Source of the DNA: Escherichia coli
GTDB taxonomy: Bacteria > Pseudomonadota > Gammaproteobacteria > Enterobacterales > Enterobacteriaceae
Assembly (NCBI RefSeq): GCF_016026235.1
Contig: NZ_CP065613.1
DNA length: 64,000 nucleotides
Direction: 5' to 3' (one strand)
In this document: positions 1 through 64,000 of the stretch, piece after piece
How the letters are laid out: the number at the start of each line of letters is the position of its first letter
Numbering within the stretch: the first letter of the stretch is position 1
The notes under the pieces: generated by a model
What the model was told of the DNA's origin: nothing
What the model saw: only the letters and a program-made list of their open reading frames with translations
Databases searched by the model: none
Translations under genes and position numbers: made by a program

Positions 1-113
1 TGCGCACCAGTGTTATTCGTGGATTTAGTGCCGTAATCAAACGACGATGTGGTTTTCGTCCCCAAATCCGTACTGGATGCGCTGGCGCTGTGGGTATGCG
101 ATTTAATGCCGTC
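1..113 (-). other. Distal continuation of stf reading frame after in-frame TAG; runs off the window start
   Basis: Same frame as stf stays open for 37 codons after the TAG at 114-116 and translates [37 protein letters not shown], matching the distal part of lambda Stf as I recall it. Confidence 0.7.
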
Positions 114-2693
114 CTATTCCTGAGACAATACGGCCCGACCACTGGTAGGTTTGCCCTTAATCGTCCAGCCACGCATATCAGGGATCACGCCTGACGGATA
201 AGCCGCTGCAAGTTTCGGGTATGCAGATTTGTCAAAAGTCTGCCCCTGCATCAGGGCATAGCCAGACGGAACGGTATCTGATGGCCACGGGATTGGTGCA
301 CCGACTGGATAAAACTCTGCAGGAGGATGAGCCGAGGTGTAAAGCTGCGCCCACGGCGACCAGTTTGCGTCGGTCGTATCCCGTCGTGAACGAATAAATG
401 CCGGAGCATGAGCACCGCTTGTACCACTCCAGCCGATGAGTAACTCACCTTCGCCAACGGCTGTCATCCCTTTCAGGTGAATGATATTTCCATACGCTGT
501 TGGATATCCGTTGTTATACACCTCGTATAACTCAAGACCTGTTGCCCCCTGCGTATTGTCTGTCAGCGCGGTTACCCGACCTTTTGAAGACAGATTAACT
601 GATGATACTGCTGTTCCACCTGACGGTAACGCCCCGATCTCTGATGCCGTTGGCTTATTTCTGGAGTTATAGTCCCTTCGCCAGCCAGGTGAATAATCTG
701 TTCCGTGATTAATATAGGTAAACTGGGCGTTAGTTGTTCCACCACCAGTGGAGGTGGTCGGTGTGGTAATGCGGATCGTCATCGCTGACTTTATCCCCAT
801 TACTTCAATGACAGCTCCGGCGAGATGAATATTACCGCAGTCAGTATCAGTAATGATTTTATTATTGCCATAAGACCAGGAACCCTTGCACATCCAGTAG
901 GGATGGTTAAATGCTCCCTGAGAATCCAGCCACTCGATAAACTGTGCAGTCGTCCAGTTTCCTGTTATTGTGCTTACTGACCCACCAAAGGCACGGCAGG
1001 CACCAATATTTTTCGTAAAGGTGTCTTTGCCAGGGATATCCGCACCGTTCTGATCTTTCTGCAGACGTTTCTCAGCATTGTCATAGGCTGTTTTTACTGC
1101 CTTTGGTGTCGCGGCAAGCGTTTCAGACGTGCTGTTGGTCGCGCTGCTTAGCTGGATTATCCCTTTCTGTGCTGTCGTTGCATCCTGTGCGGTGTATTTC
1201 CCGTTAGCCAGGTCATACGCGGCCTTAACGGCTTTTGGTGTTGCCGCCAGTGACTCGGAAGTGCTGTTAGTCGCACTACTGAGCTGTACTATCCCCTTTT
1301 TCGTCGTGCTCGCATCCTCAAGCGCCACAGCGGATGCAATATCCTCTGCCCGTTTTGCTGCTGTCTCGGCGCGCGTTGCTGCGGATTCTGCCGTACTCTT
1401 GCTCTGTGCTGCCGCCGTCGCACTGCCAGCAGCCTCTGTTGCCTTCGTGGATGCCGTCGTGGCGCTGCCCTTCGCTGCTGACGCTTGTCTGGTCGCCTCA
1501 TCTTTTGAAGCAGACGCCGATGAGGCCGATGACGCCGCCGAACTGGCGGACGATGCGGCAGCCGTTTTTGAGGATTCTGCGCTGGTTTCCGACGCTTTCG
1601 CGTTCGTTTCGGATGTCTTCGCTGCGGAAGCTGACCTCGCTGCTGCGCTGGCCTGTTCAGTGGCTTCGCCAGCCTTCGTTGTGGCTGTTGAAGCGGATGA
1701 TGCGGCGCTTTCTGCCGATTTTCCGGCGGCGATGGCACTGGCTGAGGCCTGCCCGGCACTTGTTGACGCGGCACTGGCAGACGACGCAGCCGCTGTTTTT
1801 GAGCCTGCCGCAGCTGAGGCGCTCTGTCCCGCTGCCGTCTCAGAAGACCTGGCGTTCGTCTCGGACGTTTTTGCCGCCTTCGCGGAATTTGCTGCCGCCG
1901 TTGCCGAGGAAGCTGCGCTACTGGCGCTCGAGGATGCGTTCGTTTCTGATGATTTTGCCGCCTCTTTTGAAGCCGACGCATCCTGGGCTGAGGTGGCAGC
2001 TTCTGACGCTTTCGTAGTCGCGGTGGATGCAGAAGTGGCTGCTGATTGTTGTGACGCTGCAGCATTCGTTTCTGACGTTTTCGCGGCACTGGCACTGGTA
2101 GCTGCCGCGCTTTTTGAGGACTCTGCAGCGGCAGCACTTTTTGATGCTTCAGTGGCCTTTGCTGATGCCGTTCCTGCGCTGGAAGACGCTGACTGAGCCG
2201 ACGACGCGGCCTGTCCGGCTGACGTGCTGGCTGCGCGTGCTAAGCCTGCAGCATCAGTTGCATGGGTTGCCGCCTCACGGGCTGATGTGCCGGCATCGCT
2301 GGCTGACTTCTTCGCGGCTGCTGTGTTCTGTGCCACCGCGGACGCGTTACGCGCCACCTCTTCCACCATCAGTTCAAAACGTCGCAGTGCCTCCGGACGG
2401 GCATCATCCTCCGTCATGGCACCGAGAAAATCATTCAGCGTACCGGGTTGAGAATCTTCATACACGGTGATGGTCCCGGCATGTGACGGCGGGAATCCTT
2501 CCACCAACAGAATAACGCTGTACTGACCGTACTCAACGTCCATGCTGTAACGCCCGGCTTCATCCGGATTTTCTGAGGCCAGCGTGTTCACCACCACCGC
2601 GGTGCTGTTACGTTTTGCTTTCAGCTGGATTGTGCAGTTCTGTACCGGTTTTCCTGTGCCGTCTTTCAGTACACCTGAAATCTTTACTGCCAT
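114..2693 (-). CDS. stf: Side tail fibre protein (lambda Stf / StfR-like), ending at an in-frame amber codon
   Basis: ORF 114..2735; likely start at the internal Met ([27 protein letters not shown]), which matches the lambda Stf N-terminus; long Ala/Ser/Thr-rich repeat region and conserved [41 protein letters not shown] block. Confidence 0.9.
1150..2200 (-). repeat. Degenerate tandem coding repeats (AAKTSETNA...-type) inside stf
   Basis: Repeated [16 protein letters not shown] motifs in the translation; the GC-rich low-complexity DNA produces long overlapping shadow ORFs in other frames. Confidence 0.6.
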
Positions 2694-2756
2694 ATTCACC
2701 CCACAAAAAGCCCGCCTGAACCAGCGGGCTGTCATAACACTGTGTTACCTGGCTAA

Positions 2757-3356
2757 TCAGAACTTATAACCGACACCCACGATGAAACCGTCAGTGCGCC
2801 AGTCGCCACTGCCGGAACCTTCATAAGCAAGGTCAATGGCCACGGATTCGGTCGGGTTAAACTGCACGCCAGCTCCCCACGCCAGAGACGTGTTGCTGTG
2901 GCGACCGTCATCACTTCCGGTCAGCACGTCGTGCGTTTTCCCCTTGTTGTCAGTTACGCGGAGATAATCCCCGGAGAAAGTCGACACACGGCTGTAAGCC
3001 ATACCCGCCATCGCATACGCGCTGAACCATTCATTCACGCGCACAGACGGCCCCACCATCACGCTGAACCAGCGGTTACGCACGGAATCTTCATGCCAGC
3101 GGGTATCGCTGTAACGGGTAAGCTGGCGATTCTTGTCTCCTGCATAGCTGAATGACGTCACCAGCCCCAGTGTGTCCGTAAACTCATAACGGTATTTCAC
3201 GTTAATCCCGTTAAGATCATCGCTGCCGGGAACGTTCGTCGAGGCATGAAGATACCCCGCGCTCAGCGTGGACTGATGTTCAGATGCCCATGCAGGCGCA
3301 CCGGATACGGCCAGACAAATGGCTGCGGACAAAATGGCGGCATAAAGTTTACGCAT
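2757..3356 (-). CDS. lom: Outer membrane protein Lom (Ail/Lom/PagC family), prophage moron
   Basis: 199 aa with signal peptide; C-terminus [23 protein letters not shown] matches lambda Lom; located between J and stf as in lambda. Confidence 0.9.
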
Positions 3357-3425
3357 AATTACCTCTCGCTTTTCTGCAATAAAAAAGGCACCATTTCTGG
3401 TGCCCTTATATGGGTTATAACAATT

Positions 3426-6838
<3,413 letters not shown>

Positions 6839-6895
6839 TCACGCTCCATAAACGACAAAACCGCCCGGAGGCGGTTTCACATAAAACGTTTTTCA

Positions 6896-7543
6896 TCAGC
6901 GACCAATCACCACAACCTGACCACCATCCCCTTCGTCTGCCGTGCGGATCTCCTGAGAGACCACCCGCGACCCCACGCGCATTTCACCGTACAGAACGGG
7001 CAGAACATTGCCCTGGGCAACCATGTTATCCAGTGAGGAGAAATAGGTGTTCTGTTTGCCGTTATCTGTACTTGCTGCCGTGGGCGTCCTGGCTTTCGGT
7101 GCCAGCATCTGCGCCACTCCGCCCAGGATCATACTGGCCCCTGCCGCATACATGCCCGATACAGCCGCGGCACCCAGCCAGCCCACAGGGTTCCACCATG
7201 CCACCGCAATCAGCGCCACCCCCAGCACCACCTGAAACACACTGCCACTTTTAGCTCCCGCCAGACGCGGCACGATGTGGATCACGGCACCATTTGCCAG
7301 CGGCTCATTAAGACGGGCAGACAATTCGGTTTCACCTGCATCACGCCCGGCAATGCGTACCTGGTACCAGCCGTCGCTCAGTTTCTGACGAAACGCCGGG
7401 ATCTGCATGGCCAGCGCCCGGATGGCTTCGGACCCCGTTTTCACTCGAAGGTCGATGCGGCGGCCAAATCGTTGTAAATCCCCGTAAAGGCAGATGCGTG
7501 CCATGCCCGGTGACGCCAGAGGGAGTGTGTGCGTCGCTGCCAT
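6896..7543 (-). CDS. I: Tail assembly protein I (lambda gpI-like); true start probably an internal Met
   Basis: Position between K and J; C-terminal hydrophobic segment; the annotated start overlaps K by about 100 bp. Confidence 0.75.
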   Translation of the reverse strand: MAATHTLPLASPGMARICLYGDLQRFGRRIDLRVKTGSEAIRALAMQIPAFRQKLSDGWYQVRIAGRDAGETELSARLNEPLANGAVIHIVPRLAGAKSGSVFQVVLGVALIAVAWWNPVGWLGAAAVSGMYAAGASMILGGVAQMLAPKARTPTAASTDNGKQNTYFSSLDNMVAQGNVLPVLYGEMRVGSRVVSQEIRTADEGDGGQVVVIGR

Positions 7544-8193
7544 TTGTCGGTGTACCTCTCTCGTTTGCTCAGTTGTTCAGGAATATGGTGCAGCAGCTCG
7601 CCGTCACCACAGTAAATGGCGGCATGATTCGGCACCGATGAACCAAAACAGCACAGCAGCACATCGCCCGGCTGCGCCGCTGACAACGGCACCTGATACA
7701 GCCCTGTGGCCTCCAGATTATCCAGATAGAGATTCTGACCGTTACGCCACCAGTCATCCTCGCGATGAAAATCCGGCATCTCAATCCCCGCCAGATGGTA
7801 AGCATCCCGGAACAGCGTGTAACAGTCCGTCACCCCGTGCTCAAAGCGCCGCCCGGAAAGATGTGGCACACAGCGGAACTTGTGAATCGCCCCCCGGCAA
7901 ACCAGCCACCACGGCAAATCACTCTGCACCTGCAGCCGCCGGTCGGTCTCACTCAGCCAGGGCAGACCACCGGGGTGGCTGTGGACCAGCGCCACAATCT
8001 CACCCTGCATCTCTGCCCGCAGCCAGTCCTCCGGCGACATCCGGAAATACTCCTCCGGCTCACCGGAGATATTCACGCAGGGAAAATATCTTTCCCCCTC
8101 CGGTGTTCTCACCACGAAGCCGCACGACTCCGCTGGCGCACATCGCCGGGCGTGCGCCAGAATCGCTGATTCTGTCTCTGTCATGGGATTCAC
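7441..8193 (-). CDS. K: Tail assembly protein K (JAB/MPN + NlpC/P60 domains)
   Basis: HSHPGG JAMM-type motif and downstream Cys/His peptidase region; start overlaps the L stop by 4 bp. Confidence 0.8.
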   Translation of the reverse strand: MNPMTETESAILAHARRCAPAESCGFVVRTPEGERYFPCVNISGEPEEYFRMSPEDWLRAEMQGEIVALVHSHPGGLPWLSETDRRLQVQSDLPWWLVCRGAIHKFRCVPHLSGRRFEHGVTDCYTLFRDAYHLAGIEMPDFHREDDWWRNGQNLYLDNLEATGLYQVPLSAAQPGDVLLCCFGSSVPNHAAIYCGDGELLHHIPEQLSKRERYTDKWQRRTHSLWRHRAWHASAFTGIYNDLAAASTFE

Positions 8194-8888
8194 TGCGAAA
8201 GTTTGTTAATGGAAAGGAAGCCGCCAAAGTTGCCGACGTTATTGCGAAACTTACAGCCGCTCAGGCATTTGCTGCATTTATCCTTCGTGATATCGGAGGT
8301 CGGCTGGTCATATTCATCCGCGACCGCCGGACCGTGATAACCGCACTCATCACCGCGATAGGTCCAGGTGCAGGTATTAGCCAGCATGATGCGCCCCGGA
8401 AAAACAGCGCCGTCCGTTTCCGTCGGCGTGGACAGTACAAAAGAGGCACTCACCGCGCTCAGTTCGCTGCACTGCTCGATGCGCCAGCGGCTGATCACCT
8501 CCTGCTCCGGATCGGCGTCACTGTTTCCGTTGACGAAGTTCACCGCATCCAGAAAACGGGCGTAAACCTTACGCCGGACCACCGTTCCTCCGACCAGACT
8601 CTGCAGGTCTTCCGCCATCCCGGTGACCATGCCGTGCAGGTTAGAAACCGTCAGTGTCGGACGGGCAGCACTGCCTTTGCCGTTCAGTTCAAATCCCGTC
8701 CCCTGAATGGGATACGCCTGATACTGTCGCCTCTGCCAGGTGACCGGCTCACCTTTATCGTTCTGCTCATTACAGAAAAAATAACGCTCACCACCGACCT
8801 CTGTCAGATCGATTTCCCAGAGCTCCACCCGGACTGACTGCTCCGCACGGGTGCATTCATTCAGTGTTTCCTGCCGGATATCCTGCAT
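8190..8888 (-). CDS. L: Minor tail protein L
   Basis: 232 aa, same length and position as lambda gpL; Cys-rich C-terminus. Confidence 0.85.
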   Translation of the reverse strand: MQDIRQETLNECTRAEQSVRVELWEIDLTEVGGERYFFCNEQNDKGEPVTWQRRQYQAYPIQGTGFELNGKGSAARPTLTVSNLHGMVTGMAEDLQSLVGGTVVRRKVYARFLDAVNFVNGNSDADPEQEVISRWRIEQCSELSAVSASFVLSTPTETDGAVFPGRIMLANTCTWTYRGDECGYHGPAVADEYDQPTSDITKDKCSKCLSGCKFRNNVGNFGGFLSINKLSQ

Positions 8889-9217
8889 CAGTTCACCACC
8901 TGTTCAAAATCGGCCGTTACAGTCACCCATAACGCCCCCACGCTTGCCGACCATTTACGACAAACCACCCTGATCGGTTTCCAGTCATAAGGTGGCGTCC
9001 ACTGAAATGCGCGGACGCCACCGTGCCGTTCCAGAAAGGCTTTTAAAGATGGGTGTTCACATTTACGAACACGTATCGTCACGCTGTAAATCGACAACTG
9101 GTTATTCAGTCCCGCCGCACGACGCTGTTCATAACCATCGCCCAGCTTCACTGTCACCACTTTCGGCTCTGATACCACATTCATATCCGGGCGCACTTTC
9201 CAGTGAAACGTCTCCAT
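8888..9217 (-). CDS. M: Minor tail protein M
   Basis: 109 aa, same length and position as lambda gpM. Confidence 0.85.
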   Translation of the reverse strand: METFHWKVRPDMNVVSEPKVVTVKLGDGYEQRRAAGLNNQLSIYSVTIRVRKCEHPSLKAFLERHGGVRAFQWTPPYDWKPIRVVCRKWSASVGALWVTVTADFEQVVN

Positions 9218-12200
9218 TACCGATATGCTCCACTTAACCGACCACCATCACGGGCCTGCTGTTGCATAAAGTCCGCTGCCGCTTTTTTCCCAAGGTCATA
9301 AACCACCTTCAGGGCAGCCGGACCTATCTGCCCGTTCGTGCCATCGTTATTGATCTCGATGTTGTACTGCGGGGCAAACATCGCCATACCTGAACCACCA
9401 ATATCCGCCACAACCCCCAGCTTACCGTCAGCACCACGACGCAGTGGCAGAATGGCTTCAGGTCCAGCTTCCCCCATCACACCCGCGCCTTTTGCAAAAG
9501 CAAAAAACGTCGGACGGTTAACCACCGTGCCACTGTAACGACTCAAATCAGCAGACTGATAAATCCCCCCATTGGCATTCAGGGAAAGGCTGCTGAGATC
9601 AAATCCCAGTACACTGCCAATCCCTTTTATCGATTTCATCATGGTTGCCTGCGCCAGGATTTTCGCCATATCTGACAGCACCGAAGAGGTGAAGGATTTG
9701 AAGTTGAGTTTGCCGGTAGTGACAAAAGTTGCCAGGCCATTTCCCATGTTGCTGAAGGCTGATGAGAACACCTGTTCTGCTGTTCCTGCCGTATTGTCTG
9801 CATCCACGGTAAAATCCTGAAATGCACGCAGGACTCCGTTTTTCCAGTTACCCTGCACAACTTCAAGCTGTTGCCAGTAACGGCGATTCTCATTCAGTTG
9901 TCGGTTCAGGCTCTCCGTCAGCGCCTGCTCGGCCTTTCTGTAGTCATCCGTGTTATATGTCCCTTTCTGCTCACTATCCCGCCTCAACTGCTCCAGCTGT
10001 TGCTGGTATTTCTGGCGAAGACTCAGTTGTACCTGATATCGCTGCCGCTGCTGATCACCCATACCCACCGTGGCGATATCCAGGTCATGTTGCTGACGCT
10101 GAGCGCGCTCTTCTTCAGCCAGTTGACTGGTCAGCTGAATTGTTTTTTTCTTCAGATCGTTGAGTGCCGTTTGTTTCTGAAGCTCCTGCTGTTTTACATC
10201 CAGCAGCGTCAGTGCCTGAATCAGCTCATTCTTACGGGCCAGCACACTCTTTTCATCTGCCGTCAGCTTTTTCCCGTCCAGGTCGCTGATGCGCTGCTGC
10301 AGGGCCAGAAGCTGTTTATGCGCTTCAGTCATCCTTTCAGTGGCAATGCCTGCTGACTGTCTTGCAGCAGCAATCTGTCCTTCCACCTGTGCCTGTTGCT
10401 GACTGTACTGCAGCAATAACCGGGTGGCCTCATCATTACGGGTTTCGCGTGTTTTTTTCTTACCGGATGCCAGGGCTTTCTCGTAACGTTCATTTTCACG
10501 TTGTATCGCCGCATCCCTGACAGCCTGGTCGGCGTACTGCATGGCATTAATACGCGCAATTTCACGCTGATGTCGTGCTGCTTCCGTTTCATTCATCCGG
10601 TTCAGTGCAGCATTTTCAGCATTACGTCGTTTCTGTTGCTCCTGATAATTCCGCTCTGCCTGCTCTTTTGCATCCTGCAAATCCTTCTGGCGTTTTTTCT
10701 CCTGAAGATCGTTAAGACGCTGCTGATCGTATTCAACCTGAGAAGATGATGCCGTCCAGGGGAGTCTTTTCGCCCGCGACACTTTCTCCTGTAAAGCGGT
10801 AATCTGTTCATCCAGCGAGTCTTCACGACCAATATTCATGGCCGCATCCCAGAAACGACTCCACAAATCAGACAGATACTTCAGCGTACTGCCAAGCGCA
10901 TTGAGGTTATTATCAATATCCGCAGTACGCCGACCGGTTTCCTCTGCCAGTGCAGACATGGCTATCCGTGCAGCATCACTGGACCGTCCCTGATCCCCAA
11001 GGACACGTATCTGCTCAAGCTGAGTGGCAGTAAGAAAATGCAGCTCATTGTCCAGAGCCTTCGCGGCATTTACAGGATCATCCTTCAGCCGCTTAAACTG
11101 ATTTATGGTATCGCTGACCGACTGGCCAACCGATCGCTCCATCTGTGCGGCAGCTCTCGCCACCATACCGATATCGTTTCCACGAAATGCACCACTCCCC
11201 ACCACCTGCGCCAACGCACCGGCTGCAGCATGTTGCGTGATACCATTCCCGGAAATAGCACGACTGAGCGTCCACAGCTGCCCGGCAGTGACTCCGGCAT
11301 AATGCCCCGTCAGCGACAACTGGCGGTTAAATTCTTCCCCCTCCTTCTGACCGTCATACCAGGCTTTACCCAGACCATAGACGGCCGCGGCAATACCGCC
11401 AATAACCCCGCCAAGCATCATGCCTTTCGGTGACATCAGTGCGCCTGTCCATCCGGCACGGTTAGCCAGCGTTATCCCGGATCCCCTCAGCGCCCCTAAA
11501 TTGCCGCGGGCCAGTTCACCTATCAGAACGCCTATCTCCTGGCGGGCTGCTGCACTTTTCAGACCCAGCGAATGCGTGGCTTTTCCTGCCTGCTCCATTT
11601 TGCGGATATACACTTCTGCAGCACTGCTTACCCCCAGCTGGGCTGCCCTGGCGCGAAGCAACTCAGAAGATGAAAGATTCTGGCGGGTTGCCTGCTCTTT
11701 AAGCTGACGGATAAACGCCACTTTCTGTCGGGTAGCCTCTTCCTCAGCCTGTGTAAGAACACGGGTTTTCGCAGTAACCTCAGAAATCAGCGCCAGATAA
11801 TCCTGCTGACCAATCCCGCCACTGTTTCTGGCCTGTCGGATCTGCTGCTGAATACGCTGTAATTCCTGCAGCCCCGCACTGGCCTGTTTCACACTGTCAA
11901 TCTGACGATAAAACGCAGCAGCCGCTTTATCCTGAGCCTCCGCCAGAGCCATGGCCTGCGCCTGTTCCTCGCGCATTTTCTGGCTCAGCGCCTCCATGCG
12001 CTGGCGGGTTTTCTCCACCTCGCGGGCCATGCGTTCATGAGCCTGTGCGTTCTTCTCCACCGTCTGCGCATGGACGGATGCGGCTGTTGCAGCCGAAGAA
12101 GCCGCCTGCGTTGTCTGCCGGGCGGCCTGAGTCTGACGCTCCATAAAACGCTGCATACGGGCAGAAGACCGTTCTGCATCGCTGGCTGCACCATTCAGAA

Positions 12201-12312
12201 GGTTTTTGATACGGGGAATTTCATTTTTAAACTCTGCCGCATCAATCCCCAAATCAATGACCAGGTTGGCTATCTGGTCCATAACGCACACCTCCGGAAA
12301 TACCTTCCCCAA
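9217..12312 (-). CDS. H: Tail tape measure protein H (start possibly at 12282)
   Basis: About 1030 aa, coiled-coil-rich, Gly-rich C-terminal part ending NNDGTNGQIGPAALKVVYDLGKKAA... similar to lambda gpH. Confidence 0.9.
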   Translation of the reverse strand: MGKVFPEVCVMDQIANLVIDLGIDAAEFKNEIPRIKNLLNGAASDAERSSARMQRFMERQTQAARQTTQAASSAATAASVHAQTVEKNAQAHERMAREVEKTRQRMEALSQKMREEQAQAMALAEAQDKAAAAFYRQIDSVKQASAGLQELQRIQQQIRQARNSGGIGQQDYLALISEVTAKTRVLTQAEEEATRQKVAFIRQLKEQATRQNLSSSELLRARAAQLGVSSAAEVYIRKMEQAGKATHSLGLKSAAARQEIGVLIGELARGNLGALRGSGITLANRAGWTGALMSPKGMMLGGVIGGIAAAVYGLGKAWYDGQKEGEEFNRQLSLTGHYAGVTAGQLWTLSRAISGNGITQHAAAGALAQVVGSGAFRGNDIGMVARAAAQMERSVGQSVSDTINQFKRLKDDPVNAAKALDNELHFLTATQLEQIRVLGDQGRSSDAARIAMSALAEETGRRTADIDNNLNALGSTLKYLSDLWSRFWDAAMNIGREDSLDEQITALQEKVSRAKRLPWTASSSQVEYDQQRLNDLQEKKRQKDLQDAKEQAERNYQEQQKRRNAENAALNRMNETEAARHQREIARINAMQYADQAVRDAAIQRENERYEKALASGKKKTRETRNDEATRLLLQYSQQQAQVEGQIAAARQSAGIATERMTEAHKQLLALQQRISDLDGKKLTADEKSVLARKNELIQALTLLDVKQQELQKQTALNDLKKKTIQLTSQLAEEERAQRQQHDLDIATVGMGDQQRQRYQVQLSLRQKYQQQLEQLRRDSEQKGTYNTDDYRKAEQALTESLNRQLNENRRYWQQLEVVQGNWKNGVLRAFQDFTVDADNTAGTAEQVFSSAFSNMGNGLATFVTTGKLNFKSFTSSVLSDMAKILAQATMMKSIKGIGSVLGFDLSSLSLNANGGIYQSADLSRYSGTVVNRPTFFAFAKGAGVMGEAGPEAILPLRRGADGKLGVVADIGGSGMAMFAPQYNIEINNDGTNGQIGPAALKVVYDLGKKAAADFMQQQARDGGRLSGAYR

Positions 12313-12978
12313 GATGCATCAGTTCTTCGTCCGTTCGCTCCGGTATCCCGTTCTCTTCCGGTAAAAGGCTGAAATCAGCCACCGCAGCATCACTGCTGCC
12401 GGACACCATTCTCACGATCAATGCCTTCAGCGAGGCAAACTGCGCATCCATCCACACATCACTGAAGCTCTGCATCCGGAAATAATCGCCCCACTCACCA
12501 AGCTCAGTGGCCGACATTTCCGACAGCATCCGCCGCCAGTCTGCCCGCCTGAACTCCCGGGCAAGCCGCATGACAAACTGCATTTCCCGCGTCAGGACTT
12601 TTCCGGCGTCAGCACCTCATGCTCCAAATCCCCGGCATTCTCAATGGCTCCCATACCGCTCAGCGACAGAACCATCTCCGCCCCCGCTCCCAGGGCATCA
12701 TACGACCATGTTGTAATAACGGATGCGCAAAGCGTCTCAACATCCTGAGACTGTTCCGCATTCCACAGTGAGCGGGAAACCAGCCAGGCATTGATATCCA
12801 TCCCCATCCGTAGAAAAGCAATCTGTCGTTCAGCCTCCGGCAGTTCTCCCTCTTCGGCATCAAACTTTGCCGTTCGCTGCTGAACAAACGCCAGATATTC
12901 AATTCTCTGCAGCCCGGACAGCTCACTGAGCACCACGGACTGCTTTTCATAATTAAACGTGCCCTGTTTCAGAAACAT
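12254..12978 (-). CDS. Tail assembly chaperone G-T, expected to be made by -1 frameshifting near the G stop
   Basis: The -1 frame is open across the G stop (…AGKVLTREMQFVMRLAREF…) and continues as ORF 12254..12583. Confidence 0.6.
12592..12978 (-). CDS. G: Tail assembly chaperone G
   Basis: Starts MFLKQGTFNYEK like lambda gpG (MFLK...); lies immediately upstream of H. Confidence 0.8.
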   Translation of the reverse strand: MFLKQGTFNYEKQSVVLSELSGLQRIEYLAFVQQRTAKFDAEEGELPEAERQIAFLRMGMDINAWLVSRSLWNAEQSQDVETLCASVITTWSYDALGAGAEMVLSLSGMGAIENAGDLEHEVLTPEKS

Positions 12979-13037
12979 CATGTTCTCCGGATGCAAAAAG
13001 CCCCGGATAACCGGGGCAAATGATGAGTATCGTCCTG

Positions 13038-13669
13038 TTAACCTGCGGCGCTGACAGCCACCGTAGCCACTGCCACAAAATCGCCGTCAGAAGTCATGCC
13101 CACAATGCTGACACTGCCCTGCTTCACGCCTTTCACCGTGGCAGTCTGTGGATCTGTCGAATGCACACTGATCGCTTTGTCACTGGCTCCGTCAGGTTTT
13201 ACTGTAAAGGTCAGCGTGGTGGTTGCTCCCGCTTTGACACTGGCAGATGCCGGTGCCATCGTCAGCCCGGTAACGCCCACGATTTCAGTGCCTTCCTCTG
13301 CCAGATACGGAAAACATCAACAGTACCGTTGGGATATTTGATACGAAAAGCGCAGACTTCACCGGAGTCGAACAACTGAACCAGTTTTTTCTGCCCGCTG
13401 TCCCCCGGACGCCAGGCCAGCGTCGCCGAAGTATCACCGACTGATTTCTGCCCCTGGGTTGTCGTTTTCCAGTCTGCATCTTCATCATCGAGATAAGTGT
13501 CATCTTCTGCATCAGCGGTCATTTCGCCAGGTTGCAGATCCTTCACCATCGCAAGACGCAGCCAGTCAGTGTCCGATAAAGGGTTCGCAAACGCATCGCC
13601 CTTGCCGGTATACATCCAGAACGTCGTTCCCGCACCTTTCGTTTTTGCCAGTGGATTTGGTGTGGTCAT
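13038..13669 (-). CDS. V: Major tail protein V, split into two overlapping frames (13262..13669 and 13038..13280)
   Basis: N-terminal part [20 protein letters not shown]...NGTVDVFR resembles lambda gpV; the Ig-like C-terminal domain ([24 protein letters not shown]...) is in another frame. Confidence 0.8.
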
Positions 13670-13679
13670 TACCACCTCC

Positions 13680-14093
13680 TTAATTCGTGTACGTGATCTG
13701 GTACGTGATTTCCGCCATCGCCCAGGTGGCCATCTCATTATCACGTTGATAGTTAAAACCGAGTGGGATCAGGGTGTCGATGAGTCCGGAAAGTGCTGGT
13801 ACATCATTCAGGGCCGGGAAAATGGTGCTCTCCATCCACATATCCAGCTCTGAATCCGGTGCCTGTGCCCGGATGAAGACAGCAATATGCAGAACAGCCT
13901 GCCAGTCATCTTCATCCGTCATTTTTCCGGTGTACTGAGCATCACTCAGCCACACCGCCACGGCAGGCAGTTCCTGCGCATCAACAAATGCCGGAAGCCC
14001 GTCAAAAAACGTGGCGCTGTCTCCACACTGTTCCCGAAGGCGTGCCAGTACGACCTGGCGGATTTGTGTATGTCGGTTCATCGGGTCAGCCAT
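13680..14093 (-). CDS. U: Tail tube terminator protein U
   Basis: ATFFDG...AVAV...PDSELD.WMES motifs similar to lambda gpU. Confidence 0.8.
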
Positions 14094-14656
14094 AACCTCA
14101 GTTGTTGTTTCAGTGCATACCCCAGCTGTTTCGGCATTTCCGCAGCAATGATGCGGTCGCGGGCATCTTCAAATGTCTGTGTCAGCGGTCCGGACAGCGG
14201 GATTTTCACCACATCAATGGGGTAACGATTTTTGCCATCAATACGCCGCATCACATGCCAGCGACCATTCGCCAGTTGCTGAATAAACGCATCCCGGAAA
14301 AGATATTTACCCACCTTCAGCACACTGCCACGGTACTGCAGTTTTCCACCACGCCGGGCCAGTCTGACCCGGGCTGTCCCCAGCTTAATGGCAGGCAGAT
14401 TGCCCCGGTTAACGCGGATCCTGGCCGTCATTTTTCCTGACGGACTGGCTTTAAACACCCGGACACGCTGACGTACCAGTTTCAGGGGGATCCCTTTCAC
14501 CTGGTTATCTCCCGCAACGGTATTCCCGGCAACCTGCCGGGTGGCAACCGAGACCGCTTTCTGTGCCACACGGTTTATCGCCCATGCGCTGGCCTGTGGC
14601 ACCATACGGGTATCAAGGCTGTTCAGATTGCGGATGGCATTCTCAAGCCCCTTCAT
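14078..14656 (-). CDS. Z: Minor tail / tail completion protein Z
   Basis: 192 aa; RWHVMRRIDGKNRYPIDVVKIPL and C-terminal KQLGYALKQQLR resemble lambda gpZ. Confidence 0.8.
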   Translation of the reverse strand: MKGLENAIRNLNSLDTRMVPQASAWAINRVAQKAVSVATRQVAGNTVAGDNQVKGIPLKLVRQRVRVFKASPSGKMTARIRVNRGNLPAIKLGTARVRLARRGGKLQYRGSVLKVGKYLFRDAFIQQLANGRWHVMRRIDGKNRYPIDVVKIPLSGPLTQTFEDARDRIIAAEMPKQLGYALKQQLRLWLTR

Positions 14657-14667
14657 CCCACACCTCT

Positions 14668-14943
14668 TTACTCAATAAAGATCATTGGCTTACCGTTAAA
14701 GCGTTCATGCCGTGTGACCGTCCATTGTTGTCCGTCATAAACAACGCGATCACCGCGCCGTGGGCGGTATCCCGAAGAAAACACCACCAGAGAGACCGCA
14801 GGTCCGGACAGAGCATTCAGCTCTGCCAGTGTTTCTCCCGGGATCACAGTCATATCGACATCATTAATCGAGGCTGTCTTTCCCATCTTTCTGACCGTGA
14901 TAGCATCCATACGCGCTGCCAGCCGGGAAAAGGGATCAGACAT
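14668..14943 (-). CDS. Head-tail joining protein (FII-like)
   Basis: 91 aa, positioned between the head module and Z as lambda FII is; call is by position and size. Confidence 0.55.
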   Translation of the reverse strand: MSDPFSRLAARMDAITVRKMGKTASINDVDMTVIPGETLAELNALSGPAVSLVVFSSGYRPRRGDRVVYDGQQWTVTRHERFNGKPMIFIE

Positions 14944-15259
14944 TGAGTTTTACCGGCACTTCTTCTGCACTGGTTCCGGCATCTGCCCAGACAACCCCGA
15001 CCAGCGGATCAGAGCCGCTGTTAGTCAGCTGAATTTTTCCGGACTTCAGATAAACCTTCTTACCCGTTTTCATGTCATCCGTTTTCAGCTTAGGCAGCAT
15101 AAACACACCTTCGGTCATGCCGTCGCCTGTTTCACCCTGTGGAATATCGGTCAGCGCCACCGCAAAAACATCGCCCACCTGCACCAGATCTCCGCTGCTG
15201 ATGGCTGCACTGGCAACAATCGCCACCGTTTTTCCTTCTTCTACAAAATTCTTTGCCAT
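14936..15259 (-). CDS. Small phage head-associated protein (DUF2190-like), probable start MAKNFVEEGK
   Basis: About 107 aa immediately downstream of the capsid gene; tentative family assignment. Confidence 0.45.
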   Translation of the reverse strand: MAKNFVEEGKTVAIVASAAISSGDLVQVGDVFAVALTDIPQGETGDGMTEGVFMLPKLKTDDMKTGKKVYLKSGKIQLTNSGSDPLVGVVWADAGTSAEEVPVKLNV

Positions 15260-15345
15260 AACTGTCTCCGCACAGCCCCGTTCAGGGGCTGATTTCAGGT
15301 ACAAAAAAAGCCCTTACGGGCCATCAGAGATGTTGTCTGCGACGT

Positions 15346-17057
15346 TTACGCCGTACATTTCACCAGACCGCGGTGATCAACTGGCGCGACACCGGCGTCA
15401 ATACGCACTTTCGTTGTCACGCCATCCACACTGAAGCCCTCCATCTGATCAATATATGGCGTATCCACACCGTTGAGATAAGCCACTTCAATCGTATCGG
15501 AGCCTTTTGACGCAGCCAAGTAGAAGGTGGTCTGGCTGTTATCATCAAGACGAGGCTCTGCAATAACGGTCGCAAAATCTTTCACCGGGTTAATAATACC
15601 GGCGTTAATGTCAGCCCCCTTGACACTTGAGGAGCGAATGACCTGGTTAGCAACAGACTCCATCGCCGTCGGTACCAGTACGAACGCAGGACGAATATTC
15701 AGATGACGCTCCCCCTCTTTCTGAACGCGCATCAACTGGCGGGCTTTATCCAGCGATGCCACGTCCATTGCAGCGCTCTCCAGTACGTTTGCATGTTTCG
15801 CTTTATCGAACAGACTTACATTATCTGTGGAGATTTTCGGGTTAGACGTCAGAATGGCATAAACCAGATCGGCAATAGTGGATTTCGCCGCACGGCCCAG
15901 TTTCATCGGGACATCGGTCAGCATATTCAGATCATCATTGATAATGGCCTGACGGGTGATACTGAACAGCTCGCCATAGGTCGCCAGTGCAATAGTGGCC
16001 TGTTTATCTCCGGTGGTGACGTATTTATATTCCGCCCCTTCACGCACCTGACGCAGAGCACTGAAGCCCCCCATACCCACACGATGGGCAATTTTAAAAT
16101 CAGACAACTGACCTTTCCGCGTCCACTGTTCATAGGTTTCAGGGGCATCTTCCCAGCCCTGCAGAATGGCTTTGTTCGCAACATCCAGCAGAATATTACC
16201 GAAGTCAGACGTACTGTGTGTGAACGCCGCACCGACCATCTGCATCGGGTTATAACCGGAAACCCCAATACCCCGTTCAGTCAGTGACATACGGGCATAT
16301 TCACGCAGGGTCATCCCGTTGTAGACATTATCACGTTCGGTTTTTTCAAATCCGGCACGCGCCATCAGCGCCTGGCGGATCCCGTCCCCCACAAAATTAC
16401 CGTTACCGGCATAAATATGAGCCGGGGTATTTTTATTGGATGGCGTGGACTCGCGCCCCATCTCGTTCAACAGCTTTTCACGGGCCTGCTCCAGCGAACA
16501 TTCAGGATCGGCAAGACACTGAGCCTGCAGCGTCTGATAACGCCCGCCAAACATGGCAAACAGATCATTAATACCGTTTACACGCGCTTTTTGCTCTGCC
16601 AGTACCTGCGCACGGATGCTGTTTTCATCCACCACGGGTGCTGCTGCCTGCACTGGCGTCCGGGAGGCTTCAGATTCATTATCCTGTACGCGTGGAGCAC
16701 TGTTGCGTGGCGGAGTAATCATGTTTCGAATGGATTCCGGCATCTTTTTAAATTCCTCTGTACGTTTTGACTGAATACATGCCATTGCCTTAACGGCTGG
16801 CGTTACCTGATCAGCAAATCCATGTGCCAGACATTCGGCACCGGACATCCAGGTCTCATCCGCCAGCATGGCAGCAATTTCATCGGTGGTTTTCCCGGTT
16901 TTCTGTGCATAAGCGGGTAACAGAACCGCCTCAACTTTATCGAGCAGGTCGGCATAGGTGCGCATGTCCTCCGCATCACCGCCCGTAAAGCCAAATGGTT
17001 TATGAATCATCATGAAGGTGTTTTCCGGCATAATGACCGGGTTTCCTACCATCGCAA
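15346..17057 (-). pseudogene. Prohead protease / major capsid protein fusion (HK97-fold), 5' end cut by IS600-like element
   Basis: N-terminal part looks like the C-terminal half of a ClpP-like prohead protease, followed by a capsid-like domain; the frame runs directly into the IS end at 17058. Confidence 0.75.
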
Positions 17058-17100
17058 TGAGGTGTACTGGCAATAGCGGACACTACCATTTGTTCTTTTT

Positions 17101-17919
17101 TTAAGCAGCCATCTGATGATATTTTTCCCTGAAGGCTGCCGGGGAGATATTCCCCAGACGAGAGTGACGACGCTGACGATTGTAGAAAATCTCAATGTAT
17201 TCCCGTATTACTGAGATGGCTTCATCCCGGTTATTAAAACGATAGTGGCTCAGGCTCTCATTTTTCAGCGTTCCCCAGAAGCTTTCCATCGGAGCGTTGT
17301 CGTAACAGTTACCTTTACGCGACATTGATGTTTTCAGACCAAACTGCTCCTGTATGACCCGGTAATCGTATGCGCAGTACTGTGAACCTCGATCAGAGTG
17401 GTGGATTAGCCCGGCAGGTGGGCGCTGGCTCCTGAGCGCCATAAACAGGGCTTTACCTGTCAGCTCTTTTGTCATGCGCTCTCCCATGGCGTAGCCGACA
17501 ATTTCGCACGTATAAACATCTTTGATGCCAGCGAGGTACAACCATCCCTCCTGTGTGGCAACATACGTCAGGTCCGCCACCCAGACCTGATTTGGTGCTG
17601 TAGGAGCGAACGTCTGGTTCAGCAGATTTGGCGCAACTGGCAGATTGTGGTTCGGGTTCGTAGTCGCTCTGAACTTGCGTTTCTGCTTACAGCGTAGCCT
17701 TAGCTCCTTACGAAGACGTGCCAGTCGGTCACGACCAACGATGATGCCATTCTCTGCCAGCTCCGTCTGGAGCCGCCGGGTTCCATATGTTTCGCGAGTG
17801 CGGATATGTGCCACCTTAATCTCCAGTTTTAGCCGCTCATCACTTTGTTTTCTGTCTGAGGGTTCATGCTGTACCCAGTTGTAATAACCGCTCCTGGATA
17901 CACCAAATACCTGACACAT
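17101..17919 (-). CDS. IS3-family transposase OrfB (DDE integrase-like catalytic domain)
   Basis: 272 aa with HSDRGSQY and later E; the -1 frame joins orfA to orfB through an A7 run (about 17995-18005). Confidence 0.9.
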   Translation of the reverse strand: MCQVFGVSRSGYYNWVQHEPSDRKQSDERLKLEIKVAHIRTRETYGTRRLQTELAENGIIVGRDRLARLRKELRLRCKQKRKFRATTNPNHNLPVAPNLLNQTFAPTAPNQVWVADLTYVATQEGWLYLAGIKDVYTCEIVGYAMGERMTKELTGKALFMALRSQRPPAGLIHHSDRGSQYCAYDYRVIQEQFGLKTSMSRKGNCYDNAPMESFWGTLKNESLSHYRFNNRDEAISVIREYIEIFYNRQRRHSRLGNISPAAFREKYHQMAA

Positions 17920-17954
17920 CGCTTCAATGGGAAATTGTTGTCGCCATTGTTCGA

Positions 17955-18257
17955 TTAACGCGTATTTTTCAGCGACTCCTGTGCAAAATACGCTGTTGCT
18001 TTTTTTAATATATCTCGCTCAAGGCGAGCTTCATTTAACGCCTTACGCAGTTGCAGAATTTCAGATTCCAGTTCAGCCACCGTGCGGGAGCCAGGAGTAC
18101 CGAGCCCTTTTCTGGCGGCGGTAACCCATTGTCCTAAAGTGCCTTCAGGAAGGGATAATCGGGAAGCGCCTTCACTGATCGAAAGTTGATTTTCAAGAAC
18201 CGTTCTGACAGCTTCGGCTTTGAACTCTTTAGAGTAACGTTGGGTTTTTCTGCTCAT
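17955..18257 (-). CDS. IS3-family transposase OrfA (helix-turn-helix)
   Basis: 100 aa, MSRKTQRYSKEFKAEAVRTV..., typical IS3-family OrfA. Confidence 0.9.
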   Translation of the reverse strand: MSRKTQRYSKEFKAEAVRTVLENQLSISEGASRLSLPEGTLGQWVTAARKGLGTPGSRTVAELESEILQLRKALNEARLERDILKKATAYFAQESLKNTR

Positions 18258-18321
18258 TATTAGCTCCTTCTGATGCCATTCTATTTCAGGAAGGAGTGTC
18301 CGTTAAACTCAGGCTACCTCA

Positions 18322-18405
18322 GTTTTCCCTGACTCTTACGCCTTTATAAACAAACCAGATACGTAATTTCCCTCCATGGCTTTCCACGCCTGTCGGATAT
18401 TTCAT
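18322..18405 (-). pseudogene. Phage integrase N-terminal remnant (about 27 codons), truncated by IS600-like element
   Basis: Minus-strand translation MKYPTGVESHGGKLRIWFVYKGVRVREN is the characteristic N-terminus of lambdoid tyrosine integrases, directly downstream of xis. Confidence 0.6.
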
Positions 18406-18439
18406 TTCAATTTCTCTCATTAGTTAGTGTGGCTTTTAG

Positions 18440-18691
18440 TCAAGTAAGATGACGTCTTGGTCTTGCTGATGCCTGGCGCTCAATCCAGCGATCAATTTCT
18501 TCCAGGTTGTAAAAGCATGGACTGTTATCCCATGGCATACCGTCATGAGCGACATGCTTATATTCCCTTCCTTCCATAAACGATTTTTCCCGGGCCTTTT
18601 TTAACGTACCTTTTTTTATTCCTTTCAGCGCAATTAACTGCTCTTCGGATACCCATTTGCCGGGAGAGACAATCATGATTACTTCGCTCAT
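18440..18691 (-). CDS. Putative excisionase-like protein
   Basis: 83 aa, immediately upstream of the int remnant on the same strand; assignment mainly by position. Confidence 0.5.
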   Translation of the reverse strand: MSEVIMIVSPGKWVSEEQLIALKGIKKGTLKKAREKSFMEGREYKHVAHDGMPWDNSPCFYNLEEIDRWIERQASARPRRHLT

Positions 18692-18775
18692 CGATTTCTT
18701 TATCTCTTACATCAGACGAGCGCCGGTTGCAGAATACCAGTCACAACCGGCGACAGTTGAACATTAAGAATCAGC

Positions 18776-18904
18776 CTGACTCGGGATCAGTTTTTGCCAG
18801 ATAACTGAAACGTATTTTGCCTGGTAACGGGCGTCATCAAGTGCATTATGGCGCTCACCTTCGAATGGAATAGCCGTTCTGGCATCGAAGTCTATGGCTT
18901 TCCC
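18776..18904 (-). pseudogene. C-terminal fragment of a DnaQ-like (DEDDh) 3'-5' exonuclease, 5' part removed by IS10-like insertion
   Basis: Translation ...FEGERHNALDDARYQAKYVSVIWQKL contains the H-x-A-L-D-D-A exo III motif; the frame runs into the IS end at 18905. Confidence 0.45.
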
Positions 18905-20198
18905 CTGAGGAATCCCCAGAAAACAAGACAGGCATAGTGAGATGTGATCTAATTGATTGTGCTAACAATTTCAAGGAGATCACCACTATGCCTGCACGTT
19001 CATTATGCCAAAATTTCCTTAACAACATACTGGCCCCTTTGCATCTTTACCGTCAAAAATCACTGATTGACGCAACTAATGCTGTAATAAATGGCGCTTC
19101 CCTCACACTTACCAGTATCGGGCGTCATTTAACCGGTACGGCATCAGTTAAAAACAAAATAAAGCGGGTGGATCGACTGTTGGGGAATCGACATTTGCAA
19201 AATGAGGTTTCCACCATTTTTCAGCGAATTACCCAAAAGATTACGCGGGGAATGTCTCGTGTTGTGATACTCATTGACTGGAGTGCTTATCATGCCTCTC
19301 GTTTTCAGCTTTTGCGGGCAAGCCTGGCATGTGACGGGCGTTCTTTACCGTTGATGAGTTGTGTCGTTCCATCATCACAGACAGCGAATGCAGATGTACA
19401 TGAGCGTTTTCTGGAATCGCTTGCTGAGTGCTTTTCCCCCGGGACTGATGTCATTGTTATTACAGATGCCGGTTTTCAGGGGCGATGGTTCCAACAGCTC
19501 CGCTCCCGTGGCTGGACCTATATTTGCCGGGTACTGGGCAATCATTATTACAATGTTGGTAATGGCTGGGAAAAGGTGTCGGACTCAGGCACAAAAGCAT
19601 CAACGACAGCAATTTATTTAGGTGAAGGCCTGCTGGGTCGAGATAAAAATGCACAACATGAAGGGCATTTTTATCTTTATAAAAGTAAGCCTAAAGGTCG
19701 TAGATTTAAACGCTCGAAGGAAAGAGCAACCAGACCATCGGTGACGGCTAAAGCTCGTACTGCCGGGAAATCACCATGGTTTATTTTCACAAACAGTACT
19801 GAGTTCTCGCCAAAACAGGTAATGAAATTATACAGCCGTAGAATGCAAATTGAGCAAAATTTCAGGGATGAAAAAAATCCTCGCTGGGGATTTGGACTAC
19901 GGTTTGGTGCCAGTCATTCATCCGGGCGGGTCACGGTATTGAGTCTGATCGCAACATTAGCCAGTATCATTATGTGGTTAAGCGGTTTCAGCCTGGAAAA
20001 CAAAGGGATACATCATAAATATCAGGCAAATACAGTGAAGCACAGGCGAGTCATCTCGTTATTAAAACTGGCGGAGAATGTGATTCGACATTCTCCACTC
20101 ATACTAAACACACTGTCACTTGACGCAGGGCTGAAAGTTCTACAGCAACGGTATACCAATATGATAATGGTTTACTAAATTTTCTGGGGATCCCTCAG
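18905..20198 (+). mobile_element. IS4-family insertion sequence, IS10-like, copy 1 (1294 bp)
   Basis: Terminal inverted repeats CTGAGGAATCCCCAGAAAA (left) and CTGAGGGATCCCCAGAAAA (right, reverse complement), resembling IS10 ends; single transposase ORF; no 9-bp direct repeat in the flanks. Confidence 0.85.
18988..20178 (+). CDS. IS4-family (IS10-like) DDE transposase
   Basis: ATG at 18988 preceded by AAGGAG; motifs KRVDRLLGNRHL, ILIDWS, VITDAGF and YSRRMQIEQNFRD align with the IS10 transposase DDE residues. Confidence 0.85.
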   Translation: MPARSLCQNFLNNILAPLHLYRQKSLIDATNAVINGASLTLTSIGRHLTGTASVKNKIKRVDRLLGNRHLQNEVSTIFQRITQKITRGMSRVVILIDWSAYHASRFQLLRASLACDGRSLPLMSCVVPSSQTANADVHERFLESLAECFSPGTDVIVITDAGFQGRWFQQLRSRGWTYICRVLGNHYYNVGNGWEKVSDSGTKASTTAIYLGEGLLGRDKNAQHEGHFYLYKSKPKGRRFKRSKERATRPSVTAKARTAGKSPWFIFTNSTEFSPKQVMKLYSRRMQIEQNFRDEKNPRWGFGLRFGASHSSGRVTVLSLIATLASIIMWLSGFSLENKGIHHKYQANTVKHRRVISLLKLAENVIRHSPLILNTLSLDAGLKVLQQRYTNMIMVY

Positions 20199-20824
20199 CA
20201 GTCAGCCCCGCTCTCTTTCGCTTTTTCCAGTCGTTCATCAATGCGATCGGCAACAATCACATTTTTAACGTTATAGACGCCTTTTAATACCTGAACGATC
20301 GTCAGGCCGATTGGACCGGCACCGTAAACCAGAACGGTATCATTTTCAGTCGGTTGACCATGGCCGGTTACGTTAGCCGCAATGGTAAAAGGTTCGATCA
20401 TCACCGCATATTGATCGGCCACTGCTTCAGGAATTTTCCACGCATTTTTTGCCGGAACCACGGCATATTCACTGAAACCACCGTCAGCGTGCACACCTAA
20501 TACAGCCAGTGTCGTACAAACGTTCGGTTTACCTATAGAGCACGGATAGCAATGCCCACAGCTGACCACCGGATCGACAGCAACACGTTCACCGACTCTG
20601 GCGCTTTCCACACCTTCACCCACCGCATCAATGACGCCAAAGAATTCATGTCCAATGACGCGCGGATATTTCGCAAAAGGATTATGCCCACGATAAATAT
20701 GGCTATCTGAACCACAAATTCCGGCAAGTTTCACTTTTACTCGTACTTCACCCGCTGACGGGGTGGGTATTTCACGTTCGACAATCGCCAGTTGATTCGG
20801 TTTTTCAATTAATATGCTTTTCAT
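20199..20824 (-). pseudogene. rspB: Starvation-sensing zinc-type dehydrogenase RspB, 3'-truncated by IS10-like element
   Basis: N-terminus MKSILIEKPNQLAIVEREIPTPSAGEVRVKV... matches RspB; reading frame ends in a TGA supplied by the IS terminus after about 208 of roughly 339 residues. Confidence 0.85.
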
Positions 20825-20835
20825 TATCTTACTCC

Positions 20836-22050
20836 TTACCAGTTCCACAGCGTGCCATCTTCCAGACGTGCGACTGGTAGATAAGCAGGTTCATAGGGAT
20901 ATTTCGCCGCCAGCTTTTCATCGAATTCGATGCCAAGACCCGGTTTGTCTCCCGGATGCATATAGCCGTTATCGAAAGTCCAGTTGTGCGGGAAGACTTC
21001 GAGCATTTGTTCGGAATAACCCATGTATTCCTGGACACCGAAATTGGGGACCCACAGATCAAAGTGCAGCGCTGCAGCCATGCAGACTGGTGACAAATCG
21101 GAAGGACCGTGTGAGCCAGTACGTACCTGATACAGCGAAGCAAAATCGGCAATCCGGCGCATACCGGTAATTCCGCCTGCATGGGTCAGCGTGGTGCGGA
21201 TATAATCGATGAGTTGCTCTTCAATCAGTTGTTTGCAGTCCCAGATGCTGTTGAAGACTTCACCCACTGCGATGGGTGTGACGGTATGTTGGCGAATGAG
21301 ACGGAAGCATTCCTGGTTTTCCGCAGGCGTCGGGTCTTCCATCCAGAACATGCGATAATCTTCAATGCTTTTACCAAAGCGCGCCGCTTCAATAGGCGTT
21401 AAGCGATGGTGCATGTCATGCAGCAAATGTTCATTAAAACCAAACTTGTTACGTACCGCGTCAAACAATTTCGGCATGAAATCGAGGTATTTCTCCGTCG
21501 ACCACAGCTGCTCTTCCGGCCACTGTCCTTTGGTTGCGGGTTCATAAGCCAGACCTTTACCTTTCGACATGCCGTAGGTGGTTTTCATACCAGGGATTCC
21601 GCACTGCACGCGGATGGCTTTGAATCCCAGCTCCTGATGACGGGCATAATCATCCAGAGCTTCATCAATACTGTGACCGGTGGTATGGCAATAAACCATC
21701 ACCCCTTCACGAGACGCGCCGCCGAGTAACTGGTAAAGCGGCATGTTGGCAGCTTTGGCTTTAATATCCCACAGCGCCATATCAACCGCTGAAATGGCCG
21801 ACATCGTAACCGGACCGCGACGCCAGTAAGCACCTTTATAGAAAAACTGCCAGATATCTTCGATACGGTGCGCATCGCGACCAATAAGCTGCGGACAAAG
21901 GTGATCCTGCAAATAAGAGGCCACGGAAAGCTCACGTCCATTGAGGGTGGCATCCCCAAGGCCCGTAATACCGTCCTCAGTGGTGATTTTTAATGTGACG
22001 AAATTACGCCCCGGACAGGTAACAAAAACTTCAGCCTTTACGATCTTCAT
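20836..22050 (-). CDS. rspA: Starvation-sensing protein RspA (mannonate dehydratase / enolase superfamily)
   Basis: [40 protein letters not shown]...; 404 aa from the internal Met. Confidence 0.9.
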
Positions 22051-22255
22051 GTTCGATTCCTTGCATCGCTTGTCGTGATGCATGAAATCTACGCAACTGA
22101 ACTACTACCATACAAGTATGAAGATCGAAAAAAGCCGGAGTGATCACAAAAAAAGGCGTATATTTGCGCTGTGAATGGTTGACAAAAGATGAAATAGAAT
22201 ACCTTTTGTCAGCTGACGCTTCCTCGTATCTTATTGATAAAATGGATTTATGTTC

Positions 22256-22582
22256 CTACGTGCGCCCCCAGCCCGCAACAATGATCAACATGCCGCAAAG
22301 CGCAATCAACGCACCCGTCCAGTCATAAAGTGTCAGTTTCACGCCATCCACAACGCGCAGCCACATCAACGCCGTGCAGACATAAACGCCACCATAAGCC
22401 GCGTAAACACGCCCACTCGCCGCAGGATGCAACGTTAACAACCAGACAAACAGCGCCAGTGAAATCCCCGCCGGAAGCAACAGCCAGATACTGGCGTTTC
22501 GTTTTAACCACAACCAGGGCAGAAAGCATCCAATAATTTCACACAGCGCAGTAGCAAAAAATAGTAACGTTGTTTTAATCAT
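22256..22582 (-). CDS. ynfA: UPF0060 inner membrane protein YnfA
   Basis: 108 aa, four predicted transmembrane helices; conserved synteny. Confidence 0.85.
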
Positions 22583-22716
22583 CTTTGTCACTTATTGACA
22601 TCATGTATAGTTATAGGGCGACATAATATCATCAATATAAACACCCTCCTGGTACGTTTTGCGTCCGCAGTGGATGGTGTAGAATCACCTTTAATCATTC
22701 ACACAGGGAATGAATT

Positions 22717-23058
22717 ATGAAAATCACTCTCAGCAAACGAATCGGCCTGCTCGCTTTTCTGCTGCCTTGCGCACTGGCATTGAGCACAACTGTTCATGCC
22801 GAAACTAACAAACTGGTGATTGAGTCTGGCGACAGTGCACAAAGCCGCCAGCACGCCGCTATGGAAAAAGAGCAATGGAATGACACGCGCAATCTGCGCC
22901 AGAAAGTGAATAAACGCACTGAAAAAGAGTGGGATAAAGCCGACGCCGCTTTTGATAACCGCGATAAATGTGAGCAAAGCGCCAACATCAATGCCTACTG
23001 GGAGCCAAATACTTTGCGCTGCCTGGACCGTCGAACTGGCCGCGTTATTACCCCCTAA
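22717..23058 (+). CDS. ynfB: UPF0482 secreted protein YnfB
   Basis: 113 aa with signal peptide. Confidence 0.85.
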
Positions 23059-23092
23059 CCTGTTATTGATTTAAGGAATGTAAGGACACGTT

Positions 23093-23653
23093 ATGCCAAG
23101 CGCCCACAGTGTTAAGCTACGCCCGCTGGAGCGTGAAGATTTACGCTATGTACATCAACTCGACAATAACGCCAGTGTGATGCGTTACTGGTTTGAGGAA
23201 CCCTACGAAGCCTTTGTTGAACTCTCTGATCTGTATGATAAGCATATTCACGATCAGAGCGAACGACGCTTTGTGGTGGAATGTGACGGCGAAAAAGCCG
23301 GTCTGGTGGAGTTGGTGGAAATTAACCATGTACATCGCCGCGCAGAATTTCAGATAATTATCTCCCCGGAGTATCAGGGGAAAGGTCTGGCAACCCGTGC
23401 CGCCAAATTAGCAATGGACTATGGCTTCACCGTTCTCAATCTCTATAAGCTGTATCTGATCGTTGATAAAGAGAATGAAAAAGCGATTCACATTTACCGC
23501 AAGCTTGGCTTTACGGTTGAAGGTGAATTGATGCATGAGTTCTTTATTAATGGTCAATATCGTAATGCCATTCGCATGTGTATATTCCAGCATCAGTATC
23601 TGGCAGAGCACAAAACACCGGGTCAGACTCTCCTGAAGCCGACCGCACAATAG
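23093..23653 (+). CDS. speG: Spermidine N1-acetyltransferase (GNAT)
   Basis: 186 aa; GNAT fold motifs; matches SpeG. Confidence 0.9.
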
Positions 23654-23655
23654 CA

Positions 23656-24366
23656 TTAATAATAATCGATCGTATTTTTGATGGTGTAAACCCGTTCGAC
23701 GGCGGGTTTTACTCCTTCATCAACAATGATCAGCTGACAGTCCACCGGATTGGCGTGACTGTCATATTCACAGCTCTGTTTTACATTACCAACTCGTTGA
23801 TTATTCAGTAAAGTAACCGCTGTGTAATCTAATTTTTTGATCGGGTCCGTTGATGGCGTGGCGCTGACAGATAATGTTTTGTCGTTACTTTTCGTGGTTT
23901 TACCCAGTGGATAACCCTGATCATCATAGCGATATTCCATCTGCATTTGTTTGCTGCTGGCTTTAATCACGAAGCCATTATCATCGGTTTCCCAACTCAC
24001 CCCGGCAGAAGGTAATTCTGCTAGCTGGCATTTTCCCTGTAAACGTACTCTCTTCTCCAGCGTCTCGGCATCACGGTAATAATTGGCGTCCAGTACCAGA
24101 GCGACCACGGTATTATTTTCCAGATCCAGTAATTCGAGTGAATCAAAACAGCCTTCTTCCGACAAAGTCCCCGAAACACGTTTCGTCACTTCACCTTGCT
24201 CATCCATTAATGTCTGAGTGAAATCTTTTACCGGACCACGCAGCGGATCAAAATCGAATTCATTAGAGAAACTGGCCATCTCAGGAGTAAATGAAAGTGT
24301 TACCTCTGTGCGGTCACATCCTGTGAGTAATATCGCGAGTAAGCATGGCAGTAATTTGTATTTCAC
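23656..24366 (-). CDS. ynfC: Lipoprotein YnfC (UPF0257); probable GTG start
   Basis: Lipobox LLTGC; 236 aa from the GTG. Confidence 0.8.
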   Translation of the reverse strand: MKYKLLPCLLAILLTGCDRTEVTLSFTPEMASFSNEFDFDPLRGPVKDFTQTLMDEQGEVTKRVSGTLSEEGCFDSLELLDLENNTVVALVLDANYYRDAETLEKRVRLQGKCQLAELPSAGVSWETDDNGFVIKASSKQMQMEYRYDDQGYPLGKTTKSNDKTLSVSATPSTDPIKKLDYTAVTLLNNQRVGNVKQSCEYDSHANPVDCQLIIVDEGVKPAVERVYTIKNTIDYY

Positions 24367-24470
24367 ATCAGTCACCAGAGAGTAGAGATGATTCTCAATC
24401 ATAGTAGCAAATACAGTACTTTACACGTTAAATGCTATGCTTAAAGAAGTTATCTTCGCGTAAGGAGCTT

Positions 24471-24779
24471 ATGATGAAACTCTCAACCTGCTGTGCCGCG
24501 CTTCTGCTCGCCCTCGCCTCACCCGCGGTACTCGCCGCGCCGGGATCCTGTGAGCGCATACAAAGCGATATATCACAGCGCATTATCAATAATGGCGTAC
24601 CCGAAAGCAGCTTCACGTTAAGTATTGTACCCAATGACCAGGTTGATCAGCCTGATTCCCAGGTCGTCGGGCATTGCGCTAATGATACGCATAAAATTCT
24701 CTACACCCGCACCACCAGCGGTAACGTCTCTGCTCCCGCGCAGTCTACCCAGGATGGCGCGCCTGCCGAACCGCAGTAA
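24471..24779 (+). CDS. ynfD: DUF1161 secreted protein YnfD
   Basis: About 101 aa with signal peptide ending AVLAAPGSC. Confidence 0.8.
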   Translation: MMKLSTCCAALLLALASPAVLAAPGSCERIQSDISQRIINNGVPESSFTLSIVPNDQVDQPDSQVVGHCANDTHKILYTRTTSGNVSAPAQSTQDGAPAEPQ

Positions 24780-24796
24780 CACATTATCGACTGAAC

Positions 24797-24817
24797 GCCG
24801 GATACGACGCATCCGGC
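24797..24817. repeat. REP-like palindromic unit downstream of ynfD
   Basis: Perfect inverted repeat GCCGGAT-ACGACGC-ATCCGGC in the intergenic region. Confidence 0.4.
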
Positions 24818-24976
24818 GATTTGAACATACAACATAACCCACCTTATTACTCATACCCTTCTATTGATATGGATTAATAATTCTTAACCCAAAATGGGTA
24901 GACTCCCTCTATTGTTAGCGCGCTAAATATTCAATATATAAACTTTTATATAACGATAAAGAACAGGGAGTGAGTT

Positions 24977-27403
24977 ATGTCCAAAAATGAACAAATGGTG
25001 GGCATCAGCCGCAGAACACTCGTTAAATCCACCGCGATAGGTTCTCTGGCGCTGGCTGCAGGCGGTTTTTCTTTACCGTTCACCCTGCGCAGTGCAGCGG
25101 CAGCGGTACAACAGGCCAGCGAGAAAGTGGTCTGGGGTGCCTGTTCCGTCAACTGTGGTAGCCGCTGTGCACTTCGTCTGCATGTTAAAGATAATGAAGT
25201 GATCTGGGTGGAAACTGACAACACCGGCAACGACGAGTATGGCAATCATCAAGTACGCGCCTGTTTGCGCGGTCGCTCCATCCGCCGGCGTATTAATCAT
25301 CCCGATCGCTTGAATTACCCAATGAAACGCGTGGGTAAACGCGGTGAACGCAAATTCGAACGGATTAGCTGGGATGAAGCCCTAGATACTATCGCCAGTA
25401 GCCTGAAAAAAACCGTCGAACAATATGGCAATGAGGCTGTATATATTCAGTACTCTTCGGGGATTGTTGGCGGCAATATGACCCGCTCTTCGCCATCAGC
25501 CTCGGCGGTCAAACGCCTGATGAACTGCTACGGCGGTTCACTCAACCAGTATGGCTCCTACAGCACTGCGCAAATTTCCTGTGCCATGCCCTACACCTAC
25601 GGCAGTAATGATGGCAACAGCACCACGGATATTGAAAACAGCAAGCTGGTCGTGATGTTTGGTAACAACCCGGCAGAAACCCGCATGAGCGGCGGTGGCA
25701 TCACTTATCTTCTTGAAAAAGCGCGCGAAAAATCGAACGCAAAAATGATTGTTATCGATCCGCGATATACCGATACGGCTGCCGGTCGTGAAGACGAATG
25801 GCTTCCTATTCGCCCGGGCACCGATGCCGCGCTGGTTGCGGGTATTGCCTGGGTATTGATTAACGAAAATCTCGTTGATCAACCTTTTCTCGATAAATAC
25901 TGCGTCGGCTATGACGAAAAAACCTTACCCGCAGATGCACCCCAAAATGGTCACTATAAAGCCTATATTCTTGGTGAAGGAGACGATAAAACAGCGAAAA
26001 CGCCGCAGTGGGCTTCGCAAATTACCGGTATCCCAGTGGACCGTATCATCAAACTGGCGCGTGAAATTGGCACAGCAAAACCCGCTTATATCTGCCAGGG
26101 CTGGGGGCCGCAACGCCAGGCAAACGGCGAACTGACCGCACGCGCTATTGCTATGTTGCCAATTCTGACGGGCAATGTCGGCATCAGCGGCGGAAATAGT
26201 GGCGCGCGTGAATCGACCTATACCATTACCATAGAACGCCTGCCGGTGCTGGATAATCCGGTCAAAACGTCAATTTCCTGCTTCAGCTGGACAGATGCTA
26301 TCGATCATGGTCCGCAAATGACGGCAATCCGCGACGGCGTCCGCGGCAAAGATAAACTGGATGTGCCCATTAAGTTCATCTGGAACTACGCGGGAAATAC
26401 CCTGGTTAATCAGCATTCTGACATCAACAAAACGCATGAAATTCTGCAAGACGAATCGAAATGCGAAATGATTGTGGTCATCGAAAACTTTATGACCTCA
26501 TCGGCAAAATATGCCGACATTCTGCTGCCAGACCTGATGACCGTTGAGCAGGAAGATATTATTCCTAACGACTACGCCGGTAACATGGGATATCTCATTT
26601 TCCTCCAGCCAGTCACCAGCGAAAAATTCGAACGTAAACCGATTTACTGGATCCTGAGTGAAGTCGCGAAACGTCTTGGACCTGACGTCTATCAAAAGTT
26701 CACTGAAGGTCGCACGCAGGAACAATGGTTACAACATCTGTACGCCAAAATGCTTGCCAAAGATCCGGCGTTACCGTCTTACGACGAACTGAAAAAAATG
26801 GGTATCTATAAGCGTAAAGATCCCAATGGTCATTTTGTCGCCTACAAAGCATTTCGTGACGACCCCGAGGCAAATCCACTTAAAACACCTTCCGGTAAGA
26901 TTGAAATTTATTCCAGCAAGCTGGCGGAAATTGCCCGTACCTGGGAACTGGAAAAAGATGAAGTGATAAGCCCACTGCCAGTTTATGCCTCTACCTTTGA
27001 AGGCTGGGACTCACCTGAACGTAGAACCTTCCCACTGCAACTGTTTGGTTTCCATTACAAATCCCGTACTCACTCGACCTACGGCAACATTGATGTCCTG
27101 AAAGCAGCCTGCCGTCAGGAGGTGTGGATCAACCCTATAGATGCGCAGAAACGTGGGATTGCCAACGGCGATATGGTGCGGGTGTTTAACCATCGTGGCG
27201 AAGTTCGGCTACCAGCCAAAGTGACACCACGTATTCTCCCTGGAGTTAGCGCTATGGGCCAGGGAGCCTGGCACGAGGCCAATATGTCTGGCGATAAAAT
27301 CGACCATGGAGGCTGTGTGAATACGCTAACCACTCTGCGCCCTACACCACTGGCGAAGGGAAACCCGCAGCATACGAATCTGGTCGAGATCGAAAAAATA
27401 TAA
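24977..27403 (+). CDS. ynfE: Molybdopterin (DMSO reductase family) oxidoreductase catalytic subunit YnfE, Tat-exported
   Basis: 808 aa; twin-arginine signal SRRTLVKS; DmsA-like. Confidence 0.9.
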   Translation: MSKNEQMVGISRRTLVKSTAIGSLALAAGGFSLPFTLRSAAAAVQQASEKVVWGACSVNCGSRCALRLHVKDNEVIWVETDNTGNDEYGNHQVRACLRGRSIRRRINHPDRLNYPMKRVGKRGERKFERISWDEALDTIASSLKKTVEQYGNEAVYIQYSSGIVGGNMTRSSPSASAVKRLMNCYGGSLNQYGSYSTAQISCAMPYTYGSNDGNSTTDIENSKLVVMFGNNPAETRMSGGGITYLLEKAREKSNAKMIVIDPRYTDTAAGREDEWLPIRPGTDAALVAGIAWVLINENLVDQPFLDKYCVGYDEKTLPADAPQNGHYKAYILGEGDDKTAKTPQWASQITGIPVDRIIKLAREIGTAKPAYICQGWGPQRQANGELTARAIAMLPILTGNVGISGGNSGARESTYTITIERLPVLDNPVKTSISCFSWTDAIDHGPQMTAIRDGVRGKDKLDVPIKFIWNYAGNTLVNQHSDINKTHEILQDESKCEMIVVIENFMTSSAKYADILLPDLMTVEQEDIIPNDYAGNMGYLIFLQPVTSEKFERKPIYWILSEVAKRLGPDVYQKFTEGRTQEQWLQHLYAKMLAKDPALPSYDELKKMGIYKRKDPNGHFVAYKAFRDDPEANPLKTPSGKIEIYSSKLAEIARTWELEKDEVISPLPVYASTFEGWDSPERRTFPLQLFGFHYKSRTHSTYGNIDVLKAACRQEVWINPIDAQKRGIANGDMVRVFNHRGEVRLPAKVTPRILPGVSAMGQGAWHEANMSGDKIDHGGCVNTLTTLRPTPLAKGNPQHTNLVEIEKI

Positions 27404-27460
27404 CCCACTACAACCATAAATTCTGGCATGACATTTTGTTTGAAAAGCAATAAGTGAGTA

Positions 27461-29887
27461 ATGATGAAAATCCATACCACAGAGGCGCTCATGAAGGCTG
27501 AAATCAGCCGTAGAAGTCTGATGAAAACCTCCGCACTTGGCAGTCTTGCGCTGGCAAGCAGTGCTTTCACTCTGCCATTTTCCCAAATGGTCCGGGCGGC
27601 ACAGGCTCCGGTAGAAGAGAAAGCGGTCTGGAGTTCCTGCACCGTTAACTGCGGGAGCCGCTGTCTGTTACGTTTGCATGTGAAAGATGACACCGTGTAC
27701 TGGGTGGAGTCTGATACGACAGGTGACGACGTCTACGGTAATCATCAGGTTCGTGCGTGTTTACGCGGGCGCTCTATCCGCCGACGGATGAATCATCCTG
27801 ATAGGTTGAAATATCCCATGAAGCGCGTCGGCAAGCGCGGTGAAGGTAAATTTGAACGGATAAGTTGGGACGAAGCCCTGGATACCATCAGTGATAATCT
27901 TCGGCGGATCCTGAAAGATTACGGCAATGAGGCTGTACATGTCCTGTACGGAACAGGCGTAGATGGCGGAAACATCACCAACTCAAACGTCCCGTACCGT
28001 CTGATGAACTCTTGCGGTGGTTTTCTCAGTCGCTATGGCAGCTACAGTACCGCACAGATCAGTGCCGCAATGAGTTATATGTTCGGTGCCAATGATGGCA
28101 ACAGCCCGGATGATATCGCCAATACGAAACTGGTCGTTATGTTCGGAAATAACCCGGCAGAAACGCGGATGAGCGGTGGTGGTGTCACTTACTACGTCGA
28201 GCAAGCCCGCGAACGTTCAAACGCACGCATGATCGTCATCGATCCACGTTATAACGACACAGCTGCCGGGCGTGAAGATGAATGGCTGCCCATTCGCCCT
28301 GGCACCGATGGCGCACTGGCCTGTGCGATTGCCTGGGTACTGATTACTGAAAACATGGTCGATCAGCCATTTCTCGACAAATATTGTGTTGGTTACGATG
28401 AAAAAACGCTGCCCGCCAACGCACCACGTAACGCGCATTATAAAGCCTATATTCTGGGCGAAGGGCCTGACGGCATAGCTAAAACGCCGGAATGGGCAGC
28501 AAAAATCACCAGCATCCCGGCAGAAAAAATTATCCAGTTGGCACGAGAGATCGGTTCAGCAATACCTGCTTATATTTGTCAGGGTTGGGGGCCACAACGA
28601 CACTCCAACGGCGAGCAAACATCCCGCGCTATTGCCATGCTTTCCGTTCTCACCGGTAACGTCGGCATAAACGGCGGCAACTCAGGCGTACGCGAAGGTA
28701 GCTGGGATCTGGGGGTAGAATGGTTCCCGATGCTCGAGAATCCTGTTAAAACGCAGATTTCCGTCTTTACATGGACAGATGCCATCGACCATGGTACGGA
28801 AATGACCGCGACCCGTGATGGTGTTCGTGGAAAAGAAAAACTGGATGTCCCCATCAAGTTTTTATGGTGCTACGCCAGTAACACATTGATCAATCAACAT
28901 GGCGACATCAATCACACCCATGAGGTGCTTCAGGATGACAGCAAGTGCGAGATGATTGTCGGCATTGACCACTTCATGACGGCCTCGGCTAAGTATTGCG
29001 ATATCCTGTTGCCCGACCTGATGCCAACAGAGCAAGAAGACCTTATCTCTCATGAATCTGCAGGGAATATGGGCTATGTGATCCTCGCCCAACCCGCAAC
29101 CTCAGCAAAATTTGAACGCAAACCCATCTACTGGATGCTGAGTGAAGTCGCCAAACGCTTAGGACCGGACGTTTATCAAACCTTTACTGAAGGTCGCAGT
29201 CAGCATGAATGGATCAAATATCTCCATGCGAAAACGAAGGAACGTAACCCTGAGATGCCCGACTACGAGGAGATGAAAACGACCGGGATCTTTAAGAAAA
29301 AATGCCCAGAAGAACACTACGTCGCTTTCCGCGCATTCCGTGAAGATCCACAGGCAAACCCGTTGAAAACACCTTCGGGGAAAATCGAAATTTATTCTGA
29401 ACGACTGGCGAAGATTGCAGATACCTGGGAATTGAAAAAAGATGAAATTATTCATCCCCTTCCTGCGTATACCCCAGGTTTTGATGGCTGGGACGATCCC
29501 CTGCGGAAAACCTATCCACTGCAGTTAACGGGCTTCCACTACAAAGCGCGTACCCACTCCAGCTACGGCAATATTGATGTGTTACAGCAGGCCTGCCCAC
29601 AAGAGGTGTGGATCAACCCCATTGATGCTCAGGCACGCGGTATCCGTCATGGCGATACCGTGCGGGTATTTAACAATAATGGAGAAATGCTGATTGCCGC
29701 AAAAGTGACTCCGCGTATTCTGCCTGGCGTTACCGCCATCGGGCAAGGTGCGTGGCTTAAAGCGGATATGTTTGGTGACCGGGTCGATCACGGCGGCAGT
29801 ATTAATATTCTGACCTCTCACCGCCCTTCACCGCTGGCAAAGGGAAACCCGTCGCACAGCAATCTTGTCCAGATCGAAAAGGTTTAA
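27461..29887 (+). CDS. ynfF: Molybdopterin oxidoreductase catalytic subunit YnfF (DmsA paralog), Tat-exported
   Basis: 808 aa; Tat motif SRRSLMKT; tandem paralog of ynfE. Confidence 0.9.
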   Translation: MMKIHTTEALMKAEISRRSLMKTSALGSLALASSAFTLPFSQMVRAAQAPVEEKAVWSSCTVNCGSRCLLRLHVKDDTVYWVESDTTGDDVYGNHQVRACLRGRSIRRRMNHPDRLKYPMKRVGKRGEGKFERISWDEALDTISDNLRRILKDYGNEAVHVLYGTGVDGGNITNSNVPYRLMNSCGGFLSRYGSYSTAQISAAMSYMFGANDGNSPDDIANTKLVVMFGNNPAETRMSGGGVTYYVEQARERSNARMIVIDPRYNDTAAGREDEWLPIRPGTDGALACAIAWVLITENMVDQPFLDKYCVGYDEKTLPANAPRNAHYKAYILGEGPDGIAKTPEWAAKITSIPAEKIIQLAREIGSAIPAYICQGWGPQRHSNGEQTSRAIAMLSVLTGNVGINGGNSGVREGSWDLGVEWFPMLENPVKTQISVFTWTDAIDHGTEMTATRDGVRGKEKLDVPIKFLWCYASNTLINQHGDINHTHEVLQDDSKCEMIVGIDHFMTASAKYCDILLPDLMPTEQEDLISHESAGNMGYVILAQPATSAKFERKPIYWMLSEVAKRLGPDVYQTFTEGRSQHEWIKYLHAKTKERNPEMPDYEEMKTTGIFKKKCPEEHYVAFRAFREDPQANPLKTPSGKIEIYSERLAKIADTWELKKDEIIHPLPAYTPGFDGWDDPLRKTYPLQLTGFHYKARTHSSYGNIDVLQQACPQEVWINPIDAQARGIRHGDTVRVFNNNGEMLIAAKVTPRILPGVTAIGQGAWLKADMFGDRVDHGGSINILTSHRPSPLAKGNPSHSNLVQIEKV

Positions 29888-29897
29888 GGAGTAGCCC

Positions 29898-30515
29898 ATG
29901 ACCACACAATATGGATTTTTTATCGATTCCAGCCGCTGTACTGGCTGTAAAACCTGCGAACTGGCGTGCAAAGATTTTAAAGATCTTGGCCCGGAAGTCA
30001 GTTTCCGCCGTATTTATGAATATGCTGGCGGCGACTGGCAGGAAGATAATGGCGTCTGGCACCAGAACGTGTTCGCTTATTATCTCTCCATCTCCTGTAA
30101 CCATTGCGATGACCCCGCATGTACAAAAGTCTGCCCCAGCGGCGCAATGCATAAGCGTGAAGATGGCTTTGTGGTGGTTGATGAAGATGTTTGTATCGGC
30201 TGCCGCTACTGCCACATGGCTTGTCCGTACGGCGCGCCACAGTACAATGCTGAAAAAGGGCACATGACGAAGTGCGATGGTTGTTATTCGCGCGTCGCCG
30301 AGGGGAAACAACCCATATGCGTCGAATCCTGCCCGCTGCGTGCACTTGAGTTCGGTCCAATTGAAGAGCTGCGCCAGAAGCACGGCACTCTGGCTGCCGT
30401 CGCGCCACTGCCGCGCGCGCATTTCACAAAACCCAATATCGTTATCAAACCTAACGCCAACAGCCGCCCGACCGGCGATACCACTGGTTATCTGGCTAAT
30501 CCGGAGGAAGTGTAA
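29898..30515 (+). CDS. ynfG: 4Fe-4S ferredoxin-type subunit YnfG (DmsB paralog)
   Basis: 205 aa with four Cys clusters (CxxCxxCxxxCP). Confidence 0.9.
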   Translation: MTTQYGFFIDSSRCTGCKTCELACKDFKDLGPEVSFRRIYEYAGGDWQEDNGVWHQNVFAYYLSISCNHCDDPACTKVCPSGAMHKREDGFVVVDEDVCIGCRYCHMACPYGAPQYNAEKGHMTKCDGCYSRVAEGKQPICVESCPLRALEFGPIEELRQKHGTLAAVAPLPRAHFTKPNIVIKPNANSRPTGDTTGYLANPEEV

Positions 30516-30516
30516 A

Positions 30517-31371
30517 ATGGGAAATGGATGGCATGAATGGCCACTGGTTATCTTTACCGTATTGGGTCAATGCGTAGTAGGCGCGCTGATTGTTAGCGGA
30601 ATTGGCTGGTTCGCCGCCAAAAATGACGCAGACCGTCAGCACATTGTTCGTGGCATGTTTTTCCTCTGGCTGTTGATGGGCATCGGGTTTATTGCCTCTG
30701 TCATGCACCTGGGATCGCCACTGCGGGCGTTTAACTCGCTGAATCGAATCGGAGCTTCTGGTCTGAGTAACGAGATTGCTGCCGGTTCCATATTTTTTTC
30801 CGTTGGCGGACTATGGTGGCTGGTGGCGGTCATCGGTAAAATGCCGCAAGCGTTGGGGAAACTCTGGTTACTTGTCAGCATGGCGCTCGGCGTCATTTTC
30901 GTCTGGATGATGACCTGCGTGTATCAAATCGACACTGTGCCAACCTGGCATAACGGTTACACTACGCTGGCTTTCTTCCTGACGGTATTGTTGAGTGGTC
31001 CAATACTTGCTGCCGCAATTCTGCGGGCAGCCCGCGTTACATTTAATACCACACCATTTGCCATCATTAGCGTTCTGGCGCTGATCGCTTGTGCCGGGGT
31101 GATTGTGCTGCAAGGTTTGTCTCTGTCGTCTATTCACTCATCCGTGCAACAAGCCAGCGCACTGGTACCAGATTACGCCTCCTTACAGGTCTGGCGTGTG
31201 GTATTGTTATGCGCAGGTCTAGGATGCTGGCTTTGTCCGCTCATACGTCGCCGTGAACCTCACGTTGCCGGACTTATTCTGGGGCTAATCCTCATACTTG
31301 GCGGTGAGATGATCGGGCGTGTGCTCTTTTATGGCCTGCACATGACGGTAGGAATGGCTATTGCAGGTTAA
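30517..31371 (+). CDS. ynfH: Membrane anchor subunit YnfH (DmsC paralog)
   Basis: 284 aa, polytopic membrane protein; ATG one base after the ynfG stop. Confidence 0.85.
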   Translation: MGNGWHEWPLVIFTVLGQCVVGALIVSGIGWFAAKNDADRQHIVRGMFFLWLLMGIGFIASVMHLGSPLRAFNSLNRIGASGLSNEIAAGSIFFSVGGLWWLVAVIGKMPQALGKLWLLVSMALGVIFVWMMTCVYQIDTVPTWHNGYTTLAFFLTVLLSGPILAAAILRAARVTFNTTPFAIISVLALIACAGVIVLQGLSLSSIHSSVQQASALVPDYASLQVWRVVLLCAGLGCWLCPLIRRREPHVAGLILGLILILGGEMIGRVLFYGLHMTVGMAIAG

Positions 31372-31413
31372 CAAATTAGTGCGGGGCAACCCGCACATTT
31401 CGGGATGTTAGGA

Positions 31414-32028
31414 ATGACCCATTTTTCACAGCAAGATAATTTTTCTGTTGCGGCGCGCGTGTTGGGCGCGCTGTTTTATTACGCTCCAGAGAGTGCTGAA
31501 GCCGCACCTCTGGTTGCGGTACTCACCCGTGACGGCTGGGAAACTCAGTGGCCTCTACCAGAAGCGTCATTAGCGCCGCTGGTGACGGCTTTTCAGACAC
31601 AGTGTGAAGAGACTCACGCCCAGGCCTGGCAGCGTTTGTTTGTCGGCCCGTGGGCACTGCCGTCTCCGCCGTGGGGGTCGGTCTGGCTGGATCGCGAATC
31701 TGTGCTGTTTGGCGATTCAACATTGGCACTTCGTCAGTGGATGCGCGAGAAAGGCATTCAGTTTGAAATGAAGCAAAACGAACCGGAAGATCATTTTGGT
31801 TCACTGCTGTTGATGGCTGCGTGGTTGGCGGAGAATGGTCGCCAGACAGAATGCGAAGAATTGCTGGCATGGCACCTTTTTCCGTGGTCAACACGTTTTC
31901 TTGACGTTTTTATCGAAAAAGCAGAACACCCTTTCTACCGTGCACTGGGTGAACTGGCTCGCTTAACGCTGGCGCAATGGCAATCACAACTGTTAATTCC
32001 TGTCGCGGTTAAACCACTCTTTCGATAG
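31414..32028 (+). CDS. dmsD: Tat proofreading chaperone DmsD
   Basis: 204 aa, MTHFSQQDNFSVAARVLGALFYY... Confidence 0.9.
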   Translation: MTHFSQQDNFSVAARVLGALFYYAPESAEAAPLVAVLTRDGWETQWPLPEASLAPLVTAFQTQCEETHAQAWQRLFVGPWALPSPPWGSVWLDRESVLFGDSTLALRQWMREKGIQFEMKQNEPEDHFGSLLLMAAWLAENGRQTECEELLAWHLFPWSTRFLDVFIEKAEHPFYRALGELARLTLAQWQSQLLIPVAVKPLFR

Positions 32029-32222
32029 GATCACCGTAATATTGCCGGATGGTGACGATTACGCGCGATTCGGCAATAATACGTTACAGTGTCACGTTTT
32101 TTTATCTCTTAAAGCACGCACTGCTTTTGCGGCTGGCCTCTTTTGCCGCAAAATAGTCGCCCGTGTTTCATTGCCCATTTCTGCTCATGCATCATCTACA
32201 CATCTATCCGGATCTGCGCACT

Positions 32223-33479
32223 ATGTTCCGCCGTCTGCTTATCGCAACAGTCGTCGGTATTCTCGCGGCCTTTGCCGTTGCCGGGTTTCGTCATGCGATG
32301 CTGCTACTGGAGTGGTTGTTCCTCAATAATGACTCGGGCAGTCTGGTCAATGCAGCGACAAATCTTTCCCCGTGGCGACGGCTGCTAACTCCGGCGCTCG
32401 GCGGACTGGCGGCGGGTTTGTTGCTGATGGGCTGGCAGAAATTTACCCAGCAACGCCCTCATGCGCCGACCGATTATATGGAAGCGTTGCAAACCGAGGG
32501 TCAGTTTGATTACGCAGCAAGCCTGGTTAAATCGCTTGCCTCTCTGCTGGTAGTAACCAGCGGTAGTGCAATTGGTCGCGAAGGTGCGATGATTCTTTTA
32601 GCTGCCCTTGCCGCCTCCTGTTTTGCCCAACGTTTTACGCCACGCCAGGAGTGGAAATTATGGATCGCCTGTGGGGCCGCGGCGGGAATGGCTGCAGCCT
32701 ATCGCGCCCCGCTTGCTGGCAGTTTATTTATAGCCGAAGTGCTGTTTGGCACTATGATGTTGGCCTCTCTCGGCCCGGTGATTATTTCCGCCGTCGTGGC
32801 ATTGCTGGTTAGCAATCTGATTAATCATAGCGACGCGTTACTCTACAGCGTACAACTCTCAGTGACGGTTCAGGCTCGTGACTATGCGCTGATTATCAGT
32901 ACAGGTGTGCTGGCAGGTCTGTGCGGACCACTGTTGTTAACGTTAATGAACGCCTGTCATCGTGGATTTGTGAGTCTCAAACTTGCGCCGCCCTGGCAAC
33001 TGGCACTAGGCGGGTTGATCGTGGGTTTGCTTTCCCTGTTCACACCTGCAGTGTGGGGCAACGGCTATAGCACCGTACAATCCTTTTTAACCGCCCCGCC
33101 ACTGTTAATGATCATTGCCGGGATCTTCCTTTGTAAACTGTGTGCCGTGCTGGCGAGTAGCGGTTCCGGCGCACCCGGTGGTGTCTTTACACCGACGCTA
33201 TTTATCGGTCTTGCCATTGGCATGTTGTATGGTCGTAGCCTAGGATTATGGTTCCCTGATGGCGAAGAAATTACGCTTTTACTCGGATTGACCGGGATGG
33301 CGACACTGTTGGCGGCAACCACGCACGCGCCGATTATGTCGACGTTGATGATATGTGAAATGACCGGGGAGTATCAGCTACTCCCCGGTTTATTGATTGC
33401 CTGCGTAATTGCGTCGGTAATCTCGCGGACGTTACACCGTGACTCTATCTACCGCCAGCACACTGCGCAGCATAGCTAA
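32223..33479 (+). CDS. clcB: ClC-family voltage-gated chloride channel
   Basis: 418 aa from [22 protein letters not shown]-like / GREG selectivity motifs. Confidence 0.9.
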
Positions 33480-34127
33480 GCGGATGTATTGCCCCAGTTC
33501 ACGCTGTTCGGCGCGCGGCAGATAAGGCAGTTCACCAATGAGCGGTGCCGGAAGTTTTTTACCGAGCACATCAATGATTTCCGCATAATGCGCCAGTCCT
33601 GGGTTGATTCGGTTAGCCACCCAGCCAATGAGCGGCAGCCCGTCGTTGGCAATCGCCTGAGCTGTTAGCAGTGCATGGTTAATGCAACCTTCCTGAATAC
33701 CGACAACCATCAACACCGGCAGTTGTTCCTGCACCACCCATTCAGAGAGTGGACGCAAATCATTCATCAGACTGCGCCAGCCGCCAGTCCCTTCTACCAC
33801 GACATGATCGACTTTTTCGGTCAGGTTTGCCAGGCCGTTTGAAATGAGGGTGTAATTGATTGGGCAACTGTGCGCCACGCTACTTTCTTCTTCGCTTAAC
33901 GCGATAGGATTAACTGCTTCATAAGGCAGTTCGATGGTTGAAACACTCTGCAACACCAGGGCATCTTTATTACGCAGCCCTTCGGGTGTCTCTTTGCTCC
34001 CCTTCGCTACGGGTTTATATCCCGCAACCGTTTTTCCCTGGGAGGCTAACGCTTGTAGCAATGCGCGGGAAACCACCGTTTTCCCTACAGAAGTGTCTGT
34101 ACCGGTAATAAAGAAACGTTTCAGCAT
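33432..34127 (-). CDS. bioD2: Dethiobiotin synthetase paralog (BioD2 / YnfK)
   Basis: P-loop GTDTSVGKT; 231 aa from MLKRFFITG. Confidence 0.85.
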
Positions 34128-34251
34128 CACTAACTCCACCGTTATGCTTCACAAATATAAACCAGCAAGATAATTAATCTTGAAAGTCTAAGTTATGCTT
34201 TCCTGGCCCAAATTGAGATAGCGCAAATTTTGGTAGAACAGTTAAAAAATG

Positions 34252-35472
34252 TTAACCCTGCAACAGACGAATCAACAAAGAACCGTTATACATCGCGTCT
34301 TTTACCAGCGCAGCGCCTGCCATCGTACCCTGGTTAGAAAACTGAGTACTCTCAACGCTAATGTGCTGACTATACGCAGGAAGGGCCTGCTGACGGATGC
34401 TATCTGAGATGACCGGGAAGAGGATATCTGCAGCTTTACTTAACGGTGAGCCAATCAGTATTTTTTGTGGGTTAAATAAATTCACCATGATGGCAAGAAT
34501 GCGCCCGACATGCGCGCCTACCCCGGTAATGATGTCTTTTGCCAGTAGATCGCCACGCAATGCCGCCTGACACAATGAGTCCACGGTTAACGGCTGTCCA
34601 TGTAACATCGAGCTCATGGATTGATTGAGACGCAGCTGTGCCAGCTCAAGAATACTGTCCACACTGGCGATGGTTTCGAGGCAGCCGTGGTTCCCGCAAT
34701 AACAGCGTTTACCATATGGGTCTACCTGTGTGTGACCTATTTCCACGAGGCTACTGCTGCCTGCGTGTAGCAGATGACCATCGGTAATGACGCCCGCCCC
34801 CACGTTGTGATCGATAACCACCTGAATCACATCGCGCGCCCCGCGTGAGGCACCAAACAAGGCCTCTGCCATCGTCCATGCGCTGATATCATGCTGTATA
34901 TAAACCGGAACGCCGGTATGCTGCTCCAGAGCCTCGCCGAGCGGCATCTCTTTTACATCCTCGTAGAACGGCATGCGATGTACAATGCCATTTTCCGTAT
35001 CAATAATTCCCGGCAGGGTTATGGCAATCGAAGTTAGACGCTCAAGTTTTTTCTGGTGGCGGATAAAAAACTGATCGATATGGGAAATGATACGATCCAG
35101 CAATGGCGAGTCATCTTTTAACGCCAGTTCCTGCGACTCTTCCACCACCAGTTTGCTGCTCAGATCGCGCAGAGCAAGGAAAATCTCCCCGCGACTAATG
35201 CGCAGAGAAAGATAGTGCCAGGCTTCAGTTTCAACCACCAGCCCCACCGCCGGACGGCCACGGTTCCCCGCTTCTTTGATTTCCAGCTCTTGCACCAGGT
35301 GTGCTTCGAGCATCTCACGGACAATTTTAGTGATACTGGCAGGAGCCAGCTGCGCCAGACGGGAAAGATCGATACGCGAGACTGGACCAAGCTGATCAAT
35401 CAGGCGATAAACCGCGCCCGCGTTGGTCTGCTTTATTTGATCAATGTGCCCAGGCTGGTTTTCAGCAACCAC
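34252..35472 (-). CDS. mlc: ROK-family transcriptional repressor Mlc (DgsA)
   Basis: 406 aa; ROK motifs and Zn-binding CxCGxxGC. Confidence 0.9.
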   Translation of the reverse strand: MVAENQPGHIDQIKQTNAGAVYRLIDQLGPVSRIDLSRLAQLAPASITKIVREMLEAHLVQELEIKEAGNRGRPAVGLVVETEAWHYLSLRISRGEIFLALRDLSSKLVVEESQELALKDDSPLLDRIISHIDQFFIRHQKKLERLTSIAITLPGIIDTENGIVHRMPFYEDVKEMPLGEALEQHTGVPVYIQHDISAWTMAEALFGASRGARDVIQVVIDHNVGAGVITDGHLLHAGSSSLVEIGHTQVDPYGKRCYCGNHGCLETIASVDSILELAQLRLNQSMSSMLHGQPLTVDSLCQAALRGDLLAKDIITGVGAHVGRILAIMVNLFNPQKILIGSPLSKAADILFPVISDSIRQQALPAYSQHISVESTQFSNQGTMAGAALVKDAMYNGSLLIRLLQG

Positions 35473-35606
35473 CGCATACTCCCTATATTTTCGCGCTCCG
35501 AAATAATCTGTAGGCTATGGTGAAGCACTTCAATACGTGTCGTCAAATTTTTACTTAGGCATGTGATTAACAGCACATTTTTCGGGCTTTTTCGCTGAAA
35601 TTTCCC

Positions 35607-36500
35607 TCACCTGAGAGCATTCAGCAGATGAATACGAAAGTTACGCGCAGCTGGACTTTGTTCATGATGTTTCGGCCAGACCAACCACATTTCAGAAACC
35701 GCATCCTCTTCAGCAATCGGCACCCAGCGCATTTCGTTGAGCTGAACACGTTTAAATGACGCAGGCAAAATTGAAACACCCAGACCGGCGGAAACCAGAC
35801 CGATGATGGTCATTGCCTCGCCCACCTCCTGAGTGATGACGGGCGTCAAATGGTAACGTCGCATCAGCCCGAGAATATCGTCATACAGCCCTGTCCCGAC
35901 GTGCGGATCAAAAAAGACAAAGGGTTCTTTCGCCAGTTCAGCCAGCGTTACATTCGGGTTATTTGCCAGGGGATGATCGTGCGGGATCATCGCCATAAGC
36001 GGTTCATGGACGATGACTGCGTGTTCAAGCGTCTCCGGTAACGCTGTGTTACGCAGCAATCCCATATCCAGCGTTCCTTCAATGAGCGGAGCGATTTGCT
36101 CGCGAGTGTTCATTTCGCGGGTTTGTAAATGGACATCGGGATAATCTCGGCGAAACAGCGATAACGTATCGGACACCGCCCGAATAAAAGGAGCCGACGA
36201 AGTAAAACCAATGCGCAACTCCCCCGCTTCACCCTGATGCAGTCTTTCAGCGCGAGCGGCAGCGTCATCCACCATAGACAGGATTTGCCGACTATCTGCA
36301 AGAAACTGTTTTCCTGCTGCCGTCAGCAATACACTGCGATTGGTTCGTGCCAGCAGTCGGGCACCAATTTGTTGCTCCAGCGCCTGAATCTGCTGACTTA
36401 GCGGCGGTTGCGAAATATTCAGGCGGGCAGCGGCGCGCCCGAAATGCAGCTCTTCCGCAACAGCAACAAAGTAACGCAGATGACGAAGTTCAATATTCAT
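35607..36500 (-). CDS. ynfL: LysR-type transcriptional regulator YnfL
   Basis: 297 aa; N-terminal HTH MNIELRHLRYFVAVAEELHFGRAA. Confidence 0.85.
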   Translation of the reverse strand: MNIELRHLRYFVAVAEELHFGRAAARLNISQPPLSQQIQALEQQIGARLLARTNRSVLLTAAGKQFLADSRQILSMVDDAAARAERLHQGEAGELRIGFTSSAPFIRAVSDTLSLFRRDYPDVHLQTREMNTREQIAPLIEGTLDMGLLRNTALPETLEHAVIVHEPLMAMIPHDHPLANNPNVTLAELAKEPFVFFDPHVGTGLYDDILGLMRRYHLTPVITQEVGEAMTIIGLVSAGLGVSILPASFKRVQLNEMRWVPIAEEDAVSEMWLVWPKHHEQSPAARNFRIHLLNALR

Positions 36501-36606
36501 ATTTAAAACATCTTATTTGAGATTATTAATATATTAGACAGAACAATTCGATTTTCCTAACCTATGTATAAGCCTGATCCACAGGCATATTTAGCAAGGA
36601 TTTCAA

Positions 36607-37860
36607 GTGAGCCGTACTACAACTGTTGATGGCGCTCCGGCAAGCGACACTGACAAGCAAAGCATTTCTCAGCCAAATCAATTTATTAAACGCGGTACGC
36701 CGCAATTTATGCGCGTCACCCTGGCGCTGTTCTCTGCCGGACTGGCAACATTTGCACTTCTCTATTGTGTGCAGCCTATCCTTCCGGTGCTTTCGCAGGA
36801 GTTTGGCTTAACGCCCGCGAACAGTAGTATTTCACTGTCCATTTCCACGGCGATGTTGGCTATTGGTTTGCTGTTTACTGGCCCCCTATCCGATGCCATT
36901 GGTCGCAAACCAGTGATGGTCACGGCGCTACTGTTGGCCTCCATTTGTACGTTACTTTCGACAATGATGACCAGCTGGCACGGCATTTTGATTATGCGCG
37001 CCTTGATTGGGCTTTCGTTAAGTGGCGTGGCAGCTGTTGGCATGACTTATCTTAGCGAGGAAATCCACCCCAGTTTCGTGGCCTTTTCGATGGGGTTGTA
37101 TATCAGCGGCAACTCAATTGGCGGCATGAGCGGACGCTTAATTAGCGGTGTCTTCACGGACTTTTTCAACTGGCGAATTGCTCTGGCGGCTATCGGTTGT
37201 TTCGCGTTAGCCTCGGCGTTGATGTTCTGGAAAATCCTCCCGGAATCACGCCATTTTCGCCCGACTTCGCTGCGACCTAAGTCGTTGTTTATCAACTTTC
37301 GTCTGCACTGGCGTGACCGGGGATTACCGTTATTGTTCGCAGAAGGCTTTTTGCTGATGGGGTCGTTCGTCACGCTGTTTAATTACATCGGCTATCGGTT
37401 GATGCTCTCCCCCTGGCATGTCAGTCAGGCCGTGGTTGGCTTATTATCGCTGGCTTATTTGACCGGTACATGGAGCTCCCCCAAAGCCGGAACCATGACC
37501 ACCCGCTATGGGCGTGGTCCAGTGATGTTGTTTTCGACGGGGGTTATGCTGTTTGGTTTACTGATGACCTTATTCAGCTCGCTGTGGCTGATCTTTGCCG
37601 GAATGTTACTCTTCTCAGCCGGATTCTTCGCAGCCCACTCAGTAGCCAGCAGCTGGATCGGCCCCCGCGCAAAACGCGCTAAAGGCCAGGCCTCCTCGCT
37701 GTATCTGTTCAGTTACTATCTGGGGTCGAGTATTGCCGGGACGCTGGGTGGTGTTTTCTGGCATAACTATGGCTGGAACGGCGTCGGCGCATTTATTGCT
37801 CTGATGCTGGTCATTGCTCTGCTGGTCGGGACGCGTTTGCATCGTCGTCTGCACGCCTGA
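36607..37860 (+). CDS. ynfM: MFS transporter YnfM
   Basis: 417 aa, 12 predicted transmembrane helices; divergent from ynfL. Confidence 0.85.
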   Translation: MSRTTTVDGAPASDTDKQSISQPNQFIKRGTPQFMRVTLALFSAGLATFALLYCVQPILPVLSQEFGLTPANSSISLSISTAMLAIGLLFTGPLSDAIGRKPVMVTALLLASICTLLSTMMTSWHGILIMRALIGLSLSGVAAVGMTYLSEEIHPSFVAFSMGLYISGNSIGGMSGRLISGVFTDFFNWRIALAAIGCFALASALMFWKILPESRHFRPTSLRPKSLFINFRLHWRDRGLPLLFAEGFLLMGSFVTLFNYIGYRLMLSPWHVSQAVVGLLSLAYLTGTWSSPKAGTMTTRYGRGPVMLFSTGVMLFGLLMTLFSSLWLIFAGMLLFSAGFFAAHSVASSWIGPRAKRAKGQASSLYLFSYYLGSSIAGTLGGVFWHNYGWNGVGAFIALMLVIALLVGTRLHRRLHA

Positions 37861-38166
37861 AAAATAAGTCCGGACTGCGGTAAATACCCGTCCGGACTTA
37901 TTGCCTGCTCAAACCAACGTTAATAGCCATCCTAAAATAGACGAAGCGCCAGCCAATTCCCGCAGCGCGTCTAGCGTCATCAGGATTATAAGTACCCAAA
38001 TAAACGGATTCATTTTGCTGTGTGTCATTTATTACTGATGCGCAGTTATTCTACCGCTTTGTAAGTAGTAAAATAGTTAACCCGATCAAGACTACTATTA
38101 TTGGTAGCTAAATTTCCCTTAAGTCACAATACGTTATTATCAACGCTGTAATTTATTCAGCGTTTG

Positions 38167-38180
38167 TACATATCGTTACA
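38167..38180 (+). promoter_or_regulatory. RstA box-like site (TACATATCGTTACA) in the asr promoter region
   Basis: Matches the published RstA box pattern TACA-T-N-T-N-GTTACA, about 105 bp upstream of the asr start. Confidence 0.5.
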
Positions 38181-38283
38181 CGCTGAAACCAACCACTCAC
38201 GGAAGTCTGCCATTCCCAGGGATATAGTTATTTCAACGGCCCCGCAGTGGGGTTAAATGAAAAAACAAATTGAGGGTATGACA

Positions 38284-38592
38284 ATGAAAAAAGTATTAGC
38301 TCTGGTTGTTGCCGCTGCTATGGGTCTGTCTTCTGCCGCCTTTGCTGCAGAGACTGCGACCACACCTGCTCCGACTGCGACGACCACCAAAGCAGCGCCG
38401 GCGAAAACTACACATCATAAAAAACAGCATAAAGCAGCACCTGCCCAGAAAGCGCAGGCGGCTAAAAAGCATCATAAAAATACGAAAGCTGAACAGAAAG
38501 CCCCTGAACAAAAAGCGCAGGCAGCGAAGAAACACGCCGGGAAACACAGCCATCAGCAACCGGCAAAACCTGCTGCACAACCCGCAGCGTAA
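38284..38592 (+). CDS. asr: Acid shock protein Asr
   Basis: 102 aa, signal peptide then Lys/His/Ala/Gln-rich low-complexity sequence. Confidence 0.9.
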
Positions 38593-38684
38593 GTTTTCAA
38601 CAGTAATGCTGGCGCGCCCCCTCGCGCCTGAAAATTACGGTGCTAAGCGGGTAACGTTTAGCACCGCCTTTAGCGGAGGGTAGT

Positions 38685-38768
38685 ATGGTGGGCCGTTATC
38701 GCTTTGAGTTCATTCTTATCATCCTTATTTTATGCGCACTGATTGCCGCCCGTTTTTATCTTTCCTGA
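38685..38768 (+). CDS. ydgU: Small hydrophobic protein YdgU (27 aa)
   Basis: Translation MVGRYRFEFILIILILCALIAARFYLS; short single transmembrane helix; conserved position after asr. Confidence 0.5.
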   Translation: MVGRYRFEFILIILILCALIAARFYLS

Positions 38769-38867
38769 CTGTAGTTATCTGATTTTACTCCCACTTTCAT
38801 CCCGTCCCGTCTATAGTATTTATGAGGGTTTGCTTTTAATAATCATAATTACCCACCAGAGTGTGAT

Positions 38868-39689
38868 ATGCGTACAACCATTGCTGTAGTGTTGGGTGCA
38901 ATTAGTTTGACGTCTGCTTTTGTGTTTGCAGATAAACCAGACGTTGCCAAATCGGCAAACGATGAGGTCAGCACCCTGTTTTTTGGTCATGATGATCGTG
39001 TGCCAGTGAATGACACGACCCAATCACCGTGGGATGCGGTTGGGCAACTGGAAACGGCCAGCGGCAATTTATGTACGGCGACGCTGATTGCACCCAATCT
39101 GGCATTAACGGCAGGACACTGTTTATTGACACCTCCAAAGGGTAAAGCCGATAAAGCAGTGGCGCTGCGTTTTGTGTCAAATAAAGGTCTTTGGCGCTAT
39201 GACATCCACGACATAGAAGGCCGCGTTGATCCGACACTGGGAAAGCGGTTAAAAGCAGATGGGGATGGTTGGATTGTACCTCCCGCAGCCGCGCCGTGGG
39301 ACTTCGGATTGATTGTGCTACGTAATCCCCCTTCTGGCATTACGCCGTTGCTGTTATTTGAGGGAGATAAAGCCGCGCTTACCGCCGCATTAAAAGCGGC
39401 AGGTCGTAAAGTGACTCAGGCAGGATACCCTGAAGATCATCTCGATACGTTGTACAGTCATCAAAACTGTGAAGTGACTGGCTGGGCGCAAACGTCGGTG
39501 ATGTCACATCAGTGCGATACCTTGCCGGGTGACAGCGGTTCGCCTCTGATGTTGCATACCGATGACGGCTGGCAATTAATTGGGGTGCAAAGTTCGGCTC
39601 CTGCCGCGAAAGATCGCTGGCGCGCCGATAACCGGGCCATTTCTGTTACCGGTTTTCGCGACAAGCTGGATCAACTGTCGCAAAAATAA
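38868..39689 (+). CDS. ydgD: Secreted trypsin-like serine peptidase YdgD
   Basis: 273 aa; signal peptide; TAGHC and GDSGSP active-site motifs. Confidence 0.85.
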
Positions 39690-39696
39690 TGTTCAA

Positions 39697-39722
39697 ACGC
39701 TGCCCGACAGCGCGGGCAGCGT
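39697..39722. terminator. Hairpin between convergent ydgD and mdtI
   Basis: Inverted repeat CGCTGCCCG-ACAG-CGCGGGCAGCG. Confidence 0.4.
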
Positions 39723-39727
39723 GTTCA

Positions 39728-40057
39728 TCAGGCAAGTTTCACCATGATCATTCCAGCCAACAGCAAGACCAGGCCAATCCAGCCTTTACGATTTAACCGT
39801 TGACCAAACAAGATCCAACCTGCGGCTAACGTGGCGGCAATACCAAACCCGCCCCACAATGCATAAGCGACAGACAAGTCGATCCCTTTAACGGCTTGAG
39901 AAAGCGCACTAAAGGCAGCCAGCACCGCCGCCAGGGAGAGCAAGCCAAATATTTTGCGACGAAAGCCGTCAGAAAATTTCAAAAAGACGTTAGCAACGAT
40001 TTCCAGCACGATTGCCAATGCCAGCCAGGCGGCGTGAACCCATTCAAACTGCGCCAT
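39728..40057 (-). CDS. mdtI: SMR-family spermidine exporter subunit MdtI
   Basis: 109 aa, four transmembrane helices. Confidence 0.9.
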
Positions 40058-40409
40058 GGTTCACCTCCAGTTCAGGTTTACGCGCTTTACGGGTACCTGA
40101 TTTTATCAACACAATCCCGGCGACCAGGGTGGTTAACCCGGCAATTTTCATCAGCGATAAACTTTCGTCGAATAACAAAACGCTAAACAAGGTAATAAAT
40201 AAAATACCGATACCTTCCCACAGCGCATAAGCTACGCCTAAGGCGATTTTTTTAACGGCGAAAGAGAGAAATATATACGACAGAGAAATCATCACCAGCA
40301 TTAAAATAAAGCCGCCATTTCCCTCACTGACGCTCGCCCATTTCATGGACAGCGTACCGGTAATTTCTGTAGCAATAGCCAGACCTAATAAAATCCAATA
40401 AATATACAT
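40044..40409 (-). CDS. mdtJ: SMR-family spermidine exporter subunit MdtJ
   Basis: 121 aa; overlaps mdtI start. Confidence 0.9.
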
Positions 40410-40820
40410 TGTCCTTCTCCTGCAAGAGAATTATTTTAATTTTCGCTTAATTCAGCGAAACCAAAGTAAAGTGGTCAAGCCCCGCGCTTAGCGCAAGCTT
40501 TGGCAGAAGAAAGGACTAAAGCGCGTTGCGCCAGTGCTGCTCACCTACGAGCAAGATAGTGGATGAGGTACGAAGATGGGTAAATGTAGAAAATAACGTC
40601 CTGAACAAATTGTCCATAATATTACAATTATCCGCAGTGTTGCTTCTCGTCATCGCGGATGATAATTGTCCTCGGTAGTTGAACACGCCTGATTTGTATC
40701 ATAGCTTAAGAATTAACTCAAAATATTTTCACTTCTTTACCTGAGCGGTTTGATTTTCGTTATGATGATGGAGCGAAAAAGACATTATTATTAGCAAAGG
40801 AAGAAAAAACGGGGACAAGC

Positions 40821-41855
40821 ATGGCAAAGCCGATCATCACGCTCAATGGCCTAAAAATCGTCATTATGTTGGGAATGCTGGTCATTATTCTCTGCGGTAT
40901 CCGTTTTGCCGCCGAGATCATCGTGCCGTTTATTCTCGCATTATTTATTGCTGTTATTCTTAACCCGCTGGTGCAACACATGGTCCGCTGGCGAGTGCCG
41001 CGTGTACTGGCGGTGTCGATTTTGATGACCATCATCGTGATGGCTATGGTGTTGCTGTTAGCTTATCTGGGTTCCACGCTCAACGAGTTGACGCGGACGT
41101 TACCGCAATATCGCAACTCTATTATGACGCCGCTGCAAGCTCTTGAGCCGTTGTTGCAACGCGTAGGGATTGACGTCTCAGTTGACCAACTGGCGCATTA
41201 CATTGATCCGAACGCGGCGATGACGTTGCTCACCAACTTATTGACGCAGTTATCTAATGCCATGTCATCAATATTTTTATTGCTGCTGACGGTGCTGTTT
41301 ATGCTGCTCGAAGTGCCACAATTGCCCGGAAAATTTCAGCAAATGATGGCGCGTCCGGTTGAAGGGATGGCGGCGATTCAGCGTGCGATTGACAGTGTGT
41401 CTCATTATCTGGTGCTGAAAACAGCCATCAGCATCATCACCGGCCTGGTCGCATGGGCGATGCTCGCCGCCCTCGATGTTCGCTTCGCTTTTGTCTGGGG
41501 ATTGCTGGCCTTTGCACTTAATTACATCCCTAATATTGGTTCAGTTCTCGCGGCAATCCCCCCTATCGCTCAGGTACTGGTATTTAATGGCTTCTACGAA
41601 GCGTTGCTGGTGCTGGCGGGATATCTGCTGATTAATCTGGTCTTCGGCAATATTCTGGAGCCGCGCATCATGGGGCGTGGGCTGGGTCTTTCCACATTGG
41701 TGGTATTTTTGTCGTTGATTTTTTGGGGATGGTTGTTAGGACCGGTGGGTATGCTGCTTTCCGTGCCGTTGACAATTATTGTCAAAATTGCGCTTGAACA
41801 AACAGCGGGAGGTCAAAGCATCGCCGTTCTGTTAAGCGATCTCAATAAAGAGTGA
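40821..41855 (+). CDS. tqsA: AI-2 exporter TqsA (YdgG), AI-2E family
   Basis: 344 aa polytopic membrane protein. Confidence 0.85.
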
Positions 41856-41876
41856 CGGCCTCCGCAGAGGCCGTCA
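41855..41876. terminator. Hairpin between convergent tqsA and pntB
   Basis: Inverted repeat GACGGCCTC-CGCA-GAGGCCGTC. Confidence 0.4.
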
Positions 41877-41879
41877 GGG

Positions 41880-43271
<1,392 letters not shown>

Positions 43272-43278
43272 TTACCCC

Positions 43279-44874
<1,596 letters not shown>

Positions 44875-45334
44875 TCATGTACGAGCTAAATGTTACTCCG
44901 TTAAAATAAATTAGTAACAAACGCCCTATAACGTACTGAAAATTATGCCTGTGATCTAGCGCCAAAAATGAGTATTTCGGCGTGAACTCGCAAAATATTA
45001 ACGATTCAGCCGTGATAGTGGGATAAACACCTTAGAACGCCGGATAAAGACTGATAATTGTCTTCGACGGTCGGGTAAAACGAGACATCGCCCCGGCACG
45101 ATTCACTACTTAACATTAAATTAACTTATACAATTCAGTTGCTTCAGTAGTAATGATGCTGACACGGCTGTTTTTTAAGCATAGACGGTCATTTGAGCAG
45201 GATTAAAATTGGCTTAAGGAATGTGATATGAAAAATGACGCAGACAGTTACACCGTTTAAATGCAATAATCAGCCACGTTTCTCGTTAATAACAATACCA
45301 GTACCTGGTTTGCGCAAGGCGAAGGATTATTTTT

Positions 45335-46279
45335 ATGAAGCTTAAGAACACCCTCCTGGCGTCGGCACTGCTTTCTGCTACGGCATTCTCCGTTAACGCA
45401 GCAACAGAACTGACACCGGAGCAAGCGGCAGCGGTTAAACCTTTTGACCGTGTAGTGGTTACCGGTCGTTTTAATGCTATTGGCGAAGCGGTGAAAGCCG
45501 TTTCTCGTCGCGCAGATAAAGAAGGTGCCGCCTCTTTTTATGTTGTCGACACTTCTGATTTTGGTAACAGCGGTAACTGGCGTGTGGTCGCTGACCTCTA
45601 TAAAGCCGATGCTGAAAAAGCAGAAGAAACAAGTAATCGCGTAATTAACGGTGTTGTCGAACTGCCGAAAGATCAGGCTGTTCTGATTGAACCGTTTGAC
45701 ACGGTCACCGTCCAGGGCTTCTATCGTAGCCAGCCAGAAGTCAATGATGCCATCACCAAAGCAGCAAAAGCGAAAGGTGCCTACTCTTTCTACATTGTTC
45801 GTCAAATCGATGCCAACCAGGGCGGCAACCAGCGTATTACTGCATTCATCTATAAAAAAGATGCTAAGAAACGTATCGTCCAGAGCCCGGATGTGATCCC
45901 GGCAGATTCCGAAGCAGGACGTGCAGCTCTGGCTGCCGGTGGCGAAGCCGCGAAGAAAGTTGAGATCCCAGGTGTTGCGACTACCGCATCACCAAGTTCT
46001 GAAGTCGGTCGTTTCTTTGAAACCCAGTCATCAAAAGGCGGACGTTACACTGTCACGCTTCCTGACGGCACTAAAGTCGAAGAACTGAACAAAGCGACAG
46101 CAGCGATGATGGTCCCGTTCGACAGCATCAAATTCTCTGGCAACTACGGCAACATGACCGAAGTCTCCTATCAGGTTGCGAAACGTGCCGCGAAGAAAGG
46201 TGCTAAGTATTACCACATCACCCGCCAGTGGCAGGAACGTGGTAATAACCTGACCGTCAGCGCAGATCTGTATAAATAA
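45335..46279 (+). CDS. ydgH: DUF1471-repeat periplasmic protein YdgH
   Basis: 314 aa, signal peptide, three YdgH/BhsA/McbA-like repeats. Confidence 0.85.
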   Translation: MKLKNTLLASALLSATAFSVNAATELTPEQAAAVKPFDRVVVTGRFNAIGEAVKAVSRRADKEGAASFYVVDTSDFGNSGNWRVVADLYKADAEKAEETSNRVINGVVELPKDQAVLIEPFDTVTVQGFYRSQPEVNDAITKAAKAKGAYSFYIVRQIDANQGGNQRITAFIYKKDAKKRIVQSPDVIPADSEAGRAALAAGGEAAKKVEIPGVATTASPSSEVGRFFETQSSKGGRYTVTLPDGTKVEELNKATAAMMVPFDSIKFSGNYGNMTEVSYQVAKRAAKKGAKYYHITRQWQERGNNLTVSADLYK

Positions 46280-46298
46280 CTATTCAATTACTCCTATG

Positions 46299-46330
46299 AG
46301 GCGGCTTGATGCCGCCTTTCGCATTTTTAG
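46299..46330 (+). terminator. Rho-independent terminator after ydgH
   Basis: Hairpin AGGCGGC-TTGAT-GCCGCCT followed by a T-rich run. Confidence 0.6.
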
Positions 46331-46464
46331 TCACAAATTTCCCCGCGACCATTGCATGCAGACACATCTCTTCGTAAAATCCCGCGCTTCAGTGGCAAAC
46401 TCCATTTTTATGCGTTTTGCCCTAATATTTATTCTTCTTATCACGTTTTAATCACTGGATATCG

Positions 46465-47847
46465 ATGGAAAAGAAACTGGGACTGAGCGCACTCACCGCG
46501 CTGGTATTAAGCTCAATGCTGGGCGCGGGTGTTTTCAGTCTGCCGCAAAATATGGCGGCAGTTGCCAGCCCGGCAGCACTGCTCATCGGCTGGGGTATTA
46601 CTGGCGCTGGCATTTTATTGCTGGCCTTTGCCATGCTGATCCTCACGCGCATTCGTCCCGAACTTGACGGCGGTATCTTTACCTATGCCCGCGAAGGGTT
46701 TGGCGAGCTAATCGGCTTTTGTTCCGCATGGGGATACTGGCTGTGCGCAGTCATCGCCAACGTCTCCTATCTGGTGATCGTTTTTTCCGCGTTAAGCTTT
46801 TTTACGGACACGCCGGAATTGCGCCTGTTCGGCGATGGTAATACCTGGCAATCGATAGTCGGTGCATCGGCTTTATTGTGGATTGTTCACTTTTTGATCC
46901 TGCGCGGGGTGCAAACCGCTGCCAGCATTAACCTGGTGGCGACACTGGCAAAATTGTTGCCGCTGGGTCTGTTTGTTGTGCTGGCGATGATGATGTTCAA
47001 ACTGGATACCTTCAAGCTCGACTTCACCGGACTTGCACTTGGCGTACCCGTTTGGGAACAGGTGAAAAACACCATGCTGATCACCCTGTGGGTTTTCATT
47101 GGTGTGGAAGGTGCCGTGGTTGTTTCTGCGCGTGCGCGTAATAAACGTGATGTTGGCAAAGCGACACTGCTGGCGGTTCTCTCCGCTCTGGGCGTTTACT
47201 TGCTGGTAACGCTGCTTTCGCTGGGTGTGGTGGCACGTCCTGAACTGGCTGAAATTCGTAACCCGTCAATGGCCGGTCTGATGGTGGAAATGATGGGACC
47301 ATGGGGCGAAATCATCATCGCTGCCGGTTTGATCGTTTCCGTTTGCGGCGCGTACTTAAGCTGGACCATCATGGCGGCAGAAGTTCCGTTCCTGGCTGCC
47401 ACTCATAAAGCATTCCCACGCATTTTTGCGCGCCAGAACGCACAAGCTGCGCCATCCGCCTCACTGTGGTTGACCAACATCTGCGTGCAAATTTGTCTGG
47501 TACTCATCTGGCTGACCGGTTCCGATTACAACACGTTGCTGACCATCGCCTCAGAAATGATTCTGGTGCCCTATTTCCTGGTCGGCGCGTTCTTGCTGAA
47601 AATCGCAACCCGTCCACTGCATAAAGCGGTAGGTGTCGGTGCCTGCATTTATGGCTTATGGTTATTGTACGCCTCTGGTCCAATGCACTTGCTGTTATCC
47701 GTTGTTCTGTATGCACCGGGGCTGCTGGTTTTCCTGTATGCGCGCAAAACGCATACACATGATAATGTACTGAACCGTCAGGAAATGGTGCTGATTGGCA
47801 TGCTGTTAATTGCCTCAGTTCCGGCGACCTGGATGCTGGTGGGATAA
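46465..47847 (+). CDS. ydgI: APC-family amino acid antiporter YdgI (ArcD-like)
   Basis: 460 aa, 12-13 transmembrane helices. Confidence 0.85.
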   Translation: MEKKLGLSALTALVLSSMLGAGVFSLPQNMAAVASPAALLIGWGITGAGILLLAFAMLILTRIRPELDGGIFTYAREGFGELIGFCSAWGYWLCAVIANVSYLVIVFSALSFFTDTPELRLFGDGNTWQSIVGASALLWIVHFLILRGVQTAASINLVATLAKLLPLGLFVVLAMMMFKLDTFKLDFTGLALGVPVWEQVKNTMLITLWVFIGVEGAVVVSARARNKRDVGKATLLAVLSALGVYLLVTLLSLGVVARPELAEIRNPSMAGLMVEMMGPWGEIIIAAGLIVSVCGAYLSWTIMAAEVPFLAATHKAFPRIFARQNAQAAPSASLWLTNICVQICLVLIWLTGSDYNTLLTIASEMILVPYFLVGAFLLKIATRPLHKAVGVGACIYGLWLLYASGPMHLLLSVVLYAPGLLVFLYARKTHTHDNVLNRQEMVLIGMLLIASVPATWMLVG

Positions 47848-47883
47848 CGTTCATCCCATCGTTGGATAGCAAAGGAGATAACG

Positions 47884-48606
47884 ATGGGTAAAACCCAGCC
47901 CTTGCCAATATTAATTACTGGCGGAGGTCGTCGCATCGGCCTCGCCCTCGCATGGCATTTCATTAATCAAAAGCAACCGGTGATTGTCAGCTATCGGACA
48001 CACTATCCAGCCATTGATGGACTGATTAATGCAGGTGCGCAGTGTATTCAGGCTGATTTTTCGACCAACGACGGTGTGATGGCGTTTGCCGATGAAGTAC
48101 TAAAAAGCACCCATGGTCTGCGTGCTATTTTGCATAACGCCAGTGCGTGGATGGCGGAAAAACCGGGTGCGCCACTGGTCGACGTACTGGCTTGCATGAT
48201 GCAGATCCACGTTAATACCCCATACCTGCTCAACCATGCGCTGGAAAGATTACTGCGTGGGCACGGACACGCCGCCAGCGATATCATTCACTTTACCGAT
48301 TATGTGGTGGAGCGCGGTAGCGACAAACATATTGCGTATGCTGCAAGCAAAGCGGCACTGGATAATATGACCCGCTCGTTTGCCCGCAAGCTGGCACCGG
48401 AAGTGAAAGTGAATTCTATTGCGCCATCGCTGATCCTGTTTAATGAACATGATGATGCCGAATATCGACAACAGGCGCTGAATAAATCACTGATGAAAAC
48501 CGCGCCTGGCGAGAAAGAAGTGATCGACCTGGTCGATTACTTACTTACCAGTTGCTTTGTCACCGGACGCAGTTTCCCACTTGATGGCGGTCGTCATCTG
48601 CGTTAA
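47884..48606 (+). CDS. folM: Dihydromonapterin reductase (SDR family)
   Basis: 240 aa; TGGGRRIG cofactor motif and YAASKAAL catalytic motif. Confidence 0.9.
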   Translation: MGKTQPLPILITGGGRRIGLALAWHFINQKQPVIVSYRTHYPAIDGLINAGAQCIQADFSTNDGVMAFADEVLKSTHGLRAILHNASAWMAEKPGAPLVDVLACMMQIHVNTPYLLNHALERLLRGHGHAASDIIHFTDYVVERGSDKHIAYAASKAALDNMTRSFARKLAPEVKVNSIAPSLILFNEHDDAEYRQQALNKSLMKTAPGEKEVIDLVDYLLTSCFVTGRSFPLDGGRHLR

Positions 48607-48938
48607 TGCAGCTTTATCCAGCATATAATCAACACCCATGCGCTTATCCCCCAACACGCAACAGAACCAACAAAAGCGGCGGGCAAGCGCATCATTCCGG
48701 TGAAATACCACAGCGACACCAGGTAAACAAAATAGGGAATAATCGACCACATACTAAAAATGATGGTTGCGCGTAAGGCTTCAATGCCGCGTTCGCTGGC
48801 AACAATATAATGCGCGATAAGCGCAAAGGTCGGGAAAAGTGGAATCAGCCCGGCGATATAATAATTTTTCGTTTTTGCTAAAACACCAATCAACAGCACT
48901 ACCAGCGCACCGAGCGCGGCTTTGATTACCAGCCCCAT
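48603..48938 (-). CDS. ydgC: GlpM-family inner membrane protein YdgC
   Basis: 111 aa, hydrophobic. Confidence 0.85.
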   Translation of the reverse strand: MGLVIKAALGALVVLLIGVLAKTKNYYIAGLIPLFPTFALIAHYIVASERGIEALRATIIFSMWSIIPYFVYLVSLWYFTGMMRLPAAFVGSVACWGISAWVLIICWIKLH

Positions 48939-49066
48939 CTTTTTACCTTAACACTTCCATAACAAGTCATCAGTAGAATACCTGATGAAAACTTGTTTAG
49001 AAACGATTGATAGTAAGTAAAAACAGCGCGGTGTATTGTGACGTTTTTATATCTACCGTGAATGTT

Positions 49067-49786
49067 ATGAACACTATCGTATTTGTGGAAGATGATGCGG
49101 AAGTCGGTTCACTGATTGCCGCGTACCTGGCAAAACATGATATGCAGGTTACCGTAGAGCCGCGCGGCGACCAGGCCGAAAAAACCATTTTGCGAGAAAA
49201 TCCGGATTTGGTGTTACTCGACATCATGCTACCAGGCAAGGACGGCATGACCATTTGTCGTGATTTACGCGCAAATTGGTCCGGACCGATTGTTCTTCTA
49301 ACCTCTCTCGATAGCGATATGAACCACATCCTGGCACTGGAAATGGGTGCCTGCGACTATATTCTCAAAACGACGCCCCCTGCTGTTTTGTTAGCGCGTT
49401 TACGTTTGCATTTGCGTCAGAATGAGCAAGCCACGCTTACCAAAGGTCTTCAGGAAACGTCACTGACTCCCTACAAAGCCCTGCATTTCGGCACGTTGAC
49501 CATCGATCCTATCAACCGCGTAGTCACCCTGGCTAACACTGAAATCTCGCTCTCGACAGCTGATTTCGAATTATTGTGGGAATTAGCAACCCATGCCGGG
49601 CAAATCATGGACCGCGATGCATTGCTGAAAAATTTACGCGGCGTCAGTTATGACGGACTGGATCGTAGCGTGGACGTGGCTATTTCGCGGTTAAGAAAAA
49701 AACTGCTCGATAACGCCGCAGAACCTTATCGCATTAAAACTGTGCGTAACAAAGGCTATCTTTTTGCGCCTCATGCATGGGAATAA
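49067..49786 (+). CDS. rstA: OmpR-family response regulator RstA
   Basis: 239 aa from MNTIVFVEDDAEVGSL; receiver plus winged-helix domains. Confidence 0.9.
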   Translation: MNTIVFVEDDAEVGSLIAAYLAKHDMQVTVEPRGDQAEKTILRENPDLVLLDIMLPGKDGMTICRDLRANWSGPIVLLTSLDSDMNHILALEMGACDYILKTTPPAVLLARLRLHLRQNEQATLTKGLQETSLTPYKALHFGTLTIDPINRVVTLANTEISLSTADFELLWELATHAGQIMDRDALLKNLRGVSYDGLDRSVDVAISRLRKKLLDNAAEPYRIKTVRNKGYLFAPHAWE

Positions 49787-49789
49787 GCG

Positions 49790-51091
49790 ATGAAAAAACT
49801 GTTTATCCAGTTTTACCTGTTATTGTTTGTCTGCTTCCTTGTGATGTCTCTGCTGGTTGGGCTGGTGTACAAATTTACCGCCGAACGCGCGGGCAAACAG
49901 TCGCTGGATGATTTGATGAACAGTTCGCTGTATCTGATGCGCAGCGAATTGCGTGAGATCCCCCCACACGACTGGGGTAAGACGCTGAAAGAGATGGATT
50001 TAAATCTCTCTTTCGATCTGCGAGTCGAGCCACTGAGTAAATACCATCTTGATGATATTTCCATGCACCGACTGCGTGGCGGCGAAATTGTCGCCCTGGA
50101 CGATCAGTACACGTTTTTGCAGCGTATCCCGCGCAGCCACTACGTGCTGGCAGTTGGTCCTGTTCCTTATCTTTATTATCTCCATCAGATGCGATTGCTG
50201 GATATCGCCCTGATCGCTTTTATTGCTATTTCCCTCGCCTTTCCGGTGTTTATCTGGATGCGTCCGCACTGGCAGGATATGTTAAAACTGGAAGCAGCGG
50301 CGCAACGATTTGGCGATGGGCATCTCAATGAACGTATCCACTTTGATGAGGGTTCGAGCTTTGAACGACTTGGTATCGCATTTAACCAGATGGCGGACAA
50401 TATCAACGCCTTGATTGCCAGCAAAAAACAGCTTATTGACGGTATCGCTCACGAACTGCGAACACCGTTAGTGCGCCTGCGTTATCGACTGGAGATGAGC
50501 GATAACCTGAGCGCCGCCGAATCCCAGGCGTTGAATCGTGATATCAGTCAACTTGAAGCTTTAATTGAAGAGCTGCTGACTTATGCCCGACTCGATCACC
50601 CACAAAACGAGCTTCATCTTAGCGAACCAGACCTGCCGTTGTGGCTGTCAACGCATCTGGCAGATATTCAGGCAGTAACGCCCGATAAAACGGTACGGAT
50701 AAAAACGCTCATGCAAGGCCATTATGCGGCGTTGGATATGCGCTTAATGGAGCGCGTGCTGGATAATTTGCTCAATAATGCCCTGCGCTACTGCCATTCA
50801 ACGGTTGAAACCAGCCTGCTACTGTCGGGGAATAGAGCGACATTAATTGTTGAGGATGATGGCCCAGGGATTGCCCCAGAAAACCGCGAACATATCTTTG
50901 AACCTTTTGTTCGCCTCGATCCCAGCCGGGATCGCTCAACCGGCGGCTGCGGGCTGGGGCTGGCAATTGTCCACTCTATAGCACTGGCAATGGGCGGTAC
51001 GGTTAATTGTGACACCAGCGAACTGGGTGGTGCCCGCTTCTCGTTTAGCTGGCCGTTGTGGCATAACATCCCGCAATTTACCTCTGCTTGA
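49790..51091 (+). CDS. rstB: Sensor histidine kinase RstB
   Basis: 433 aa; HAMP, H-box IAHELRTPL and ATPase motifs. Confidence 0.9.
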   Translation: MKKLFIQFYLLLFVCFLVMSLLVGLVYKFTAERAGKQSLDDLMNSSLYLMRSELREIPPHDWGKTLKEMDLNLSFDLRVEPLSKYHLDDISMHRLRGGEIVALDDQYTFLQRIPRSHYVLAVGPVPYLYYLHQMRLLDIALIAFIAISLAFPVFIWMRPHWQDMLKLEAAAQRFGDGHLNERIHFDEGSSFERLGIAFNQMADNINALIASKKQLIDGIAHELRTPLVRLRYRLEMSDNLSAAESQALNRDISQLEALIEELLTYARLDHPQNELHLSEPDLPLWLSTHLADIQAVTPDKTVRIKTLMQGHYAALDMRLMERVLDNLLNNALRYCHSTVETSLLLSGNRATLIVEDDGPGIAPENREHIFEPFVRLDPSRDRSTGGCGLGLAIVHSIALAMGGTVNCDTSELGGARFSFSWPLWHNIPQFTSA

Positions 51092-51133
51092 CACTACGCG
51101 CACGGTGGTCAAGTCACCACCACTGTGCTATAA

Positions 51134-53496
<2,363 letters not shown>

Positions 53497-53607
53497 GGCC
53501 AGCTCCTCACCTGATTAATTTTTTCTTTCTGTTTTGCTTTCGTTAAGCAACTTTTAGCTCACTCATTATTTACCATTTGATAACAAATGTTTGGTCTTTC
53601 GTGCCAT

Positions 53608-53636
53608 GTAAAAAAACCGCCCCGAAGGGCGGCTCT
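53608..53636 (-). terminator. Rho-independent terminator downstream of fumA
   Basis: Minus-strand hairpin AGCCGCCC-TTCG-GGGCGGT followed by a T7 run, 5 bp after the fumA stop. Confidence 0.75.
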
Positions 53637-53638
53637 GT

Positions 53639-55285
53639 TTATTTCACACAGCGGGTGCATTGTGTGAGTTGTATCTGCTGAAAGAAGTCATTTCCTTTAT
53701 CATCCACAAGAATAAACGCCGGGAAATCTTCCACTTCAATTTTCCAGATGGCTTCCATTCCCAGTTCCGGATATTCAACACATTCCAGGCTCTTAATACT
53801 TCCCTGCGCCAATACAGCGGCCGGACCACCGATACTGCCAAGGTAGAAGCCGCCGTGTTTTTTACAGGCATCCGTCACCTGCTGGCTGCGGTTGCCTTTC
53901 GCCAGCATGATCATACTTCCGCCCTGCGCTTGCAGTTGATCGACATAAGAATCCATCCGTCCGGCGGTCGTTGGGCCAAGAGAACCGGAGGCATAACCTT
54001 CCGGCGTTTTGGCCGGACCCGCGTAGTAAATCGGATGATCTTTAATGTATTGCGGCAGCCCTTCACCGTTATCCATCCGCTCTTTCAGTTTGGCGTGAGC
54101 AATATCACGACCAACGATAATCGTGCCGTTAAGCGATAAGCGTGTAGAAACGGGATACTGCGACAACTGTGCGAGGATCTCTTTCATCGGACGGTTAAGG
54201 TCAACGCGCACCGCTTCGCCTTCTCCCGCTTTGCGCAGCTCTTCCGGGATATATTTGCCTGGATTATGTTCCAGTTTTTCGATCCAGATCCCCTGACGGT
54301 TGATCTTCGCTTTGATATTACGGTCAGCAGAACAGGAGACGCCCATACCGACCGGGCAGGATGCGCCGTGACGTGGCAGGCGAATCACGCGGATGTCGTG
54401 AGCGAAGTATTTACCACCAAACTGCGCACCCAGACCAAGATTTTGCGCTTCGATCAGCAATTCTTTTTCCAGTTCCACATCGCGGAACGCCTGACCGTGC
54501 TCATTCCCTTCCGTTGGCAGTTCATCATAGTATTTAGCGGAAGCCAGTTTCACCGTTTTAAGGTTCGTTTCTGCAGAAGTTCCACCAATAACGAACGCAA
54601 TATGATACGGAGGACAGGCCGCCGTACCCAGCGTGCGCATCTTCTCAACCAGGTAATTTTTCAGTTTCCCCGGCGTCAGTAACGCTTTGGTTTCCTGATA
54701 GAGATACGTCTTGTTTGCCGAACCACCACCTTTGGCGATACAGAGGAATTTGTATTCGTCGCCATCAACGGCATAAAGATCGATCTGCGCTGGCAGATTG
54801 GTGCCGGTATTCACTTCTTTATACATATCCAGCGGCGCGTTTTGCGAGTAGCGCAGATTATCTTCGATATAAGTGTTATAGACACCGCGCGCCAGCGCCG
54901 CTTCATCACCACCACCGGTCCATACACGCTGCCCTTTTTTACCAACAATAATCGCGGTGCCGGTATCCTGACAGGTTGGCAGAACGCCTTTCGCCGCGAT
55001 GTCGGAGTTACGCAGGAATTGCAGCGCCACATATTTATCATTTTCGCTGGCCTCCGGGTCACGCAGAATGTCGGCCACCTGTTGTTGGTGCGCCGGACGC
55101 AGCATAAACGACGCATCATGAAACGCCTGACGCGCCAACAGAGTTAACGCTTCGGGTGCGACTTTCAAAATCTCCTGCCCTTCAAATTCAGATACGCTAA
55201 CGTGTTCGCTGGTTAGCAGGTAATACTCAGTATCATCTTTTTTGAGTGGAAAAGGAGCCTGATAATGAAAGGGTTTGTTTGACAT
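53639..55285 (-). CDS. fumA: Class I (Fe-S) fumarate hydratase
   Basis: 548 aa; class I FumA/FumB-type sequence. Confidence 0.95.
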
Positions 55286-55483
55286 TGTTCTCTCACTTAC
55301 TGCCTGGTTTGGTTATGCTCTGGGCGGGTGTTCCGTTGCCCTGTTAAAAGCGAGTAACAATATCCTACACACTTTTTTAACAAAAACTGAGACTAGTACG
55401 ACTTTTTGCGGCTCCAGGTTACTTCCCGTAGGATTCTTGCTTTAATAGCGGGATTAATTTCCACATTAAAACAGGGATTGATC

Positions 55484-56659
55484 ATGCAAAAACTCATTAA
55501 CTCAGTGCAAAACTATGCCTGGGGCAGCAAAACGGCGTTGACTGAACTTTATGGTATGGAAAATCCGTCCAGCCAGCCGATGGCCGAGCTGTGGATGGGC
55601 GCACATCCGAAAAGCAGTTCACGAGTGCAGAATGCCGCCGGAGATATCGTTTCACTGCGTGATGTGATTGAGAGTGATAAATCGACTCTGCTCGGAGAGG
55701 CCGTTGCCAAACGCTTTGGCGAACTGCCTTTCCTGTTCAAAGTATTATGCGCAGCACAGCCACTCTCCATTCAGGTTCATCCAAACAAACACAATTCTGA
55801 AATCGGTTTTGCCAAAGAAAATGCCGCAGGTATCCCGATGGATGCCGCCGAGCGCAACTATAAAGATCCTAACCACAAGCCGGAGCTGGTTTTTGCGCTG
55901 ACGCCTTTCCTTGCGATGAACGCGTTTCGTGAATTTTCCGAGATTGTCTCCCTACTCCAGCCAGTCGCAGGTGCACATCCGGCGATTGCTCACTTTTTAC
56001 AACAGCCTGATGCCGAACGTTTAAGCGAACTGTTCGCCAGCCTGTTGAATATGCAGGGTGAAGAAAAATCCCGCGCGCTGGCGATTTTAAAATCGGCGCT
56101 CGACAGTCAGCAGGGTGAACCGTGGCAAACGATTCGTTTAATTTCTGAATTTTACCCGGATGACAGCGGCCTGTTCTCTCCGCTGTTGCTGAATGTGGTG
56201 AAATTGAATCCTGGCGAAGCGATGTTCCTGTTCGCTGAAACACCGCACGCTTACCTGCAAGGCGTGGCGCTGGAAGTGATGGCAAACTCCGATAACGTGC
56301 TGCGTGCGGGTCTGACGCCTAAATACATTGATATTCCGGAACTGGTTGCCAATGTGAAGTTCGAAGCCAAACCGGCTAACCAGTTGTTGACCCAGCCGGT
56401 GAAACAAGGTGCAGAACTGGACTTCCCGATTCCTGTTGATGATTTTGCCTTCTCGCTGCATGACCTTAGTGATAAAGAAACCACCATTAGCCAGCAGAGT
56501 GCCGCCATTTTGTTCTGTGTCGAAGGCGATGCAACGCTGTGTAAAGGTTCTCAGCAGTTACAGCTTAAACCGGGTGAATCAGCGTTTATTGCCGCCAACG
56601 AATCACCGGTGACTGTTAAAGGCCACGGCCGTTTAGCGCGTGTTTACAACAAGCTGTAA
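55484..56659 (+). CDS. manA: Mannose-6-phosphate isomerase
   Basis: 391 aa from MQKLINSVQNYAWGSKTALTELYG; cupin fold. Confidence 0.95.
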   Translation: MQKLINSVQNYAWGSKTALTELYGMENPSSQPMAELWMGAHPKSSSRVQNAAGDIVSLRDVIESDKSTLLGEAVAKRFGELPFLFKVLCAAQPLSIQVHPNKHNSEIGFAKENAAGIPMDAAERNYKDPNHKPELVFALTPFLAMNAFREFSEIVSLLQPVAGAHPAIAHFLQQPDAERLSELFASLLNMQGEEKSRALAILKSALDSQQGEPWQTIRLISEFYPDDSGLFSPLLLNVVKLNPGEAMFLFAETPHAYLQGVALEVMANSDNVLRAGLTPKYIDIPELVANVKFEAKPANQLLTQPVKQGAELDFPIPVDDFAFSLHDLSDKETTISQQSAAILFCVEGDATLCKGSQQLQLKPGESAFIAANESPVTVKGHGRLARVYNKL

Positions 56660-56759
56660 GAGCTTACTGAAAAAATTAACATCTCTTGCTAAGCTTATTA
56701 AAGGCTTATAACACCTTCAGGCGGCCAGTCCGCCTGATTTCATTTTATGGATAATCATT

Positions 56760-58268
56760 ATGAATAAATCGCTGGTAGCGGTAGGCGTCATTGTTGCGCT
56801 AGGCGTAGTCTGGACAGGCGGCGCATGGTATACAGGCAAGAAGATTGAAACCCATCTCGAAGAGATGGTCGCGCAGGCGAACGCGCAACTCAAACTGACC
56901 GCTCCTGAATCCAACCTGGAAGTGAGTTATCAAAACTATCATCGCGGCGTATTCAGCAGCCAGTTGCAACTGTTGGTGAAACCCATTGCCGGGAAAGAAA
57001 ATCCGTGGATTAAAAGCGGTCAGAGCGTCATCTTCAACGAATCGGTTGATCATGGTCCCTTCCCGCTTGCCCAGCTTAAAAAACTGAACCTGATCCCGTC
57101 GATGGCATCAATTCAAACCACGCTGGTTAATAACGAAGTAAGCAAACCACTGTTTGATATGGCAAAAGGTGAAACGCCTTTTGAGATTAACTCGCGCATT
57201 GGTTACAGCGGTGATTCCAGTTCCGATATTTCGCTCAAGCCACTGAATTACGAGCAAAAGGATGAAAAAGTCGCCTTTAGCGGCGGCGAGTTCCAGTTAA
57301 ATGCTGACAGAGACGGCAAAGCTATCTCCCTTTCCGGGGAGGCGCAAAGTGGTCGGATAGACGCAGTTAACGAATATAACCAGAAAGTGCAGTTGACCTT
57401 TAATAATCTGAAAACCGACGGTTCCAGCACGCTGGCAAGTTTTGGTGAGCGCGTAGGAAACCAAAAACTGTCACTGGAAAAAATGACCATTTCAGTGGAA
57501 GGCAAAGAACTGGCACTGCTGGAAGGCATGGAGATCAGCGGTAAATCGGATCTGGTCAATGATGGTAAAACGATCAATAGCCAACTGGATTACTCGCTAA
57601 ACAGCCTGAAGGTACAGAATCAGGATCTGGGCAGCGGCAAGCTGACTTTAAAAGTCGGCCAGATTGATGGTGAAGCCTGGCATCAGTTTAGCCAGCAATA
57701 TAACGCGCAAACTCAGGCGCTGCTGGCACAGCCAGAAATTGCCAACAATCCCGAACTTTATCAGGAGAAAGTGACGGAAGCCTTCTTTAGCACCCTGCCG
57801 CTGATGTTGAAAGGCGATCCGGTGATTACTATCGCGCCGCTAAGCTGGAAAAACAGTCAGGGTGAAAGTGCGCTGAATCTGTCGCTGTTCCTGAAAGATC
57901 CGGCAACGACTAAAGAAGCGCCGCAAACGCTGGCGCAGGAAGTAGATCGTTCGGTTAAATCTCTGGATGCGAAACTGACCATTCCGGTGGGTATGGCAAC
58001 TGAGTTGATGACTCAGGTAGCGAAGCTGGAAGGTTATCAGGAAGATCAAGCGAAAAAACTGGCGAAACAGCAAGTTGAAGGTGCATCAGCAATGGGGCAG
58101 ATGTTCCGTCTGACCACCTTGCAGGACAATACCATCACCACCAGCCTGCAATATGCTAACGGTCAGATAACGTTAAATGGGCAGAAAATGCCACTGGAAG
58201 ATTTCGTTGGTATGTTTGCAATGCCGGCATTAAACGTTCCGGTCGTACCCGCTATTCCGCAGCAGTAA
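56760..58268 (+). CDS. ydgA: DUF945-family periplasmic protein YdgA
   Basis: 502 aa with N-terminal signal/anchor. Confidence 0.85.
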   Translation: MNKSLVAVGVIVALGVVWTGGAWYTGKKIETHLEEMVAQANAQLKLTAPESNLEVSYQNYHRGVFSSQLQLLVKPIAGKENPWIKSGQSVIFNESVDHGPFPLAQLKKLNLIPSMASIQTTLVNNEVSKPLFDMAKGETPFEINSRIGYSGDSSSDISLKPLNYEQKDEKVAFSGGEFQLNADRDGKAISLSGEAQSGRIDAVNEYNQKVQLTFNNLKTDGSSTLASFGERVGNQKLSLEKMTISVEGKELALLEGMEISGKSDLVNDGKTINSQLDYSLNSLKVQNQDLGSGKLTLKVGQIDGEAWHQFSQQYNAQTQALLAQPEIANNPELYQEKVTEAFFSTLPLMLKGDPVITIAPLSWKNSQGESALNLSLFLKDPATTKEAPQTLAQEVDRSVKSLDAKLTIPVGMATELMTQVAKLEGYQEDQAKKLAKQQVEGASAMGQMFRLTTLQDNTITTSLQYANGQITLNGQKMPLEDFVGMFAMPALNVPVVPAIPQQ

Positions 58269-58278
58269 TTCACAGCCA

Positions 58279-58312
58279 AAACGCCGGAGGTTTTTCTCTC
58301 CGGCGTTATTTC
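58279..58312. terminator. Hairpin terminator between convergent ydgA and uidC
   Basis: Inverted repeat ACGCCGGAG-GTTTTTCTC-TCCGGCGT with flanking T-rich sequence. Confidence 0.5.
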
Positions 58313-59578
58313 TTACTTCAGCATAAAGTCATACTGAATACTCATTTTCACATCCCAGTAATTCAGGCGATCGCCCAGCGTACTGCCATCGCGCTTTTCC
58401 CGCCCTTTATCGGCAGCAAGAAAGAAATTCATCCCTTGTAACGGCCCTTCGCTGACCCGATAGTTCATACCACCTAAGATACCCGCGCCTTCAATCCGCA
58501 CATCTCGTTTACTGGATTCATAGCCGCGAGTCACAATCGGTGCAAATGTCAGCGTAAATTGCGGGGTTAAACGATAGTTGACACCCAATTGCCAGGACTG
58601 CATTCCTTCACGGTTACGATCTAGACTTAATGAAAAGGGATAGCCAATGTCGGTATCCACCACGGCACCCTTAATTGCATGGCGCAAATAACCACCACTG
58701 CCAAATACGCTTCCCCACGGCGCATTCCAGGTTAATTGTCCACTAACCAACGCCGTTTCATTGGGCTGGCTGGTATTACGACTTAAACCTTCGATTTGCG
58801 CGTAAAAGCCGAGCAACTCCCCTTTCAACGTATAATTCGGGTCGAGCGGTATACTTTTCTCGAGAATACTTTGTATCTGATTGGAAACATCTTTCTGTAC
58901 CGATGCCCCCAGAGAATAGCGACTGGTATCATCATGCCAACTGGCGGCTAAAAAAGAACGTGCGCGATGTTTATCGTATTTTCCCGTCTGGCTGTTATAC
59001 ACCCCTTCATCACGAATACCGGTTGTTGAATCAGTCCATAAAAATACTCGTGAACGCCACATTCCCCACAGATCAATATTTGGCGTTAAAGCCCAATAAC
59101 CTAATGCTCCTTCAGAAACTGTCGGTAATGTACGTTGCGAACTGCCAGCCATTAACGGAATACGATAAGGTAAGCTACCATAACTATAATCCGTCCCGAA
59201 GCGACCTAATTTAAGCAGGCTATTTTCACTGGGTTTTATTTTTACTGCCCCGAGGGCAAAGCCAAAACTTTTATCACCATCAAGATACCACCGGGTACTC
59301 ATATCAGCACGAGCACCTAATTTATAAACATAATACGCTCCGCCTTCAACGCCAATAATATTGGAATAATAACCACTATTGAAATCGAGCAATCCTCCCT
59401 GTACCCATGCGTAAATATCTCTTCCCGCGCCAGCACTGGGCTTATCCGCCCTGCGCAATTCGTTTTTCAGTCTGATGCGTAGTCCCGCTTCATCGTCAGC
59501 CAGTTGCGCCGCGTAAGCAGAGGTAAGGCCAGAGGCAGCCGTCAGGCAAATAACGGCCATGGCCACTATTTTTCTCAT
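58313..59578 (-). CDS. uidC: Outer membrane glucuronide-associated porin UidC (GusC)
   Basis: 421 aa; signal peptide; C-terminal aromatic residue typical of beta-barrels. Confidence 0.9.
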   Translation of the reverse strand: MRKIVAMAVICLTAASGLTSAYAAQLADDEAGLRIRLKNELRRADKPSAGAGRDIYAWVQGGLLDFNSGYYSNIIGVEGGAYYVYKLGARADMSTRWYLDGDKSFGFALGAVKIKPSENSLLKLGRFGTDYSYGSLPYRIPLMAGSSQRTLPTVSEGALGYWALTPNIDLWGMWRSRVFLWTDSTTGIRDEGVYNSQTGKYDKHRARSFLAASWHDDTSRYSLGASVQKDVSNQIQSILEKSIPLDPNYTLKGELLGFYAQIEGLSRNTSQPNETALVSGQLTWNAPWGSVFGSGGYLRHAIKGAVVDTDIGYPFSLSLDRNREGMQSWQLGVNYRLTPQFTLTFAPIVTRGYESSKRDVRIEGAGILGGMNYRVSEGPLQGMNFFLAADKGREKRDGSTLGDRLNYWDVKMSIQYDFMLK

Positions 59579-59616
59579 AGTTGCACCTTTGATGTTCTGA
59601 TTATTTTTATTGAATA

Positions 59617-63100
<3,484 letters not shown>

Positions 63101-64000
63101 CTGAGGGATCCCCAGAAAATTTAGTAAACCATTATCATATTGGTATACCGTTGCTGTAGAACTTTCAGCCCTGCGTCAAGTGACAGTGTGTTTAGTATGA
63201 GTGGAGAATGTCGAATCACATTCTCCGCCAGTTTTAATAACGAGATGACTCGCCTGTGCTTCACTGTATTTGCCTGATATTTATGATGTATCCCTTTGTT
63301 TTCCAGGCTGAAACCGCTTAACCACATAATGATACTGGCTAATGTTGCGATCAGACTCAATACCGTGACCCGCCCGGATGAATGACTGGCACCAAACCGT
63401 AGTCCAAATCCCCAGCGAGGATTTTTTTCATCCCTGAAATTTTGCTCAATTTGCATTCTACGGCTGTATAATTTCATTACCTGTTTTGGCGAGAACTCAG
63501 TACTGTTTGTGAAAATAAACCATGGTGATTTCCCGGCAGTACGAGCTTTAGCCGTCACCGATGGTCTGGTTGCTCTTTCCTTCGAGCGTTTAAATCTACG
63601 ACCTTTAGGCTTACTTTTATAAAGATAAAAATGCCCTTCATGTTGTGCATTTTTATCTCGACCCAGCAGGCCTTCACCTAAATAAATTGCTGTCGTTGAT
63701 GCTTTTGTGCCTGAGTCCGACACCTTTTCCCAGCCATTACCAACATTGTAATAATGATTGCCCAGTACCCGGCAAATATAGGTCCAGCCACGGGAGCGGA
63801 GCTGTTGGAACCATCGCCCCTGAAAACCGGCATCTGTAATAACAATGACATCAGTCCCGGGGGAAAAGCACTCAGCAAGCGATTCCAGAAAACGCTCATG
63901 TACATCTGCATTCGCTGTCTGTGATGATGGAACGACACAACTCATCAACGGTAAAGAACGCCCGTCACATGCCAGGCTTGCCCGCAAAAGCTGAAAACGA
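63101..64000 (-). mobile_element. IS4-family IS10-like element, copy 2 (partial, runs off the window), inverted relative to copy 1
   Basis: Terminus CTGAGGGATCCCCAGAAAATTTAGTAAACC and about 880 bp identical to the reverse complement of copy 1. Confidence 0.85.
63121..64000 (-). CDS. IS10-like DDE transposase, partial (N-terminus beyond window end)
   Basis: The 288 aa within the window are identical to the C-terminal 288 aa of the copy 1 transposase. Confidence 0.85.
   Translation of the reverse strand, partial: RFQLLRASLACDGRSLPLMSCVVPSSQTANADVHERFLESLAECFSPGTDVIVITDAGFQGRWFQQLRSRGWTYICRVLGNHYYNVGNGWEKVSDSGTKASTTAIYLGEGLLGRDKNAQHEGHFYLYKSKPKGRRFKRSKERATRPSVTAKARTAGKSPWFIFTNSTEFSPKQVMKLYSRRMQIEQNFRDEKNPRWGFGLRFGASHSSGRVTVLSLIATLASIIMWLSGFSLENKGIHHKYQANTVKHRRVISLLKLAENVIRHSPLILNTLSLDAGLKVLQQRYTNMIMVY

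Follow-up and report, generated by a model that had tools for sequence, protein, structure and literature searches.

Laboratory lambda PaPa carries, relative to Ur-lambda, a frameshift in stf that abolishes the side tail fibers, which are nonessential, bind OmpC, and speed adsorption (PMC12617516). A relative in structure is gp37 of T4, in which a collar-like domain (D10) is made up of residues 811–881 and 1010–1026 and the iron-binding needle (D11, residues 882–1009) is inserted in D10. Amber mutants of gp37 at S868, R870, and elsewhere in the needle have been isolated by screening sup− versus sup+ hosts (PMC6957217). T4 cannot do without gp37, whereas for lambdoid phages Stf is only an accessory. 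The cryptic prophages Qin and Rac of Escherichia coli K-12 carry members of the same gene set (stfQ/stfR, tfaQ, pinQ) and have decayed by deletion and IS insertion. K-12 Qin retains its cold-shock, lysis, dicB, and rel genes.

Here, we describe an stf gene at the edge of a 64,000-nt stretch of E. coli contig NZ_CP065613.1 (RefSeq assembly GCF_016026235.1); this whole stretch is referred to as the window, and positions are counted from its first nucleotide. The gene is a pseudogene of the lambdoid side tail fiber family and not a functional member of it. It belongs to the same family as lambda PaPa stf (orf-401/orf-314) and has reached the same outcome, in that a single small lesion abolishes the side fiber. 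However, the lambda PaPa lesion is a mid-gene frameshift in a viable phage, whereas the lesion here is an amber codon near the C-terminus (codon 860 of 1023) in a dead remnant. The protein is also longer (1023 aa) than that of lambda, owing to an extended Ala/Ser-rich shaft. The remnant occupies the same chromosomal site as its K-12 counterpart, with ydfJ interrupted, and shows the same kind of decay; unlike K-12 Qin, it keeps the whole tail block and none of the cold-shock, lysis, dicB, or rel genes. We thus regard the locus as a variant of the site of the cryptic prophage Qin. There is nothing new in kind about this locus, as both the gene family and the type of decaying element are already known.

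The stf gene and its premature stop

Within the window, stf occupies positions 1–2693 on the minus strand, comprising codons 1–859, an amber codon, and 37 further in-frame codons that reach the window edge. Translation starts at the ATG at 2693–2691 (MAVKISG...), as annotated in homologs. The TAG is codon 860 (114–116, minus strand) and reads cta on the plus strand. Minus-strand translation from 200 to 3 gives this one TAG and then the 37 sense codons (3–113). An earlier sequence-only reading of this DNA had given the same coordinates for the in-window gene, the same end of the frame, and the same open stretch beyond it, and all of these are borne out. It should be noted that an open run of 37 codons is expected by chance with a probability of ~0.17 in random sequence ((61/64)^37, our own estimate). 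The run is thus weak evidence alone, and it is homology and alignment that decide whether stf continues past the stop.

An intact homolog of 1023 aa has Pfam matches to phage_tail_N (residues 1–134), Phage_fiber_2 (462–546, two fiber repeats), and Collar (798–845). The match over residues 1–134, to the prophage tail fiber N-terminal, tail-anchoring domain (PF08400), has an E-value of 2.8e-71 in this homolog, and a precomputed PF08400 match is also on record for the exact 873-aa product described below. Over codons 1–859, the window Stf differs from the intact homolog at six amino acids. The gene order J, lom, stf, tfa is kept, with the first three genes in the window and tfa directly downstream in a sister assembly. 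The C-terminal frame that encodes the collar, needle, and tip in the Stf family is interrupted here by the amber at codon 860.

Comparison with intact genes indicates how the stop arose. It corresponds to one C-to-T transition on the coding strand (CAG to TAG, Gln860 to amber), at nucleotide 2578 of the 1023-codon gene. In alignments to E. coli SCU-316, phage mEp460_ev081, and lambda, the codon is CAG (Gln). Across the last 240 nt, the window and SCU-316 differ only in that the stop codon begins with T and the corresponding codon of SCU-316 with C; in the same 240 nt, mEp460_ev081 also has C at the amber base and shows one further difference, at column 3. Lambda orf-314, with 85% nucleotide identity to the stf region, has CAG at this codon (within ...TCTCAGGAACAGGAT...), as the sequence-only reading had stated. 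When gene nucleotides 711–3072 of the sister assembly L004 (see below) are compared with the intact SCU-316 allele, the amber base is again the only difference. As the amber is the sole change in 2.3 kb relative to SCU-316, the mutation is recent and a single-base event. Homologs of stf at the same locus are annotated as 1023-aa proteins. Judged by sequence comparison, stf does not end naturally here, and the stop is a genuine nonsense mutation of recent origin, which agrees with the single-base nonsense change that had been proposed from the letters alone.

The remainder of the gene can be read from sister assemblies. A 4.56-Mb contig of GCA_900449985.1 (L004) matches window positions 1–12734 with zero mismatches and one 1-base gap. 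Its stf frame of 1024 codons is interrupted once only, at codon 860. After the amber there are 163 intact codons and then a natural TAA that overlaps the ATG of tfa (TAATG), so that stf extends 379 nt past the window edge. The tfa gene (191 aa, Caudo_TAP) is intact and follows stf directly. A contig of GCA_902503985.1 (L005) matches the window with zero mismatches over 5.7 kb, the amber base included. A search for records identical to the 859-aa protein that starts at 2693 returned none, whereas the 873-aa ORF chosen by gene callers did match. The entry with this identical 873-aa sequence is STL95641.1 (“tail fiber protein [Escherichia coli]”), which derives from four contigs, including those of GCA_900449985.1 and GCA_902503985.1. 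Because separately deposited assemblies share the TAG, it is not an artifact of one assembly. The four amber-bearing contigs may, nevertheless, stem from repeated sequencing of isolates of a single strain, in which case they would not represent independent lineages.

The region past the window edge in L004 also contains, adjoining tfa, an intact gene for a Pin-type serine invertase (L004 positions 13787–14377). No second tfa or fiber-end cassette, no long inverted repeats, and no AAACCNNGGTTT core of a Pin/Gin-type switch were found in L004, and pin is an orphan recombinase there. A Pin-invertible alternative fiber end is ruled out, as neither a second cassette nor recombination sites lie beside pin.

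Rarity of the amber allele

When 5,426 complete E. coli genomes were searched with a 61-nt probe centered on the TAG, 2,161 of them gave matches, at 2,621 places in all. None of these was identical to the probe, and the best had one mismatch, as does K-12 stfR in the probe region. Megablast with the 61-mer alone could not strictly exclude a TAG accompanied by a second SNP. A follow-up probe of 45 nt was therefore used, in which every 28-nt megablast seed must span the T, and neither the complete E. coli genomes nor 50,697 phage records contained a match to it. Species-representative genomes, a set that does not include the source lineage, likewise lacked a 40-mer that spans the TAG. Given that there are no probe matches in the complete genomes and phages, the stop is private to a small strain group. 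As a private SNP, it provides a clean lineage marker for that group.

The surrounding sequence has a wide distribution of its own. Window positions 85–145, within which the amber falls, form an extremely conserved module junction shared by many fiber genes. With few mismatches at most, this 61-nt junction sequence occurs in up to four copies per genome and also at 38 plasmid places. The junction is reputed to be a recombination joint for the swapping of fiber tips, and its wide recurrence fits this role.

What the truncation removes

The C-terminal 230 aa of the intact homolog align to the T4 gp37 tip (PDB 2XGF, gp37 residues ~812–1026) with an E-value of 2.4e-85. This homology is accompanied by seven HxH motifs, as in the iron-binding needle of gp37, and all of them (positions 866–997) are downstream from the amber. 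The tip (head) subregion between the HxH blocks is divergent from that of gp37, and the alignment is gapped at query positions 187–220. Counted through the 2XGF alignment, Gln860 falls at about gp37 residue 877. The 37 post-amber codons in the window are the start of the region homologous to the D11 needle and include its first HxH motif (HTH).

If translated, the 859-aa product would thus be expected to end 5 residues short of the equivalent of the D11 needle, and it would be without the C-terminal strands by which the collar-like D10 domain is closed. Nothing of the needle or the receptor-binding tip would be present. By analogy with gp37, such a truncated Stf would probably misfold or fail to trimerize properly. 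A further predicted effect concerns tfa. Its ATG overlaps the natural stf stop, so termination 492 nt early may well leave tfa translation uncoupled from that of stf.

Transcription of the gene is also likely to be affected. On the minus strand at 2709–2730, between the lom stop (2757) and the stf start, is a strong terminator-like hairpin with a T-run behind it; read in the direction of the gene (2730–2709), it has an 8-bp stem with six GC pairs. With this hairpin just upstream, and with the late promoter and the Q antiterminator deleted, stf transcription is probably minimal.

The surrounding prophage remnant

The stf gene is part of a prophage remnant of roughly 21 kb at the Qin/ydfJ site. 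Downstream from stf, relatives and L004 have tfaQ, pinQ, ydfK, ynfT, and a truncated ydfJ, and the chromosome resumes at rspA/ynfA on one side and at ydfJ on the other. Many genes of the block are in good condition. Z, U, G, T, H, M, L, K, I, lom, tfa, and pin are intact, with 95%–100% protein identity to functional relatives; among them is lom (2757–3356, minus strand), which encodes an outer-membrane protein of the Ail/Lom family. The intact tfa, pin, lom, and most of the tail genes leave some room for a residual function of the block.

Other genes are damaged. The tail tip gene J (3426–6835, minus strand) is split by the loss of one base in a G5 run (G4 at 4029–4032), whereas in sister assemblies L004 and L005 it is intact (1136 aa, G5). 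The frameshift (4021–4034) reflects either slippage that took place very recently or a homopolymer error made in assembling the source of the window, and this part of the decay seen in the window could thus be an assembly error. The major tail protein gene V (13077–13669, minus strand) has lost 85 bp out of frame, which inactivates it, and a further 27 bp in frame. The former deletion is flanked by short TCCGT repeats and the latter lies between GCCACGGTGA repeats; both are classic slipped-strand deletions. The gene for a fusion of a ClpP-like prohead protease and major capsid protein (15346–17073, minus strand) is truncated at its 5′ end, covering profile positions 75–651 of 652. Some 74 codons (~74) are gone from its start, and the break adjoins an IS3-family insertion sequence (orfA and orfB; 17101–18257, minus strand). 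We take this element to be IS600, a name that is also used in the annotation of O121 matches.

Beyond the IS3-family element are an 83-aa ORF (18440–18691) with no family match, read as excisionase-like, and an IS4-family (ISEc60-like) transposase gene (18937–20178, plus strand). The latter abuts a truncated rspB (20195–20848) that covers profile positions 1–208 of 339. The deletion by which the remaining prophage genes were lost is bounded on this other side by the IS4-family element. The window prophage lacks genes for portal, terminase, lysis, replication, immunity, and integrase, as well as Q and the late promoter. Two related genomes are informative about what has been lost. E. coli F2_407_2_2 has an intact portal gene, terminase genes, and Qin-type genes upstream of the tail block and a partial integrase at the end, and its capsid fusion gene is annotated as frameshifted. 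FDAARGOS_943, the closest complete genome in the chromosomal flank (99.9%), has an intact ydfJ and no prophage, and it carries the same IS4-family insertion in rspB.

A functional, inducible prophage needs all of its genes for head, tail, lysis, regulation, replication, and integration, and of these only the damaged tail block remains here. With V inactivated, the capsid gene cut short, and no genes for portal, terminase, lysis, or regulation, no virion is possible; suppression of the amber is therefore irrelevant to phage production. The sequence-only reading had suggested either a fiber without its distal tip or one read through in an amber-suppressing host. The former stands to the extent that the product would lack the distal tip, given that the HxH motifs and the needle equivalent are downstream from the stop. 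The idea of a working, suppressor-dependent phage gene does not hold for a remnant that yields no particle.

Weighing of explanations

We consider the locus to be best explained by neutral pseudogenization, with a probability of about 0.9: a recent Gln860-to-amber change in a gene that no longer had a use, in the remnant of a defective lambdoid prophage that an IS-rich E. coli lineage carries at the Qin/ydfJ site. The amber would then be one among several independent inactivating lesions in an element reduced to a tail-gene block. Other explanations bear either on the stop itself or on its possible use. Natural termination at this position, in a family of short-fiber variants that end where codon 860 lies, is effectively refuted. 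Among complete E. coli genomes, the exact sequence is present at none of the 2,621 places matched by the 61-mer, the 45-mer is found in neither E. coli nor phages, the nucleotides past the stop match the coding region of intact genes with 100% identity, and homologs at the same locus have 1023 aa. No related stf gene ending naturally here was encountered in complete E. coli genomes or phage records. It is also very unlikely that the TAG is a sequencing or assembly error with CAG as the true codon. The G4 versus G5 difference in J, present in the same window and not in its sisters, does suggest that this assembly may contain errors. However, the stop is a substitution and not a homopolymer indel, and the truncated protein comes from four contigs in at least two separately deposited assemblies, with L004 and L005 agreeing at the amber base. 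A basecalling artifact of Dcm or Dam methylation was rejected by inspection, as the context (GGAATAGGAC) has no CCWGG or GATC.

If the stop is genuine, it might still be read through, by a suppressor of the supE or supF type in the host or by natural low-level UAG read-through, so that some full-length fiber is made. Neither the 163 downstream codons, nor the tfa chaperone gene, nor the stf/tfa overlap has been damaged, and the original codon was Gln, so that a suppressor inserting Gln would give back precisely the wild-type protein. The supE suppressor inserts Gln. We nonetheless regard functional read-through as highly improbable. No tRNA gene was found in the window or in the 22.6-kb and 15.6-kb sister loci, and a full-length fiber would have nothing to attach to, with V frameshifted, the capsid truncated, and the portal, terminase, lysis, and late-regulation genes deleted. 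The intact post-amber sequence is more simply attributed to a recent mutation (the sole change in 2.3 kb). Programmed read-through would leave a stop that is conserved in homologs, and this one is not conserved in those from complete E. coli genomes and phage records. There is, finally, the thought that the tail-only block has been domesticated, as an F-type tailocin-like particle or a surface-protein cassette, and that the short fiber is a selected variant with altered targeting. Most tail genes are undamaged, as are lom, tfa, and pin, the sisters have a complete J, and the block has no complete head genes, all of which would suit such a role. However, the gene for the tube protein, V, has its 85-bp out-of-frame deletion, there is no lysis cassette, regulator, or late promoter, and the truncation takes the whole receptor-binding tip, which goes beyond a specificity loop. 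In addition, the block boundaries are IS-mediated deletions typical of decay, and the allele is confined to four contigs. We consider domestication extremely unlikely. The same very low standing is given to the version in which the block is kept for host use (tailocin- or adhesin-like) and the amber yields a fiber that is deliberately tipless or, by low-level read-through that restores Gln860, occasionally complete. Were that version true, the fiber would be a natural suppressor-tunable receptor-binding protein.

Annotation

Under neutral pseudogenization, the gene matters little beyond its annotation, although it does provide another natural example, beside the lambda PaPa frameshift, of how easily a nonessential side fiber is lost. 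It should be labeled as an stf pseudogene with an internal stop, in a defective prophage, and not as a short “tail fiber protein” as in STL95641.1. Besides the premature stop, the start of STL95641.1 is probably wrong too. The corresponding 873-aa ORF starts at 2735, so that it overlaps the hairpin at 2730–2709, and this is not the start annotated in homologs. Several further ORFs of 227–355 aa (1129–2196, plus strand; 1289–2137, minus strand; 1334–2017, plus strand) lie inside the Ala/Ser-rich repeat part of stf, in other frames or on the opposite strand. These are most likely compositional artifacts, like lambda orf206b, which is annotated antisense to orf-401.

Follow-up and report, generated by a model that had tools for sequence, protein, structure and literature searches.

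An IS-bounded remnant of an mEp460/Qin-type lambdoid prophage at the ydfJ-rspB site of Escherichia coli

What kind of phage left a tail module at the edge of this Escherichia coli sequence, and what put it out of action? Within the stretch of 64,000 nucleotides that we analysed (the window), a first-pass annotation had described positions 1-18904 as a mosaic lambdoid prophage decaying through a series of separate lesions. A cryptic lambdoid remnant in decay is indeed what its gene content, its lesions and a loss of about 25 kb point to. We conclude, with a probability of about 0.93, that positions 1-18904 and some 3 kb to their left are a dead mEp460/Qin-type lambdoid prophage at ydfJ/rspB, wrecked by IS activity. 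A remnant of this kind is already known: it is an ordinary dead prophage.

A tail block from the mEp460 group

The anatomy of the remnant and its phage family can be read directly from alignments. Positions 1-17057 are collinear with phage mEp460_ev081 (LR597641.1), at 98.4% identity across 100% of the query, and about 96% identical to mEp460, Ayreon, cdtI and phi458; altogether, 11 phage records cover at least 80% of this query. PMC10448788 describes mEp460_ev081 as temperate and functional, and as carrying Qin-like dicB/dicF/rem genes. The tail and head genes of the window all lie on the minus strand, and those that remain whole are these:

2757-3356, minus strand: lom, Ail/Lom outer-membrane protein, intact, 199 aa (Pfam Ail_Lom, E=1e-119; 97% amino-acid identity to phage lom over the full length)
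6896-7543, minus strand: I, tail assembly protein, intact (Pfam Lambda_tail_I; length equal to that in comparison loci L001 and L003)
7441-8184, minus strand: K, tail tip protein with JAB and NlpC/P60 domains, intact, 247 aa (Pfam; 100% amino-acid identity to phage K)
8190-8888, minus strand: L, minor tail protein, intact (Pfam; phage comparison)
8888-9217, minus strand: M, minor tail protein, intact (Pfam; phage comparison, 108 of 109 residues matched)
9217-12282, minus strand: H, tape measure protein, intact, 1021 aa (Pfam TMP_2, TMP_4 and Tape_meas_lam_C; 98.9% amino-acid identity over the full length)
12254-12583, minus strand: T, tail assembly chaperone (Pfam Phage_tail_T)
12592-12978, minus strand: G, tail assembly chaperone (Pfam Phage_TAC_2)
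13680-14081, minus strand: U, tail terminator, intact (Pfam; phage comparison)
14078-14656, minus strand: Z, minor tail protein, intact (Pfam; phage comparison)
14668-14943, minus strand: head-closure protein of the Pfam Gifsy-2 family, intact (100% amino-acid identity to a phage protein)
14936-15259, minus strand: cement/decoration-type protein (DUF2190, Phage_cement_2), intact (Pfam; phage comparison)

Pfam matches above the cut-off cover Z, U, V, G, T, H, M, L, K, I, J, Lom and the N-terminus of stf, in lambda order, and the tail module is therefore lambda-type, as had been claimed. The earlier reading of H, L, M, K, I, U and Z as intact holds as well: these genes, together with G, T, lom and the two head-tail genes, give gap-free, full-length protein matches to functional phage at 93-100% identity, and H has an exact copy in public records. 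Within the G and T block (12254-12978), the reading frame of T is -1 relative to that of G, as in lambda. Rfam and tRNA scans of positions 1-21000 gave no matches.

The mosaic label is another matter. In fact, the same combination of head and tail is native and collinear in the isolated phages mEp460_ev081, mEp460, Ayreon, cdtI and phi458, and a ClpP-capsid fusion head with a lambda-type tail is also found in prophages of 932 complete E. coli genomes. The label is thus unsupported, because such a head joined to a lambda tail is normal in mEp460-group phages.

Broken genes and their recurrence

Four genes of the block are interrupted in this sequence, as read by direct comparison:

1-2693, minus strand: stf, side tail fibre gene, with an amber codon (Pfam phage_tail_N, Phage_fiber_2 and Collar; codon-by-codon comparison with stf of L001)
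3426-6835, minus strand: J, tail tip protein, split into 948 aa and 171 aa (one G missing from a G5 run at 4029-4033)
13038-13669, minus strand: V, major tail protein, broken (85-bp deletion at about 13311 and 27-bp deletion at 13133, both relative to L001)
15346-17057, minus strand: ClpP-like prohead protease/major capsid fusion, 5'-truncated (Pfam CLP_protease and Phage_capsid_4; L001 comparison)

In V, the 85-bp deletion is flanked by imperfect direct repeats and shifts the frame, while the 27-bp deletion is in-frame. What remains is an N-terminal piece (13262-13669) of 121 native and 14 out-of-frame residues, whose exact 135-aa product is present on 6 public contigs, and a second piece (13038-13280) that carries a Big_2 domain. 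We considered that the lesion might spare all but a dispensable C-terminal Ig domain and rejected this idea: the N-terminal piece covers 107 of the 135 positions of the tail-tube profile, so that the end of the tube domain is lost too, and the frame is shifted. The stf gene starts at 2693 and its 3' end lies beyond the window edge. A CAG to TAG change at 114-116 turns codon 860 of 1024 into an amber, with homology persisting downstream of it, and the exact 873-aa ORF product occurs on 4 public contigs.

The capsid gene has lost its first 313 nt (104 codons) and its start codon. Homology to the 675-aa fusion begins at codon 105, abutting the end of an IS600 at 17058 that cuts the gene, so the 5' truncation noticed at first is real. 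CLP_protease (a partial match, profile positions 91-179 only) and Phage_capsid_4 share a single ORF, and RefSeq calls the homologues a fusion protein; the head gene is thus a protease-capsid fusion, as proposed, with a presumed HK97 fold. The missing part contains the 'AASMAS' stretch, which we take to be the site of the protease catalytic serine. Against solved capsids, the remaining protein gives a weak match (E=1.4e-4) to those with a Mu GpT domain.

How reproducible is this damage? The PacBio assembly GCA_900449985.1 is identical to the window across both the IS600 and the ISEc60 junctions described below, except for one base. The capsid-IS600 junction is the same in loci L005, L007 and L014. 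Four Illumina drafts (LSGI-LSGL) have the V deletion in common and the capsid-IS600 junction in part, GCA_902503985.1 has the stf amber, and the copies of the tail block within the lineage are identical. J is the exception. Besides a 3-bp in-frame deletion at about 3540, it carries a 1-bp loss that is the sole difference from GCA_900449985.1 (about 23.7 kb in two overlapping loci) and from GCA_902503985.1 (5.7 kb), and in both assemblies (loci L003, L004 and L005, otherwise identical) the frame is intact at the G5 run. The frameshift reported in J is therefore present in this sequence and missing from both otherwise identical assemblies that cover J. Because these keep the frame, it is unconfirmed as a real lesion and would be either a very recent change or a homopolymer miscall; one "lesion" of the list may reflect just a homopolymer-length call.

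Are the lesions then sequencing or assembly artefacts that hide an intact prophage in the real genome? The single J base in its homopolymer is what such an explanation can draw on, and for J alone it may succeed. It fails for capsid, V and stf: related isolates, assembled from PacBio or from Illumina data, show the capsid-IS600 junction, the 85-bp V deletion and the stf amber again (GCA_900449985.1, CABWDS for stf, and the LSGI-LSGL drafts), and the junctions around the int scrap, ISEc60 and rspB are unchanged in GCA_900449985.1. The artefact explanation is already largely refuted, and we hold it to be extremely improbable.

IS elements and the missing phage DNA

The damaged genes were offered as the account of inactivation. 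The lesions exist, but the dominant cause was missed: IS600 and ISEc60 bound a loss of about 25 kb and an inversion. To the right of the capsid gene, the sequence reads:

17058-18321, minus strand: IS600 (IS3 family), 1,264 bp (99.7% identity to annotated IS600 copies)
17101-17919, minus strand: orfB, within IS600
17955-18257, minus strand: orfA, within IS600
18322-18904, minus strand: inverted int'-xis-exo' scrap, 583 bp (99.5% identity to mEp460_ev081 26006-26589)
18420 to 18322, within the scrap: int', 33 codons (99 nt), cut by IS600
18440-18691, within the scrap: xis, intact (Pfam DUF1233 excisionase)
18764-18904, within the scrap: exo', last 47 codons of the exonuclease gene (translation)
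18905-20198, plus strand: ISEc60 (IS4 family), 1,294 bp, with IS10-like ends CTGAGGRATCCCCAGAAAA (100% identity to the annotated ISEc60 of FDAARGOS_943; DDE_Tnp_1)
20199-20824, minus strand: rspB, 5' 626 nt only (alignment to rspB of L001 and FDAARGOS_943)

The integration site, too, is directly visible. It is the Qin site, between ydfJ and rspB, which in strain H9Ecoli is occupied by a fuller prophage. In the assemblies identical to the window, the left flank of the remnant is ydfJ' and the right flank rspB; the attR junction, beyond the left edge of the window, was read in these assemblies, and in locus L003 phage homology stops at phage coordinate 24771, immediately before ydfJ'. The right end originally given to the remnant, 18904, is exact. 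The left end was merely the window edge: the remnant continues for about 2,987 bp, with the rest of stf, tfa, pin, ydfK, ynfT and attR. On the other side, 20199-64000 is collinear core chromosome, and the rspB locus lacks the 3' 394 nt of rspB, the ydfJ 5' fragment and attL. FDAARGOS_943, the closest complete genome, has an intact ydfJ, and its prophage site is therefore empty.

In phage coordinates, 4597-24771 and 26006-26589 survive out of 45,865 (mEp460_ev081). The absence of portal, terminase and lysis genes, already noted, is borne out by tblastn with proteins of a fuller prophage, which found no homologues in the 64 kb; one small phage ORF gave a weak match at 52133-52240 (E=8e-4), in core chromosome, which we put down to chance. 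Also missing are the late promoter and the Q antiterminator region. This is thus no intact prophage: besides portal, terminase, lysis genes and 104 capsid codons, it has lost attL with the host DNA beside it, and int is down to 33 codons. This truncation of int, which the first-pass annotation had also noticed, is the same in GCA_900449985.1, the single assembly that spans the junction. The scrap, ISEc60 and rspB' junctions agree base for base with that assembly.

Neither element looks like a simple insertion. A simple IS600 insertion should leave a 3-bp target duplication, which 2 of 3 complete comparator copies have; here the flanks are CAA on the left and GTT on the right. We read this absence as the mark of a probable rearrangement junction, not as doubt over the identity of IS600. 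Likewise, a 9-bp duplication is expected for ISEc60 and is missing here, where the element forms the right edge of the deletion. In FDAARGOS_943, a 99.9%-identical relative, ISEc60 sits at the same rspB nucleotide with a 9-10 bp repeat, and in the opposite orientation. The rspB site may or may not be a general hot spot for ISEc60, FDAARGOS_943 being the only one of the complete genomes compared with an insertion there. Finally, alignment with the phage genome is +/+ for the scrap and +/- for the tail block, and the two are thus in opposite orientations.

From these junctions we infer how, and in what order, the IS elements acted. The phage would have integrated at its usual ydfJ site beside rspB. 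IS600 and ISEc60 would then have brought about no fewer than one inversion and one deletion, at a cost of about 25 kb. Lost in this way would be the 5' end of the capsid gene with portal, terminase and the lysis cassette, the genes for Q/antitermination, immunity and replication, the greater part of both exo and int, and attL together with host DNA reaching into rspB. Left behind would be a promoter-less tail block, presumably not expressed, and the 583-bp inverted scrap between both IS elements. Smaller lesions would have been added, namely deletions in V, probably by slippage, and a nonsense codon in stf, the one-base loss in J being confined to this sequence. An intermediate strain, with the inversion and without the deletion or the reverse, was not found. 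Loci L015 and L016, retrieved by an exact search for the 561-aa truncated capsid ORF, were rejected as intermediates: they are ordinary prophages with portal upstream and V intact. In principle, an IS600 rearrangement could have carried the lost head and packaging segment to another place in the genome instead of deleting it.

Other routes to this structure can be envisioned. ISEc60 and the inverted scrap might stem from one inversion-type intramolecular transposition of an IS4-family copy in the prophage exo gene towards a preferred rspB target. If true, this single event would account for the inverted scrap, the absent duplication and the opposite orientation of ISEc60 in FDAARGOS_943. IS4/IS10-type elements are thought to be cut-and-paste, an inversion product from one copy being unusual, and we consider this route unlikely. 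Alternatively, the scrap may derive from a second prophage in tandem at the same att site. O121 RM8352 and O26 RM10386 do have an exo-xis-int module beside a Qin-type tail block, right at its attR end; yet in the identical assemblies ydfJ' follows right after attR with no second prophage on that side, and mEp460_ev081, the best match of the tail block, also matches the scrap, through its int region, at 99.5% identity. Moreover, int in the O121/O26 tandem lies on the strand opposite the tail genes, so that an inversion would be needed regardless. A tandem origin is unlikely. The IS600 in int is not one shared with O26 RM10386 either, which keeps 354 nt of int against 99 nt here.

Could the tail block instead be a domesticated module under selection, either as a reservoir of tail or host-range genes with which superinfecting lambdoid phages recombine or as a supplier of Lom? 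Thirteen late-module genes are full length (M at 108/109 residues) and 93-100% identical at the amino-acid level to functional phage, and lom is intact. High identity to live phage is, however, equally expected under recent inactivation; V breaks off within its tube domain, stf is cut short, J is split in this sequence, and the late promoter and Q region are absent. Selection on the block is very unlikely. A residual use of the tail genes, for example as recombination donor for incoming lambdoid phages, may be possible because most are intact and near-identical to those of live phage. In our preferred reading of a dead prophage, lom and xis are the sole intact stand-alone genes. To judge by its sequence, the remnant should be incapable of excision, replication, packaging and lysis and of forming a tail tube, and would be inert cargo.

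Comparison with known systems

The value of this analysis is mainly one of annotation: the locus should be labelled a defective mEp460/Qin-type remnant bounded by IS600 and ISEc60, not an unusual mosaic, and no response to induction is expected. It also illustrates how a prophage is hollowed out, and host genes next to it are harmed (here ydfJ and rspB), when IS elements expand in an E. coli lineage.

Compared with IS-eroded prophages of the EHEC/Shigella type, nothing fundamental sets the remnant apart: there, too, IS600 and IS4-family elements sit at deletion or inversion junctions without target duplications, and O26 and O121 relatives likewise have IS600 inside int. Only the specific junctions differ, the capsid-IS600-int' or exo'-ISEc60-rspB' junctions being found in 0 of 5,426 complete E. 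coli genomes. O121 strains with 94% apparent coverage were rejected as carriers of the same arrangement, this coverage arising from joined IS600 copies located elsewhere.

With mEp460_ev081 and the mEp460-Ayreon-cdtI-phi458 group, the remnant shares the gene order from capsid fusion to stf, and its intact late genes are equal in length. Of the 45.9 kb of mEp460_ev081, however, no more than about 20.8 kb survive in it: the genes for terminase, portal, lysis, Q, immunity and replication are missing, as are attL and the greater part of exo and int, while V, stf and the capsid gene, and in this sequence J, are broken and an IS600 is inserted. With lambda it shares the tail order Z-U-V-G-T-H-M-L-K-I-J-lom-stf, each matching a lambda-named Pfam family, whereas its head is a ClpP-protease/capsid fusion (Phage_capsid_4, Mu gpT-like) with a DUF2190 cement protein in place of C/Nu3/D/E. 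Qin of E. coli K-12 occupies the same ydfJ'-rspB site, has the same right-arm genes ynfT, ydfK, pin, tfa and stf (present in the window-identical assemblies), and is also a defective lambdoid remnant. K-12 Qin kept its early/dicBF and lysis region and lost its head and tail genes; the remnant described here is the converse, with tail genes kept and early and lysis regions lost.

Surviving genes and extent of loss

An unbroken minus-strand gene block spans window positions 1-17057 (gene content from the ORF listing and Pfam scans), followed to the right by insertion sequences, a scrap of phage DNA and a host gene:

1-2693, minus strand: stf
2757-3356, minus strand: lom
3426-6835, minus strand: J
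6896-7543, minus strand: I
7441-8184, minus strand: K
8190-8888, minus strand: L
8888-9217, minus strand: M
9217-12282, minus strand: H
12254-12978, minus strand: T and G
13038-13669, minus strand: V
13680-14081, minus strand: U
14078-14656, minus strand: Z
14668-14943, minus strand: head-closure protein (Gifsy-2 family)
14936-15259, minus strand: cement protein (DUF2190)
15346-17057, minus strand: ClpP-protease/major-capsid fusion, 3' part
17058-18321: IS600, right of the structural block
18322-18904: scrap of 583 bp (first 33 codons of int, xis, end of an exonuclease gene)
18905-20198: ISEc60 (IS4 family, IS10-like ends)
20199-20824: host gene rspB, 5' 626 nt, directly right of ISEc60

In the scrap, the excisionase is intact (83 aa, DUF1233) and the DEDD-type exonuclease gene keeps only its final 47 codons. 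The products of H, G, T, M, L, K, I, U, Z and lom, and of the two head-tail genes, match the proteins of the functional Escherichia phage mEp460_ev081 gap-free, full-length (M over 108 of 109 residues) and at 93-100% amino-acid identity; the first-pass annotation rightly took H, L, M, K, I, U and Z to be intact. Measured against the 45,865-bp genome of this phage, the remnant retains 4597-24771 and 26006-26589 and nothing else; ~25.1 kb is missing. The first-pass remark that portal, terminase and lysis genes are absent also holds, as a search of the 64-kb window returned no homologue of portal, terminase, holin, lysozyme or spanin. The element is without attL, Int, the repressor/Q circuit and replication, lysis and packaging functions, and also without a capsid start codon, an intact tube protein and the late promoter. 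Given these losses, we predict that it is not inducible and makes neither particles nor tails; lom and xis are its only intact stand-alone genes.

Lesions and their recurrence

The capsid gene is indeed truncated at its 5' end: homology begins at codon 105 of 675, precisely where IS600 ends, and the fusion has neither a start codon nor the 'AASMAS' stretch, which, by analogy with ClpP/S49-type proteases, we take to be the site of the catalytic serine. In V, the frameshift seen earlier comes from an 85-bp deletion between imperfect direct repeats (CTCTGCCAGATACGGA / CTCAGCCAGCCACGGA), and a second, in-frame deletion of 27 bp between 10-bp repeats affects the Ig-like domain. Of the N-terminal product, 121 residues are native. 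Mere loss of a dispensable Ig domain is ruled out, because the tube-domain profile match is itself cut to 107 of 135 positions. The stf amber is a CAG to TAG change at 114-116 (codon 860 of 1,024) with homology going on downstream; since laboratory lambda itself has no functional side tail fibres, this amber alone would not be lethal to a phage. The truncation of int, also correctly read, leaves 33 codons.

Could these lesions be assembly errors? By exact-sequence look-up, the amber-truncated stf ORF occurs on 4 contigs, whilst 6 have the V fragment of 135 aa. The V deletion is common to four Illumina drafts, at least one of which terminates within the IS600 adjoining the truncated capsid gene. 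The PacBio assembly GCA_900449985.1, compared over two overlapping loci (window 1-12734 and 3263-23669) that take in both IS and the scrap, shows zero mismatches and one gap. Recurrence in independent assemblies thus shows that the lesions in capsid, V, stf and int are real and lineage-defining. The sole difference from GCA_900449985.1 is the J homopolymer base: the window does lack one G of the G5 run at 4029-4033, but GCA_900449985.1 and GCA_902503985.1 both read G5. The J frameshift, private to the window sequence, is therefore doubtful as a lesion: either it arose very recently or the homopolymer was miscalled.

Qin integration site and probable IS-mediated rearrangement

The prophage integrated at the Qin site. 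In H9Ecoli, the interval from ydfJ' to rspB contains a more complete prophage, and in window-identical public assemblies the leftward continuation comprises the rest of stf, tfa, pin, ydfK, ynfT, attR, ydfJ' and ydfI, with phage homology stopping at phage coordinate 24771, ~2,987 bp beyond the left edge of the window. From 20199 onward the window is collinear core chromosome. The closest complete chromosome, FDAARGOS_943, is 99.94% identical over 20199-57000, and its attB is empty, since ydfJ is intact there. The deletion extends beyond attL into the host, with collateral damage to two genes: rspB is reduced to its 5' 626 nt, the 3' 394 nt being gone, and ydfJ, left of the window (15714-16997 of L003, a public-assembly locus matching the window apart from the J base), has lost its 5' end and is beyond restoration because the attL side is deleted. 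uidC is intact in the window (uninterrupted target at 59008-59016); FDAARGOS_943 has an IS1 there.

Four observations appear to point to IS-mediated rearrangement, not simple insertions. IS600 has no target duplication, its left flank reading CAA and its right flank GTT; 3-bp duplications flank 2 of 3 complete comparator copies. ISEc60 has none in the window, and at the same rspB nucleotide the FDAARGOS_943 copy has CAGTCAGCC(C) on both flanks. The scrap is inverted, lying +/+ to the phage genome versus +/- for the tail block (in the canonical prophage int is directed towards rspB), and the deletion passes attL. Two equally economical histories would fit these facts. In one, the segment between oppositely oriented IS600 copies, one in the capsid gene and one in int, would have inverted before a deletion adjacent to ISEc60; in the other, an ISEc60-associated inversion of exo'-xis-int-attL-rspB3' would have preceded deletion between IS600 copies. 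No intermediate strain turned up among the complete E. coli genomes searched or the contigs with the truncated capsid ORF.

ISEc60 itself is oddly oriented. Comparing window 18905-20198 with L011 10707-12000 of the 99.9%-identical FDAARGOS_943 chromosome, we find that, at one and the same nucleotide, rspB 5' meets the transposase-stop end in the window but the start end in FDAARGOS_943. A 9-10 bp target duplication is present in FDAARGOS_943 and absent in the window. Since homologous recombination cannot exchange the IS end abutting a flank, the difference requires a transposition event of its own. One possibility is that a preferred target was hit independently, in a lineage with IS expansion; the ~34 ISEc60-matching places in the FDAARGOS_943 chromosome suggest such an expansion. 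An inversion-type event is also possible, and would account for the inverted scrap as well. Among 5,426 genomes, only FDAARGOS_943 has ISEc60 at the rspB site. A second copy (63101-64000, truncated at the window edge) lies upstream of uidA in the orientation opposite to the first; FDAARGOS_943 has it at the same place and in the same orientation.

Related prophages and phage family

At the Qin locus, decay of this prophage type is common and takes differing routes. The fuller prophage of H9Ecoli (L001 25232-28296) is itself defective, with a frameshifted tape measure gene and an IS3-disrupted int, and in that of O121 RM8352 (L002 25496-27523) the capsid fusion contains an internal stop and the terminase is truncated. 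In O121 (L002 1-6600) and O26 RM10386 (L010 5055-10423), a second prophage, with exo-xis-int, sits in tandem at this ydfJ att site, and both strains have IS600 inserted in or beside int. The int region seems to have been struck repeatedly by IS600, at differing positions.

The first-pass annotation correctly spotted a defective prophage; insertion sequences, the main agent of its gutting, were absent from that account, and the label "mosaic" is not supported. The structural block is 98.4% identical across its entire length to mEp460_ev081, described as a functional temperate phage with Qin-like dicB, dicF, dicAC and rem (PMC10448788); identity to mEp460, Ayreon, cdtI and phi458 is ~96%. Matches covering at least 80% of the query occur in 932 complete E. 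coli genomes. The capsid-fusion head joined to a lambda-type tail is therefore native to a known phage group and no mark of mosaic decay. Window 1-18904 is an ordinary defective prophage, whose family and integration site are both known.

Follow-up and report, generated by a model that had tools for sequence, protein, structure and literature searches.

We found that the Ala/Ser/Thr-rich block of a side tail fibre gene (stf) in an Escherichia coli prophage is very probably the proximal shaft of a lambda-type side tail fibre, folded as a coiled coil and encoded by one long, strictly phased array of heptads. The gene lies at the edge of a stretch of 64,000 nucleotides of contig NZ_CP065613.1 (assembly GCF_016026235.1), referred to here as the window. 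The feature is real and strongly non-random, yet it is ordinary and already known: earlier publications have described the "PCoil" shaft as a heptad domain, as a trimeric coiled coil and as varying in length by multiples of seven. By descent the gene is a lambda-type side tail fibre gene of the PfN-PCoil Stf family, but it is truncated; the family's Ala/Ser-rich heptad region is present directly behind the PfN domain, and a complete frame reaching the receptor-binding tip is absent, as the frame meets a TAG at 114-116. The heptad shaft explains the spurious ORF calls and odd annotations that stf attracts, and its exact in-register boundaries are useful for the engineering of Stf chimeras or of fibre length.

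The gene order J - lom - stf is present in the window, with J at 3426-6835, lom at 2757-3356 and stf at 1-2693. The stf frame starts with an ATG at 2693 and, beyond the premature stop, is open from 113 to position 1, where the window edge cuts the gene. The tfa gene lies outside the window; it follows the near-identical stf of phage mEp460_ev081 and of the SCU-316 prophage. The parts of the gene are as follows.

114..2693, minus strand: stf frame up to the premature stop, 859 codons plus TAG
2292..2693, minus strand: PfN N-terminal domain (Pfam PF08400), aa 1-134, full profile at E = 2.4e-71
1323..2360, minus strand: heptad PCoil shaft, very probably a coiled coil, aa 112-457, 346 residues or ~49 heptads
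1599..2087, minus strand: span of four AAK(T/S)SETNA motifs, two of which mark the end points of 28-aa and 112-aa deletions
1471..1785, minus strand: 315 nt (105 aa, 15 heptads) absent from lambda Stf, a single in-register alignment gap
1056..1310, minus strand: two 44-aa Phage_fiber_2 (Pf2) repeats, PF03406, from Pfam and as a DNA repeat family
606..1082, minus strand: domain like the phage Mu tail fibre protein S/S', aa 538-696, matching 8ju3_A at E = 5e-85
159..302, minus strand: phage tail collar domain PF07484, aa 798-845, from Pfam, followed by a T4 gp37-like tip
114..116, minus strand: in-frame amber TAG, codon 860, which is CAG (Gln) in mEp460_ev081, PhiR26_1 and lambda
24..41, minus strand: FDYGTK motif, one copy, downstream of the amber codon

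The PfN domain is the part that attaches the fibre to the tail tip, and aa 1-94 match the lambda Stf chains in PDB 9e7m and 9mgh (1.3e-51 to the PDB chain). At the other end, the start of the gp37-like tip matches PDB 2xgf_A (E = 1.1e-29). The shaft lies between the tail-tip-docking PfN domain and a set of distal modules, namely the two Pf2 repeats, the Mu S-like domain, the collar and the gp37-like tip. An earlier model-made description of this DNA, based on the letters and their open reading frames (the sequence-only reading), had put the block at 1150-2200. An Ala/Ser/Thr-rich block does exist there, but its true span is 1323-2360, and the part from 1150 to ~1320 consists of Pf2 repeats, the two DNA copies of which (1080-1186 and 1212-1318) are 72% identical.

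Ala, Ser and Thr together make up 70-78% of the block. The term "low-complexity" used by the sequence-only reading misses that the block is a strictly phased heptad array and very probably a coiled coil. Residue identity was 0.38-0.43 at all multiples of 7 up to 63 (0.43 at lag 7) against 0.16-0.26, or ~0.2, at other lags, and the autocorrelation reached z = 7-10 at all nine of these multiples relative to 500 shuffles; the claim that the block is repetitive is therefore confirmed. Written in rows of seven, the block yields the consensus (T/S)-S-A-(S/T)-x-A-x, with Ala at position 6 in 47 of 48 rows, Ala at position 3 in 35 of 49 and Ser at position 2 in 36 of 49. A phase-tracking Viterbi model described the array as a single segment of 346 residues (aa 112-457) with zero register shifts. 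The repeat unit had been proposed to be the nine-residue AAKTSETNA. This motif, as AAK(T/S)SETNA, was indeed encountered four times, at aa 203, 245, 273 and 357 (window 2061-2087, 1935-1961, 1851-1877 and 1599-1625), but the copies are not in tandem, and the unit is the heptad; the spacings between motifs (42, 28 and 84 aa) are all multiples of 7.

On the residue pattern, heptads with small residues at positions 3 and 6 are the signature of an Ala-core alpha-helical coiled coil. Small residues would fill the core, with Ala at positions 3 and 6 and Ser flanking them from position 2. Large hydrophobic residues (Leu, Ile, Val) are almost absent from the a/d core, the periodic positions being Ala and Ser, which is unusual for a coiled coil. 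Heptad coiled coils with Ala or other small residues in place of core Leu, Ile and Val are known elsewhere: an alanine zipper forms the C-terminal half of Braun's lipoprotein Lpp-56, and the Ala-rich coiled-coil silks of bees and ants are a further case. Both are unrelated to Stf in sequence and function. An AlphaFold2 model of the monomer, built on a 35-sequence alignment and used at full length for secondary structure only, placed helices at residues 101-319 and 337-455 with pLDDT 70-86, separated by a break at 320-336 where pLDDT falls below 50 and the chain folds back on itself. A similar AlphaFold fold-back of full-length lambda Stf has been reported, at odds with tomograms (PMC12617516).

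The experimental literature on homologues agrees with a coiled-coil shaft. The low-complexity region behind PfN was named the PCoil domain by Ghosh et al. (2012; PMC3368898), who found it by experiment to be trimeric and alpha-helical, remarked on its atypical small-residue core, and observed that PCoils vary in length by multiples of seven. In the same study, CD, SEC-MALLS and EM of a homologous PfN-PCoil fragment showed a rod, and the published CD of the O157 homologue shows a cooperative alpha-helical melting transition. More recently, the side fibre of Ur-lambda was described as three Stf chains, each with a proximal coiled coil (102-393) that follows an N-domain (1-91) and a linker (92-101) and precedes a hinge and a distal domain, with cryo-ET of the fibres showing a rod (2025; PMC12617516). 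By analogy with lambda and EPclA, from which the trimeric state is taken, three Stf chains are expected to form a parallel alpha-helical coiled coil here also.

It might be argued instead that the block is an intrinsically disordered linker, rich in Ala, Ser and Thr, whose repeats are compositional noise. The skewed composition would fit such a linker, as would the lack of any Pfam model or solved structure over aa 135-460 and the confused public annotations of homologues ("PPE-repeat protein", "short-chain fatty acid transporter"). We nonetheless consider disorder highly unlikely, given the strict heptad phase over the whole array, homologue indels that fall mostly in register, the helix predicted by AlphaFold2, and the rod seen in homologues by CD, SEC-MALLS, EM and cryo-ET.

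On the DNA, Tandem Repeats Finder (TRF) reported no tandem array in the block, only three trivial rows of 1.9-2.8 copies with periods of 9-15, and a seed-based repeat search recovered just degenerate families, at spacings of multiples of 21 nt. Exact direct repeats within the block reach 13 nt at most, and heptads compared in register share only 0.40-0.48 of their nucleotides. Ala at position 6 is encoded by all four of its codons and Ser at position 2 by all six, from both the TCN and the AGY box. Taken together, the low identity between heptads and the full use of synonymous codons show that the periodicity is held by selection at the protein level and does not stem from recent duplication of DNA. 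The alternative, that the block is a 21-nt VNTR or contingency locus subject to frequent slippage, with the protein periodicity a passive result, could draw on the spacing of the longest exact DNA repeats (all multiples of 21 nt), on the existence of several length alleles and on deletion sizes that in some cases match repeat spacings. It is very improbable in view of the missing array, the 40-48% identity between units, the use of Ser codon boxes that are not interconvertible, and a single length class that dominates the measurable homologous loci (below) at 95-99% identity.

To compare lengths, we measured the block from anchor to anchor, between two conserved peptide anchors, in homologues taken from the best 80 or 120 matches listed, which are biased towards close relatives. 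The anchor-to-anchor length is 330 aa in the window, in mEp460_ev081 and in PhiR26_1, and 225 aa in lambda. The best 80 IMG/VR loci with a PfN domain gave the following distribution.

330 aa: 51 of the 60 measurable loci
225 aa: 6 loci
316, 218 and 110 aa: 1 locus each
second anchor not found: 23 loci, with another continuation after a shorter array or with the locus ending first

Repeat number, and hence possibly fibre length, does therefore differ between homologues, as the sequence-only reading had supposed; it had named a lack of internal repetition and an identical repeat number in all homologues as the outcomes that would speak against it, and what we found was a clearly repetitive block in several lengths. 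Close protein homologues showed 12 distinct indels. Seven have lengths divisible by 7 (binomial P = 5e-4 for at least 7 of 12), namely 14 aa and 28 aa, each at two sites, 105 aa at no fewer than two sites, and 112 aa. The other five measure 3, 18, 29, 30 and 220 aa, and partial proteins of draft assemblies are the source of several. Across representatives at 50% identity, the phase model delimited heptad segments of ~11 to 346 residues, no other single segment being as long as the 346-residue array that the window shares with its nearest relatives. The Pf2 repeat is a second length-variable module: alleles with the same heptad block carry between 1 and 3 copies of it. Arrays of the heptad type were also seen behind other N-termini, and in giant proteins of 2.5-4.4 thousand aa they are repeated many times over.

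How the length alleles arise may be read in part from their end points. Both ends of the 28-aa and of the 112-aa deletion allele fall at AAK(S/T)SETNA motifs. Of the six longest exact repeats, three (of 13, 11 and 11 nt) have copies spaced 315, 336 and 84 nt apart, distances that are also deletion sizes. The alleles could be the products of rare deletion or insertion, by illegitimate recombination or slippage, between short direct repeats that lie in register, with products that preserve the heptad phase being preferentially kept. As the best-resolved deletion junctions show microhomology or ambiguity of only 2-8 nt, we infer this mechanism rather than demonstrate it. The same junctions do not bear out the stricter idea that deletions took place exactly inside the longest exact repeats, even though the sizes fit three of the six. 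We rejected a 15-heptad super-unit as the source of the recurrent 105-aa indels, since identity at lag 105 (39-41%) does not exceed that at other in-register lags. The sequence-only reading had called the repeats recombination-prone. At least two deletion alleles ending at the nonapeptide motif lend this some substance, but with heptads that are 40-48% identical and one dominant length class the claim is weak, the repeats being too short for RecA-type recombination. The findings do not match a hypervariable locus, and the block's proneness to recombination is modest.

The heptad count would set the length of the shaft, which we estimate (not a measured value), from 0.1485 nm per residue, at ~51 nm here and ~36 nm in lambda. 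It is conceivable, though rather unlikely, that shaft length is a selected, host-matched trait, with in-register deletions between AAK(T/S)SETNA and similar short repeats giving a few lengths between ~36 and ~51 nm. If this were true, shaft lengths would tune the reach of the receptor-binding tip through O-antigen or capsule layers of differing thickness.

The block also carries three long open reading frames in other frames, which had been pointed out before and which we found at the coordinates given.

1129..2196, plus strand: antisense shadow ORF, 355 aa, in the frame relation of orf206b as annotated in lambda
1289..2137, minus strand: same-strand shadow ORF in the +1 frame, 282 aa, a compositional by-product
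1334..2017, plus strand: antisense shadow ORF, 227 aa, somewhat more open than synonymous shuffles predict

The sequence-only reading ascribed them to composition, and shuffling of synonymous codons supports this. The same-strand +1 frame has 316 stop-free codons, compared with 331 +/- 57 in the shuffles, and the antisense frame of 1129-2196 has 369 against 245 +/- 87 (P = 0.11). The frame of 1334-2017 stands apart, with 2 stops where synonymous shuffling within the block predicts 8.6 +/- 2.4 (P = 0.0015); the depletion recurs in homologues, which are not independent of one another. A stop in this frame requires CT|A across a codon junction on the sense strand. This junction is under-represented in general: its observed/expected ratio is 0.72 across 28 further long ORFs of the window and at most ~0.4 in two other tail-region ORFs, and with a correction for it the depletion becomes marginal (P ~0.05, Poisson estimate). 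We therefore treat the openness of 1334-2017 as compositional, arising largely from a general avoidance of CT|A, and the long ORFs in other frames would be side effects of a sequence rich in GCN, TCN and ACN codons. That one of them (the antisense 1334-2017, or the orf206b-like 1129-2196) is a real overlapping gene is extremely unlikely: the lambda reference does annotate an antisense orf206b whose place and frame are those of 1129-2196, and the stop depletion would point the same way, but the other two frames fit the shuffle expectation, CT|A avoidance largely accounts for the depletion, and a Pfam scan of the three translations gave zero matches.

Among known systems, lambda Stf is like the window protein in its position after J and lom, its PfN N-terminus, its heptad consensus, its Pf2 repeat, its collar and its gp37-like tip. 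It differs in a shaft that is 15 heptads (105 aa) shorter, in having one Pf2 repeat rather than two, and in having its own middle region where the window protein has the Mu S-like domain; only 46% of the query can be aligned with lambda, at 87% identity. The presence of a Mu S-like domain that lambda Stf lacks indicates that the gene is a mosaic. The stf of lambda PaPa is broken as well, by a frameshift, whereas the window copy is broken by an amber stop. The FDYGTK motif occurs twice in lambda and once in the window, so the earlier count of one copy fewer than lambda was correct, but the motif falls outside the range given (1150-2200): it lies at 24-41, downstream of the in-frame stop. A single copy is the common state, found in 45 of the 47 loci with this junction, and it is the two copies of lambda that are unusual.

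The O157 proteins EPclA and EPclB resemble the window protein in having PfN followed by an Ala/Ser-rich heptad region of the Ala-x-x-Ala/Ser-x-x-Ser type (PMC3368898). Their PCoil is shorter, ending at about residue 245, whereas the coil of the window is much longer, and a collagen triple helix and a PfC domain follow it in EPclA/EPclB, whereas the window protein is without a collagen region. The closest relatives are phage mEp460_ev081 (LR597641.1), whose stf-lom stretch is 99.0% identical in DNA over window 1-2800, and the SCU-316 prophage (NZ_CP054371.1), which is 99.3% identical over window 1-3400, provides the best stf match in complete genomes and resides at the Qin site (ydfJ-ynfT-ydfK-pinQ-tfaQ). 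Both carry essentially the same Stf allele as the window, and the alignment with SCU-316 is free of indels in stf. They differ in that their stf is intact (1023 aa) and then followed by tfa, whereas the window copy has TAG at codon 860. Farther along, window 30000-34000 matches E. coli FDAARGOS_943 at 100% identity, but this strain lacks a prophage at the colinear position.

The amber codon of stf had been overlooked in the sequence-only reading. It costs Stf the T4 gp37-like receptor-binding tip, made up of the last 164 aa, and position 116 is the sole mismatch to SCU-316 across window 1-1983. A 24-nt pattern with TAG had 0 matches in IMG/VR (2.9 million viral contigs), compared with at least 120 for the same pattern with CAG, and an exact-protein look-up of the truncated 859-aa product gave no record. 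The stf gene of this prophage is thus a fresh pseudogene, in which a C-to-T change placed the amber codon before the part that encodes the receptor-binding tip. The adjacent J has lost 1 nt near 4028, and the resulting frameshift leaves ORFs of 948 and 171 aa. Together, the amber codon in stf and the frameshift in J show that both adsorption proteins of the prophage have been inactivated.

Both adsorption proteins of the prophage, the lambda-type side tail fibre Stf and the tail-tip protein J, are broken, since stf carries an amber codon and J is split. Codon 860 of stf (window 114-116, minus strand) is an in-frame TAG, where every relative compared has CAG (Gln), and this change is the sole mismatch between window 1-1983 and the Qin-site prophage of E. 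coli SCU-316. The TAG version of the pattern around this codon had no match in IMG/VR, against at least 120 matches there for the wild-type (CAG) pattern. A Gln-inserting supE suppressor would give back the exact wild-type residue at this position. In J (window 3426-6835), a 1-nt deletion relative to SCU-316 leaves open reading frames of 948 aa and 171 aa:

Near 4028: J frame break, frame switch between LKRLTAP and TITSGG.

Beyond the prophage, the chromosomal flank ynfG-ynfH-dmsD-clcB (window 30000-34000) is 100% identical to that of E. coli FDAARGOS_943, in which no prophage lies at the colinear position.

The window stf has a mosaic make-up, with modules that are lambda-like, Mu-like and T4 gp37-like. 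Its middle part (606-1082) shows homology to S/S', a tail fibre protein of phage Mu (PDB 8ju3, E = 5e-85), and none to the corresponding part of lambda Stf. Lambda Stf also differs in having one Phage_fiber_2 copy, compared with two in the window:

1056-1310, minus strand: two Phage_fiber_2 repeats of 44 aa each, 72% DNA identity between copies.

Among homologues that share the 330-aa heptad block (the Ala/Ser/Thr-rich coiled-coil shaft), the number of Phage_fiber_2 copies is 1, 2 or 3; these repeats are therefore a second length-variable module of Stf. Ala/Ser heptad segments of the Stf type also occur in seven giant proteins (P0196, P0205, P0208, P0216, P0225, P0248 and P0260) that are 2,500-4,400 aa long and come from public metagenome or genome data, each with at least four separate segments, of up to 207 residues per segment, and with other domains intervening between them.

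The antisense frame at 1334-2017 (plus strand), which overlaps stf, is depleted of stops (2, against 8.6 in synonymous shuffles), and this depletion recurs consistently across the homologous loci L001-L083. It arises because CTA split across a codon junction (CT before, A after) is avoided, and more strongly so in stf, where observed/expected ratios are 0.23-0.36, than in 28 other long open reading frames of the window (0.72).

Some Stf homologues (P0090, P0095) are labelled "PPE-repeat protein" or "short-chain fatty acid transporter" in public records, labels that are probably annotation errors due to the low-complexity block. Many of the homologues among the matches listed are "partial" proteins at the end of a contig; short-read assemblies therefore seem to break within or close to stf.

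What the first reader, a model, noticed from the sequence alone, without database searches (positions are those of the whole stretch)
12254..12996. G/G-T tail chaperone pair with a non-canonical slip region
The -1 frame is open across the G stop and joins the T-like ORF, consistent with the conserved programmed -1 frameshift. However, the sequence at the junction on the coding strand is CCGGAAAAG, not the lambda heptamer GGGAAAG, so the exact slip site is unclear.
Basis: partly seen in the sequence, partly recalled or inferred. Interest (0 to 1): 0.3.

Follow-up and report, generated by a model that had tools for sequence, protein, structure and literature searches.

The report
Ordinary phage G/GT frameshift site
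This is the usual pair of lambda-type phage tail-assembly chaperone genes (G and G-T), joined by a programmed backward ribosome slip on GGAAAAG, a variant slip site already annotated in phage N15 and conserved across this gene family; here it sits in a decayed prophage.

Summary
On the minus strand, a lambda-G homologue (12978..12592) is followed by a lambda-T homologue in the -1 frame (to 12254). They lie between a V-like major tail gene and the tape-measure gene. The -1 frame is open for only 22 nt before the G stop, and that stretch holds one slip-prone motif, G_GAA_AAG (12604..12598).

The slip site need not stay "unclear". Lambda (G_GGA_AAG), Stx phages (A_AAA_AAG) and N15, HK225, mEp213, Gifsy-2 and the cdtI/mEp460/Ayreon group (G_GAA_AAG) all carry their heptamer at the same invariant Lys codon. 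The T-frame protein aligns without gaps from that codon onward in all of them. The N15 GenBank record labels GGAAAAG as the slippery sequence.

- GAA AAG was present in 50 of 52 distinct junctions, all those with Glu at the P-site codon.
- The Lys codon AAG was kept in 20 of 20 lineages, against 36% AAG elsewhere in these genes.
- No start codon for T is conserved.
- No downstream RNA structure is conserved.

Frameshifting itself was not measured. This copy sits in a prophage remnant: V carries deletions, J is split, and the head genes are replaced by IS600. Already known; low interest.

The parts
12592..12978 (-). G gene (tail assembly chaperone, 128 aa; alternative ATG at 12981 gives 129 aa); stop TGA at 12594..12592
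   Evidence: PF06894 1.8e-39; TIGR01674 equivalog, 188 bits; phrog_42 1e-51; homologues all start MFLK
12598..12604 (-). Proposed -1 slip heptamer G_GAA_AAG (Glu-Lys codons 12603..12598, preceded by the G of CCG)
   Evidence: It is the only A_AAG or heptamer-like motif in the 22-nt overlap. It sits at the same Lys codon as lambda G_GGA_AAG and N15's annotated GGAAAAG. It is invariant in relatives.
12595..12616 (-). The stretch where a -1 shift must occur: -1 frame open (after TGA 12619..12617) while the 0 frame is still open
12254..12598 (-). T-frame part of the GT fusion (114 codons from re-read base 12598; stop TGA 12256..12254). Predicted GT is 241 aa from ATG 12978.
   Evidence: PF06223 3.9e-15; TIGR01715, 134 bits; phrog_39 6e-43, and phrog_32165 (290-position profile) matches G at profile positions 1-119 and T at 145-252; ungapped T-frame homology starts right after the Lys codon
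12254..12583 (-). T as a free-standing ORF from ATG 12583, as annotated in public records; probably not an independent gene
   Evidence: Annotated separately in AR435 (PGAP) and mEp460; Ayreon annotates only a shorter T fragment. The ATG is not conserved: the first Met in the T frame varies (positions 1, 2, 5, 9, 15, 23 or none).
12613..12618 (-). GAGGTG, a 6-nt Shine-Dalgarno-like string 8 nt 5' of the heptamer; a possible weak stimulator, not conserved
   Evidence: Read from sequence. It is GAGGCG in mEp460 and most IMG/VR relatives, and absent in N15, lambda and several other lineages.
13000..13017 (-). Rho-independent terminator-like hairpin between V and G
   Evidence: annotated as a terminator in the Ayreon, mEp460 and N15 records
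9217..12282 (-). Tape measure gene (H-like, 1021 aa), overlapping the end of T by 29 nt
   Evidence: PF06791, PF09718 and PF24622; same layout in AR435
13041..13669 (-). V-like major tail gene, broken by deletions of 85 bp and 27 bp
   Evidence: PF16461 N-terminal part and the Big_2 domain lie in different frames; deletions relative to AR435, Ayreon and mEp460

Best explanation
This is a lambda-type tail assembly chaperone pair.

Proposed mechanism (inferred, not measured):
- Ribosomes start at ATG 12978 and mostly finish at TGA 12594..12592, giving G.
- A small fraction slips back one base at G_GAA_AAG (12604..12598), with tRNA-Glu on GAA in the P site and tRNA-Lys on AAG in the A site.
- tRNA-Lys re-pairs perfectly with AAA. 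tRNA-Glu re-pairs with GGA, with a G:U pair at the middle position.
- Translation continues as ...Pro-Glu-Lys-Val-Leu-Thr-Arg-Glu-Met... to TGA 12256..12254, giving a 241-aa GT fusion.

By analogy with lambda, the G part binds the tape measure protein and the T part recruits the major tail protein. A low GT:G ratio is set by the slip frequency.

What is shown and what is inferred:
- Shown here: homology, gene order, frame relations, and position and conservation of the motif.
- Inferred: that the slip happens, its frequency, and the two-tRNA versus one-tRNA details.

In this window the genes are intact but lie in a prophage remnant, so the product probably has no role.
For: - G and T family matches are far above the curated cut-offs.
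- Gene order V, G, T, H is as in lambda.
- The overlap where a shift can occur is only 22 nt and contains one slip-prone motif.
- At the same invariant Lys codon, lambda, Turner and PhiR5_1 have G_GGA_AAG and Stx phages have A_AAA_AAG. N15, HK225, mEp213, Eeyore, Gifsy-2, Ayreon and mEp460 have G_GAA_AAG.
- The N15 record annotates GGAAAAG as the slippery sequence, and the Gifsy-2 record calls T part of a frameshift hybrid.
- In 52 distinct junctions, the T-frame sequence aligns without gaps from the codon after Lys, while the 0-frame tail after Lys is 0, 1 or 5 residues.
- Synonymous choices are fixed at the site. AAG is kept in 20 of 20 lineages against 36% elsewhere in G+T. GAA is kept in 17 of 17 against 54%. 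The preceding codon ends in G in 16 of 17.
- The predicted fusion is 100% identical to that of phage phi458 and 96-98% identical to mEp460 and others.
- A_AA.G is the most shift-prone tetramer in E. coli (PMC4066793).
- The roles of lambda G and GT and their 30:1 ratio are given in PMC5009743.
Against: - No experiment on this heptamer in a phage context was found.
- In a reconstituted E. coli system, G GAA AAG was used as the "less slippery" sequence because of the second-position mismatch for tRNA-Glu (PMC6924986).
- A_AA.G alone was barely above background without a stimulator (PMC4066793).
- No conserved downstream structure was found. The consensus fold is -2.66 kcal/mol, and the window's z-scores are -0.6 to -1.8.
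- One related lineage has A or C at heptamer position 1, so P-site re-pairing is not strictly required.
- All close relatives are annotated with G and T as separate genes.
Confidence: 0.85

Rival explanations
1. The slip occurs at the same site but involves only tRNA-Lys. Either tRNA-Lys slips alone in the A site on the A_AAG tetramer, or it slips in the P site while the next codon (TCC, or a stop in some relatives) awaits decoding. tRNA-Glu re-pairing on GGA would contribute nothing. The protein product is identical.
For: - One lineage has GCA or GCC GAA AAG TAA, with A or C at position 1 and a stop directly after AAG.
- A_AA.G is the best tetramer in E. coli.
- tRNA-Glu on GGA has a second-position mismatch.
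Against: - Position 1 is G in 16 of 17 GAA lineages, across three different preceding codons (CCG, CTG, GCG) whose usage elsewhere is 33-53%.
- The tetramer alone is barely shifty without a stimulator, and no stimulator is conserved.
Confidence: 0.25
2. T is an independent gene translated from its own ATG at 12583, as public annotation shows, and no GT fusion is made.
For: - An ATG exists 8 nt after the G stop.
- PGAP and the mEp460 record annotate a 109-aa T.
Against: - The ATG is not conserved. Relatives have Leu, Ile or His there, and their first Met lies at varying positions or is absent.
- Conserved T-frame coding sequence runs upstream of the ATG right to the slip codon, including in lambda.
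- Only a poor Shine-Dalgarno string (GGGA, 2 nt before the ATG) is present.
- In lambda it is the frameshift product GT, with its T domain, that acts in tail assembly (PMC5009743).
Confidence: 0.05
3. Nothing is made in this copy. The G/T genes are silent relics of a dead prophage, and the intact slip site reflects recent descent only.
For: - V carries 85-bp and 27-bp deletions.
- J is split.
- Head genes upstream of the capsid gene are replaced by IS600.
- None of 5,426 complete E. coli genomes shares the V deletions.
Against: This concerns activity in this copy, not what the element is. G, T and the junction are 100% identical at protein level to phage phi458.
Confidence: 0.6
4. The fusion arises by transcriptional slippage on the A run, or by a shift elsewhere in the overlap.
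For: A run of four A residues lies inside the heptamer.
Against: - Four A residues are far shorter than the runs reported for transcriptional slippage (more than 7 A, PMC3711429).
- The other codons of the 22-nt overlap (GTG CTG ACG CCG, TCC) offer no repeat that allows re-pairing, and they vary among relatives while the heptamer does not.
Confidence: 0.03

Closest known systems
Bacteriophage lambda G / G-T tail assembly chaperones (programmed -1 frameshift at G_GGA_AAG)
   Same: - Same two protein families, at about 36% identity over the fusion.
- Same gene order V-G-T-H.
- T is in the -1 frame, and the slip occurs at the same invariant Lys codon AAG.
- T-frame homology begins immediately after that Lys.
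   Different: - The P-site codon is GAA (Glu) instead of GGA (Gly), so the heptamer is not X_XXY_YYZ.
- The G stop follows one codon after the heptamer instead of five.
- G is 12 residues shorter.
Phage N15 genes 14/15 (GenBank AF064539), and HK225, mEp213, Eeyore
   Same: Identical heptamer GGAAAAG at the same position. In N15 it is annotated as 'slippery sequence for -1 translational frameshift'.
   Different: - Only about 36% protein identity.
- The preceding codon is GCG rather than CCG.
- The 0-frame tail after Lys is five residues (PSPVS) rather than one.
Gifsy-2 (Salmonella) STM1039/STM1041.1n and the phage cdtI / mEp460 / Ayreon / phi458 group
   Same: - The junction is the same: ACG CCG GAA AAG TCC TGA.
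- Gifsy-2 has 54% identity and is annotated as a G+G' frameshift hybrid.
- The cdtI/mEp460 group is 96-100% identical to the window.
   Different: Those are complete phages or prophages. The window copy is embedded in a remnant with a broken V gene and no head-gene module upstream.
E. coli dnaX and IS3-family -1 frameshift signals (A_AAA_AAG plus upstream Shine-Dalgarno string and downstream hairpin or pseudoknot)
   Same: Same A-site event (tRNA-Lys AAG to AAA). The window has a GAGGTG string 8 nt upstream, at about the right distance for the dnaX-type effect.
   Different: - No conserved downstream structure.
- The SD-like string is not conserved even among close relatives.
- P-site re-pairing is only near-cognate.

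Membership tests
Lambda-type G/GT tail assembly chaperone pair | Upstream ORF is a gpG homologue | tested here: met
   PF06894 1.8e-39; TIGR01674 equivalog, 188.2 bits against cut-off 74.45
Lambda-type G/GT tail assembly chaperone pair | Downstream ORF is a gpT homologue | tested here: met
   PF06223 3.9e-15; TIGR01715 equivalog, 134.1 bits against cut-off 77.35
Lambda-type G/GT tail assembly chaperone pair | Located between the major tail protein gene and the tape measure gene | tested here: met
   V-like PF16461 upstream, and tape measure PF06791/PF09718 downstream; same order in AR435, Ayreon, mEp460 and lambda
Lambda-type G/GT tail assembly chaperone pair | T is in the -1 frame relative to G, and that frame is open across the G stop | tested here: met
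   the -1 frame is open from 22 nt before the G stop and runs 112 codons beyond it
Lambda-type G/GT tail assembly chaperone pair | A conserved slip-prone sequence lies in the overlap, at the family's conserved Lys codon | tested here: met
   G_GAA_AAG at 12604..12598. The Lys is invariant. The heptamer is conserved in 44 of 52 distinct junctions, with GGGAAAG, AAAAAAG, AGAAAAG and CGAAAAG in the others. Synonymous sites are fixed.
Lambda-type G/GT tail assembly chaperone pair | T has no translation start of its own | tested here: met
   The position of the first Met in the T frame varies or is absent among relatives, and homology extends upstream to the slip codon. The window does have an ATG at 12583, with a poor SD.
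Lambda-type G/GT tail assembly chaperone pair | A GT fusion protein is actually produced at a low ratio to G | not testable with these tools
   Needs a reporter assay or protein analysis. The lambda precedent is cited from PMC5009743.
Canonical X_XXY_YYZ heptamer sites | Positions 1-3 identical and positions 4-6 identical | tested here: not met
   GGA AAA G: positions 1-3 are G, G, A. Only the A_AAG tetramer part is canonical. The definition is taken from PMC4066793.
dnaX / IS3-type stimulated -1 frameshift signal | Conserved downstream hairpin or pseudoknot 5-9 nt after the heptamer | tested here: not met
   The consensus fold of 14 diverse junctions is -2.66 kcal/mol with no helix near the heptamer. 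The single-sequence z-score is -0.62. There is no Rfam match.
dnaX / IS3-type stimulated -1 frameshift signal | Conserved upstream Shine-Dalgarno-like sequence | tested here: inconclusive
   GAGGTG lies 8 nt upstream in the window, but it is GAGGCG in most close relatives. SD-like strings occur in only about half of the lineages, within an acidic GAG/GAA-rich tail.

The most novel reading that the evidence does not exclude
A large branch of the lambda G/T family has settled on G_GAA_AAG. This heptamer has a second-position P-site mismatch, and biochemists have used it as a poorly slippery control. In that branch no RNA structure is conserved, and the 0-frame stop lies 0-1 codons downstream in part of it. 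The branch may therefore reach the required GT:G ratio through an undescribed helper. Candidates are pausing caused by the conserved nascent ...T-P-E-K peptide, or by the nearby stop codon. Alternatively it may tolerate a much lower ratio than lambda.
Probability: 0.12. Interest if true: 0.35.

Novelty: already known. Interest (0 to 1): 0.08.

Why it matters
There is little biological news here. The G/GT frameshift is a textbook case, and the GGAAAAG variant has been annotated in N15 for decades.

The practical value is for annotation.
- The same junction occurs in prophages of about a third of complete E. coli genomes (1,846 of 5,426). In every close relative whose annotation was examined, T is a stand-alone gene.
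- Searches restricted to canonical X_XXY_YYZ heptamers, such as the one in PMC4066793, would miss this site.

It also supplies a natural in vivo context for a heptamer that has been treated in vitro as weakly slippery (PMC6924986).

Tried and rejected
- Downstream stimulatory structure. Single-sequence folds gave z = -1.78 when the heptamer was included and -0.62 for the downstream 75 nt. Folds of 20 relatives showed a recurrent hairpin only about 30 nt or more downstream, inside the conserved LAREF...DWR coding region. The RNAalifold consensus of 14 diverse junctions was -2.66 kcal/mol. I rejected this as a conserved stimulator.
- Rfam scan of 12100..13100 at E <= 10: only noise.
- Upstream SD-like GAGGTG: not conserved, left as inconclusive.
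- Literature on GGAAAAG as a phage slip site. Searches returned only the EF-G study that uses it as a weak site. The PRFect supplement had no entry. Xu, Hendrix and Duda 2004 is not held, so their table of slip sites could not be checked.
- A sequencing or assembly indel at the junction. The 1-nt length difference to relatives lies in the terminator T-run at 13000, not at the junction. Rejected.
- Solved structures by sequence: none.
- The large protein-database searches were not used, because the answer did not depend on them.

Full report
**What is in the sequence**

All features below are on the minus strand.
- The likely G start is ATG 12978. It is preceded by GGAG, every homologue begins MFLK, and PGAP uses that start.
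- The 0 frame ends ...GAG GTG CTG ACG CCG GAA AAG TCC TGA.
- The -1 frame has a TGA at 12619..12617 and is then open through the G stop into the T ORF.
- A -1 shift must therefore occur within 22 nt (12616..12595). The only slip-prone motif there is G_GAA_AAG at 12604..12598.
- GGAAAAG alone is common in the window: 14 copies against 9.1 expected. The case rests on phase, position and conservation, not on the string itself.

**Identity of the genes**
- The upstream protein is a lambda gpG homologue: PF06894, 1.8e-39; TIGR01674, 188 bits against a cut-off of 74.
- The downstream protein is a gpT homologue: PF06223, 3.9e-15; TIGR01715, 134 bits against a cut-off of 77.
- One PHROG profile of 290 positions matches G at its positions 1-119 and T at 145-252.
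- The pair lies between a V-like major tail gene and a 1021-aa tape-measure gene, which overlaps the end of T.
- A terminator-like hairpin sits between V and G at 13017..13000. The Ayreon, mEp460 and N15 records annotate a terminator at the same place.

**Relatives**
- The 851-bp region is 97-99.5% identical to phages phi458, Ayreon, cdtI, Tritos and mEp460, and to prophages in 1,846 of 5,426 complete E. coli genomes.
- The predicted fusion protein is 100% identical to that of phi458.
- The junction is identical in AR435, Ayreon and mEp460. The 1-nt length difference to these relatives lies in the terminator T-run at 13000, not at the junction.
- In the close relatives whose annotation was examined, G and T are separate genes.

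**Locating the slip site by comparison**

I extracted the G-stop overlap from 14 annotated phage or prophage loci and 80 IMG/VR loci with 37-100% identity to G.

| Heptamer at the invariant Lys codon | Phages |
|---|---|
| G_GGA_AAG | lambda, Turner, PhiR5_1, PhiR12_1 |
| A_AAA_AAG | Stx phages |
| G_GAA_AAG | N15, HK225, mEp213, Eeyore, Gifsy-2, cdtI/mEp460 group |

- All three heptamers sit at the same invariant Lys codon.
- The N15 GenBank record marks GGAAAAG (L006:1002-1008) as "slippery sequence for -1 translational frameshift". The Gifsy-2 record describes T as part of a frameshift hybrid.
- Among 52 distinct junction sequences, 44 have GGAAAAG, 4 GGGAAAG, 2 AAAAAAG, and 1 each AGAAAAG and CGAAAAG.
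- Translating the T frame from the base after the slip gives an ungapped alignment across all of them. For example, lambda reads K|VFDGELSFALKLAREMGRPDWRAML and the window reads K|VLTREMQFVMRLAREFRRADWRRML.
- By contrast, the 0-frame tail after Lys is 0, 1 or 5 residues.
- The first Met in the T frame falls at varying positions or is missing. This argues against independent initiation of T.

Synonymous choices at the site are fixed:

| Position | At the slip site | Elsewhere in G+T |
|---|---|---|
| Lys codon AAG | 20 of 20 representative lineages | 36% AAG |
| Glu codon GAA | 17 of 17 | 54% GAA |
| Preceding codon ends in G | 16 of 17 (CCG, CTG or GCG) | 33-53% use of those codons |

The lineages are related, so these are not independent trials. 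Flanking third positions do vary among them.

**Mechanism**

The conserved core is A_AAG. tRNA-Lys on AAG re-pairs perfectly with AAA after a -1 move, and A_AA.G is the most shift-prone tetramer in E. coli (PMC4066793).

The P-site tRNA-Glu would re-pair from GAA to GGA with a mismatch at the middle position. That is why a reconstituted-system study used G GAA AAG as its "less slippery" sequence beside G GGA AAG (PMC6924986).

The near-universal G at position 1 suggests this partial P-site re-pairing still matters. One lineage has A or C there, with a stop directly after AAG, so it is not indispensable.

I found no conserved stimulatory structure:
- The window's downstream 75 nt fold with z = -0.62.
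- The consensus fold of 14 diverse junctions is -2.66 kcal/mol.
- Rfam gives nothing.

A GAGGTG string 8 nt upstream (12618..12613) could act as a dnaX-like Shine-Dalgarno stimulator. It is GAGGCG in most close relatives and absent in many lineages, so I leave it as inconclusive.

The roles of the products are taken from lambda: G and the G part of GT bind the tape measure, T binds the major tail protein, and the G:GT ratio is about 30:1 (PMC5009743). Whether and how often the slip occurs here was not measured and cannot be measured with these tools.

**Context of this copy**

The surrounding prophage is a remnant.
- V carries deletions of 85 bp (near 13308) and 27 bp (near 13143) relative to AR435, Ayreon and mEp460. 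This puts its Ig-like domain out of frame.
- None of 5,426 complete E. coli genomes shares these deletions.
- The J region differs in length, and its ORF is split into 948 aa and 171 aa, against 1165 aa in AR435.
- Colinearity with the AR435 prophage stops at 17060, inside the protease-capsid gene. An IS600 follows at 17101..18257, then excisionase- and integrase-like sequence.

**Verdict**

The "non-canonical" slip region is the heptamer seen most often in this sample of the G/T family, and it is already annotated as a slip site in N15. It is already known and of low interest. Its modest value is for annotation, since T is listed as a separate gene in the relatives examined. It also offers a natural example of a heptamer with near-cognate P-site re-pairing.

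Noticed in passing
window 13041..13669 (- strand); deletions near 13308 and 13143: The V-like major tail gene is broken. It has an 85-bp and a 27-bp deletion relative to AR435, Ayreon and mEp460, which leaves the N-terminal tube domain and the C-terminal Big_2 (Ig-like) domain in different frames. None of 5,426 complete E. coli genomes has these deletions.
   Followed up: partly
window 17101..18257 (- strand): An IS600 (IS3 family) orfA/orfB pair sits where the 5' part of the ClpP-protease/capsid fusion gene and the portal and terminase genes would be. Colinearity with the AR435 prophage ends at 17060. orfA contains TTAAAAAAAGC near 18000, the element's own likely A_AAA_AAG frameshift site. 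IS600 suggests a Shigella-like or O121-like host.
   Followed up: partly
window 3426..6835 (- strand), especially 4101..4338: The J (tail tip) gene appears split into ORFs of 948 aa and 171 aa, against 1165 aa in AR435. The alignment breaks here, with 237 nt in the window against 323 nt in AR435.
   Followed up: no
window 13000..13017 (- strand): A strong GC-rich hairpin followed by a T-run lies between V and G. It is annotated as a rho-independent terminator in the Ayreon, mEp460 and N15 records. It presumably lowers expression of G, T and H relative to V. Its T-run is one base shorter than in relatives.
   Followed up: partly
L085, L088-L092, L094 (IMG/VR loci), G/T junction: A related lineage has GCA or GCC GAA AAG TAA. 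Heptamer position 1 is A or C, and the G stop follows the slip codon directly. This suggests slippage of tRNA-Lys alone, possibly helped by the stop codon.
   Followed up: no
window 12989..12991 (- strand): Three adjacent substitutions (TCC against GGT in relatives) lie just upstream of the G ribosome-binding site GGAG.
   Followed up: no

Follow-up and report, generated by a model that had tools for sequence, protein, structure and literature searches.

A lambda-type tail tube gene split into two frames by repeat-flanked deletions in an Escherichia coli prophage remnant

In phage SPP1 a programmed +1 frameshift extends the tail tube protein gp17.1 to gp17.1*, which carries an appended Ig-type FN3 domain, and tail proteins of the Listeria phages A118, A500 and PSA likewise give a second product by +1 frameshifting (PMC5009743, PMC9022992). 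In these systems the tube and Ig-type (Ig-like or FN3) domains lie in different, overlapping frames, the layout is native and conserved, and the upstream frame by itself encodes a complete tube protein. As Ig-type extensions made by frameshifting are known in other siphophages, recoding was an alternative that needed testing for the lambda-type tail tube gene V described here, which lies in two overlapping frames in an E. coli prophage. A prior reading of this DNA from its letters alone (the sequence-only reading) had stated that no programmed frameshift is known in V. This is correct for lambda V, whereas other siphophage tail tube proteins do gain C-terminal extensions in this way.

The closest relatives of the gene are lambda gpV and the orthologous proteins of phages phi458, cdtI and mEp460, with which it shares the U–V–G/T position and the Phage_TTP_12 and Big_2 domains. 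Phages phi458, mEp460 and cdtI each carry V as one 744-nt CDS, with a U-type terminator gene on one side and the G/T chaperone genes on the other, and its annotation there is major tail protein or subunit. Over its full length the intact orthologue can be aligned with lambda V: phi458 V gives a gapless alignment of 245 residues to the solved structures (6P3E, E=3.5e-87), of which 2K4Q, the N-terminal domain, covers residues 1-153 and 2L04, the Ig-like domain, residues 159-245. The copy in the window (the whole 64,000-nt stretch of E. coli DNA that was analysed) differs from these proteins in the loss of 85 nt, which removes residues 122-149 and shifts the frame, and of a further 27 nt, which removes nine residues.

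The window copy is read from the minus strand as two ORFs, called here frame A and frame B (Table 1). Frame A starts at an ATG at 13669 with a GGAGG upstream, and its TGA stop occupies 13264-13262; the first 121 of its codons are authentic tube-domain codons, and the last 14 are out-of-frame read-through past a deletion junction. Frame B is in the -1 frame relative to frame A, opens at 13316 following a TGA at 13319-13317, and ends at the authentic V stop (13040-13038) with a C-terminus that translates as AVSAAG. In Pfam, frame A matches PF16461 Phage_TTP_12, the profile described as "lambda phage tail tube protein" (E=1.5e-52), and frame B matches PF02368 Big_2 (E=2.1e-07); by tblastn frame A corresponds to residues 1-132 of phi458 V and frame B to residues 149-247. 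Hence translation and Pfam bear out the split of V into two overlapping frames that the sequence-only reading had described, and the overlap, put there at about 50 nt, is 55 nt. The range given for the split (13038-13744) is too long at its upper end: 13744 is where the ORF mechanically begins, at a GTG within the 3' end of gene U, and the true start is 13669.

Table 1. Features of the V region and of the surrounding prophage remnant (window coordinates; A1 is the four-way nucleotide alignment described in the text).
Feature	Position	Strand	Basis and remarks
V-like tail tube gene, 5' fragment (frame A)	13262..13669	minus	135 codons + TGA; ORF/translation, Pfam, tblastn
V-like gene, 3' fragment (frame B, linker + Ig-like Big_2)	13038..13316	minus	-1 frame; translation, Pfam, tblastn
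85-nt frameshifting deletion junction	13307..13311	minus	single TCCGT kept; A1 columns 391-475
27-nt in-frame deletion junction, Ig-like domain	13133..13142	minus	single GCCACGGTGA kept; A1 columns 644-670
U-type tail terminator gene, intact, upstream of V	13680..14093	minus	100% over 133 aa to phi458 Orf33; annotated terminator/minor tail U in relatives
G and T tail assembly chaperone genes	12254..12996	minus	Pfam Phage_TAC_2, Phage_tail_T; 100% identity to phi458 G, T (tblastn)
Tail-tip gene J, two frames	3429..6835	minus	aa 1-966 and 963-1165 in different frames (tblastn)
IS600 (IS3 family) at prophage breakpoint	~17053..18321	minus	rve/HTH_21 domains; RefSeq "IS3-like element IS600 family transposase"

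The sequence-only reading had also taken the split for an inactivating indel rather than recoding, had found the linker shorter than that of lambda V, and had proposed that a nucleotide alignment would locate the indel. We aligned the window with phi458, mEp460 and cdtI (alignment A1) and found the sequences to be nearly identical apart from two gaps, one of 85 nt and one of 27 nt, both in the window copy. Outside the deletions the window V has ~99% nucleotide identity to phi458 V, and with U upstream and G/T downstream it shows both descent from V and synteny with it. The pentanucleotide TCCGT occurs twice, 85 nt apart, in the intact relatives (GTTT TCCGT GGCTGG ... GGGGCG TCCGT ATCTGG), and a single copy is left in the window. 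The 85-nt deletion takes out tube-domain residues 122-149 and, since 85 is 28×3 + 1, changes the frame by -1. The linker is indeed shorter, 28 codons plus 1 nt being absent relative to the intact relatives and lambda V, and inactivation by an indel is supported by a deletion that is not a multiple of 3 nt; the lesion, however, is neither a small indel nor a read error but a large deletion flanked by repeats.

The second deletion, in the Ig-like domain, was absent from the sequence-only reading and was revealed by the alignment. In phi458 and cdtI the 10-bp sequence GCCACGGTGA occurs twice, 27 nt apart, and the window again keeps one copy. Nine codons are gone from the Ig-like domain, with TATVTLNGLVATVKGV becoming TATVKGV, and as 27 is 9×3 the reading frame is kept across this junction. 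RecA-independent deletion between short homologies (replication slippage) classically leaves one copy of the repeat behind at the junction. Direct repeats flank the lost segments in phi458, one copy is left at each window junction, and both V deletions probably arose by replication slippage between these short direct repeats.

Megablast of window positions 13000-13760 against phage genomes returned 17 records that cover the whole query, in two pieces that extend over ~873 nt compared with 761 nt in the window, a difference equal to the sum of the two deletions (85 + 27 = 112 = 873 − 761). At least 80% of the query is held by 1,826 of 5,426 complete E. coli genomes, and the best-listed matches all span 873 nt and thus have an intact V. 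With junction-spanning queries neither deletion junction was found in the 5,426 complete E. coli genomes, the best-listed matches being split over 151 nt in every case for the 85-nt junction and over 98 nt for the 27-nt junction. The V allele is, as judged from these comparisons, private to one lineage.

That the split is an artefact of sequencing or assembly, and that the true genome has an intact V, is very improbable. The window source is apparently a single long contig, and the nearby lesion in gene J is a homopolymer-length change, a typical long-read error; the V lesions are unlike homopolymer errors in being deletions of 85 nt and 27 nt bounded by direct repeats. Moreover, three other independently deposited drafts have the identical sequence, with both deletions and all SNPs: along 651 nt, LSGL01000147, LSGK01000101 and LSGJ01000284, each from a different NCBI draft assembly, match the window at 100% identity, and GCA_001907395.1, GCA_001907535.1 and GCA_001907545.1 are among the assemblies that carry the allele. 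At least six public contigs (six to seven overall) have an ORF for precisely this 135-aa product, with the same 80-aa Big_2 ORF after it each time, and on one 4.56-Mb contig both V products (STL95684.1 and STL95680.1) are named "Major tail protein V [Escherichia coli]". The identical allele in independent assemblies rules out sequencing error as the cause of the split, and the outcome that the sequence-only reading had said would overturn it, a single continuous ORF once a sequencing error was corrected, does not apply.

The V region lies in a truncated prophage. Comparison of window positions 1-24500 with the whole of phi458 showed collinearity only from phi458 22734 to ~38645, which corresponds to the window from 17060 down to 1381. 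At the upper end of this segment stands an IS600 copy composed of orfA followed by a 272-aa orfB with the rve and HTH_21 domains, and at this element the protease-capsid gene has lost its first 81 codons, only residues 82-652 being present by tblastn. The comparison over window positions 1-24500 found in the remnant no counterpart to the phi458 genes for portal, terminase, lysis, replication or immunity. None of the complete E. coli genomes of the collection shares the IS600/capsid junction, and a search among them for an IS600-truncated remnant with an intact V, which would have ordered the events, found none. Just past IS600, at ~18320-18680 on the minus strand, reading by eye picked out the short N-terminal stub of an integrase (MKYPTGVESHGGKLRIWFVYKGVRVREN) and a small ORF resembling an excisionase, and these presumably represent the other end of the original prophage. 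An end of the prophage in this position would argue for an IS-associated internal deletion rather than a simple insertion.

Farther along, a DDE_Tnp_1 transposase ORF of 413 aa occupies 18937-20178 on the plus strand. It is abutted by a Zn-dependent alcohol dehydrogenase-like ORF of which only the N-terminal 217 aa are present (18937-20848 for the pair), and an enolase-superfamily (MR_MLE) gene at 20836-22083 adjoins the truncated dehydrogenase ORF. The truncated dehydrogenase looks like another IS-disrupted chromosomal gene, which would fit an IS-rich decaying genome.

Within the remnant the tail genes Z, U, G, T, H, M, L, K, I and Lom are uninterrupted by tblastn against phi458. Identity to phi458 is 94-100% for Z, U, G, T, L, K and Lom and 96% for H. 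Tail genes that are intact and this close to those of phi458 show that decay is recent, and the tail module may have been functional until shortly before. Two genes on the minus strand, M-like (8891-9217) and I-like (6899-7444), have only 54% and 72% protein identity to phi458, in contrast to the 94-100% of their neighbours, and this divergence points to probable mosaic exchange among the tail genes. Nor does the distal tail-fibre region (ORF 114-2735) resemble that of phi458.

Gene J is also split into two frames. Nucleotide alignment places its frame change at one C lost from a CCCCC run within 4020-4039 relative to phi458, and the best complete-genome matches to the junction span 92 nt for a 91-nt query, so that the extra base is present in those genomes. 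The 948-aa truncated J product had no exact match among recorded proteins. The J frameshift could be a real second pseudogenising lesion or could be a homopolymer read error. The remnant, which became immobile recently and is decaying in an E. coli background rich in IS elements, therefore has the features of a defective prophage: essential modules are missing, only phi458 22734-38645 being represented together with an integrase stub, and the lesions are multiple, with the protease-capsid gene cut at aa 82, two deletions in V and an apparent 1-nt deletion in J. It resembles the cryptic lambdoid remnants of E. coli and Shigella in the loss of whole modules at an IS boundary (here IS600) and in the extra frameshifts in the remaining structural genes, and we see no substantive difference from them; this remnant and its V allele are not among the 5,426 complete E. 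coli genomes and occur in a few draft or long-read assemblies only.

The consequences for the protein were considered next to the lambda V structures. As 2K4Q spans residues 1-153, the deleted residues 122-149 fall inside the solved tube domain. Positions 1-135 of the PF16461 profile are matched by phi458 V, but only positions 1-107 of 135 by the window copy. The complete N-terminal tube domain of a lambda gpV-type protein is thus lacking, and the tube and Ig-like domains, which the relatives encode in one 744-nt CDS, are separated in the window by the stop at 13264-13262. Both domains have suffered deletions, so a product with its frame restored would still miss part of the tube domain and part of the Ig-like domain. 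With both deletions, the window copy cannot encode a full V protein.

The deletions could in principle have left a functional variant, in which a short tube protein and a separate Ig-like protein (from GTG 13280) are retained by the host, for example in a tail-like particle. Although most tail genes are intact and gene callers predict products of 135 aa and 80 aa, the deletion cuts the conserved tube fold, and J, which is needed for the tail tip, is frameshifted as well. Further, the allele occurs in one lineage and has no sequence divergence that would show maintenance by selection. We consider such a variant highly unlikely.

A programmed -1 ribosomal frameshift that adds the Ig-like domain to a fraction of the tube subunits, in the manner of SPP1 and the Listeria phages, deserves even less credence. 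Such frameshifting does occur in other siphophages (PMC5009743, PMC9022992), and the Ig-like ORF does lie in the -1 frame with a 55-nt overlap, but V is one continuous ORF in the 17 related phages and in the best-matching complete E. coli genomes, and the two-frame layout occurs only where the 85 nt are lost and coincides exactly with that deletion. The conserved two-frame layout of a frameshift-extended protein of the SPP1 gp17.1* type is thus not seen among the relatives. Neither is its complete, assembly-competent upstream tube protein, since the frame A product ends within the tube domain: this product misses the last 28 positions of the tube profile, and a fusion protein would also miss residues 122-149. 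With neither head nor lysis genes, the prophage could not give rise to a virion. The 0-frame GTT TTC at 13315-13310 would permit a weak single-tRNA Phe slip (UUC to UUU), whereas no canonical X_XXY_YYZ heptamer is present in the 0 frame across 13262-13325, a weak criterion given that the genuine G/T site nearby is also non-canonical. The window V thus differs from the SPP1 and Listeria systems in having a lineage-private deletion, no canonical shift site and an incomplete tube domain. On the comparative alignment and the junction searches we reject a programmed -1 frameshift in V, and the argument rests on conservation and not on the motif scan.

The adjacent G and T genes provide an internal control. 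Their overlap retains the -1 layout, with CCG GAA AAG TCC TGA at 12606-12592 (minus strand), 100% identical to phi458. The site is an A-AAG lysine-slip context and not a strict X_XXY_YYZ. The lambda G/T slippery heptamer is G GGA AAG, from which the phi458-type site found here differs. The G/T overlap is conserved in all of the relatives, whereas the V overlap is found in none, and this comparison separates a recoding site from a lesion.

A further reading, to which we assign a probability close to nil, is that the broken V is still expressed, by low-level -1 slippage at GUU UUC or by initiation at GTG 13280, to give a free or fused Big_2 module that is used by the host; if this were true, the Big_2 module (perhaps in surface or carbohydrate binding) would be a case of early domestication of a phage Ig-like domain.

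We conclude that the locus is almost certainly a dead lambda-type V gene in a defective prophage remnant, an ordinary pseudogene broken by repeat-flanked deletions. The ancestral V would have been a single 744-nt ORF encoding the tube domain and, C-terminal to it, the Big_2 Ig-like domain. This ORF has since lost 85 nt between TCCGT copies and 27 nt between GCCACGGTGA copies, and the first of these losses took away residues 122-149 and moved the Ig-like domain into the -1 frame. As a result of the 85-nt deletion, translation from the V start would give a 135-aa product composed of an incomplete tube fold plus 14 nonsense residues, and the Ig-like part would be left without a dedicated translation start. 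The head, lysis, replication and immunity modules have been lost to an IS600-associated deletion, either before or after the V deletions, and J has a 1-nt frameshift in this sequence. Given the truncated prophage and the J frameshift, V would not be under selection and would be decaying neutrally; we infer loss of V function and neutral decay from this combination.

For annotation, one pseudogene should replace the two ORFs (135 aa and 80 aa), each of which stands in the records as "Major tail protein V". The two V deletion junctions provide lineage-specific markers, absent from the 5,426 complete E. coli genomes. In kind the finding is not new, and both pieces already go under the name V in public records. 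The biological weight of the finding is small: it is textbook prophage decay, in which IS-mediated truncation is joined by slippage deletions and a homopolymer frameshift.

Follow-up and report, generated by a model that had tools for sequence, protein, structure and literature searches.

The only IS600 copy in the window, i.e., in the stretch of 64,000 nucleotides of Escherichia coli contig NZ_CP065613.1 analyzed here, is very probably the scar left in a Qin-locus lambdoid prophage by a 27-kb deletion, in an E. coli lineage rich in IS elements. The junctions, the halves of target duplications, the orientations, and the intermediate genomes on which this reading is built can be read directly from genome assemblies. 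The first-pass annotation had proposed an IS-mediated inversion or deletion fusion at this element. Both kinds of event seem to have occurred, but the inversion is attributable to a pair of ISEc60 elements, whereas the event at IS600 would be the 27-kb deletion. Features of the region are collected in Table 1.

Table 1. Features at the IS600 and ISEc60 junctions of the prophage remnant (window coordinates).
Feature	Position	Strand	Description
ClpP-like prohead protease/major capsid fusion, 3' part	15346..17057	-	about codon 105/106 to 675
caa (TTG on coding strand)	17055..17057		half of ancestral capsid::IS600 3-bp target duplication
IS600 (IS3 family, IS3 group)	17058..18321	-	1264 bp, apparently intact
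IS600 IRR	17058-17084		starts TGAGGTGTACTGG... at 17058
IS600 orfB	17101-17919	-	272 aa, rve DDE domain
IS600 orfA	17955-18257	-	100 aa, HTH
IS600 A7G slippery run	17999-18006		candidate -1 frameshift site
IS600 IRL	18295-18321		finishes ...GGCTACCTCA at 18321
gtt	18322..18324		half of int::IS600 3-bp target duplication
int'	18322..18405	-	first 28 codons (84 nt) of 426-aa tyrosine integrase, MKYPTGVESHGGKLRIWFVYKGVRVREN
int'-xis-exo' island	18322..18904		583 bp, inverted vs both rspAB and capsid-tail module
xis	18440..18691	-	intact, 83 aa; E. coli matches annotated 'excisionase family protein'; Pfam DUF1233
exo'	18764..18904	-	last 142 nt of 823-aa prophage exonuclease gene
ISEc60 (IS4 family, IS10-like)	18905..20198	+	1294 bp
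ISEc60 transposase	18988-20178		396 aa, DDE_Tnp_1
rspB'	20199..20824	-	5' part of Zn-dependent oxidoreductase gene, cut by ISEc60

The prophage, that of E. coli GCA_900449985.1, occupies the Qin (rspB/ydfJ) locus. The native order there, as seen in seven genomes including E. coli 1EC213, is rspA+ rspB+, then int- xis- exo- ... terminase+ portal+ capsid+ tail+, and finally ydfJ' and ydfI; in intact prophages at rspB/ydfJ, int-xis-exo thus run leftward and terminase-portal-capsid-tail rightward. In the window, one side still has native rspAB, with rspA and then ynf genes following rspB' in native order, and the other has native tail fibre-ydfJ'-ydfI-ydfZ-rspR-ydfG-dcp. Native orientation is retained by both chromosomal flanks and by the capsid-tail module, and only the small int'-xis-exo' island is inverted: it aligns plus/plus to E. 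coli 1EC213, against plus/minus for the rspAB side as well as for the capsid side. As a consequence of this layout, int', xis, and exo' all lie on the minus strand together with the head and tail genes. The first-pass annotation had regarded this arrangement as foreign to an intact prophage, and the opposite strands of the two modules in intact relatives at the locus bear this out.

Since the native rspAB and ydfJ' flanks are kept, the event was local to one prophage. Large IS-mediated rearrangements are frequent in E. coli and Shigella strains with many IS elements, and a missing target duplication, taken alone, would also allow a fusion of two different prophages in which IS600 copies far apart on the chromosome had caused a large inversion or translocation. 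It is extremely improbable that such a fusion took place, as E. coli 1EC213 and GCA_014155105.1 both have int and the capsid gene within a single prophage, and both chromosomal flanks are native to that prophage. Judged by the layout of its intact relatives, the region is a single lambdoid prophage at the Qin locus of which only fragments are left; dicB, ydfA, ydfD, rem, hokD, essD, tfaQ, and ydfJ' are present in an intact relative. Qin of E. coli K-12, a cryptic lambdoid prophage likewise situated at rspB/ydfJ, is defective after losing some of its genome and resembles the window in locus, defectiveness, and partial loss. In contrast to Qin of K-12, the survivors in the window are the tail genes, the 3' part of the capsid gene, and the tiny int'-xis-exo' island, and the route of decay can be traced to IS600 and ISEc60.

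The first-pass annotation had described a 1264-bp IS3-family element that interrupts a capsid gene on one side and, 27 codons after its start, an integrase gene on the other, and its coordinates and flanks hold. The capsid gene is indeed interrupted but is more precisely a fusion of prohead protease and major capsid protein (Pfam CLP_protease and Phage_capsid_4), and the IS600 cut falls in the protease part. The intact fusion gene has 675 codons, of which the window keeps the 3' 1712 nt while the 5' 313 nt are missing. The remnant is 99.8% identical to the intact 675-aa genes of 1999 complete E. coli genomes, and its alignment to L002 ends at the IS600 end. On the other side, int' was identified by alignment to the intact int genes of L001 and L006 (GCA_901482675.2); its ATG is located at 18405-18403, 27 codons after the ATG remain, and the next codon is a TGA provided by the IS600 end.

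With regard to the element itself, all features of the IS3 family and of IS600 that were looked for are present, and on its sequence it is an ordinary, apparently intact IS600. Copies to which PGAP gives the name 'IS3-like element IS600 family transposase', from E. coli O121 among other strains, are 99.6-99.7% identical to the window element at the nucleotide level over 1264 bp; near-identical copies are marked 'programmed frameshift' by PGAP. The terminal inverted repeats consist of imperfect 27-nt arms, 70% complementary and of the TG...CA type (TGAGGT...ACCTCA), and the products contain the Pfam domains HTH_Tnp_1, HTH_21, rve, and rve_3. Length, ends, orfA/orfB, and the A7G run are the same as in named IS600, the element itself showing no difference. 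What differs is the 3-bp duplication of named IS600, which is absent at the window copy but present at both parental insertions described below. Re-inspection of the exact IS600 ends (flanks caa versus gtt) yields no 3-bp direct repeat, as had been claimed in the first-pass annotation.

Each flank of the window IS600 corresponds to half of a different parental duplication, TTG from the capsid gene and GTT from int. At the capsid site of the window, L022 and L023 read ...CATTG-IS600-TTGCGATGG, against one TTG in the native sequence, while L054 reads ...CCCCAGGTT-IS600-GTTTTCCC and native int has a single GTT. That the window IS600 lacks a target duplication therefore seems due solely to its origin as a recombinant between two copies. 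Among 5,426 complete RefSeq E. coli genomes, the junctions capsid'-IS600, IS600-int', and rspB'-ISEc60 were found in none. Partial matches in O121, O26, and other strains were rejected since IS600 is inserted at different sites; in L003, IS600 lies between xis and exo, and in L004 at another position of the capsid gene. The sister contigs discussed below were reached through IS-junction products, whereas portal and exo queries gave unrelated genomes only.

The ISEc60 pair responsible for the inversion lies just outside the region covered by the first-pass annotation. The one member kept in the window, at 18905-20198, has every feature looked for in the IS4 family and in ISEc60 and can be assigned to ISEc60 on these grounds: it is 99.9-100% identical to copies named 'IS4-like element ISEc60' by PGAP, and its ends, CTGAGGAATCCCC and CTGAGGGATCCCC, are IS10-like (CTGAGG.ATCCCC). 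The target duplications of the ISEc60 insertions are 10 bp long, CAGTCAGCCC in rspB and TGGCTTTCCC in exo. In the window, the flanks of ISEc60 differ from each other (TGGCTTTCCC versus CAGTCAGCCC) and form no target duplication, which marks a second breakpoint.

Two sister genomes clarify how both breakpoints may have arisen. GCA_901482675.2 has the same rspB-ISEc60 junction as the window, there as a simple insertion with the duplication CAGTCAGCCC, and its int-xis-exo region is native and intact. In GCA_014155105.1, two inverted ISEc60 copies bound a flipped rspB3'-attL-int-xis-exo3' segment, and two IS600 elements, int::IS600 (GTT) and capsid::IS600 (TTG), are present as simple insertions 27,035 bp apart; both IS600 transposase genes point the same way in contig JAALAC010000002.1, i.e., the copies are direct repeats. 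In the orientation of L054, the order in GCA_014155105.1 is rspA, rspB', ISEc60, exo3', xis, int5'-IS600-int3', rspB3', and ISEc60 (inverted), and continues with exo5', early genes, lysis genes, terminase, portal, capsid5'-IS600-capsid3', and tail. L054, L046, and L022 come from one contig of this genome and overlap or nearly adjoin one another, 214 bp between L046 and L022 being left out. The exo' remnant of the window terminates in TGGCTTTCCC (18895-18904), half of the exo::ISEc60 target duplication; the other half adjoins exo5' in L046 and L054, and CAGTCAGCCC is likewise split between both ISEc60 copies. Window positions 17058-24032 are 100% identical to L054 (6975 bp), and window 18321-3345 is 99.98% identical to L022. 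GCA_014155105.1 is considered a sister genome displaying a natural intermediate state, which is not proof of ancestry. The first-pass annotation had expected partner junctions with 3-bp duplications at other IS600 copies, and these are found in this sister genome as int3'-GTT-IS600-GTT-int5' and capsid5'-TTG-IS600-TTG-capsid3'. They are not expected elsewhere in the genome of the window, since the deletion would have consumed them.

These data suggest a history of four steps. ISEc60 would first have inserted into rspB, adjoining attL, followed by a second ISEc60, oppositely oriented, inside the exo 3' end. By recombining with each other, these two elements would have flipped the 2.37-kb segment rspB3'-attL-int-xis-exo3', leaving int parallel to the head genes; a one-step duplicative inversion would lead to an identical product. 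Before or after this flip, IS600 may have entered both int (after codon 28, at GTT) and the protease-capsid gene (at about nt 313, at TTG), and after the flip the two IS600 copies would be direct repeats 27,035 bp apart. In the lineage of the window, homologous recombination between them would finally have left one recombinant IS600, with its IRL side from the int copy and its IRR side from the capsid copy, at the expense of int3', attL, rspB3', the second ISEc60, exo5', the immunity, replication, Q, and lysis genes, terminase, portal, and capsid5'. That the window has a single ISEc60 is explained by the loss of the other copy in this later IS600 deletion. The IS600 x IS600 recombinant predicted from GCA_014155105.1 matches the window exactly, and we attribute the crossovers, by inference, to host homologous recombination. 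The int and capsid copies of GCA_014155105.1 are distinguished by two positions alone, 78 and 232 counted from IRL, and the window IS600 is identical to the int copy (C78/C232; A78/T232 in the capsid copy). These alleles are compatible with one crossover beyond position 232, only two SNPs being informative; taken without the int copy, the two SNPs are too weak a proof of a chimera.

The same final map would result from the reverse order of events, in which a 24-kb core is first inverted between oppositely oriented IS600 copies in int and capsid and an ISEc60-adjacent deletion then removes rspB3'-exo5', and from the window alone the two orders are indistinguishable. An IS600 inversion followed by an ISEc60 deletion would explain the window as well as the final model does, and it is rejected on the layout of GCA_014155105.1. 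In this genome, the ISEc60-bounded 2.4-kb inversion is in place while both IS600 are still simple, direct insertions, and the halves of the exo duplication are split exactly as predicted for an exo::ISEc60 insertion followed by inversion, rendering the reverse order highly unlikely.

Neither a second copy nor homologous recombination would be needed if a single IS600 had deleted its adjacent DNA, driven by its transposase or by IEE. IEE promotes deletion of DNA flanking IS elements (PMC9397093) and, in the account given there, acts on IS600 and its IS3-family relatives without requiring a second copy (Kusumoto et al. 2011, via PMC9397093). However, both IS600 junctions of the window match, to the base, two simple insertions in the sister genome. 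An adjacent deletion from the capsid copy would retain A78/T232 whereas the window has C78/C232, and one starting from the int copy would need a chance endpoint exactly at the capsid::IS600 IRR junction. Junctions and alleles therefore fit copy-to-copy recombination better than IEE-mediated excision or deletion, and an adjacent deletion appears very unlikely.

Direct IS600 copies might also have been collapsed by the assembler, with the 27 kb still in the strain; the junction lies inside a 1.26-kb repeat, and only one long assembly of the window state was found. Had this happened, the unique DNA of the interval, some 25.8 kb that correspond to 4328540-4354310 of JAALAC010000002.1, should have ended up on a contig of its own. 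Three products of the interval, a 108-aa capsid5' fragment, a 799-aa exo5' fragment, and a 417-aa protein, occur in sister assemblies, but none of the three is recorded for GCA_900449985.1, whose annotation includes small ORFs (an exact-protein index was used, in which a miss is not proof of absence). Furthermore, the window and the GenBank record both carry the junctions although one homopolymer base differs between them in gene J; they are thus not the same sequence copy, which does not imply independent assemblies. An assembly artefact is hence rated as highly improbable, and a true deletion by recombination between the two IS600 copies is preferred.

Recombination between direct IS copies that leaves one recombinant copy at the deletion junction is a textbook outcome (Lee et al. 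2016, PMC5009759). The window shares with those deletions the one recombinant IS, flanks derived from two insertion sites, and the loss of the DNA between. It differs from them in that natural isolates are concerned, that the precursor state is kept in a sister genome, and that the deletion would be nested in an earlier inversion by a different IS. Likewise, as in inversions between inverted IS copies, the ISEc60 pair bounds a 2.37-kb flip with two 10-bp duplications exchanged, although the window retains only one ISEc60 of the two. The mechanism is textbook IS-driven prophage decay.

Going by its gene content, the outcome is a dead prophage remnant that lacks attL and a functional integrase as well as a repressor, a terminase, a portal, and a complete capsid gene. 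There is a very slight chance that the intact xis, situated between two IS elements that could supply outward transcription, might still be expressed and act in trans on related lambdoid prophages in the same cell; if true, such action, e.g., modulated excision of related prophages, could explain the survival of the 583-bp island. The importance of these findings beyond annotation is little. An annotation of the region should show a dead prophage remnant, with capsid', int', exo', and rspB' as pseudogenes, and not two odd gene fusions. It provides a clean example of two IS families dismantling one prophage, by inversion and then by deletion, and since the intermediate junctions are all kept in sister genomes, they could be used as lineage markers in this clade of IS-rich E. 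coli.

Over 10195-24000, the window is 100% identical to contig UGFA01000002.1 of the source assembly GCA_900449985.1, whose proteins carry the species label Escherichia coli. Beyond the truncated rspB, the genes rspA, ynfA and the ynf genes are collinear with E. coli 1EC213, and left of the window the tail genes lead into ydfJ'-ydfI-ydfZ-rspR-ydfG-dcp. Exactly this site harbors an intact lambdoid prophage in 1EC213, in the order rspA+ rspB+ / int- xis- exo- ... Q, lysis, terminase+ portal+ protease/capsid+ tail+ / ydfJ', and the same rspB-int-xis-exo layout exists in six more genomes. In K-12 this locus houses the Qin cryptic prophage, with which the gene names in the intact relative agree. 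When compared with 1EC213, the rspAB and capsid-tail sides of the window still have their native orientation to each other, and only the 583-bp int'-xis-exo' island (18322-18904), consisting of pieces from the early left arm of the prophage, is inverted. The rearrangement is therefore local to one prophage, and a fusion of two different prophages is excluded by these native flanks.

Features at the two breakpoints of the prophage remnant
Feature	Coordinates	Strand	Position
capsid3', last 1712 nt of the 675-codon ClpP-like prohead protease/major capsid protein fusion gene, broken ~313 nt in	15346-17057	minus	left of IS600
IS600, IS3 family, complete, 1264 bp	17058-18321	minus	
IS600 terminal inverted repeats, 27 nt (TGAGGT...)	17058-17084 and 18295-18321		
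IS600 A7G slippery run	17999-18006		
int', first 28 codons of a 426-aa tyrosine integrase	18322-18405		right of IS600
xis, intact	18440-18691		right of IS600
exo', final 142 nt	18764-18904		right of IS600
ISEc60, IS4 family, IS10-like, 1294 bp	18905-20198		right of island; cuts into rspB at one end and exo at the other

This rearrangement has two IS-bounded breakpoints. Judged by its sequence, the element at the first is IS600: it encodes OrfA (100 aa) and OrfB (272 aa) with HTH_Tnp_1 and rve domains, is 99.6-99.7% identical to copies labelled "IS3-like element IS600 family" by PGAP, and possesses every IS600 feature looked for. It is the only IS600 copy within the 64-kb window, and its flanks, caa and gtt, lack a 3-bp duplication; the first-pass annotation, which had described an IS600-like element joining the capsid gene to int' without target duplication, was correct in every detail. 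The second breakpoint, beyond the region delimited in that annotation, is ISEc60, which likewise displays all features examined for it and whose flanks differ (TGGCTTTCCC versus CAGTCAGCCC), again without target duplication. At 63098-64000, cut short by the window's right edge, lies another copy of ISEc60 in the opposite orientation; its roughly 900 bp match the first at 99.9-100% identity, and between them the pair could allow another inversion, of 43 kb.

Relatives were retrieved by looking up proteins that exist solely through an IS junction. In GCA_901482675.2, the same rspB'/ISEc60 junction belongs to a simple insertion with duplication of CAGTCAGCCC. Beyond this ISEc60 come rspB3', attL and int-xis-exo, all three genes intact and natively oriented; an IS1 is situated between exo and the DUF1482 gene of this prophage (16822-17519 of piece L006). 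In GCA_014155105.1 (piece L022) and GCA_031665325.1, IS600 resides at the identical capsid position and in the same orientation as in the window, as a simple insertion (capsid5'...CATTG / IS600 / TTGCGATGG...capsid3') with TTG duplicated, and the flanking DNA is 99.98 and 99.56% identical to the window, respectively. Further IS damage in L022 consists of about 760 bp inserted between J and lom (18940-19698); both the tail-fibre end and the chromosomal flank (an ABC-3 family gene) differ. Pieces L054 and L046 cover the same contig just upstream of L022, save 214 bp between L046 and L022, and read rspA, rspB', ISEc60, exo3', xis, int5' / IS600 / int3', rspB3', ISEc60 (inverted), exo5' (799-aa product), dicB ... 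cI, cro ... Q, lysis, terminase, portal. Here, IS600 in int is a simple insertion with GTT duplicated. The 10 bases TGGCTTTCCC open exo5' right after the ISEc60 end, and the same bases close exo3' right before ISEc60 in the window; they are the halves of one exo::ISEc60 target duplication. The rspB duplication is also divided between the two ISEc60 copies, which are identical and inverted to each other, and the IS600 copies, separated by 27,035 bp, form direct repeats. A 22.8-kb contig of GCA_001907535.1 spans exactly from ISEc60/exo5' to capsid5'/IS600, and its ends at these junctions place the precursor state in at least two genomes. Among other E. coli with the same lambdoid modules, IS600 lies between xis and exo in O121:H19 (L003, 6331-7594) and, in strain 2015C-3107, in the protease/capsid gene at a different position (L004, 6002-7265); such recurrence may stem from an insertion preference, or just from a high copy number and targets that are neutral.

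A four-step history very probably accounts for this arrangement. ISEc60 would have entered rspB and a second copy exo, and the 2.37-kb attL-int-xis end would have flipped between the inverted copies, by homologous recombination or duplicative inversion, both giving the same product. Both int and the capsid gene would have received IS600, and 27 kb would have been lost by homologous recombination between the IS600 copies, made direct repeats by the flip. Junctions, duplications, orientations and intermediates of this history are present in the genomes; host recombination would have been the agent. The inversion or deletion fusion by IS proposed earlier is supported by junctions, duplications and sister genomes. 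That int' came onto the head-gene strand through an IS-mediated event holds, although this was the work of the adjacent ISEc60 pair, and what IS600 mediated was the deletion. The opposite order, an IS600 inversion followed by an ISEc60-adjacent deletion, is contradicted by the natural intermediate GCA_014155105.1. The anticipated partner junctions with capsid5' and int3' occur there as simple insertions but should no longer exist in the window's genome.

If the direct IS600 copies of GCA_014155105.1 are joined at equivalent points and what lies between is removed, the window map results exactly. The match of window 17058-24032 to L054 begins at the IRR end of the int copy (100% identity, 6975 bp, no gaps), and that of 18321 down to 3345 to L022 begins at the IRL end of the capsid copy. 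The parental copies differ only at positions 78 and 232 from IRL, and the window has the int-copy allele at both, as expected if its IRL side derives from int::IS600 with the crossover beyond position 232. When direct IS copies recombine, a single recombinant copy at the deletion junction is likewise the textbook result (PMC5009759). An adjacent deletion from one IS600, driven by transposase or by IEE, which stimulates both the excision of IS600 and other members of the IS3 family and the loss of DNA next to an IS (PMC9397093), fits poorly, as both window junctions match earlier insertions to the base and the window's IS600 has the int-copy alleles. Assembly collapse of the two IS600 copies is unlikely, because the capsid5' fragment, the exo5' fragment and a 417-aa protein, all encoded in the 27-kb interval, are not on record for the source assembly, though they are in sister assemblies; its annotation does include small ORFs.

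Lacking functional int, attL, repressor, terminase, portal and a whole capsid gene, the remnant is unable to excise or make particles. Further genes are broken. The major tail protein gene (13038-13744), with a single 247-aa product in intact relatives, is split into ORFs of 135 and 80 aa, as in several sister assemblies (L014, L016 and L026), which adds to the decay of this prophage. Tail-tip gene J (1136 aa) is also broken in the window's version, into ORFs of 948 and 171 aa, by one C fewer at 4028-4033 (CCCC versus CCCCC in the GenBank record of GCA_900449985.1); the difference could come from a genuine mutation or from a homopolymer error in either assembly version. IS-mediated inversion and deletion are well documented in E. 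coli, above all in IS-rich lineages, and the process seen here is of this ordinary kind. The case is of value for annotating the pseudogenes correctly and as a pathway of prophage decay documented in full.

Follow-up and report, generated by a model that had tools for sequence, protein, structure and literature searches.

The remnant of a Qin-type prophage exonuclease gene beside an ISEc60 element in Escherichia coli

In a stretch of 64,000 nucleotides of Escherichia coli DNA, referred to here as the window, an intact prophage excisionase gene lies next to a short open frame that ends at an insertion sequence (IS). A preliminary description read this frame as 46 codons from the C-terminal end of a DnaQ-like exonuclease gene, cut by an IS10-like element. 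The locus raises the questions of which gene these codons belonged to, whether they retain any function, and by what route the remainder of the gene was lost. We give a probability of about 0.92 to the reading that the 46 codons are the tail of an 823-codon gene of a Qin-type prophage, encoding a DEDDh nuclease of the Rv2179c/T4 DexA type, and were left behind by three IS-driven steps. The features of the window on which the argument depends are the following.

15346..17057, minus strand: Clp-protease/major-capsid fusion gene of the same prophage, 5' end cut by IS600 (PF00574 and PF25209)
17058..18321, minus strand: IS600-type element of the IS3 family, 1264 bp (NCBIfam transpos_IS3; flanks and SNPs)
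18322..18405, minus strand: 5' remnant of the prophage integrase gene (int), 28 codons, cut by IS600 (match to E. coli C; comparison with ATM460)
18440..18691, minus strand: excisionase gene xis, an intact orphan of 83 aa, DUF1233 (PF06806, E 1.6e-31; 83/83 residues identical to xis of E. coli C)
18764..18904, minus strand: 3' remnant of the prophage exonuclease gene, codons 778-823 and the TAA stop, with only the Exo III motif (H796, D801)
18905..20198, plus strand: ISEc60-family IS4-like element, IS10-related (inverted repeats, PGAP name, Pfam/NCBIfam); the left end may lie one C earlier, at 18904
18988-20178, plus strand: ISEc60 transposase gene (DDE_Tnp_1, transpos_IS4_2)
20199..20824, minus strand: codons 1-208 of chromosomal rspB (5' part), where the right end of ISEc60 breaks the gene
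63101..64000, minus strand (inverted): second ISEc60 copy, running off the end of the window and starting 302 bp upstream of the uidA start

The 46 codons at 18767-18904 of the minus strand translate to GKAIDFDARTAIPFEGERHNALDDARYQAKYVSVIWQKLIPSQADS and are followed by a TAA stop at 18764-18766. The preliminary description had counted the codons correctly; its start at 18776 fell 9 nt short of the last codon (18767). It had also stated that the frame runs directly into the IS terminus, and the frame is indeed open for 19 further codons inside the element, until a TAG at 18962-18964. The resulting open frame of 65 codons contains no ATG, GTG or TTG. All 46 residues of the tail recur at positions 778-823 of a prophage "exonuclease" of 823 aa (46/46 identical; tblastn, E 2.5e-23). 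At the DNA level, 18322-18905 shares 99.7-100% identity with the stretch of the E. coli C prophage that holds int, xis and the exonuclease gene; the gene order there is rspA, rspB, int, xis and the 823-codon "exonuclease". Since both DNA and protein are identical or nearly so to an intact gene, the tail is no chance open reading frame. The native exonuclease gene also has a C at 18904-18905, and the breakpoint between exonuclease gene and IS is therefore uncertain by 1-2 nt. Between ISEc60 and IS600 there remains an island of 583 bp, which holds 28 int codons, intact xis and the exonuclease tail.

An intact homologue in related prophages, proposed earlier as a check, was found both in E. coli C and in Escherichia phage PhiR42_1 (from ECOR13). 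The 823-aa parent gene lies at 6335-8806 of the E. coli C locus (L001) and at 14150-16621 of a second locus (L005), and it is present intact in 17 phage records, PhiR42_1 among them. The E. coli C and PhiR42_1 exonucleases are 99.9% identical as proteins, and the PhiR42_1 order is likewise ydfD, exo, xis, int. A query made of xis plus the tail had DNA matches in 4093 of 5426 complete E. coli genomes, with at least 80% of the query matched in 2562. The 46-codon tail is a piece, no longer functional, of an early gene from a lambdoid prophage of the Qin type that integrated beside rspB.

The assignment to a nuclease family comes from the tail itself as well as from its parent. The tail alone passes the Pfam threshold for PF16473 (37.4 bits, cutoff 27; positions 143-177 of the 177 in the profile), so that the homology search with the 46-aa fragment, which could have shown no resemblance to DEDDh exonucleases, found it. 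The Exo III motif of a DEDDh exonuclease, given earlier as HNALDDA, is present: its H-x4-D pattern is kept in the tail as HNALDD, that is, H796 and D801. These two columns are invariant in an alignment of the parent, Sb30 of Salmonella phage ST64B and DexA of phage T4 (HDCAKD), and the tail residues align with H186 and D191 of T4 DexA, which are catalytic residues (PMC12153337). In the full-length parent, residues 642-813 match PF16473, the Rv2179c-like 3'-5' exoribonuclease domain, with an E of 2.4e-67, and the match to PF00929 (RNase_T/DnaQ) is below threshold (21.5 bits against 24). The Exo I residues D646 and E648 (MIDLETMG) and the Exo II residue D746 (GANFDN) of the parent align with D7, E9 and D119 of DexA.

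In searches of PDB sequences the sole match was DexA, a 227-aa exodeoxyribonuclease (8KEL); no RecE structure was matched. DexA taken from the T4 genome is likewise 227 aa and matches PF16473. DexA and the parent domain thus share the family match and the aligned catalytic D, E, D, H and D, but they are only 28% identical, and the parent carries about 640 additional N-terminal residues, whereas the window holds just the last 46 residues of the parent. EcD, the protein tested in PMC12153337, is a short homologue with Ala at the position of D90, where the parent has Asp. Sb30 of ST64B is closer, being 58% identical to the parent nuclease domain and also encoded upstream of xis and int, but it is a stand-alone protein of 189 aa without the RecE-like extension. 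DLP12 exoD of K-12, considered as a candidate homologue, was dropped, as it showed no tblastn similarity at E 1e-3.

Exo I (D-x-E) and Exo II (D) lie upstream of codon 778 in the parent and are absent from the window. The tail thus retains two of the five catalytic residues and lacks the other three; it is a remnant of a PF16473 DEDDh family member, not a functional member. The loss of D646, E648 and D746, together with a frame devoid of ATG, GTG and TTG, leads to the conclusion that the tail is dead: judged from its sequence, it appears to be an inert remnant, unable to make an active enzyme, and it is presumably not expressed. One could suppose instead that the tail, or the island of xis and tail, has been kept since it is expressed and useful, for example if outward transcription from the end of the IS yielded a transcript or a peptide. 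The pOUT promoter of IS10 is an example of such outward transcription, the frame is open across the exonuclease/IS junction, and xis is intact. Yet the frame offers no canonical start codon, a promoter and terminator scan of 18300-19100 gave no promoter-like or terminator site, an Rfam scan of 17000-20500 at E values up to 1 gave no family and no RNA-OUT-like match, and most of the catalytic residues are gone; the island is, moreover, only 583 bp long, has an IS on each side and belongs to a prophage that is heavily decayed through IS elements. Retention for a function is very improbable.

The parent gene is not the small DnaQ-like exonuclease that the tail might suggest. The DEDDh domain stands, but it is joined in an 823-codon gene to a RecE-like middle part. 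Over residues 262-627 the parent shares 39% identity with residues 278-592 of RecE (exonuclease VIII) of the Rac prophage (E 2e-61), and the NCBIfam RecE model covers only this middle part of the parent, at 282 bits against a cutoff of 1269. RecE has a PF06630 domain at 2-178 and a PDDEXK nuclease at 615-850; neither PF06630 nor PF12684 was matched in the parent, and the similarity to RecE ends at RecE residue 592, where the parent has its DEDDh domain instead. The N-terminal part of the parent is labelled YdfE_N and YdfE_C in precomputed Pfam matches. These domain matches show the parent to be a natural domain swap, in which a DexA/Rv2179c-type DEDDh 3'-5' nuclease takes the place of the PD-(D/E)XK 5'-3' nuclease of RecE. 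Many records name it "exodeoxyribonuclease VIII", a name that is misleading as to its catalytic domain. Short bacterial DexA homologues have recently been reported to be anti-phage nucleases, termed HREX (PMC12153337), and the intact parent might act as a prophage-borne anti-phage nuclease of this kind, a suggestion that we regard as unlikely. A limited literature search found no test of the long 823-aa form. If the suggestion were true, the independent IS-caused losses of the parent in K-12 (IS2) and in the enteroinvasive E. coli (EIEC) lineage (ISEc60 and IS600) would be the loss of a defence gene.

The element that adjoins the tail had been called IS10-like. It has inverted repeats, CTGAGGAATCCCCAGAAAA at 18905-18923 and CTGAGGGATCCCCAGAAAA at 20180-20198, which match at 18 of 19 positions, where shuffled sequences are expected to give 0 matches. 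Copies that are 99.5-100% identical to the window element carry the PGAP label "IS4-like element ISEc60 family". Its transposase matches PF01609 (DDE_Tnp_1, E 1.8e-20) and NF033591 (transpos_IS4_2, 360 bits against a cutoff of 152). IS10 of Tn10 and ISEc60 share an IS4-family DDE transposase, a length of about 1.3 kb and a target duplication of 9-10 bp, and the ends of ISEc60, CTGAG..ATCCCC, presumably resemble those of IS10. They differ in that their transposases are just 36% identical (IS10A/ISVsa5, over 93% of the length) and in that ISEc60 measures 1294-1295 bp, against 1329 bp for IS10. The label could be refined to ISEc60; "IS10-like" is a fair term for the element and "IS10" itself is not.

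The exact length of ISEc60 depends on one base. An apparent 10-nt duplication is seen at three independent ISEc60 insertions, in rspB, in the exonuclease gene and at the ibs locus of strain CFSAN029787, and all three duplications end in CCC (TGGCTTTCCC, CAGTCAGCCC and GGGTTTCCCC). In all ISEc60 copies examined a C precedes CTGAGG at the transposase-proximal end (window 18904-18905; L005 10627-11920; L023 4011-5304 and 5643-6936). IS10 typically makes a 9-bp target duplication. Either ISEc60 has 1294 bp with a 10-bp duplication, or it has 1295 bp, from 18904, with a 9-bp duplication, or the C reflects a target preference. The 37-nt left end of the IS had no match in a scan of species-representative genome contigs, and a literature search yielded just two passing mentions of ISEc60. 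On the chromosome of CFSAN029787, an EIEC strain, two ISEc60 copies lie side by side with identical flanks between yegL and mdtA (L023 4000-7020), each of them adjoining an Ibs type I toxin gene. The pair looks like the outcome of insertion into repeated ibs/sib units or of duplication of an IS-bearing unit.

The simplest account of the junction would be that the IS landed in the exonuclease gene, with the rest of the gene to be found across the same element, as the precise abutment of frame and IS terminus would suggest. This is refuted by what lies across the IS, namely rspB codons 1-208, in a relative orientation opposite to that in E. coli C, and by the arrangement in strain ATM460 described below. 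The flanks of the element differ (GGCTTTCCC as against CAGTCAGCC), and there is no other piece of the exonuclease gene within the window. We give simple insertion practically no weight. The cut made by the IS10-like element, as it had been described, is real; a plain insertion it is not, since the cut is the endpoint of an IS-bounded inversion. The rspB gene is itself inactivated at 20195-20824, where codons 1-208 of 339 are left and a C* tail is contributed by the end of the IS. This truncated product of 209 aa recurs in 31 blocks of a public assembly collection, and the insertion in rspB is therefore widespread in the lineage.

Related arrangements were found in public assemblies by looking up proteins that are encoded only by particular junctions, and three states, A, B and C, can be distinguished. 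Neither junction was found in any complete E. coli RefSeq genome (0 of 5426 cover at least 80% of 18440-20700). State A is represented by L005 (GCA_901482675.2), in which ISEc60 lies in rspB as a simple insertion with a direct duplication, its site and orientation matching those of the rspB copy in the window; nothing interrupts int (426 aa), xis or the gene for the 823-aa exonuclease. For state B, a fusion protein of 799 aa, composed of exonuclease residues 1-780 and TEGSPENLVNHYHIGIPLL read from the other (right) end of the IS, was predicted first and then found exactly, on record in two assemblies, that of ATM460 (L011) and L012. A partner protein with exonuclease 1-780 followed by LRDPQKI, from an offset of 9 nt from CTGAGG, was not on record; the version with the 10-nt offset is. 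ATM460 is an enteroinvasive E. coli strain of serotype O143:H26 (PMC8354535). Its order is exonuclease 5' part, ISEc60, rspB 3' part, attL, int 3' part, IS600, int 5' part, xis, exonuclease 3' part, ISEc60, and the target sequence TGGCTTTCCC occurs at both exonuclease junctions. This order and the repeated target show that a 2.37-kb inversion, bounded by two oppositely oriented ISEc60 copies, broke the exonuclease gene in two. The window itself represents state C and shares 100% identity with GCA_900449985.1 over 20,630 nt.

A history of three steps accounts for these states. In the first, ISEc60 inserted into rspB. In the second, another copy in inverted orientation appeared in the exonuclease gene at codon 777/778, and the 2.37-kb segment between the copies, containing the rspB 3' end, attL, int, xis and the exonuclease 3' end, was inverted, which put the exonuclease tail against the ISEc60 copy that adjoins rspB. 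Most likely a fresh copy inserted first and homologous recombination followed, a route preferred here since cut-and-paste is how elements of the IS10 type transpose.

The inversion and the second copy could also have arisen at once, if the ISEc60 in rspB attacked the exonuclease gene on the same molecule, by transposition of a replicative type or between sister chromatids. State A shows that the donor in rspB is older than the inversion, the two copies that bound the inversion in ATM460 are identical, and a target duplication at both exonuclease junctions is predicted by this model too. Against it, IS10-type elements are known to move non-replicatively, and other ISEc60 copies in the genome are possible donors for a separate insertion. 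From the sequences one cannot tell the one-step and two-step origins apart, as they would predict identical junctions; we consider the single step unlikely, though credible. Insertion followed by recombination remains the route adopted here.

The third step of the preferred history concerns the element at 17058-18321, which we take to be IS600 from its OrfA sequence. The preliminary description held that the early region of the prophage had been cut a second time by the IS10-like element, and this is borne out: the first cut is that of IS600, which interrupts int after codon 28. In ATM460 one IS600 is simply inserted in int, with GTT duplicated, and a second IS600, with a CAA duplication, lies in the capsid-protease gene, in direct orientation to the int copy and 27,035 bp from it. 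The window IS600 has the capsid-side flank of one ATM460 copy and the int-side flank of the other, and because it combines the two, recombination between IS600 copies must have deleted 27 kb. The window element carries the bases of the int copy at both distinguishing SNPs, element positions 1033 and 1187, which places the crossover before position 1033 (window 17058-18321; L013 3962-5225; L011 11426-12689). In this step IS600 entered int and the capsid-protease gene and the copies recombined; its entry into int may have come before or after the inversion. The deletion removed the 5' 777 codons of the exonuclease gene along with the partner ISEc60, the rspB 3' end, attL and most of int, as well as all regulatory, lysis and packaging genes and the immunity and replication genes. 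States A, B and C were seen in different isolates; as a series they are plausible, but they do not establish a pedigree.

In K-12 the parent gene was lost by a different route. The ydfE pseudogene (b1577) of the Qin cryptic prophage is what that strain has left of it: ydfE occupies the identical chromosomal position beside rspB, was likewise destroyed by an IS, and corresponds, with 100% identity, to codons 1-256 for the 823-aa protein. In K-12, however, the 5' end is kept and is cut by an IS2E remnant, and xis and int codons 1-30 are lost, whereas in the window exonuclease codons 778-823 survive, together with xis and int codons 1-28. The two remnants, K-12 ydfE, IS2E and intQ with int from codon 31 on (L021 6079-8709) and the window segment 18322-18904, are nearly complementary. 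In K-12 the parent gene was destroyed independently, by IS2.

The exonuclease tail is an instance of ordinary gene decay, a pseudogene tail in an IS-dismantled prophage of an enteroinvasive E. coli lineage, and as such is known biology with little importance beyond annotation. An annotation should enter the segment as a pseudogene remnant (ydfE-family exonuclease, C-terminal fragment), with ISEc60 and IS600 on its two sides. The tail itself holds nothing novel; the only by-product of mild interest is the join of RecE-like and DexA-like parts in its parent. The locus does provide a clean, fully resolved case of prophage dismantling by IS expansion in enteroinvasive E. coli and Shigella-like lineages, by a route of insertion, IS x IS inversion and IS x IS deletion of which each intermediate is still present in public genomes.

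The second ISEc60 copy of the window, at 63101..64000, is not the partner of the inversion. Near it, uidA (603 aa) and uidC look intact, and uidB, on the minus strand with its start codon at 60988-60990, has a premature stop at codon 7 (60970-60972, MNQQLS*), a codon that we take to be Trp in the K-12 protein.

Follow-up and report, generated by a model that had tools for sequence, protein, structure and literature searches.

What inactivated rspB, a sugar-acid dehydrogenase gene, at this locus: the insertion sequence (IS) at which the gene now breaks off, or an earlier lesion? We address this question in the window, by which we mean the whole stretch of 64,000 nucleotides of Escherichia coli DNA under analysis, through comparison with K-12 and with a set of related loci (numbered with an L) obtained by exact-protein look-ups of the 209 amino acid rspB product and of model-predicted products. 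Very probably, the rspB found here is a dead remnant left by ordinary IS activity in an IS-rich lineage, through a history of five steps. The features concerned are the following (window coordinates, strand).

15346-17057, minus: prohead protease/major capsid fusion gene of the same prophage as the fragments below, truncated at its 5' end (561 of 675 amino acids called)
17058-18321, minus: IS600 (IS3 family), 1264 bp, flanked by CAA and GTT
18322-18405, minus: first 28 codons of a prophage integrase gene, cut by IS600 (coordinates by way of L002 and L008)
18440-18691, minus: prophage excisionase gene (DUF1233; PF06806, 1.6e-31), inverted together with the exonuclease fragment
18764-18904, minus: last 141 nt of a Qin-family prophage exonuclease gene (exo, ydfE-like), inverted relative to its natural orientation
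18895-18904, no strand: exo-side copy, TGGCTTTCCC, of a different 10-bp target duplication (related loci L024 and L027)
18905-20198, plus: ISEc60 (IS4 family, IS10-like), 1294 bp, with IRL on the left and IRR abutting the rspB remnant
18988-20178, plus: ISEc60 transposase gene, 396 amino acids, convergent with rspA and the rspB remnant (DDE_Tnp_1, PF01609, 1.8e-20, 74 bits)
20195-20824, minus: rspB remnant (rspB'), 208 native codons, a hybrid codon 209 (Cys) and a TGA inside the IS terminus, from the K-12 comparison and Pfam
20199-20208, no strand: rspB-side copy, CAGTCAGCCC, of a 10-bp target duplication whose partner is absent from the window
20836-22050, minus: rspA, intact, first gene of the rspAB operon
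63101-64000, minus: another ISEc60 copy, incomplete because the window stops within it, opposite in orientation to the first and 302 bp upstream of uidA

The rspB remnant and its neighbors

The DNA derived from rspB covers exactly 20199-20824, and homology in more than 5,400 E. coli genomes starts at window position 20199. The original prediction, made from this sequence alone, was that RspB stops after about 208 of roughly 339 residues and that the IS terminus supplies the stop codon. Both statements are confirmed. The open reading frame that starts with the ATG at 20824 (minus strand) encodes 209 amino acids; in the alignment with K-12 RspB (339 amino acids), residues 1-208 are identical and are followed by Cys and the stop. 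Codon 209 combines TG from an rspB Trp codon with C, the first base of the IS, which changes Trp to Cys. The stop TGA (20197-20195), read directly from the sequence, is made of bases 2-4 of the IS terminus CTGAGG.

It had also been proposed that much of the C-terminal half is lost, and the domain check bears this out. The ADH_N domain (PF08240; residues 24-133, 113.5 bits in Pfam) is complete, so that the GroES-like N-terminal catalytic domain is present, whereas only positions 1-36 of the 129 in the ADH_zinc_N (Rossmann) profile are covered, with 26.6 bits against a cut-off of 31.8. As a zinc-dependent MDR, the product is short of full length, with 209 instead of 339 amino acids and an incomplete Rossmann NAD(P)-binding domain. 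Judged from its domains, a protein that retains the catalytic domain and is without nearly all of the NAD-binding domain is predicted to be inactive. Full-length homologues do not end at this point: at least 80% of rspB is held in one place in 4,881 of 5,426 complete E. coli genomes, and the structure in PDB 4ILK covers residues 1-339, the full protein. Full length is therefore the rule, and the end at codon 209 is not natural. The junction between rspB' and the IS is common to at least five independent assemblies (L007-L010 and L012), one of which, L007 (GCA_900449985.1), is 100% identical to the window across 20,630 bp and evidently represents its source genome or a twin, and the exact-protein look-up found the 209 amino acid product in 31 collection blocks. 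A search of the window for the rspB 3' end, ydfJ, ydfI and rspR found none of them.

The gene upstream of rspB was expected to be intact, and it is: RspA is identical to its K-12 counterpart at 404 of 404 residues and has both MR_MLE_N and MR_MLE_C. Being upstream in the operon and untouched, rspA could still be transcribed from its own promoter. One may speculate that read-through from the convergent transposase gene of ISEc60 is antisense to rspAB.

The ISEc60 at the break is identical, at 1294 of 1294 bp, to an element of FDAARGOS_943 whose annotation in RefSeq is "IS4-like element ISEc60 family," and its terminal inverted repeats (CTGAGGAATCCCCAGAAAA and CTGAGGGATCCCCAGAAAA) match at 18 of 19 bases. 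A search of the literature for ISEc60 gave passing mentions only. The second copy in the window sits in normal uidA-uidR intergenic DNA, as is also the case in L006 (7900-9210). In FDAARGOS_943, too, uidA is preceded by an ISEc60 of this orientation at a similar distance. IS1 and the ycj/pgmB cluster come after that copy, which implies that a large rearrangement has occurred.

Intermediate structures and the proposed history

A direct target duplication was looked for around the window ISEc60 and is absent, the flanks being TGGCTTTCCC on the left and CAGTCAGCCC on the right. Such unlike flanks mean that this copy is not a simple insertion. To its left, the 583-bp int'-xis-exo' remnant (18322-18904) is inverted relative to rspBA when compared with the natural arrangement in TA8571 and L008, where the int-xis-exo module is convergent with rspB. 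The relatives have the layout of a Qin-family prophage, in which int-xis-exo adjoins rspB convergently and the late genes lie on the far side. The window keeps only the inverted remnant and a lambdoid late region (1-17057, minus strand), whose tail-fiber end matches K-12 stfQ in the K-12 orientation. Between the two, IS600 joins integrase codon 28 to the capsid gene, and around this copy there is no 3-bp duplication (CAA against GTT), whereas GTT/GTT is present in L024 and L027. Within the late region, the major tail-tube gene of the prophage (around 13262-13744; L007 17156-17787) is called as two pieces of 135 and 80 amino acids. The split, compared with a single 247 amino acid protein in relatives, suggests a further frameshift or nonsense lesion in a decaying prophage.

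Related assemblies contain structures that can be arranged in stages. At stage 0 (L048, L049 and L053), rspB has no IS and lies beside intact int-xis. These loci are 99.96% identical to the window (L048 has one mismatch in 2,550 bp), and their rspB has a 1-bp deletion in codon 229, where loss of one C turns AAGCCGAC into AAGCGAC and gives a product of 230 amino acids. The same deletion occurs in every member of the clade that keeps the 3' end (FDAARGOS_943, L008, L024, L027 and L051) and is absent from K-12 and TA8571; it lies 20 codons downstream of the IS site (L048 2608-2616, L008 near 11990, L001 near 4650). Loss of this C in the clade ancestor, with the resulting frameshift, would be the first step of the history we propose. 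The rspB of this clade would then have been a pseudogene before the IS arrived, and the truncation that is visible today would not be the inactivating lesion. As the window is without the rspB 3' end, it is on the basis of these relatives that its own ancestor is taken to have carried the frameshift.

Stage 1 is seen in L008 (GCA_901482675.2), a simple ISEc60 insertion in the window orientation with a direct 10-bp duplication, GGGCTGACTG; the natural order of the rspB 3' end, ynfP, int, xis and exo is kept, and all of them are intact. It corresponds to a second step, in which ISEc60, by IS10-like cut-and-paste, would have entered codons 206-209 of rspB and duplicated this target. Stage 2 is represented by L027 (GCA_031665325.1), which has a simple insertion of ISEc60 in exo, with direct GGGAAAGCCA and inverted relative to the rspB copy, as well as an IS600 that is a simple insertion in int with direct GTT; the L027 contig stops within the rspB duplication. 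Correspondingly, in the third step another ISEc60, inverted, would have entered the adjacent exonuclease gene 141 nt from its 3' end, and IS600 would have entered the integrase gene at codon 28.

At stage 3, in L024 (GCA_014155105.1) and L025 (GCA_001907535.1), a 3.6-kb segment made up of exo3'-xis-int::IS600-ynfP-rspB3' lies in flipped orientation between two copies of ISEc60. In L024 the junctions read GGGAAAGCCA-IS-GGGCTGACTG at one copy and TGGCTTTCCC-IS-CAGTCAGCCC at the other, so each duplication is split and reverse-complemented across the copies. Only the right-hand copy of this arrangement is kept in the window, and L024 15426-22400 is 100% identical to window 17058-24032. Homologous recombination between the inverted ISEc60 pair, the fourth step, would have flipped the segment and brought exo3' against the IS that abuts rspB5'. 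A 799 amino acid read-through protein of exo and the IS (across the 10-bp duplication, at the IRR end), predicted before the look-up, was found exactly in both L024 and L025.

The window itself is stage 4, in which IS600 has the capsid gene, not int3', on its left. The capsid-IS600 junction is also present in GCA_001907535.1, which retains the exo5'::IS junction; the capsid gene had therefore acquired its IS600 copy before the last event took place. Prompted by a match over 1-18321, O121 STEC was considered as sharing this junction and was rejected: its IS600 piece lies in a tail-fiber assembly gene and its capsid gene is contiguous. In the fifth step, specific to the window genome, recombination between the direct IS600 copies in int and in the capsid gene would have removed approximately 25 kb (distances summed over three genomes, L039, K-12 and L024), comprising the capsid 5' end, portal, terminase, lysis and early genes, exo5', one ISEc60, rspB3', ynfP and int3'. 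The 3' third of rspB is thus gone from the locus, probably taken by this IS600-bounded loss. That the event was a deletion, and not an inversion or translocation, would fit three marker products: the 799 amino acid exo chimera, a 419 amino acid int' product and a 42 amino acid ynfP-like open reading frame are on record in the stage 1-3 assemblies and absent from the indexed genes of GCA_900449985.1, with the qualification that gene calling varies between assemblies. Calling is indeed uneven, as the ynfP-like frame is in the DNA of L027 and uncalled there, and a separately called 82 amino acid frame of the RspB C-terminus occurs in 552 collection blocks and is uncalled in L024. A 192 amino acid tail protein of the prophage is common (3,606 collection blocks).

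Real assemblies thus show the structures of steps 1-4 and the junctions of step 5, and from these we infer in what order the events occurred, how the copies recombined and that step 5 was a deletion. Could the stage 3 structure have arisen more directly? A single intramolecular transposition (replicative type) of the rspB ISEc60 into exo would duplicate the IS and invert the segment in one step, with no homologous recombination. The L024 structure is as expected for such an event, with two inverted copies and with duplications that are split and reverse-complemented, and the 100% identity of the two ISEc60 copies fits it too. However, IS10-family elements move by non-replicative cut-and-paste (known for IS10/Tn10 and extended to ISEc60 by analogy), and the exo::ISEc60 of L027 is simple and in natural orientation, as two successive insertions predict, although re-inversion could mimic it. 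Inversions between inverted repeats are reversible, so that L027 could be a re-inverted L024; the two-step and one-step routes are alike in structure. We consider the one-step route unlikely and retain two insertions followed by homologous recombination.

The ISEc60 copy at 63101 was also considered as the inversion partner and rejected. Its flank, GGAATTCTC, matches neither of the reverse-complemented duplications expected; the block 20199-63100 runs colinear with FDAARGOS_943 as far as 28100, and with K-12 as far as 26908; and uidA, at the far end of the block, is positioned as in FDAARGOS_943.

Repeated insertion at one rspB site and the question of selection

Here we compare the window with a sister allele, the rspB::ISEc60 pseudogene of FDAARGOS_943 (NZ_CP065615.1; I6H00_RS06870/06875/06880). 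The two are alike in the element DNA (100% identical), the nucleotide of insertion, the 10-bp duplication, the codon-229 frameshift, the 209 amino acid product, the flanks (99.94% identical) and a second ISEc60 on the uidA side. They differ in that the FDAARGOS_943 element has the opposite orientation (IRL joined to rspB5') and is a simple insertion with rspB3'-ydfJ-ydfI adjacent; ydfJ is intact, its site is free of prophage, and the locus has undergone neither inversion nor deletion. An IS keeps its orientation relative to its flank in homologous recombination, so the FDAARGOS_943 insertion is a separate transposition. As CTGAGG stands at the start of both IS termini, the sequence across the junction reads ...GAC TGC TGA whichever way the element lies, and the 209 amino acid product is the same.

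An IRL-type ISEc60 junction at the same rspB nucleotide is also present in L011 and L013, whose flanks are 98.9% and 98.7% identical to the window, respectively, and 99.1% identical to each other. The flank of L013 (Logan ERR2223983) is 99.985% identical to K-12, yet it has ISEc60 at this nucleotide. In L011 (SRR4293164), one base of the 10-bp target is changed from T to A (GGGCAGACTG), and the insertion is still present.

The site at codons 206-209 of rspB is a hotspot of ISEc60 insertion, used in both orientations and in three sequence backgrounds. Apparently, three or four independent hits have fallen on one 10-bp target. A 10-bp duplication accompanies all three simple ISEc60 insertions examined (L001 4716-4725/6020-6029; L008 10617-10626/11921-11930; L027 6910-6919/8214-8223). 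Of the four IRR-proximal flanks seen, three have GGG at the start (GGGCTGACTG, GGGAAAGCCA and GGGAATTCTC), the fourth, that of FDAARGOS_943, being CAGTCAGCCC, the rspB target in the other orientation. This pattern may reflect an asymmetric target preference of ISEc60.

The gene is also lost in other ways. No megablast match to rspB was obtained in 453 of the 5,426 complete E. coli genomes, and less than 80% of it is held in 92 more. The flanking region is matched in 5,410 genomes. Genomes that have no rspB match although their flanks match indicate that loss of the whole gene is common. Other disruptions involve IS1 (H71, L023), ISKpn26 (CX08, CX12) and ISEc68 (TA8571), and the 82 amino acid C-terminal frame adjoins N-terminal fragments of many lengths, some of them in assemblies that are visibly error-ridden. 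The rspB region is prone to rearrangement and the gene is dispensable, which lends partial support, on other grounds, to the earlier suggestion of a recurrent rearrangement site. The recurrence is real; its source is the ISEc60 hotspot together with general decay of rspB, and not the end of a prophage as had been suggested.

It is tempting to ask whether the IS insertion itself was the inactivating event and was selected, the loss of RspB with RspA kept being adaptive and repeatedly favored. Hits of ISEc60 at the same nucleotide, in both orientations and three backgrounds, would agree with this, as would the disruptions by three other IS types and the number of genomes with no match or a shortened one. 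However, the codon-229 frameshift occurs with no IS in nearly identical genomes, which means that the IS hit a gene that was already dead; two hits of opposite orientation in one clade cannot both have been selected for inactivation; and identical nucleotide positions fit target preference, whereas selection would scatter hits along the gene. We regard selection of the insertion as improbable. With two hits in a clade that was already frameshifted, target preference, not selection, is the economical explanation.

A wider version of the proposal is that loss of RspB with retention of RspA is positively selected across E. coli, codons 206-209 being both a hotspot and a target of convergent inactivation. 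Its basis is the frameshift, four ISEc60 hits at the same site, the IS1, ISKpn26 and ISEc68 disruptions, and the approximately 10% of complete genomes that have no rspB of intact length. The prior frameshift argues against selection for the IS event in the window clade, and the species-wide version likewise seems improbable to us. The preferred reading remains IS activity on a gene that was already inactive.

Comparison with known systems

The original prediction placed the break at the junction where K-12 has intQ and the end of the Qin prophage. This does not hold. The Qin end of MG1655 is at 1,652,745, within ynfP (a 5' portion of ydfJ separated from the rest of that gene), and lies 151 bp beyond the stop of rspB (1,652,896-1,653,915, intact) and approximately 545 bp from the position of the window break. 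The same neighborhood and a related prophage is the correct description. The lineage carries a Qin-family prophage at the ydfJ/ynfP att site, and the exo-xis-int module of this prophage supplied the second IS target. The likeness to K-12 Qin lies in the att region, which is the same, in a related int end (L024 13635-15385 is 98.7% identical to K-12 rspB3'-ynfP-intQ), and in a related stfQ tail-fiber gene in the same orientation as in the window. The differences are that the K-12 prophage ends past an unbroken rspB and that its decay has proceeded through IS2 in ydfE/intQ, not ISEc60 or IS600.

These comparisons also bear on a reading in which the truncation is a by-product of integration or aberrant excision of a Qin-type prophage at the rspB end. 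The int-xis-exo module does adjoin rspB, in this lineage as in K-12. Against this, the att site is in ydfJ/ynfP, past the rspB stop; beside an intact int, rspB is full length in K-12 and, but for the codon-229 deletion, uninterrupted in L048; in TA8571, ISEc68 interrupts the int-adjacent rspB close to the 3' end of the gene; and the break has an IS terminus and an IS-type 10-bp duplication, a junction sequence that refutes the reading. We consider it very improbable. An assembly artefact is hardly credible, for although IS copies are classic points of mis-assembly and short-read contigs break here (L009-L013), the same structure occurs in a 4.56-Mb contig and a 420-kb contig of different assemblies, and the intermediates agree with one another in structure, even in their duplications.

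The second comparison is with IS10/Tn10, for which insertion at hotspots, and inversions or deletions by recombination between copies, were reportedly described by Kleckner and co-workers. ISEc60 resembles IS10 in its IS4-family DDE transposase, in CTGAG... termini similar to those of IS10, in a strong tendency to enter one target again, in either orientation, and in rearrangement between inverted copies. It differs in the duplication, which is 10 bp here and 9 bp for IS10, and in its length of 1294 bp as against 1329 bp. The rspB site is a ready hotspot for defining the target preference and the 10-bp duplication of ISEc60.

An L-gulonate route has been proposed that involves YdfJ, RspB, YdfI and RspA. 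The function of rspAB is debated, as either stationary-phase regulation or glucuronate-related metabolism (PMC13034041), and natural strains that are rspB-null and rspA-intact are possible test material. Annotation should class the 209 amino acid frame among pseudogene fragments and allow for a gene having been inactivated by a lesion other than the one that truncates it. The rspB'-ISEc60 junction, the inverted int'-xis-exo' fragment and the capsid-IS600 junction can serve as ordered lineage markers for the clade. These markers, together with the ISEc60 hotspot and its 10-bp duplication, are of modest added value. The case has little weight for general biology. It illustrates cleanly how IS expansion erodes a metabolic operon and the adjacent prophage, with every intermediate extant in public assemblies.

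The third comparison is with IS-rich E. coli and Shigella lineages, in which ISs drive pseudogene formation and prophage decay. IS600 and dozens of ISEc60 copies suggest an IS-expanded lineage here, possibly an enteroinvasive-like one. As in those lineages, a few IS types are present in many copies (37 matching places in FDAARGOS_943), genes are truncated, and IS copies with no duplications bound inversions and deletions. A difference is that speG and uidA are intact in the window. The truncation of rspB is textbook IS-driven decay of a known kind, and its sister allele is already annotated as a pseudogene in RefSeq.
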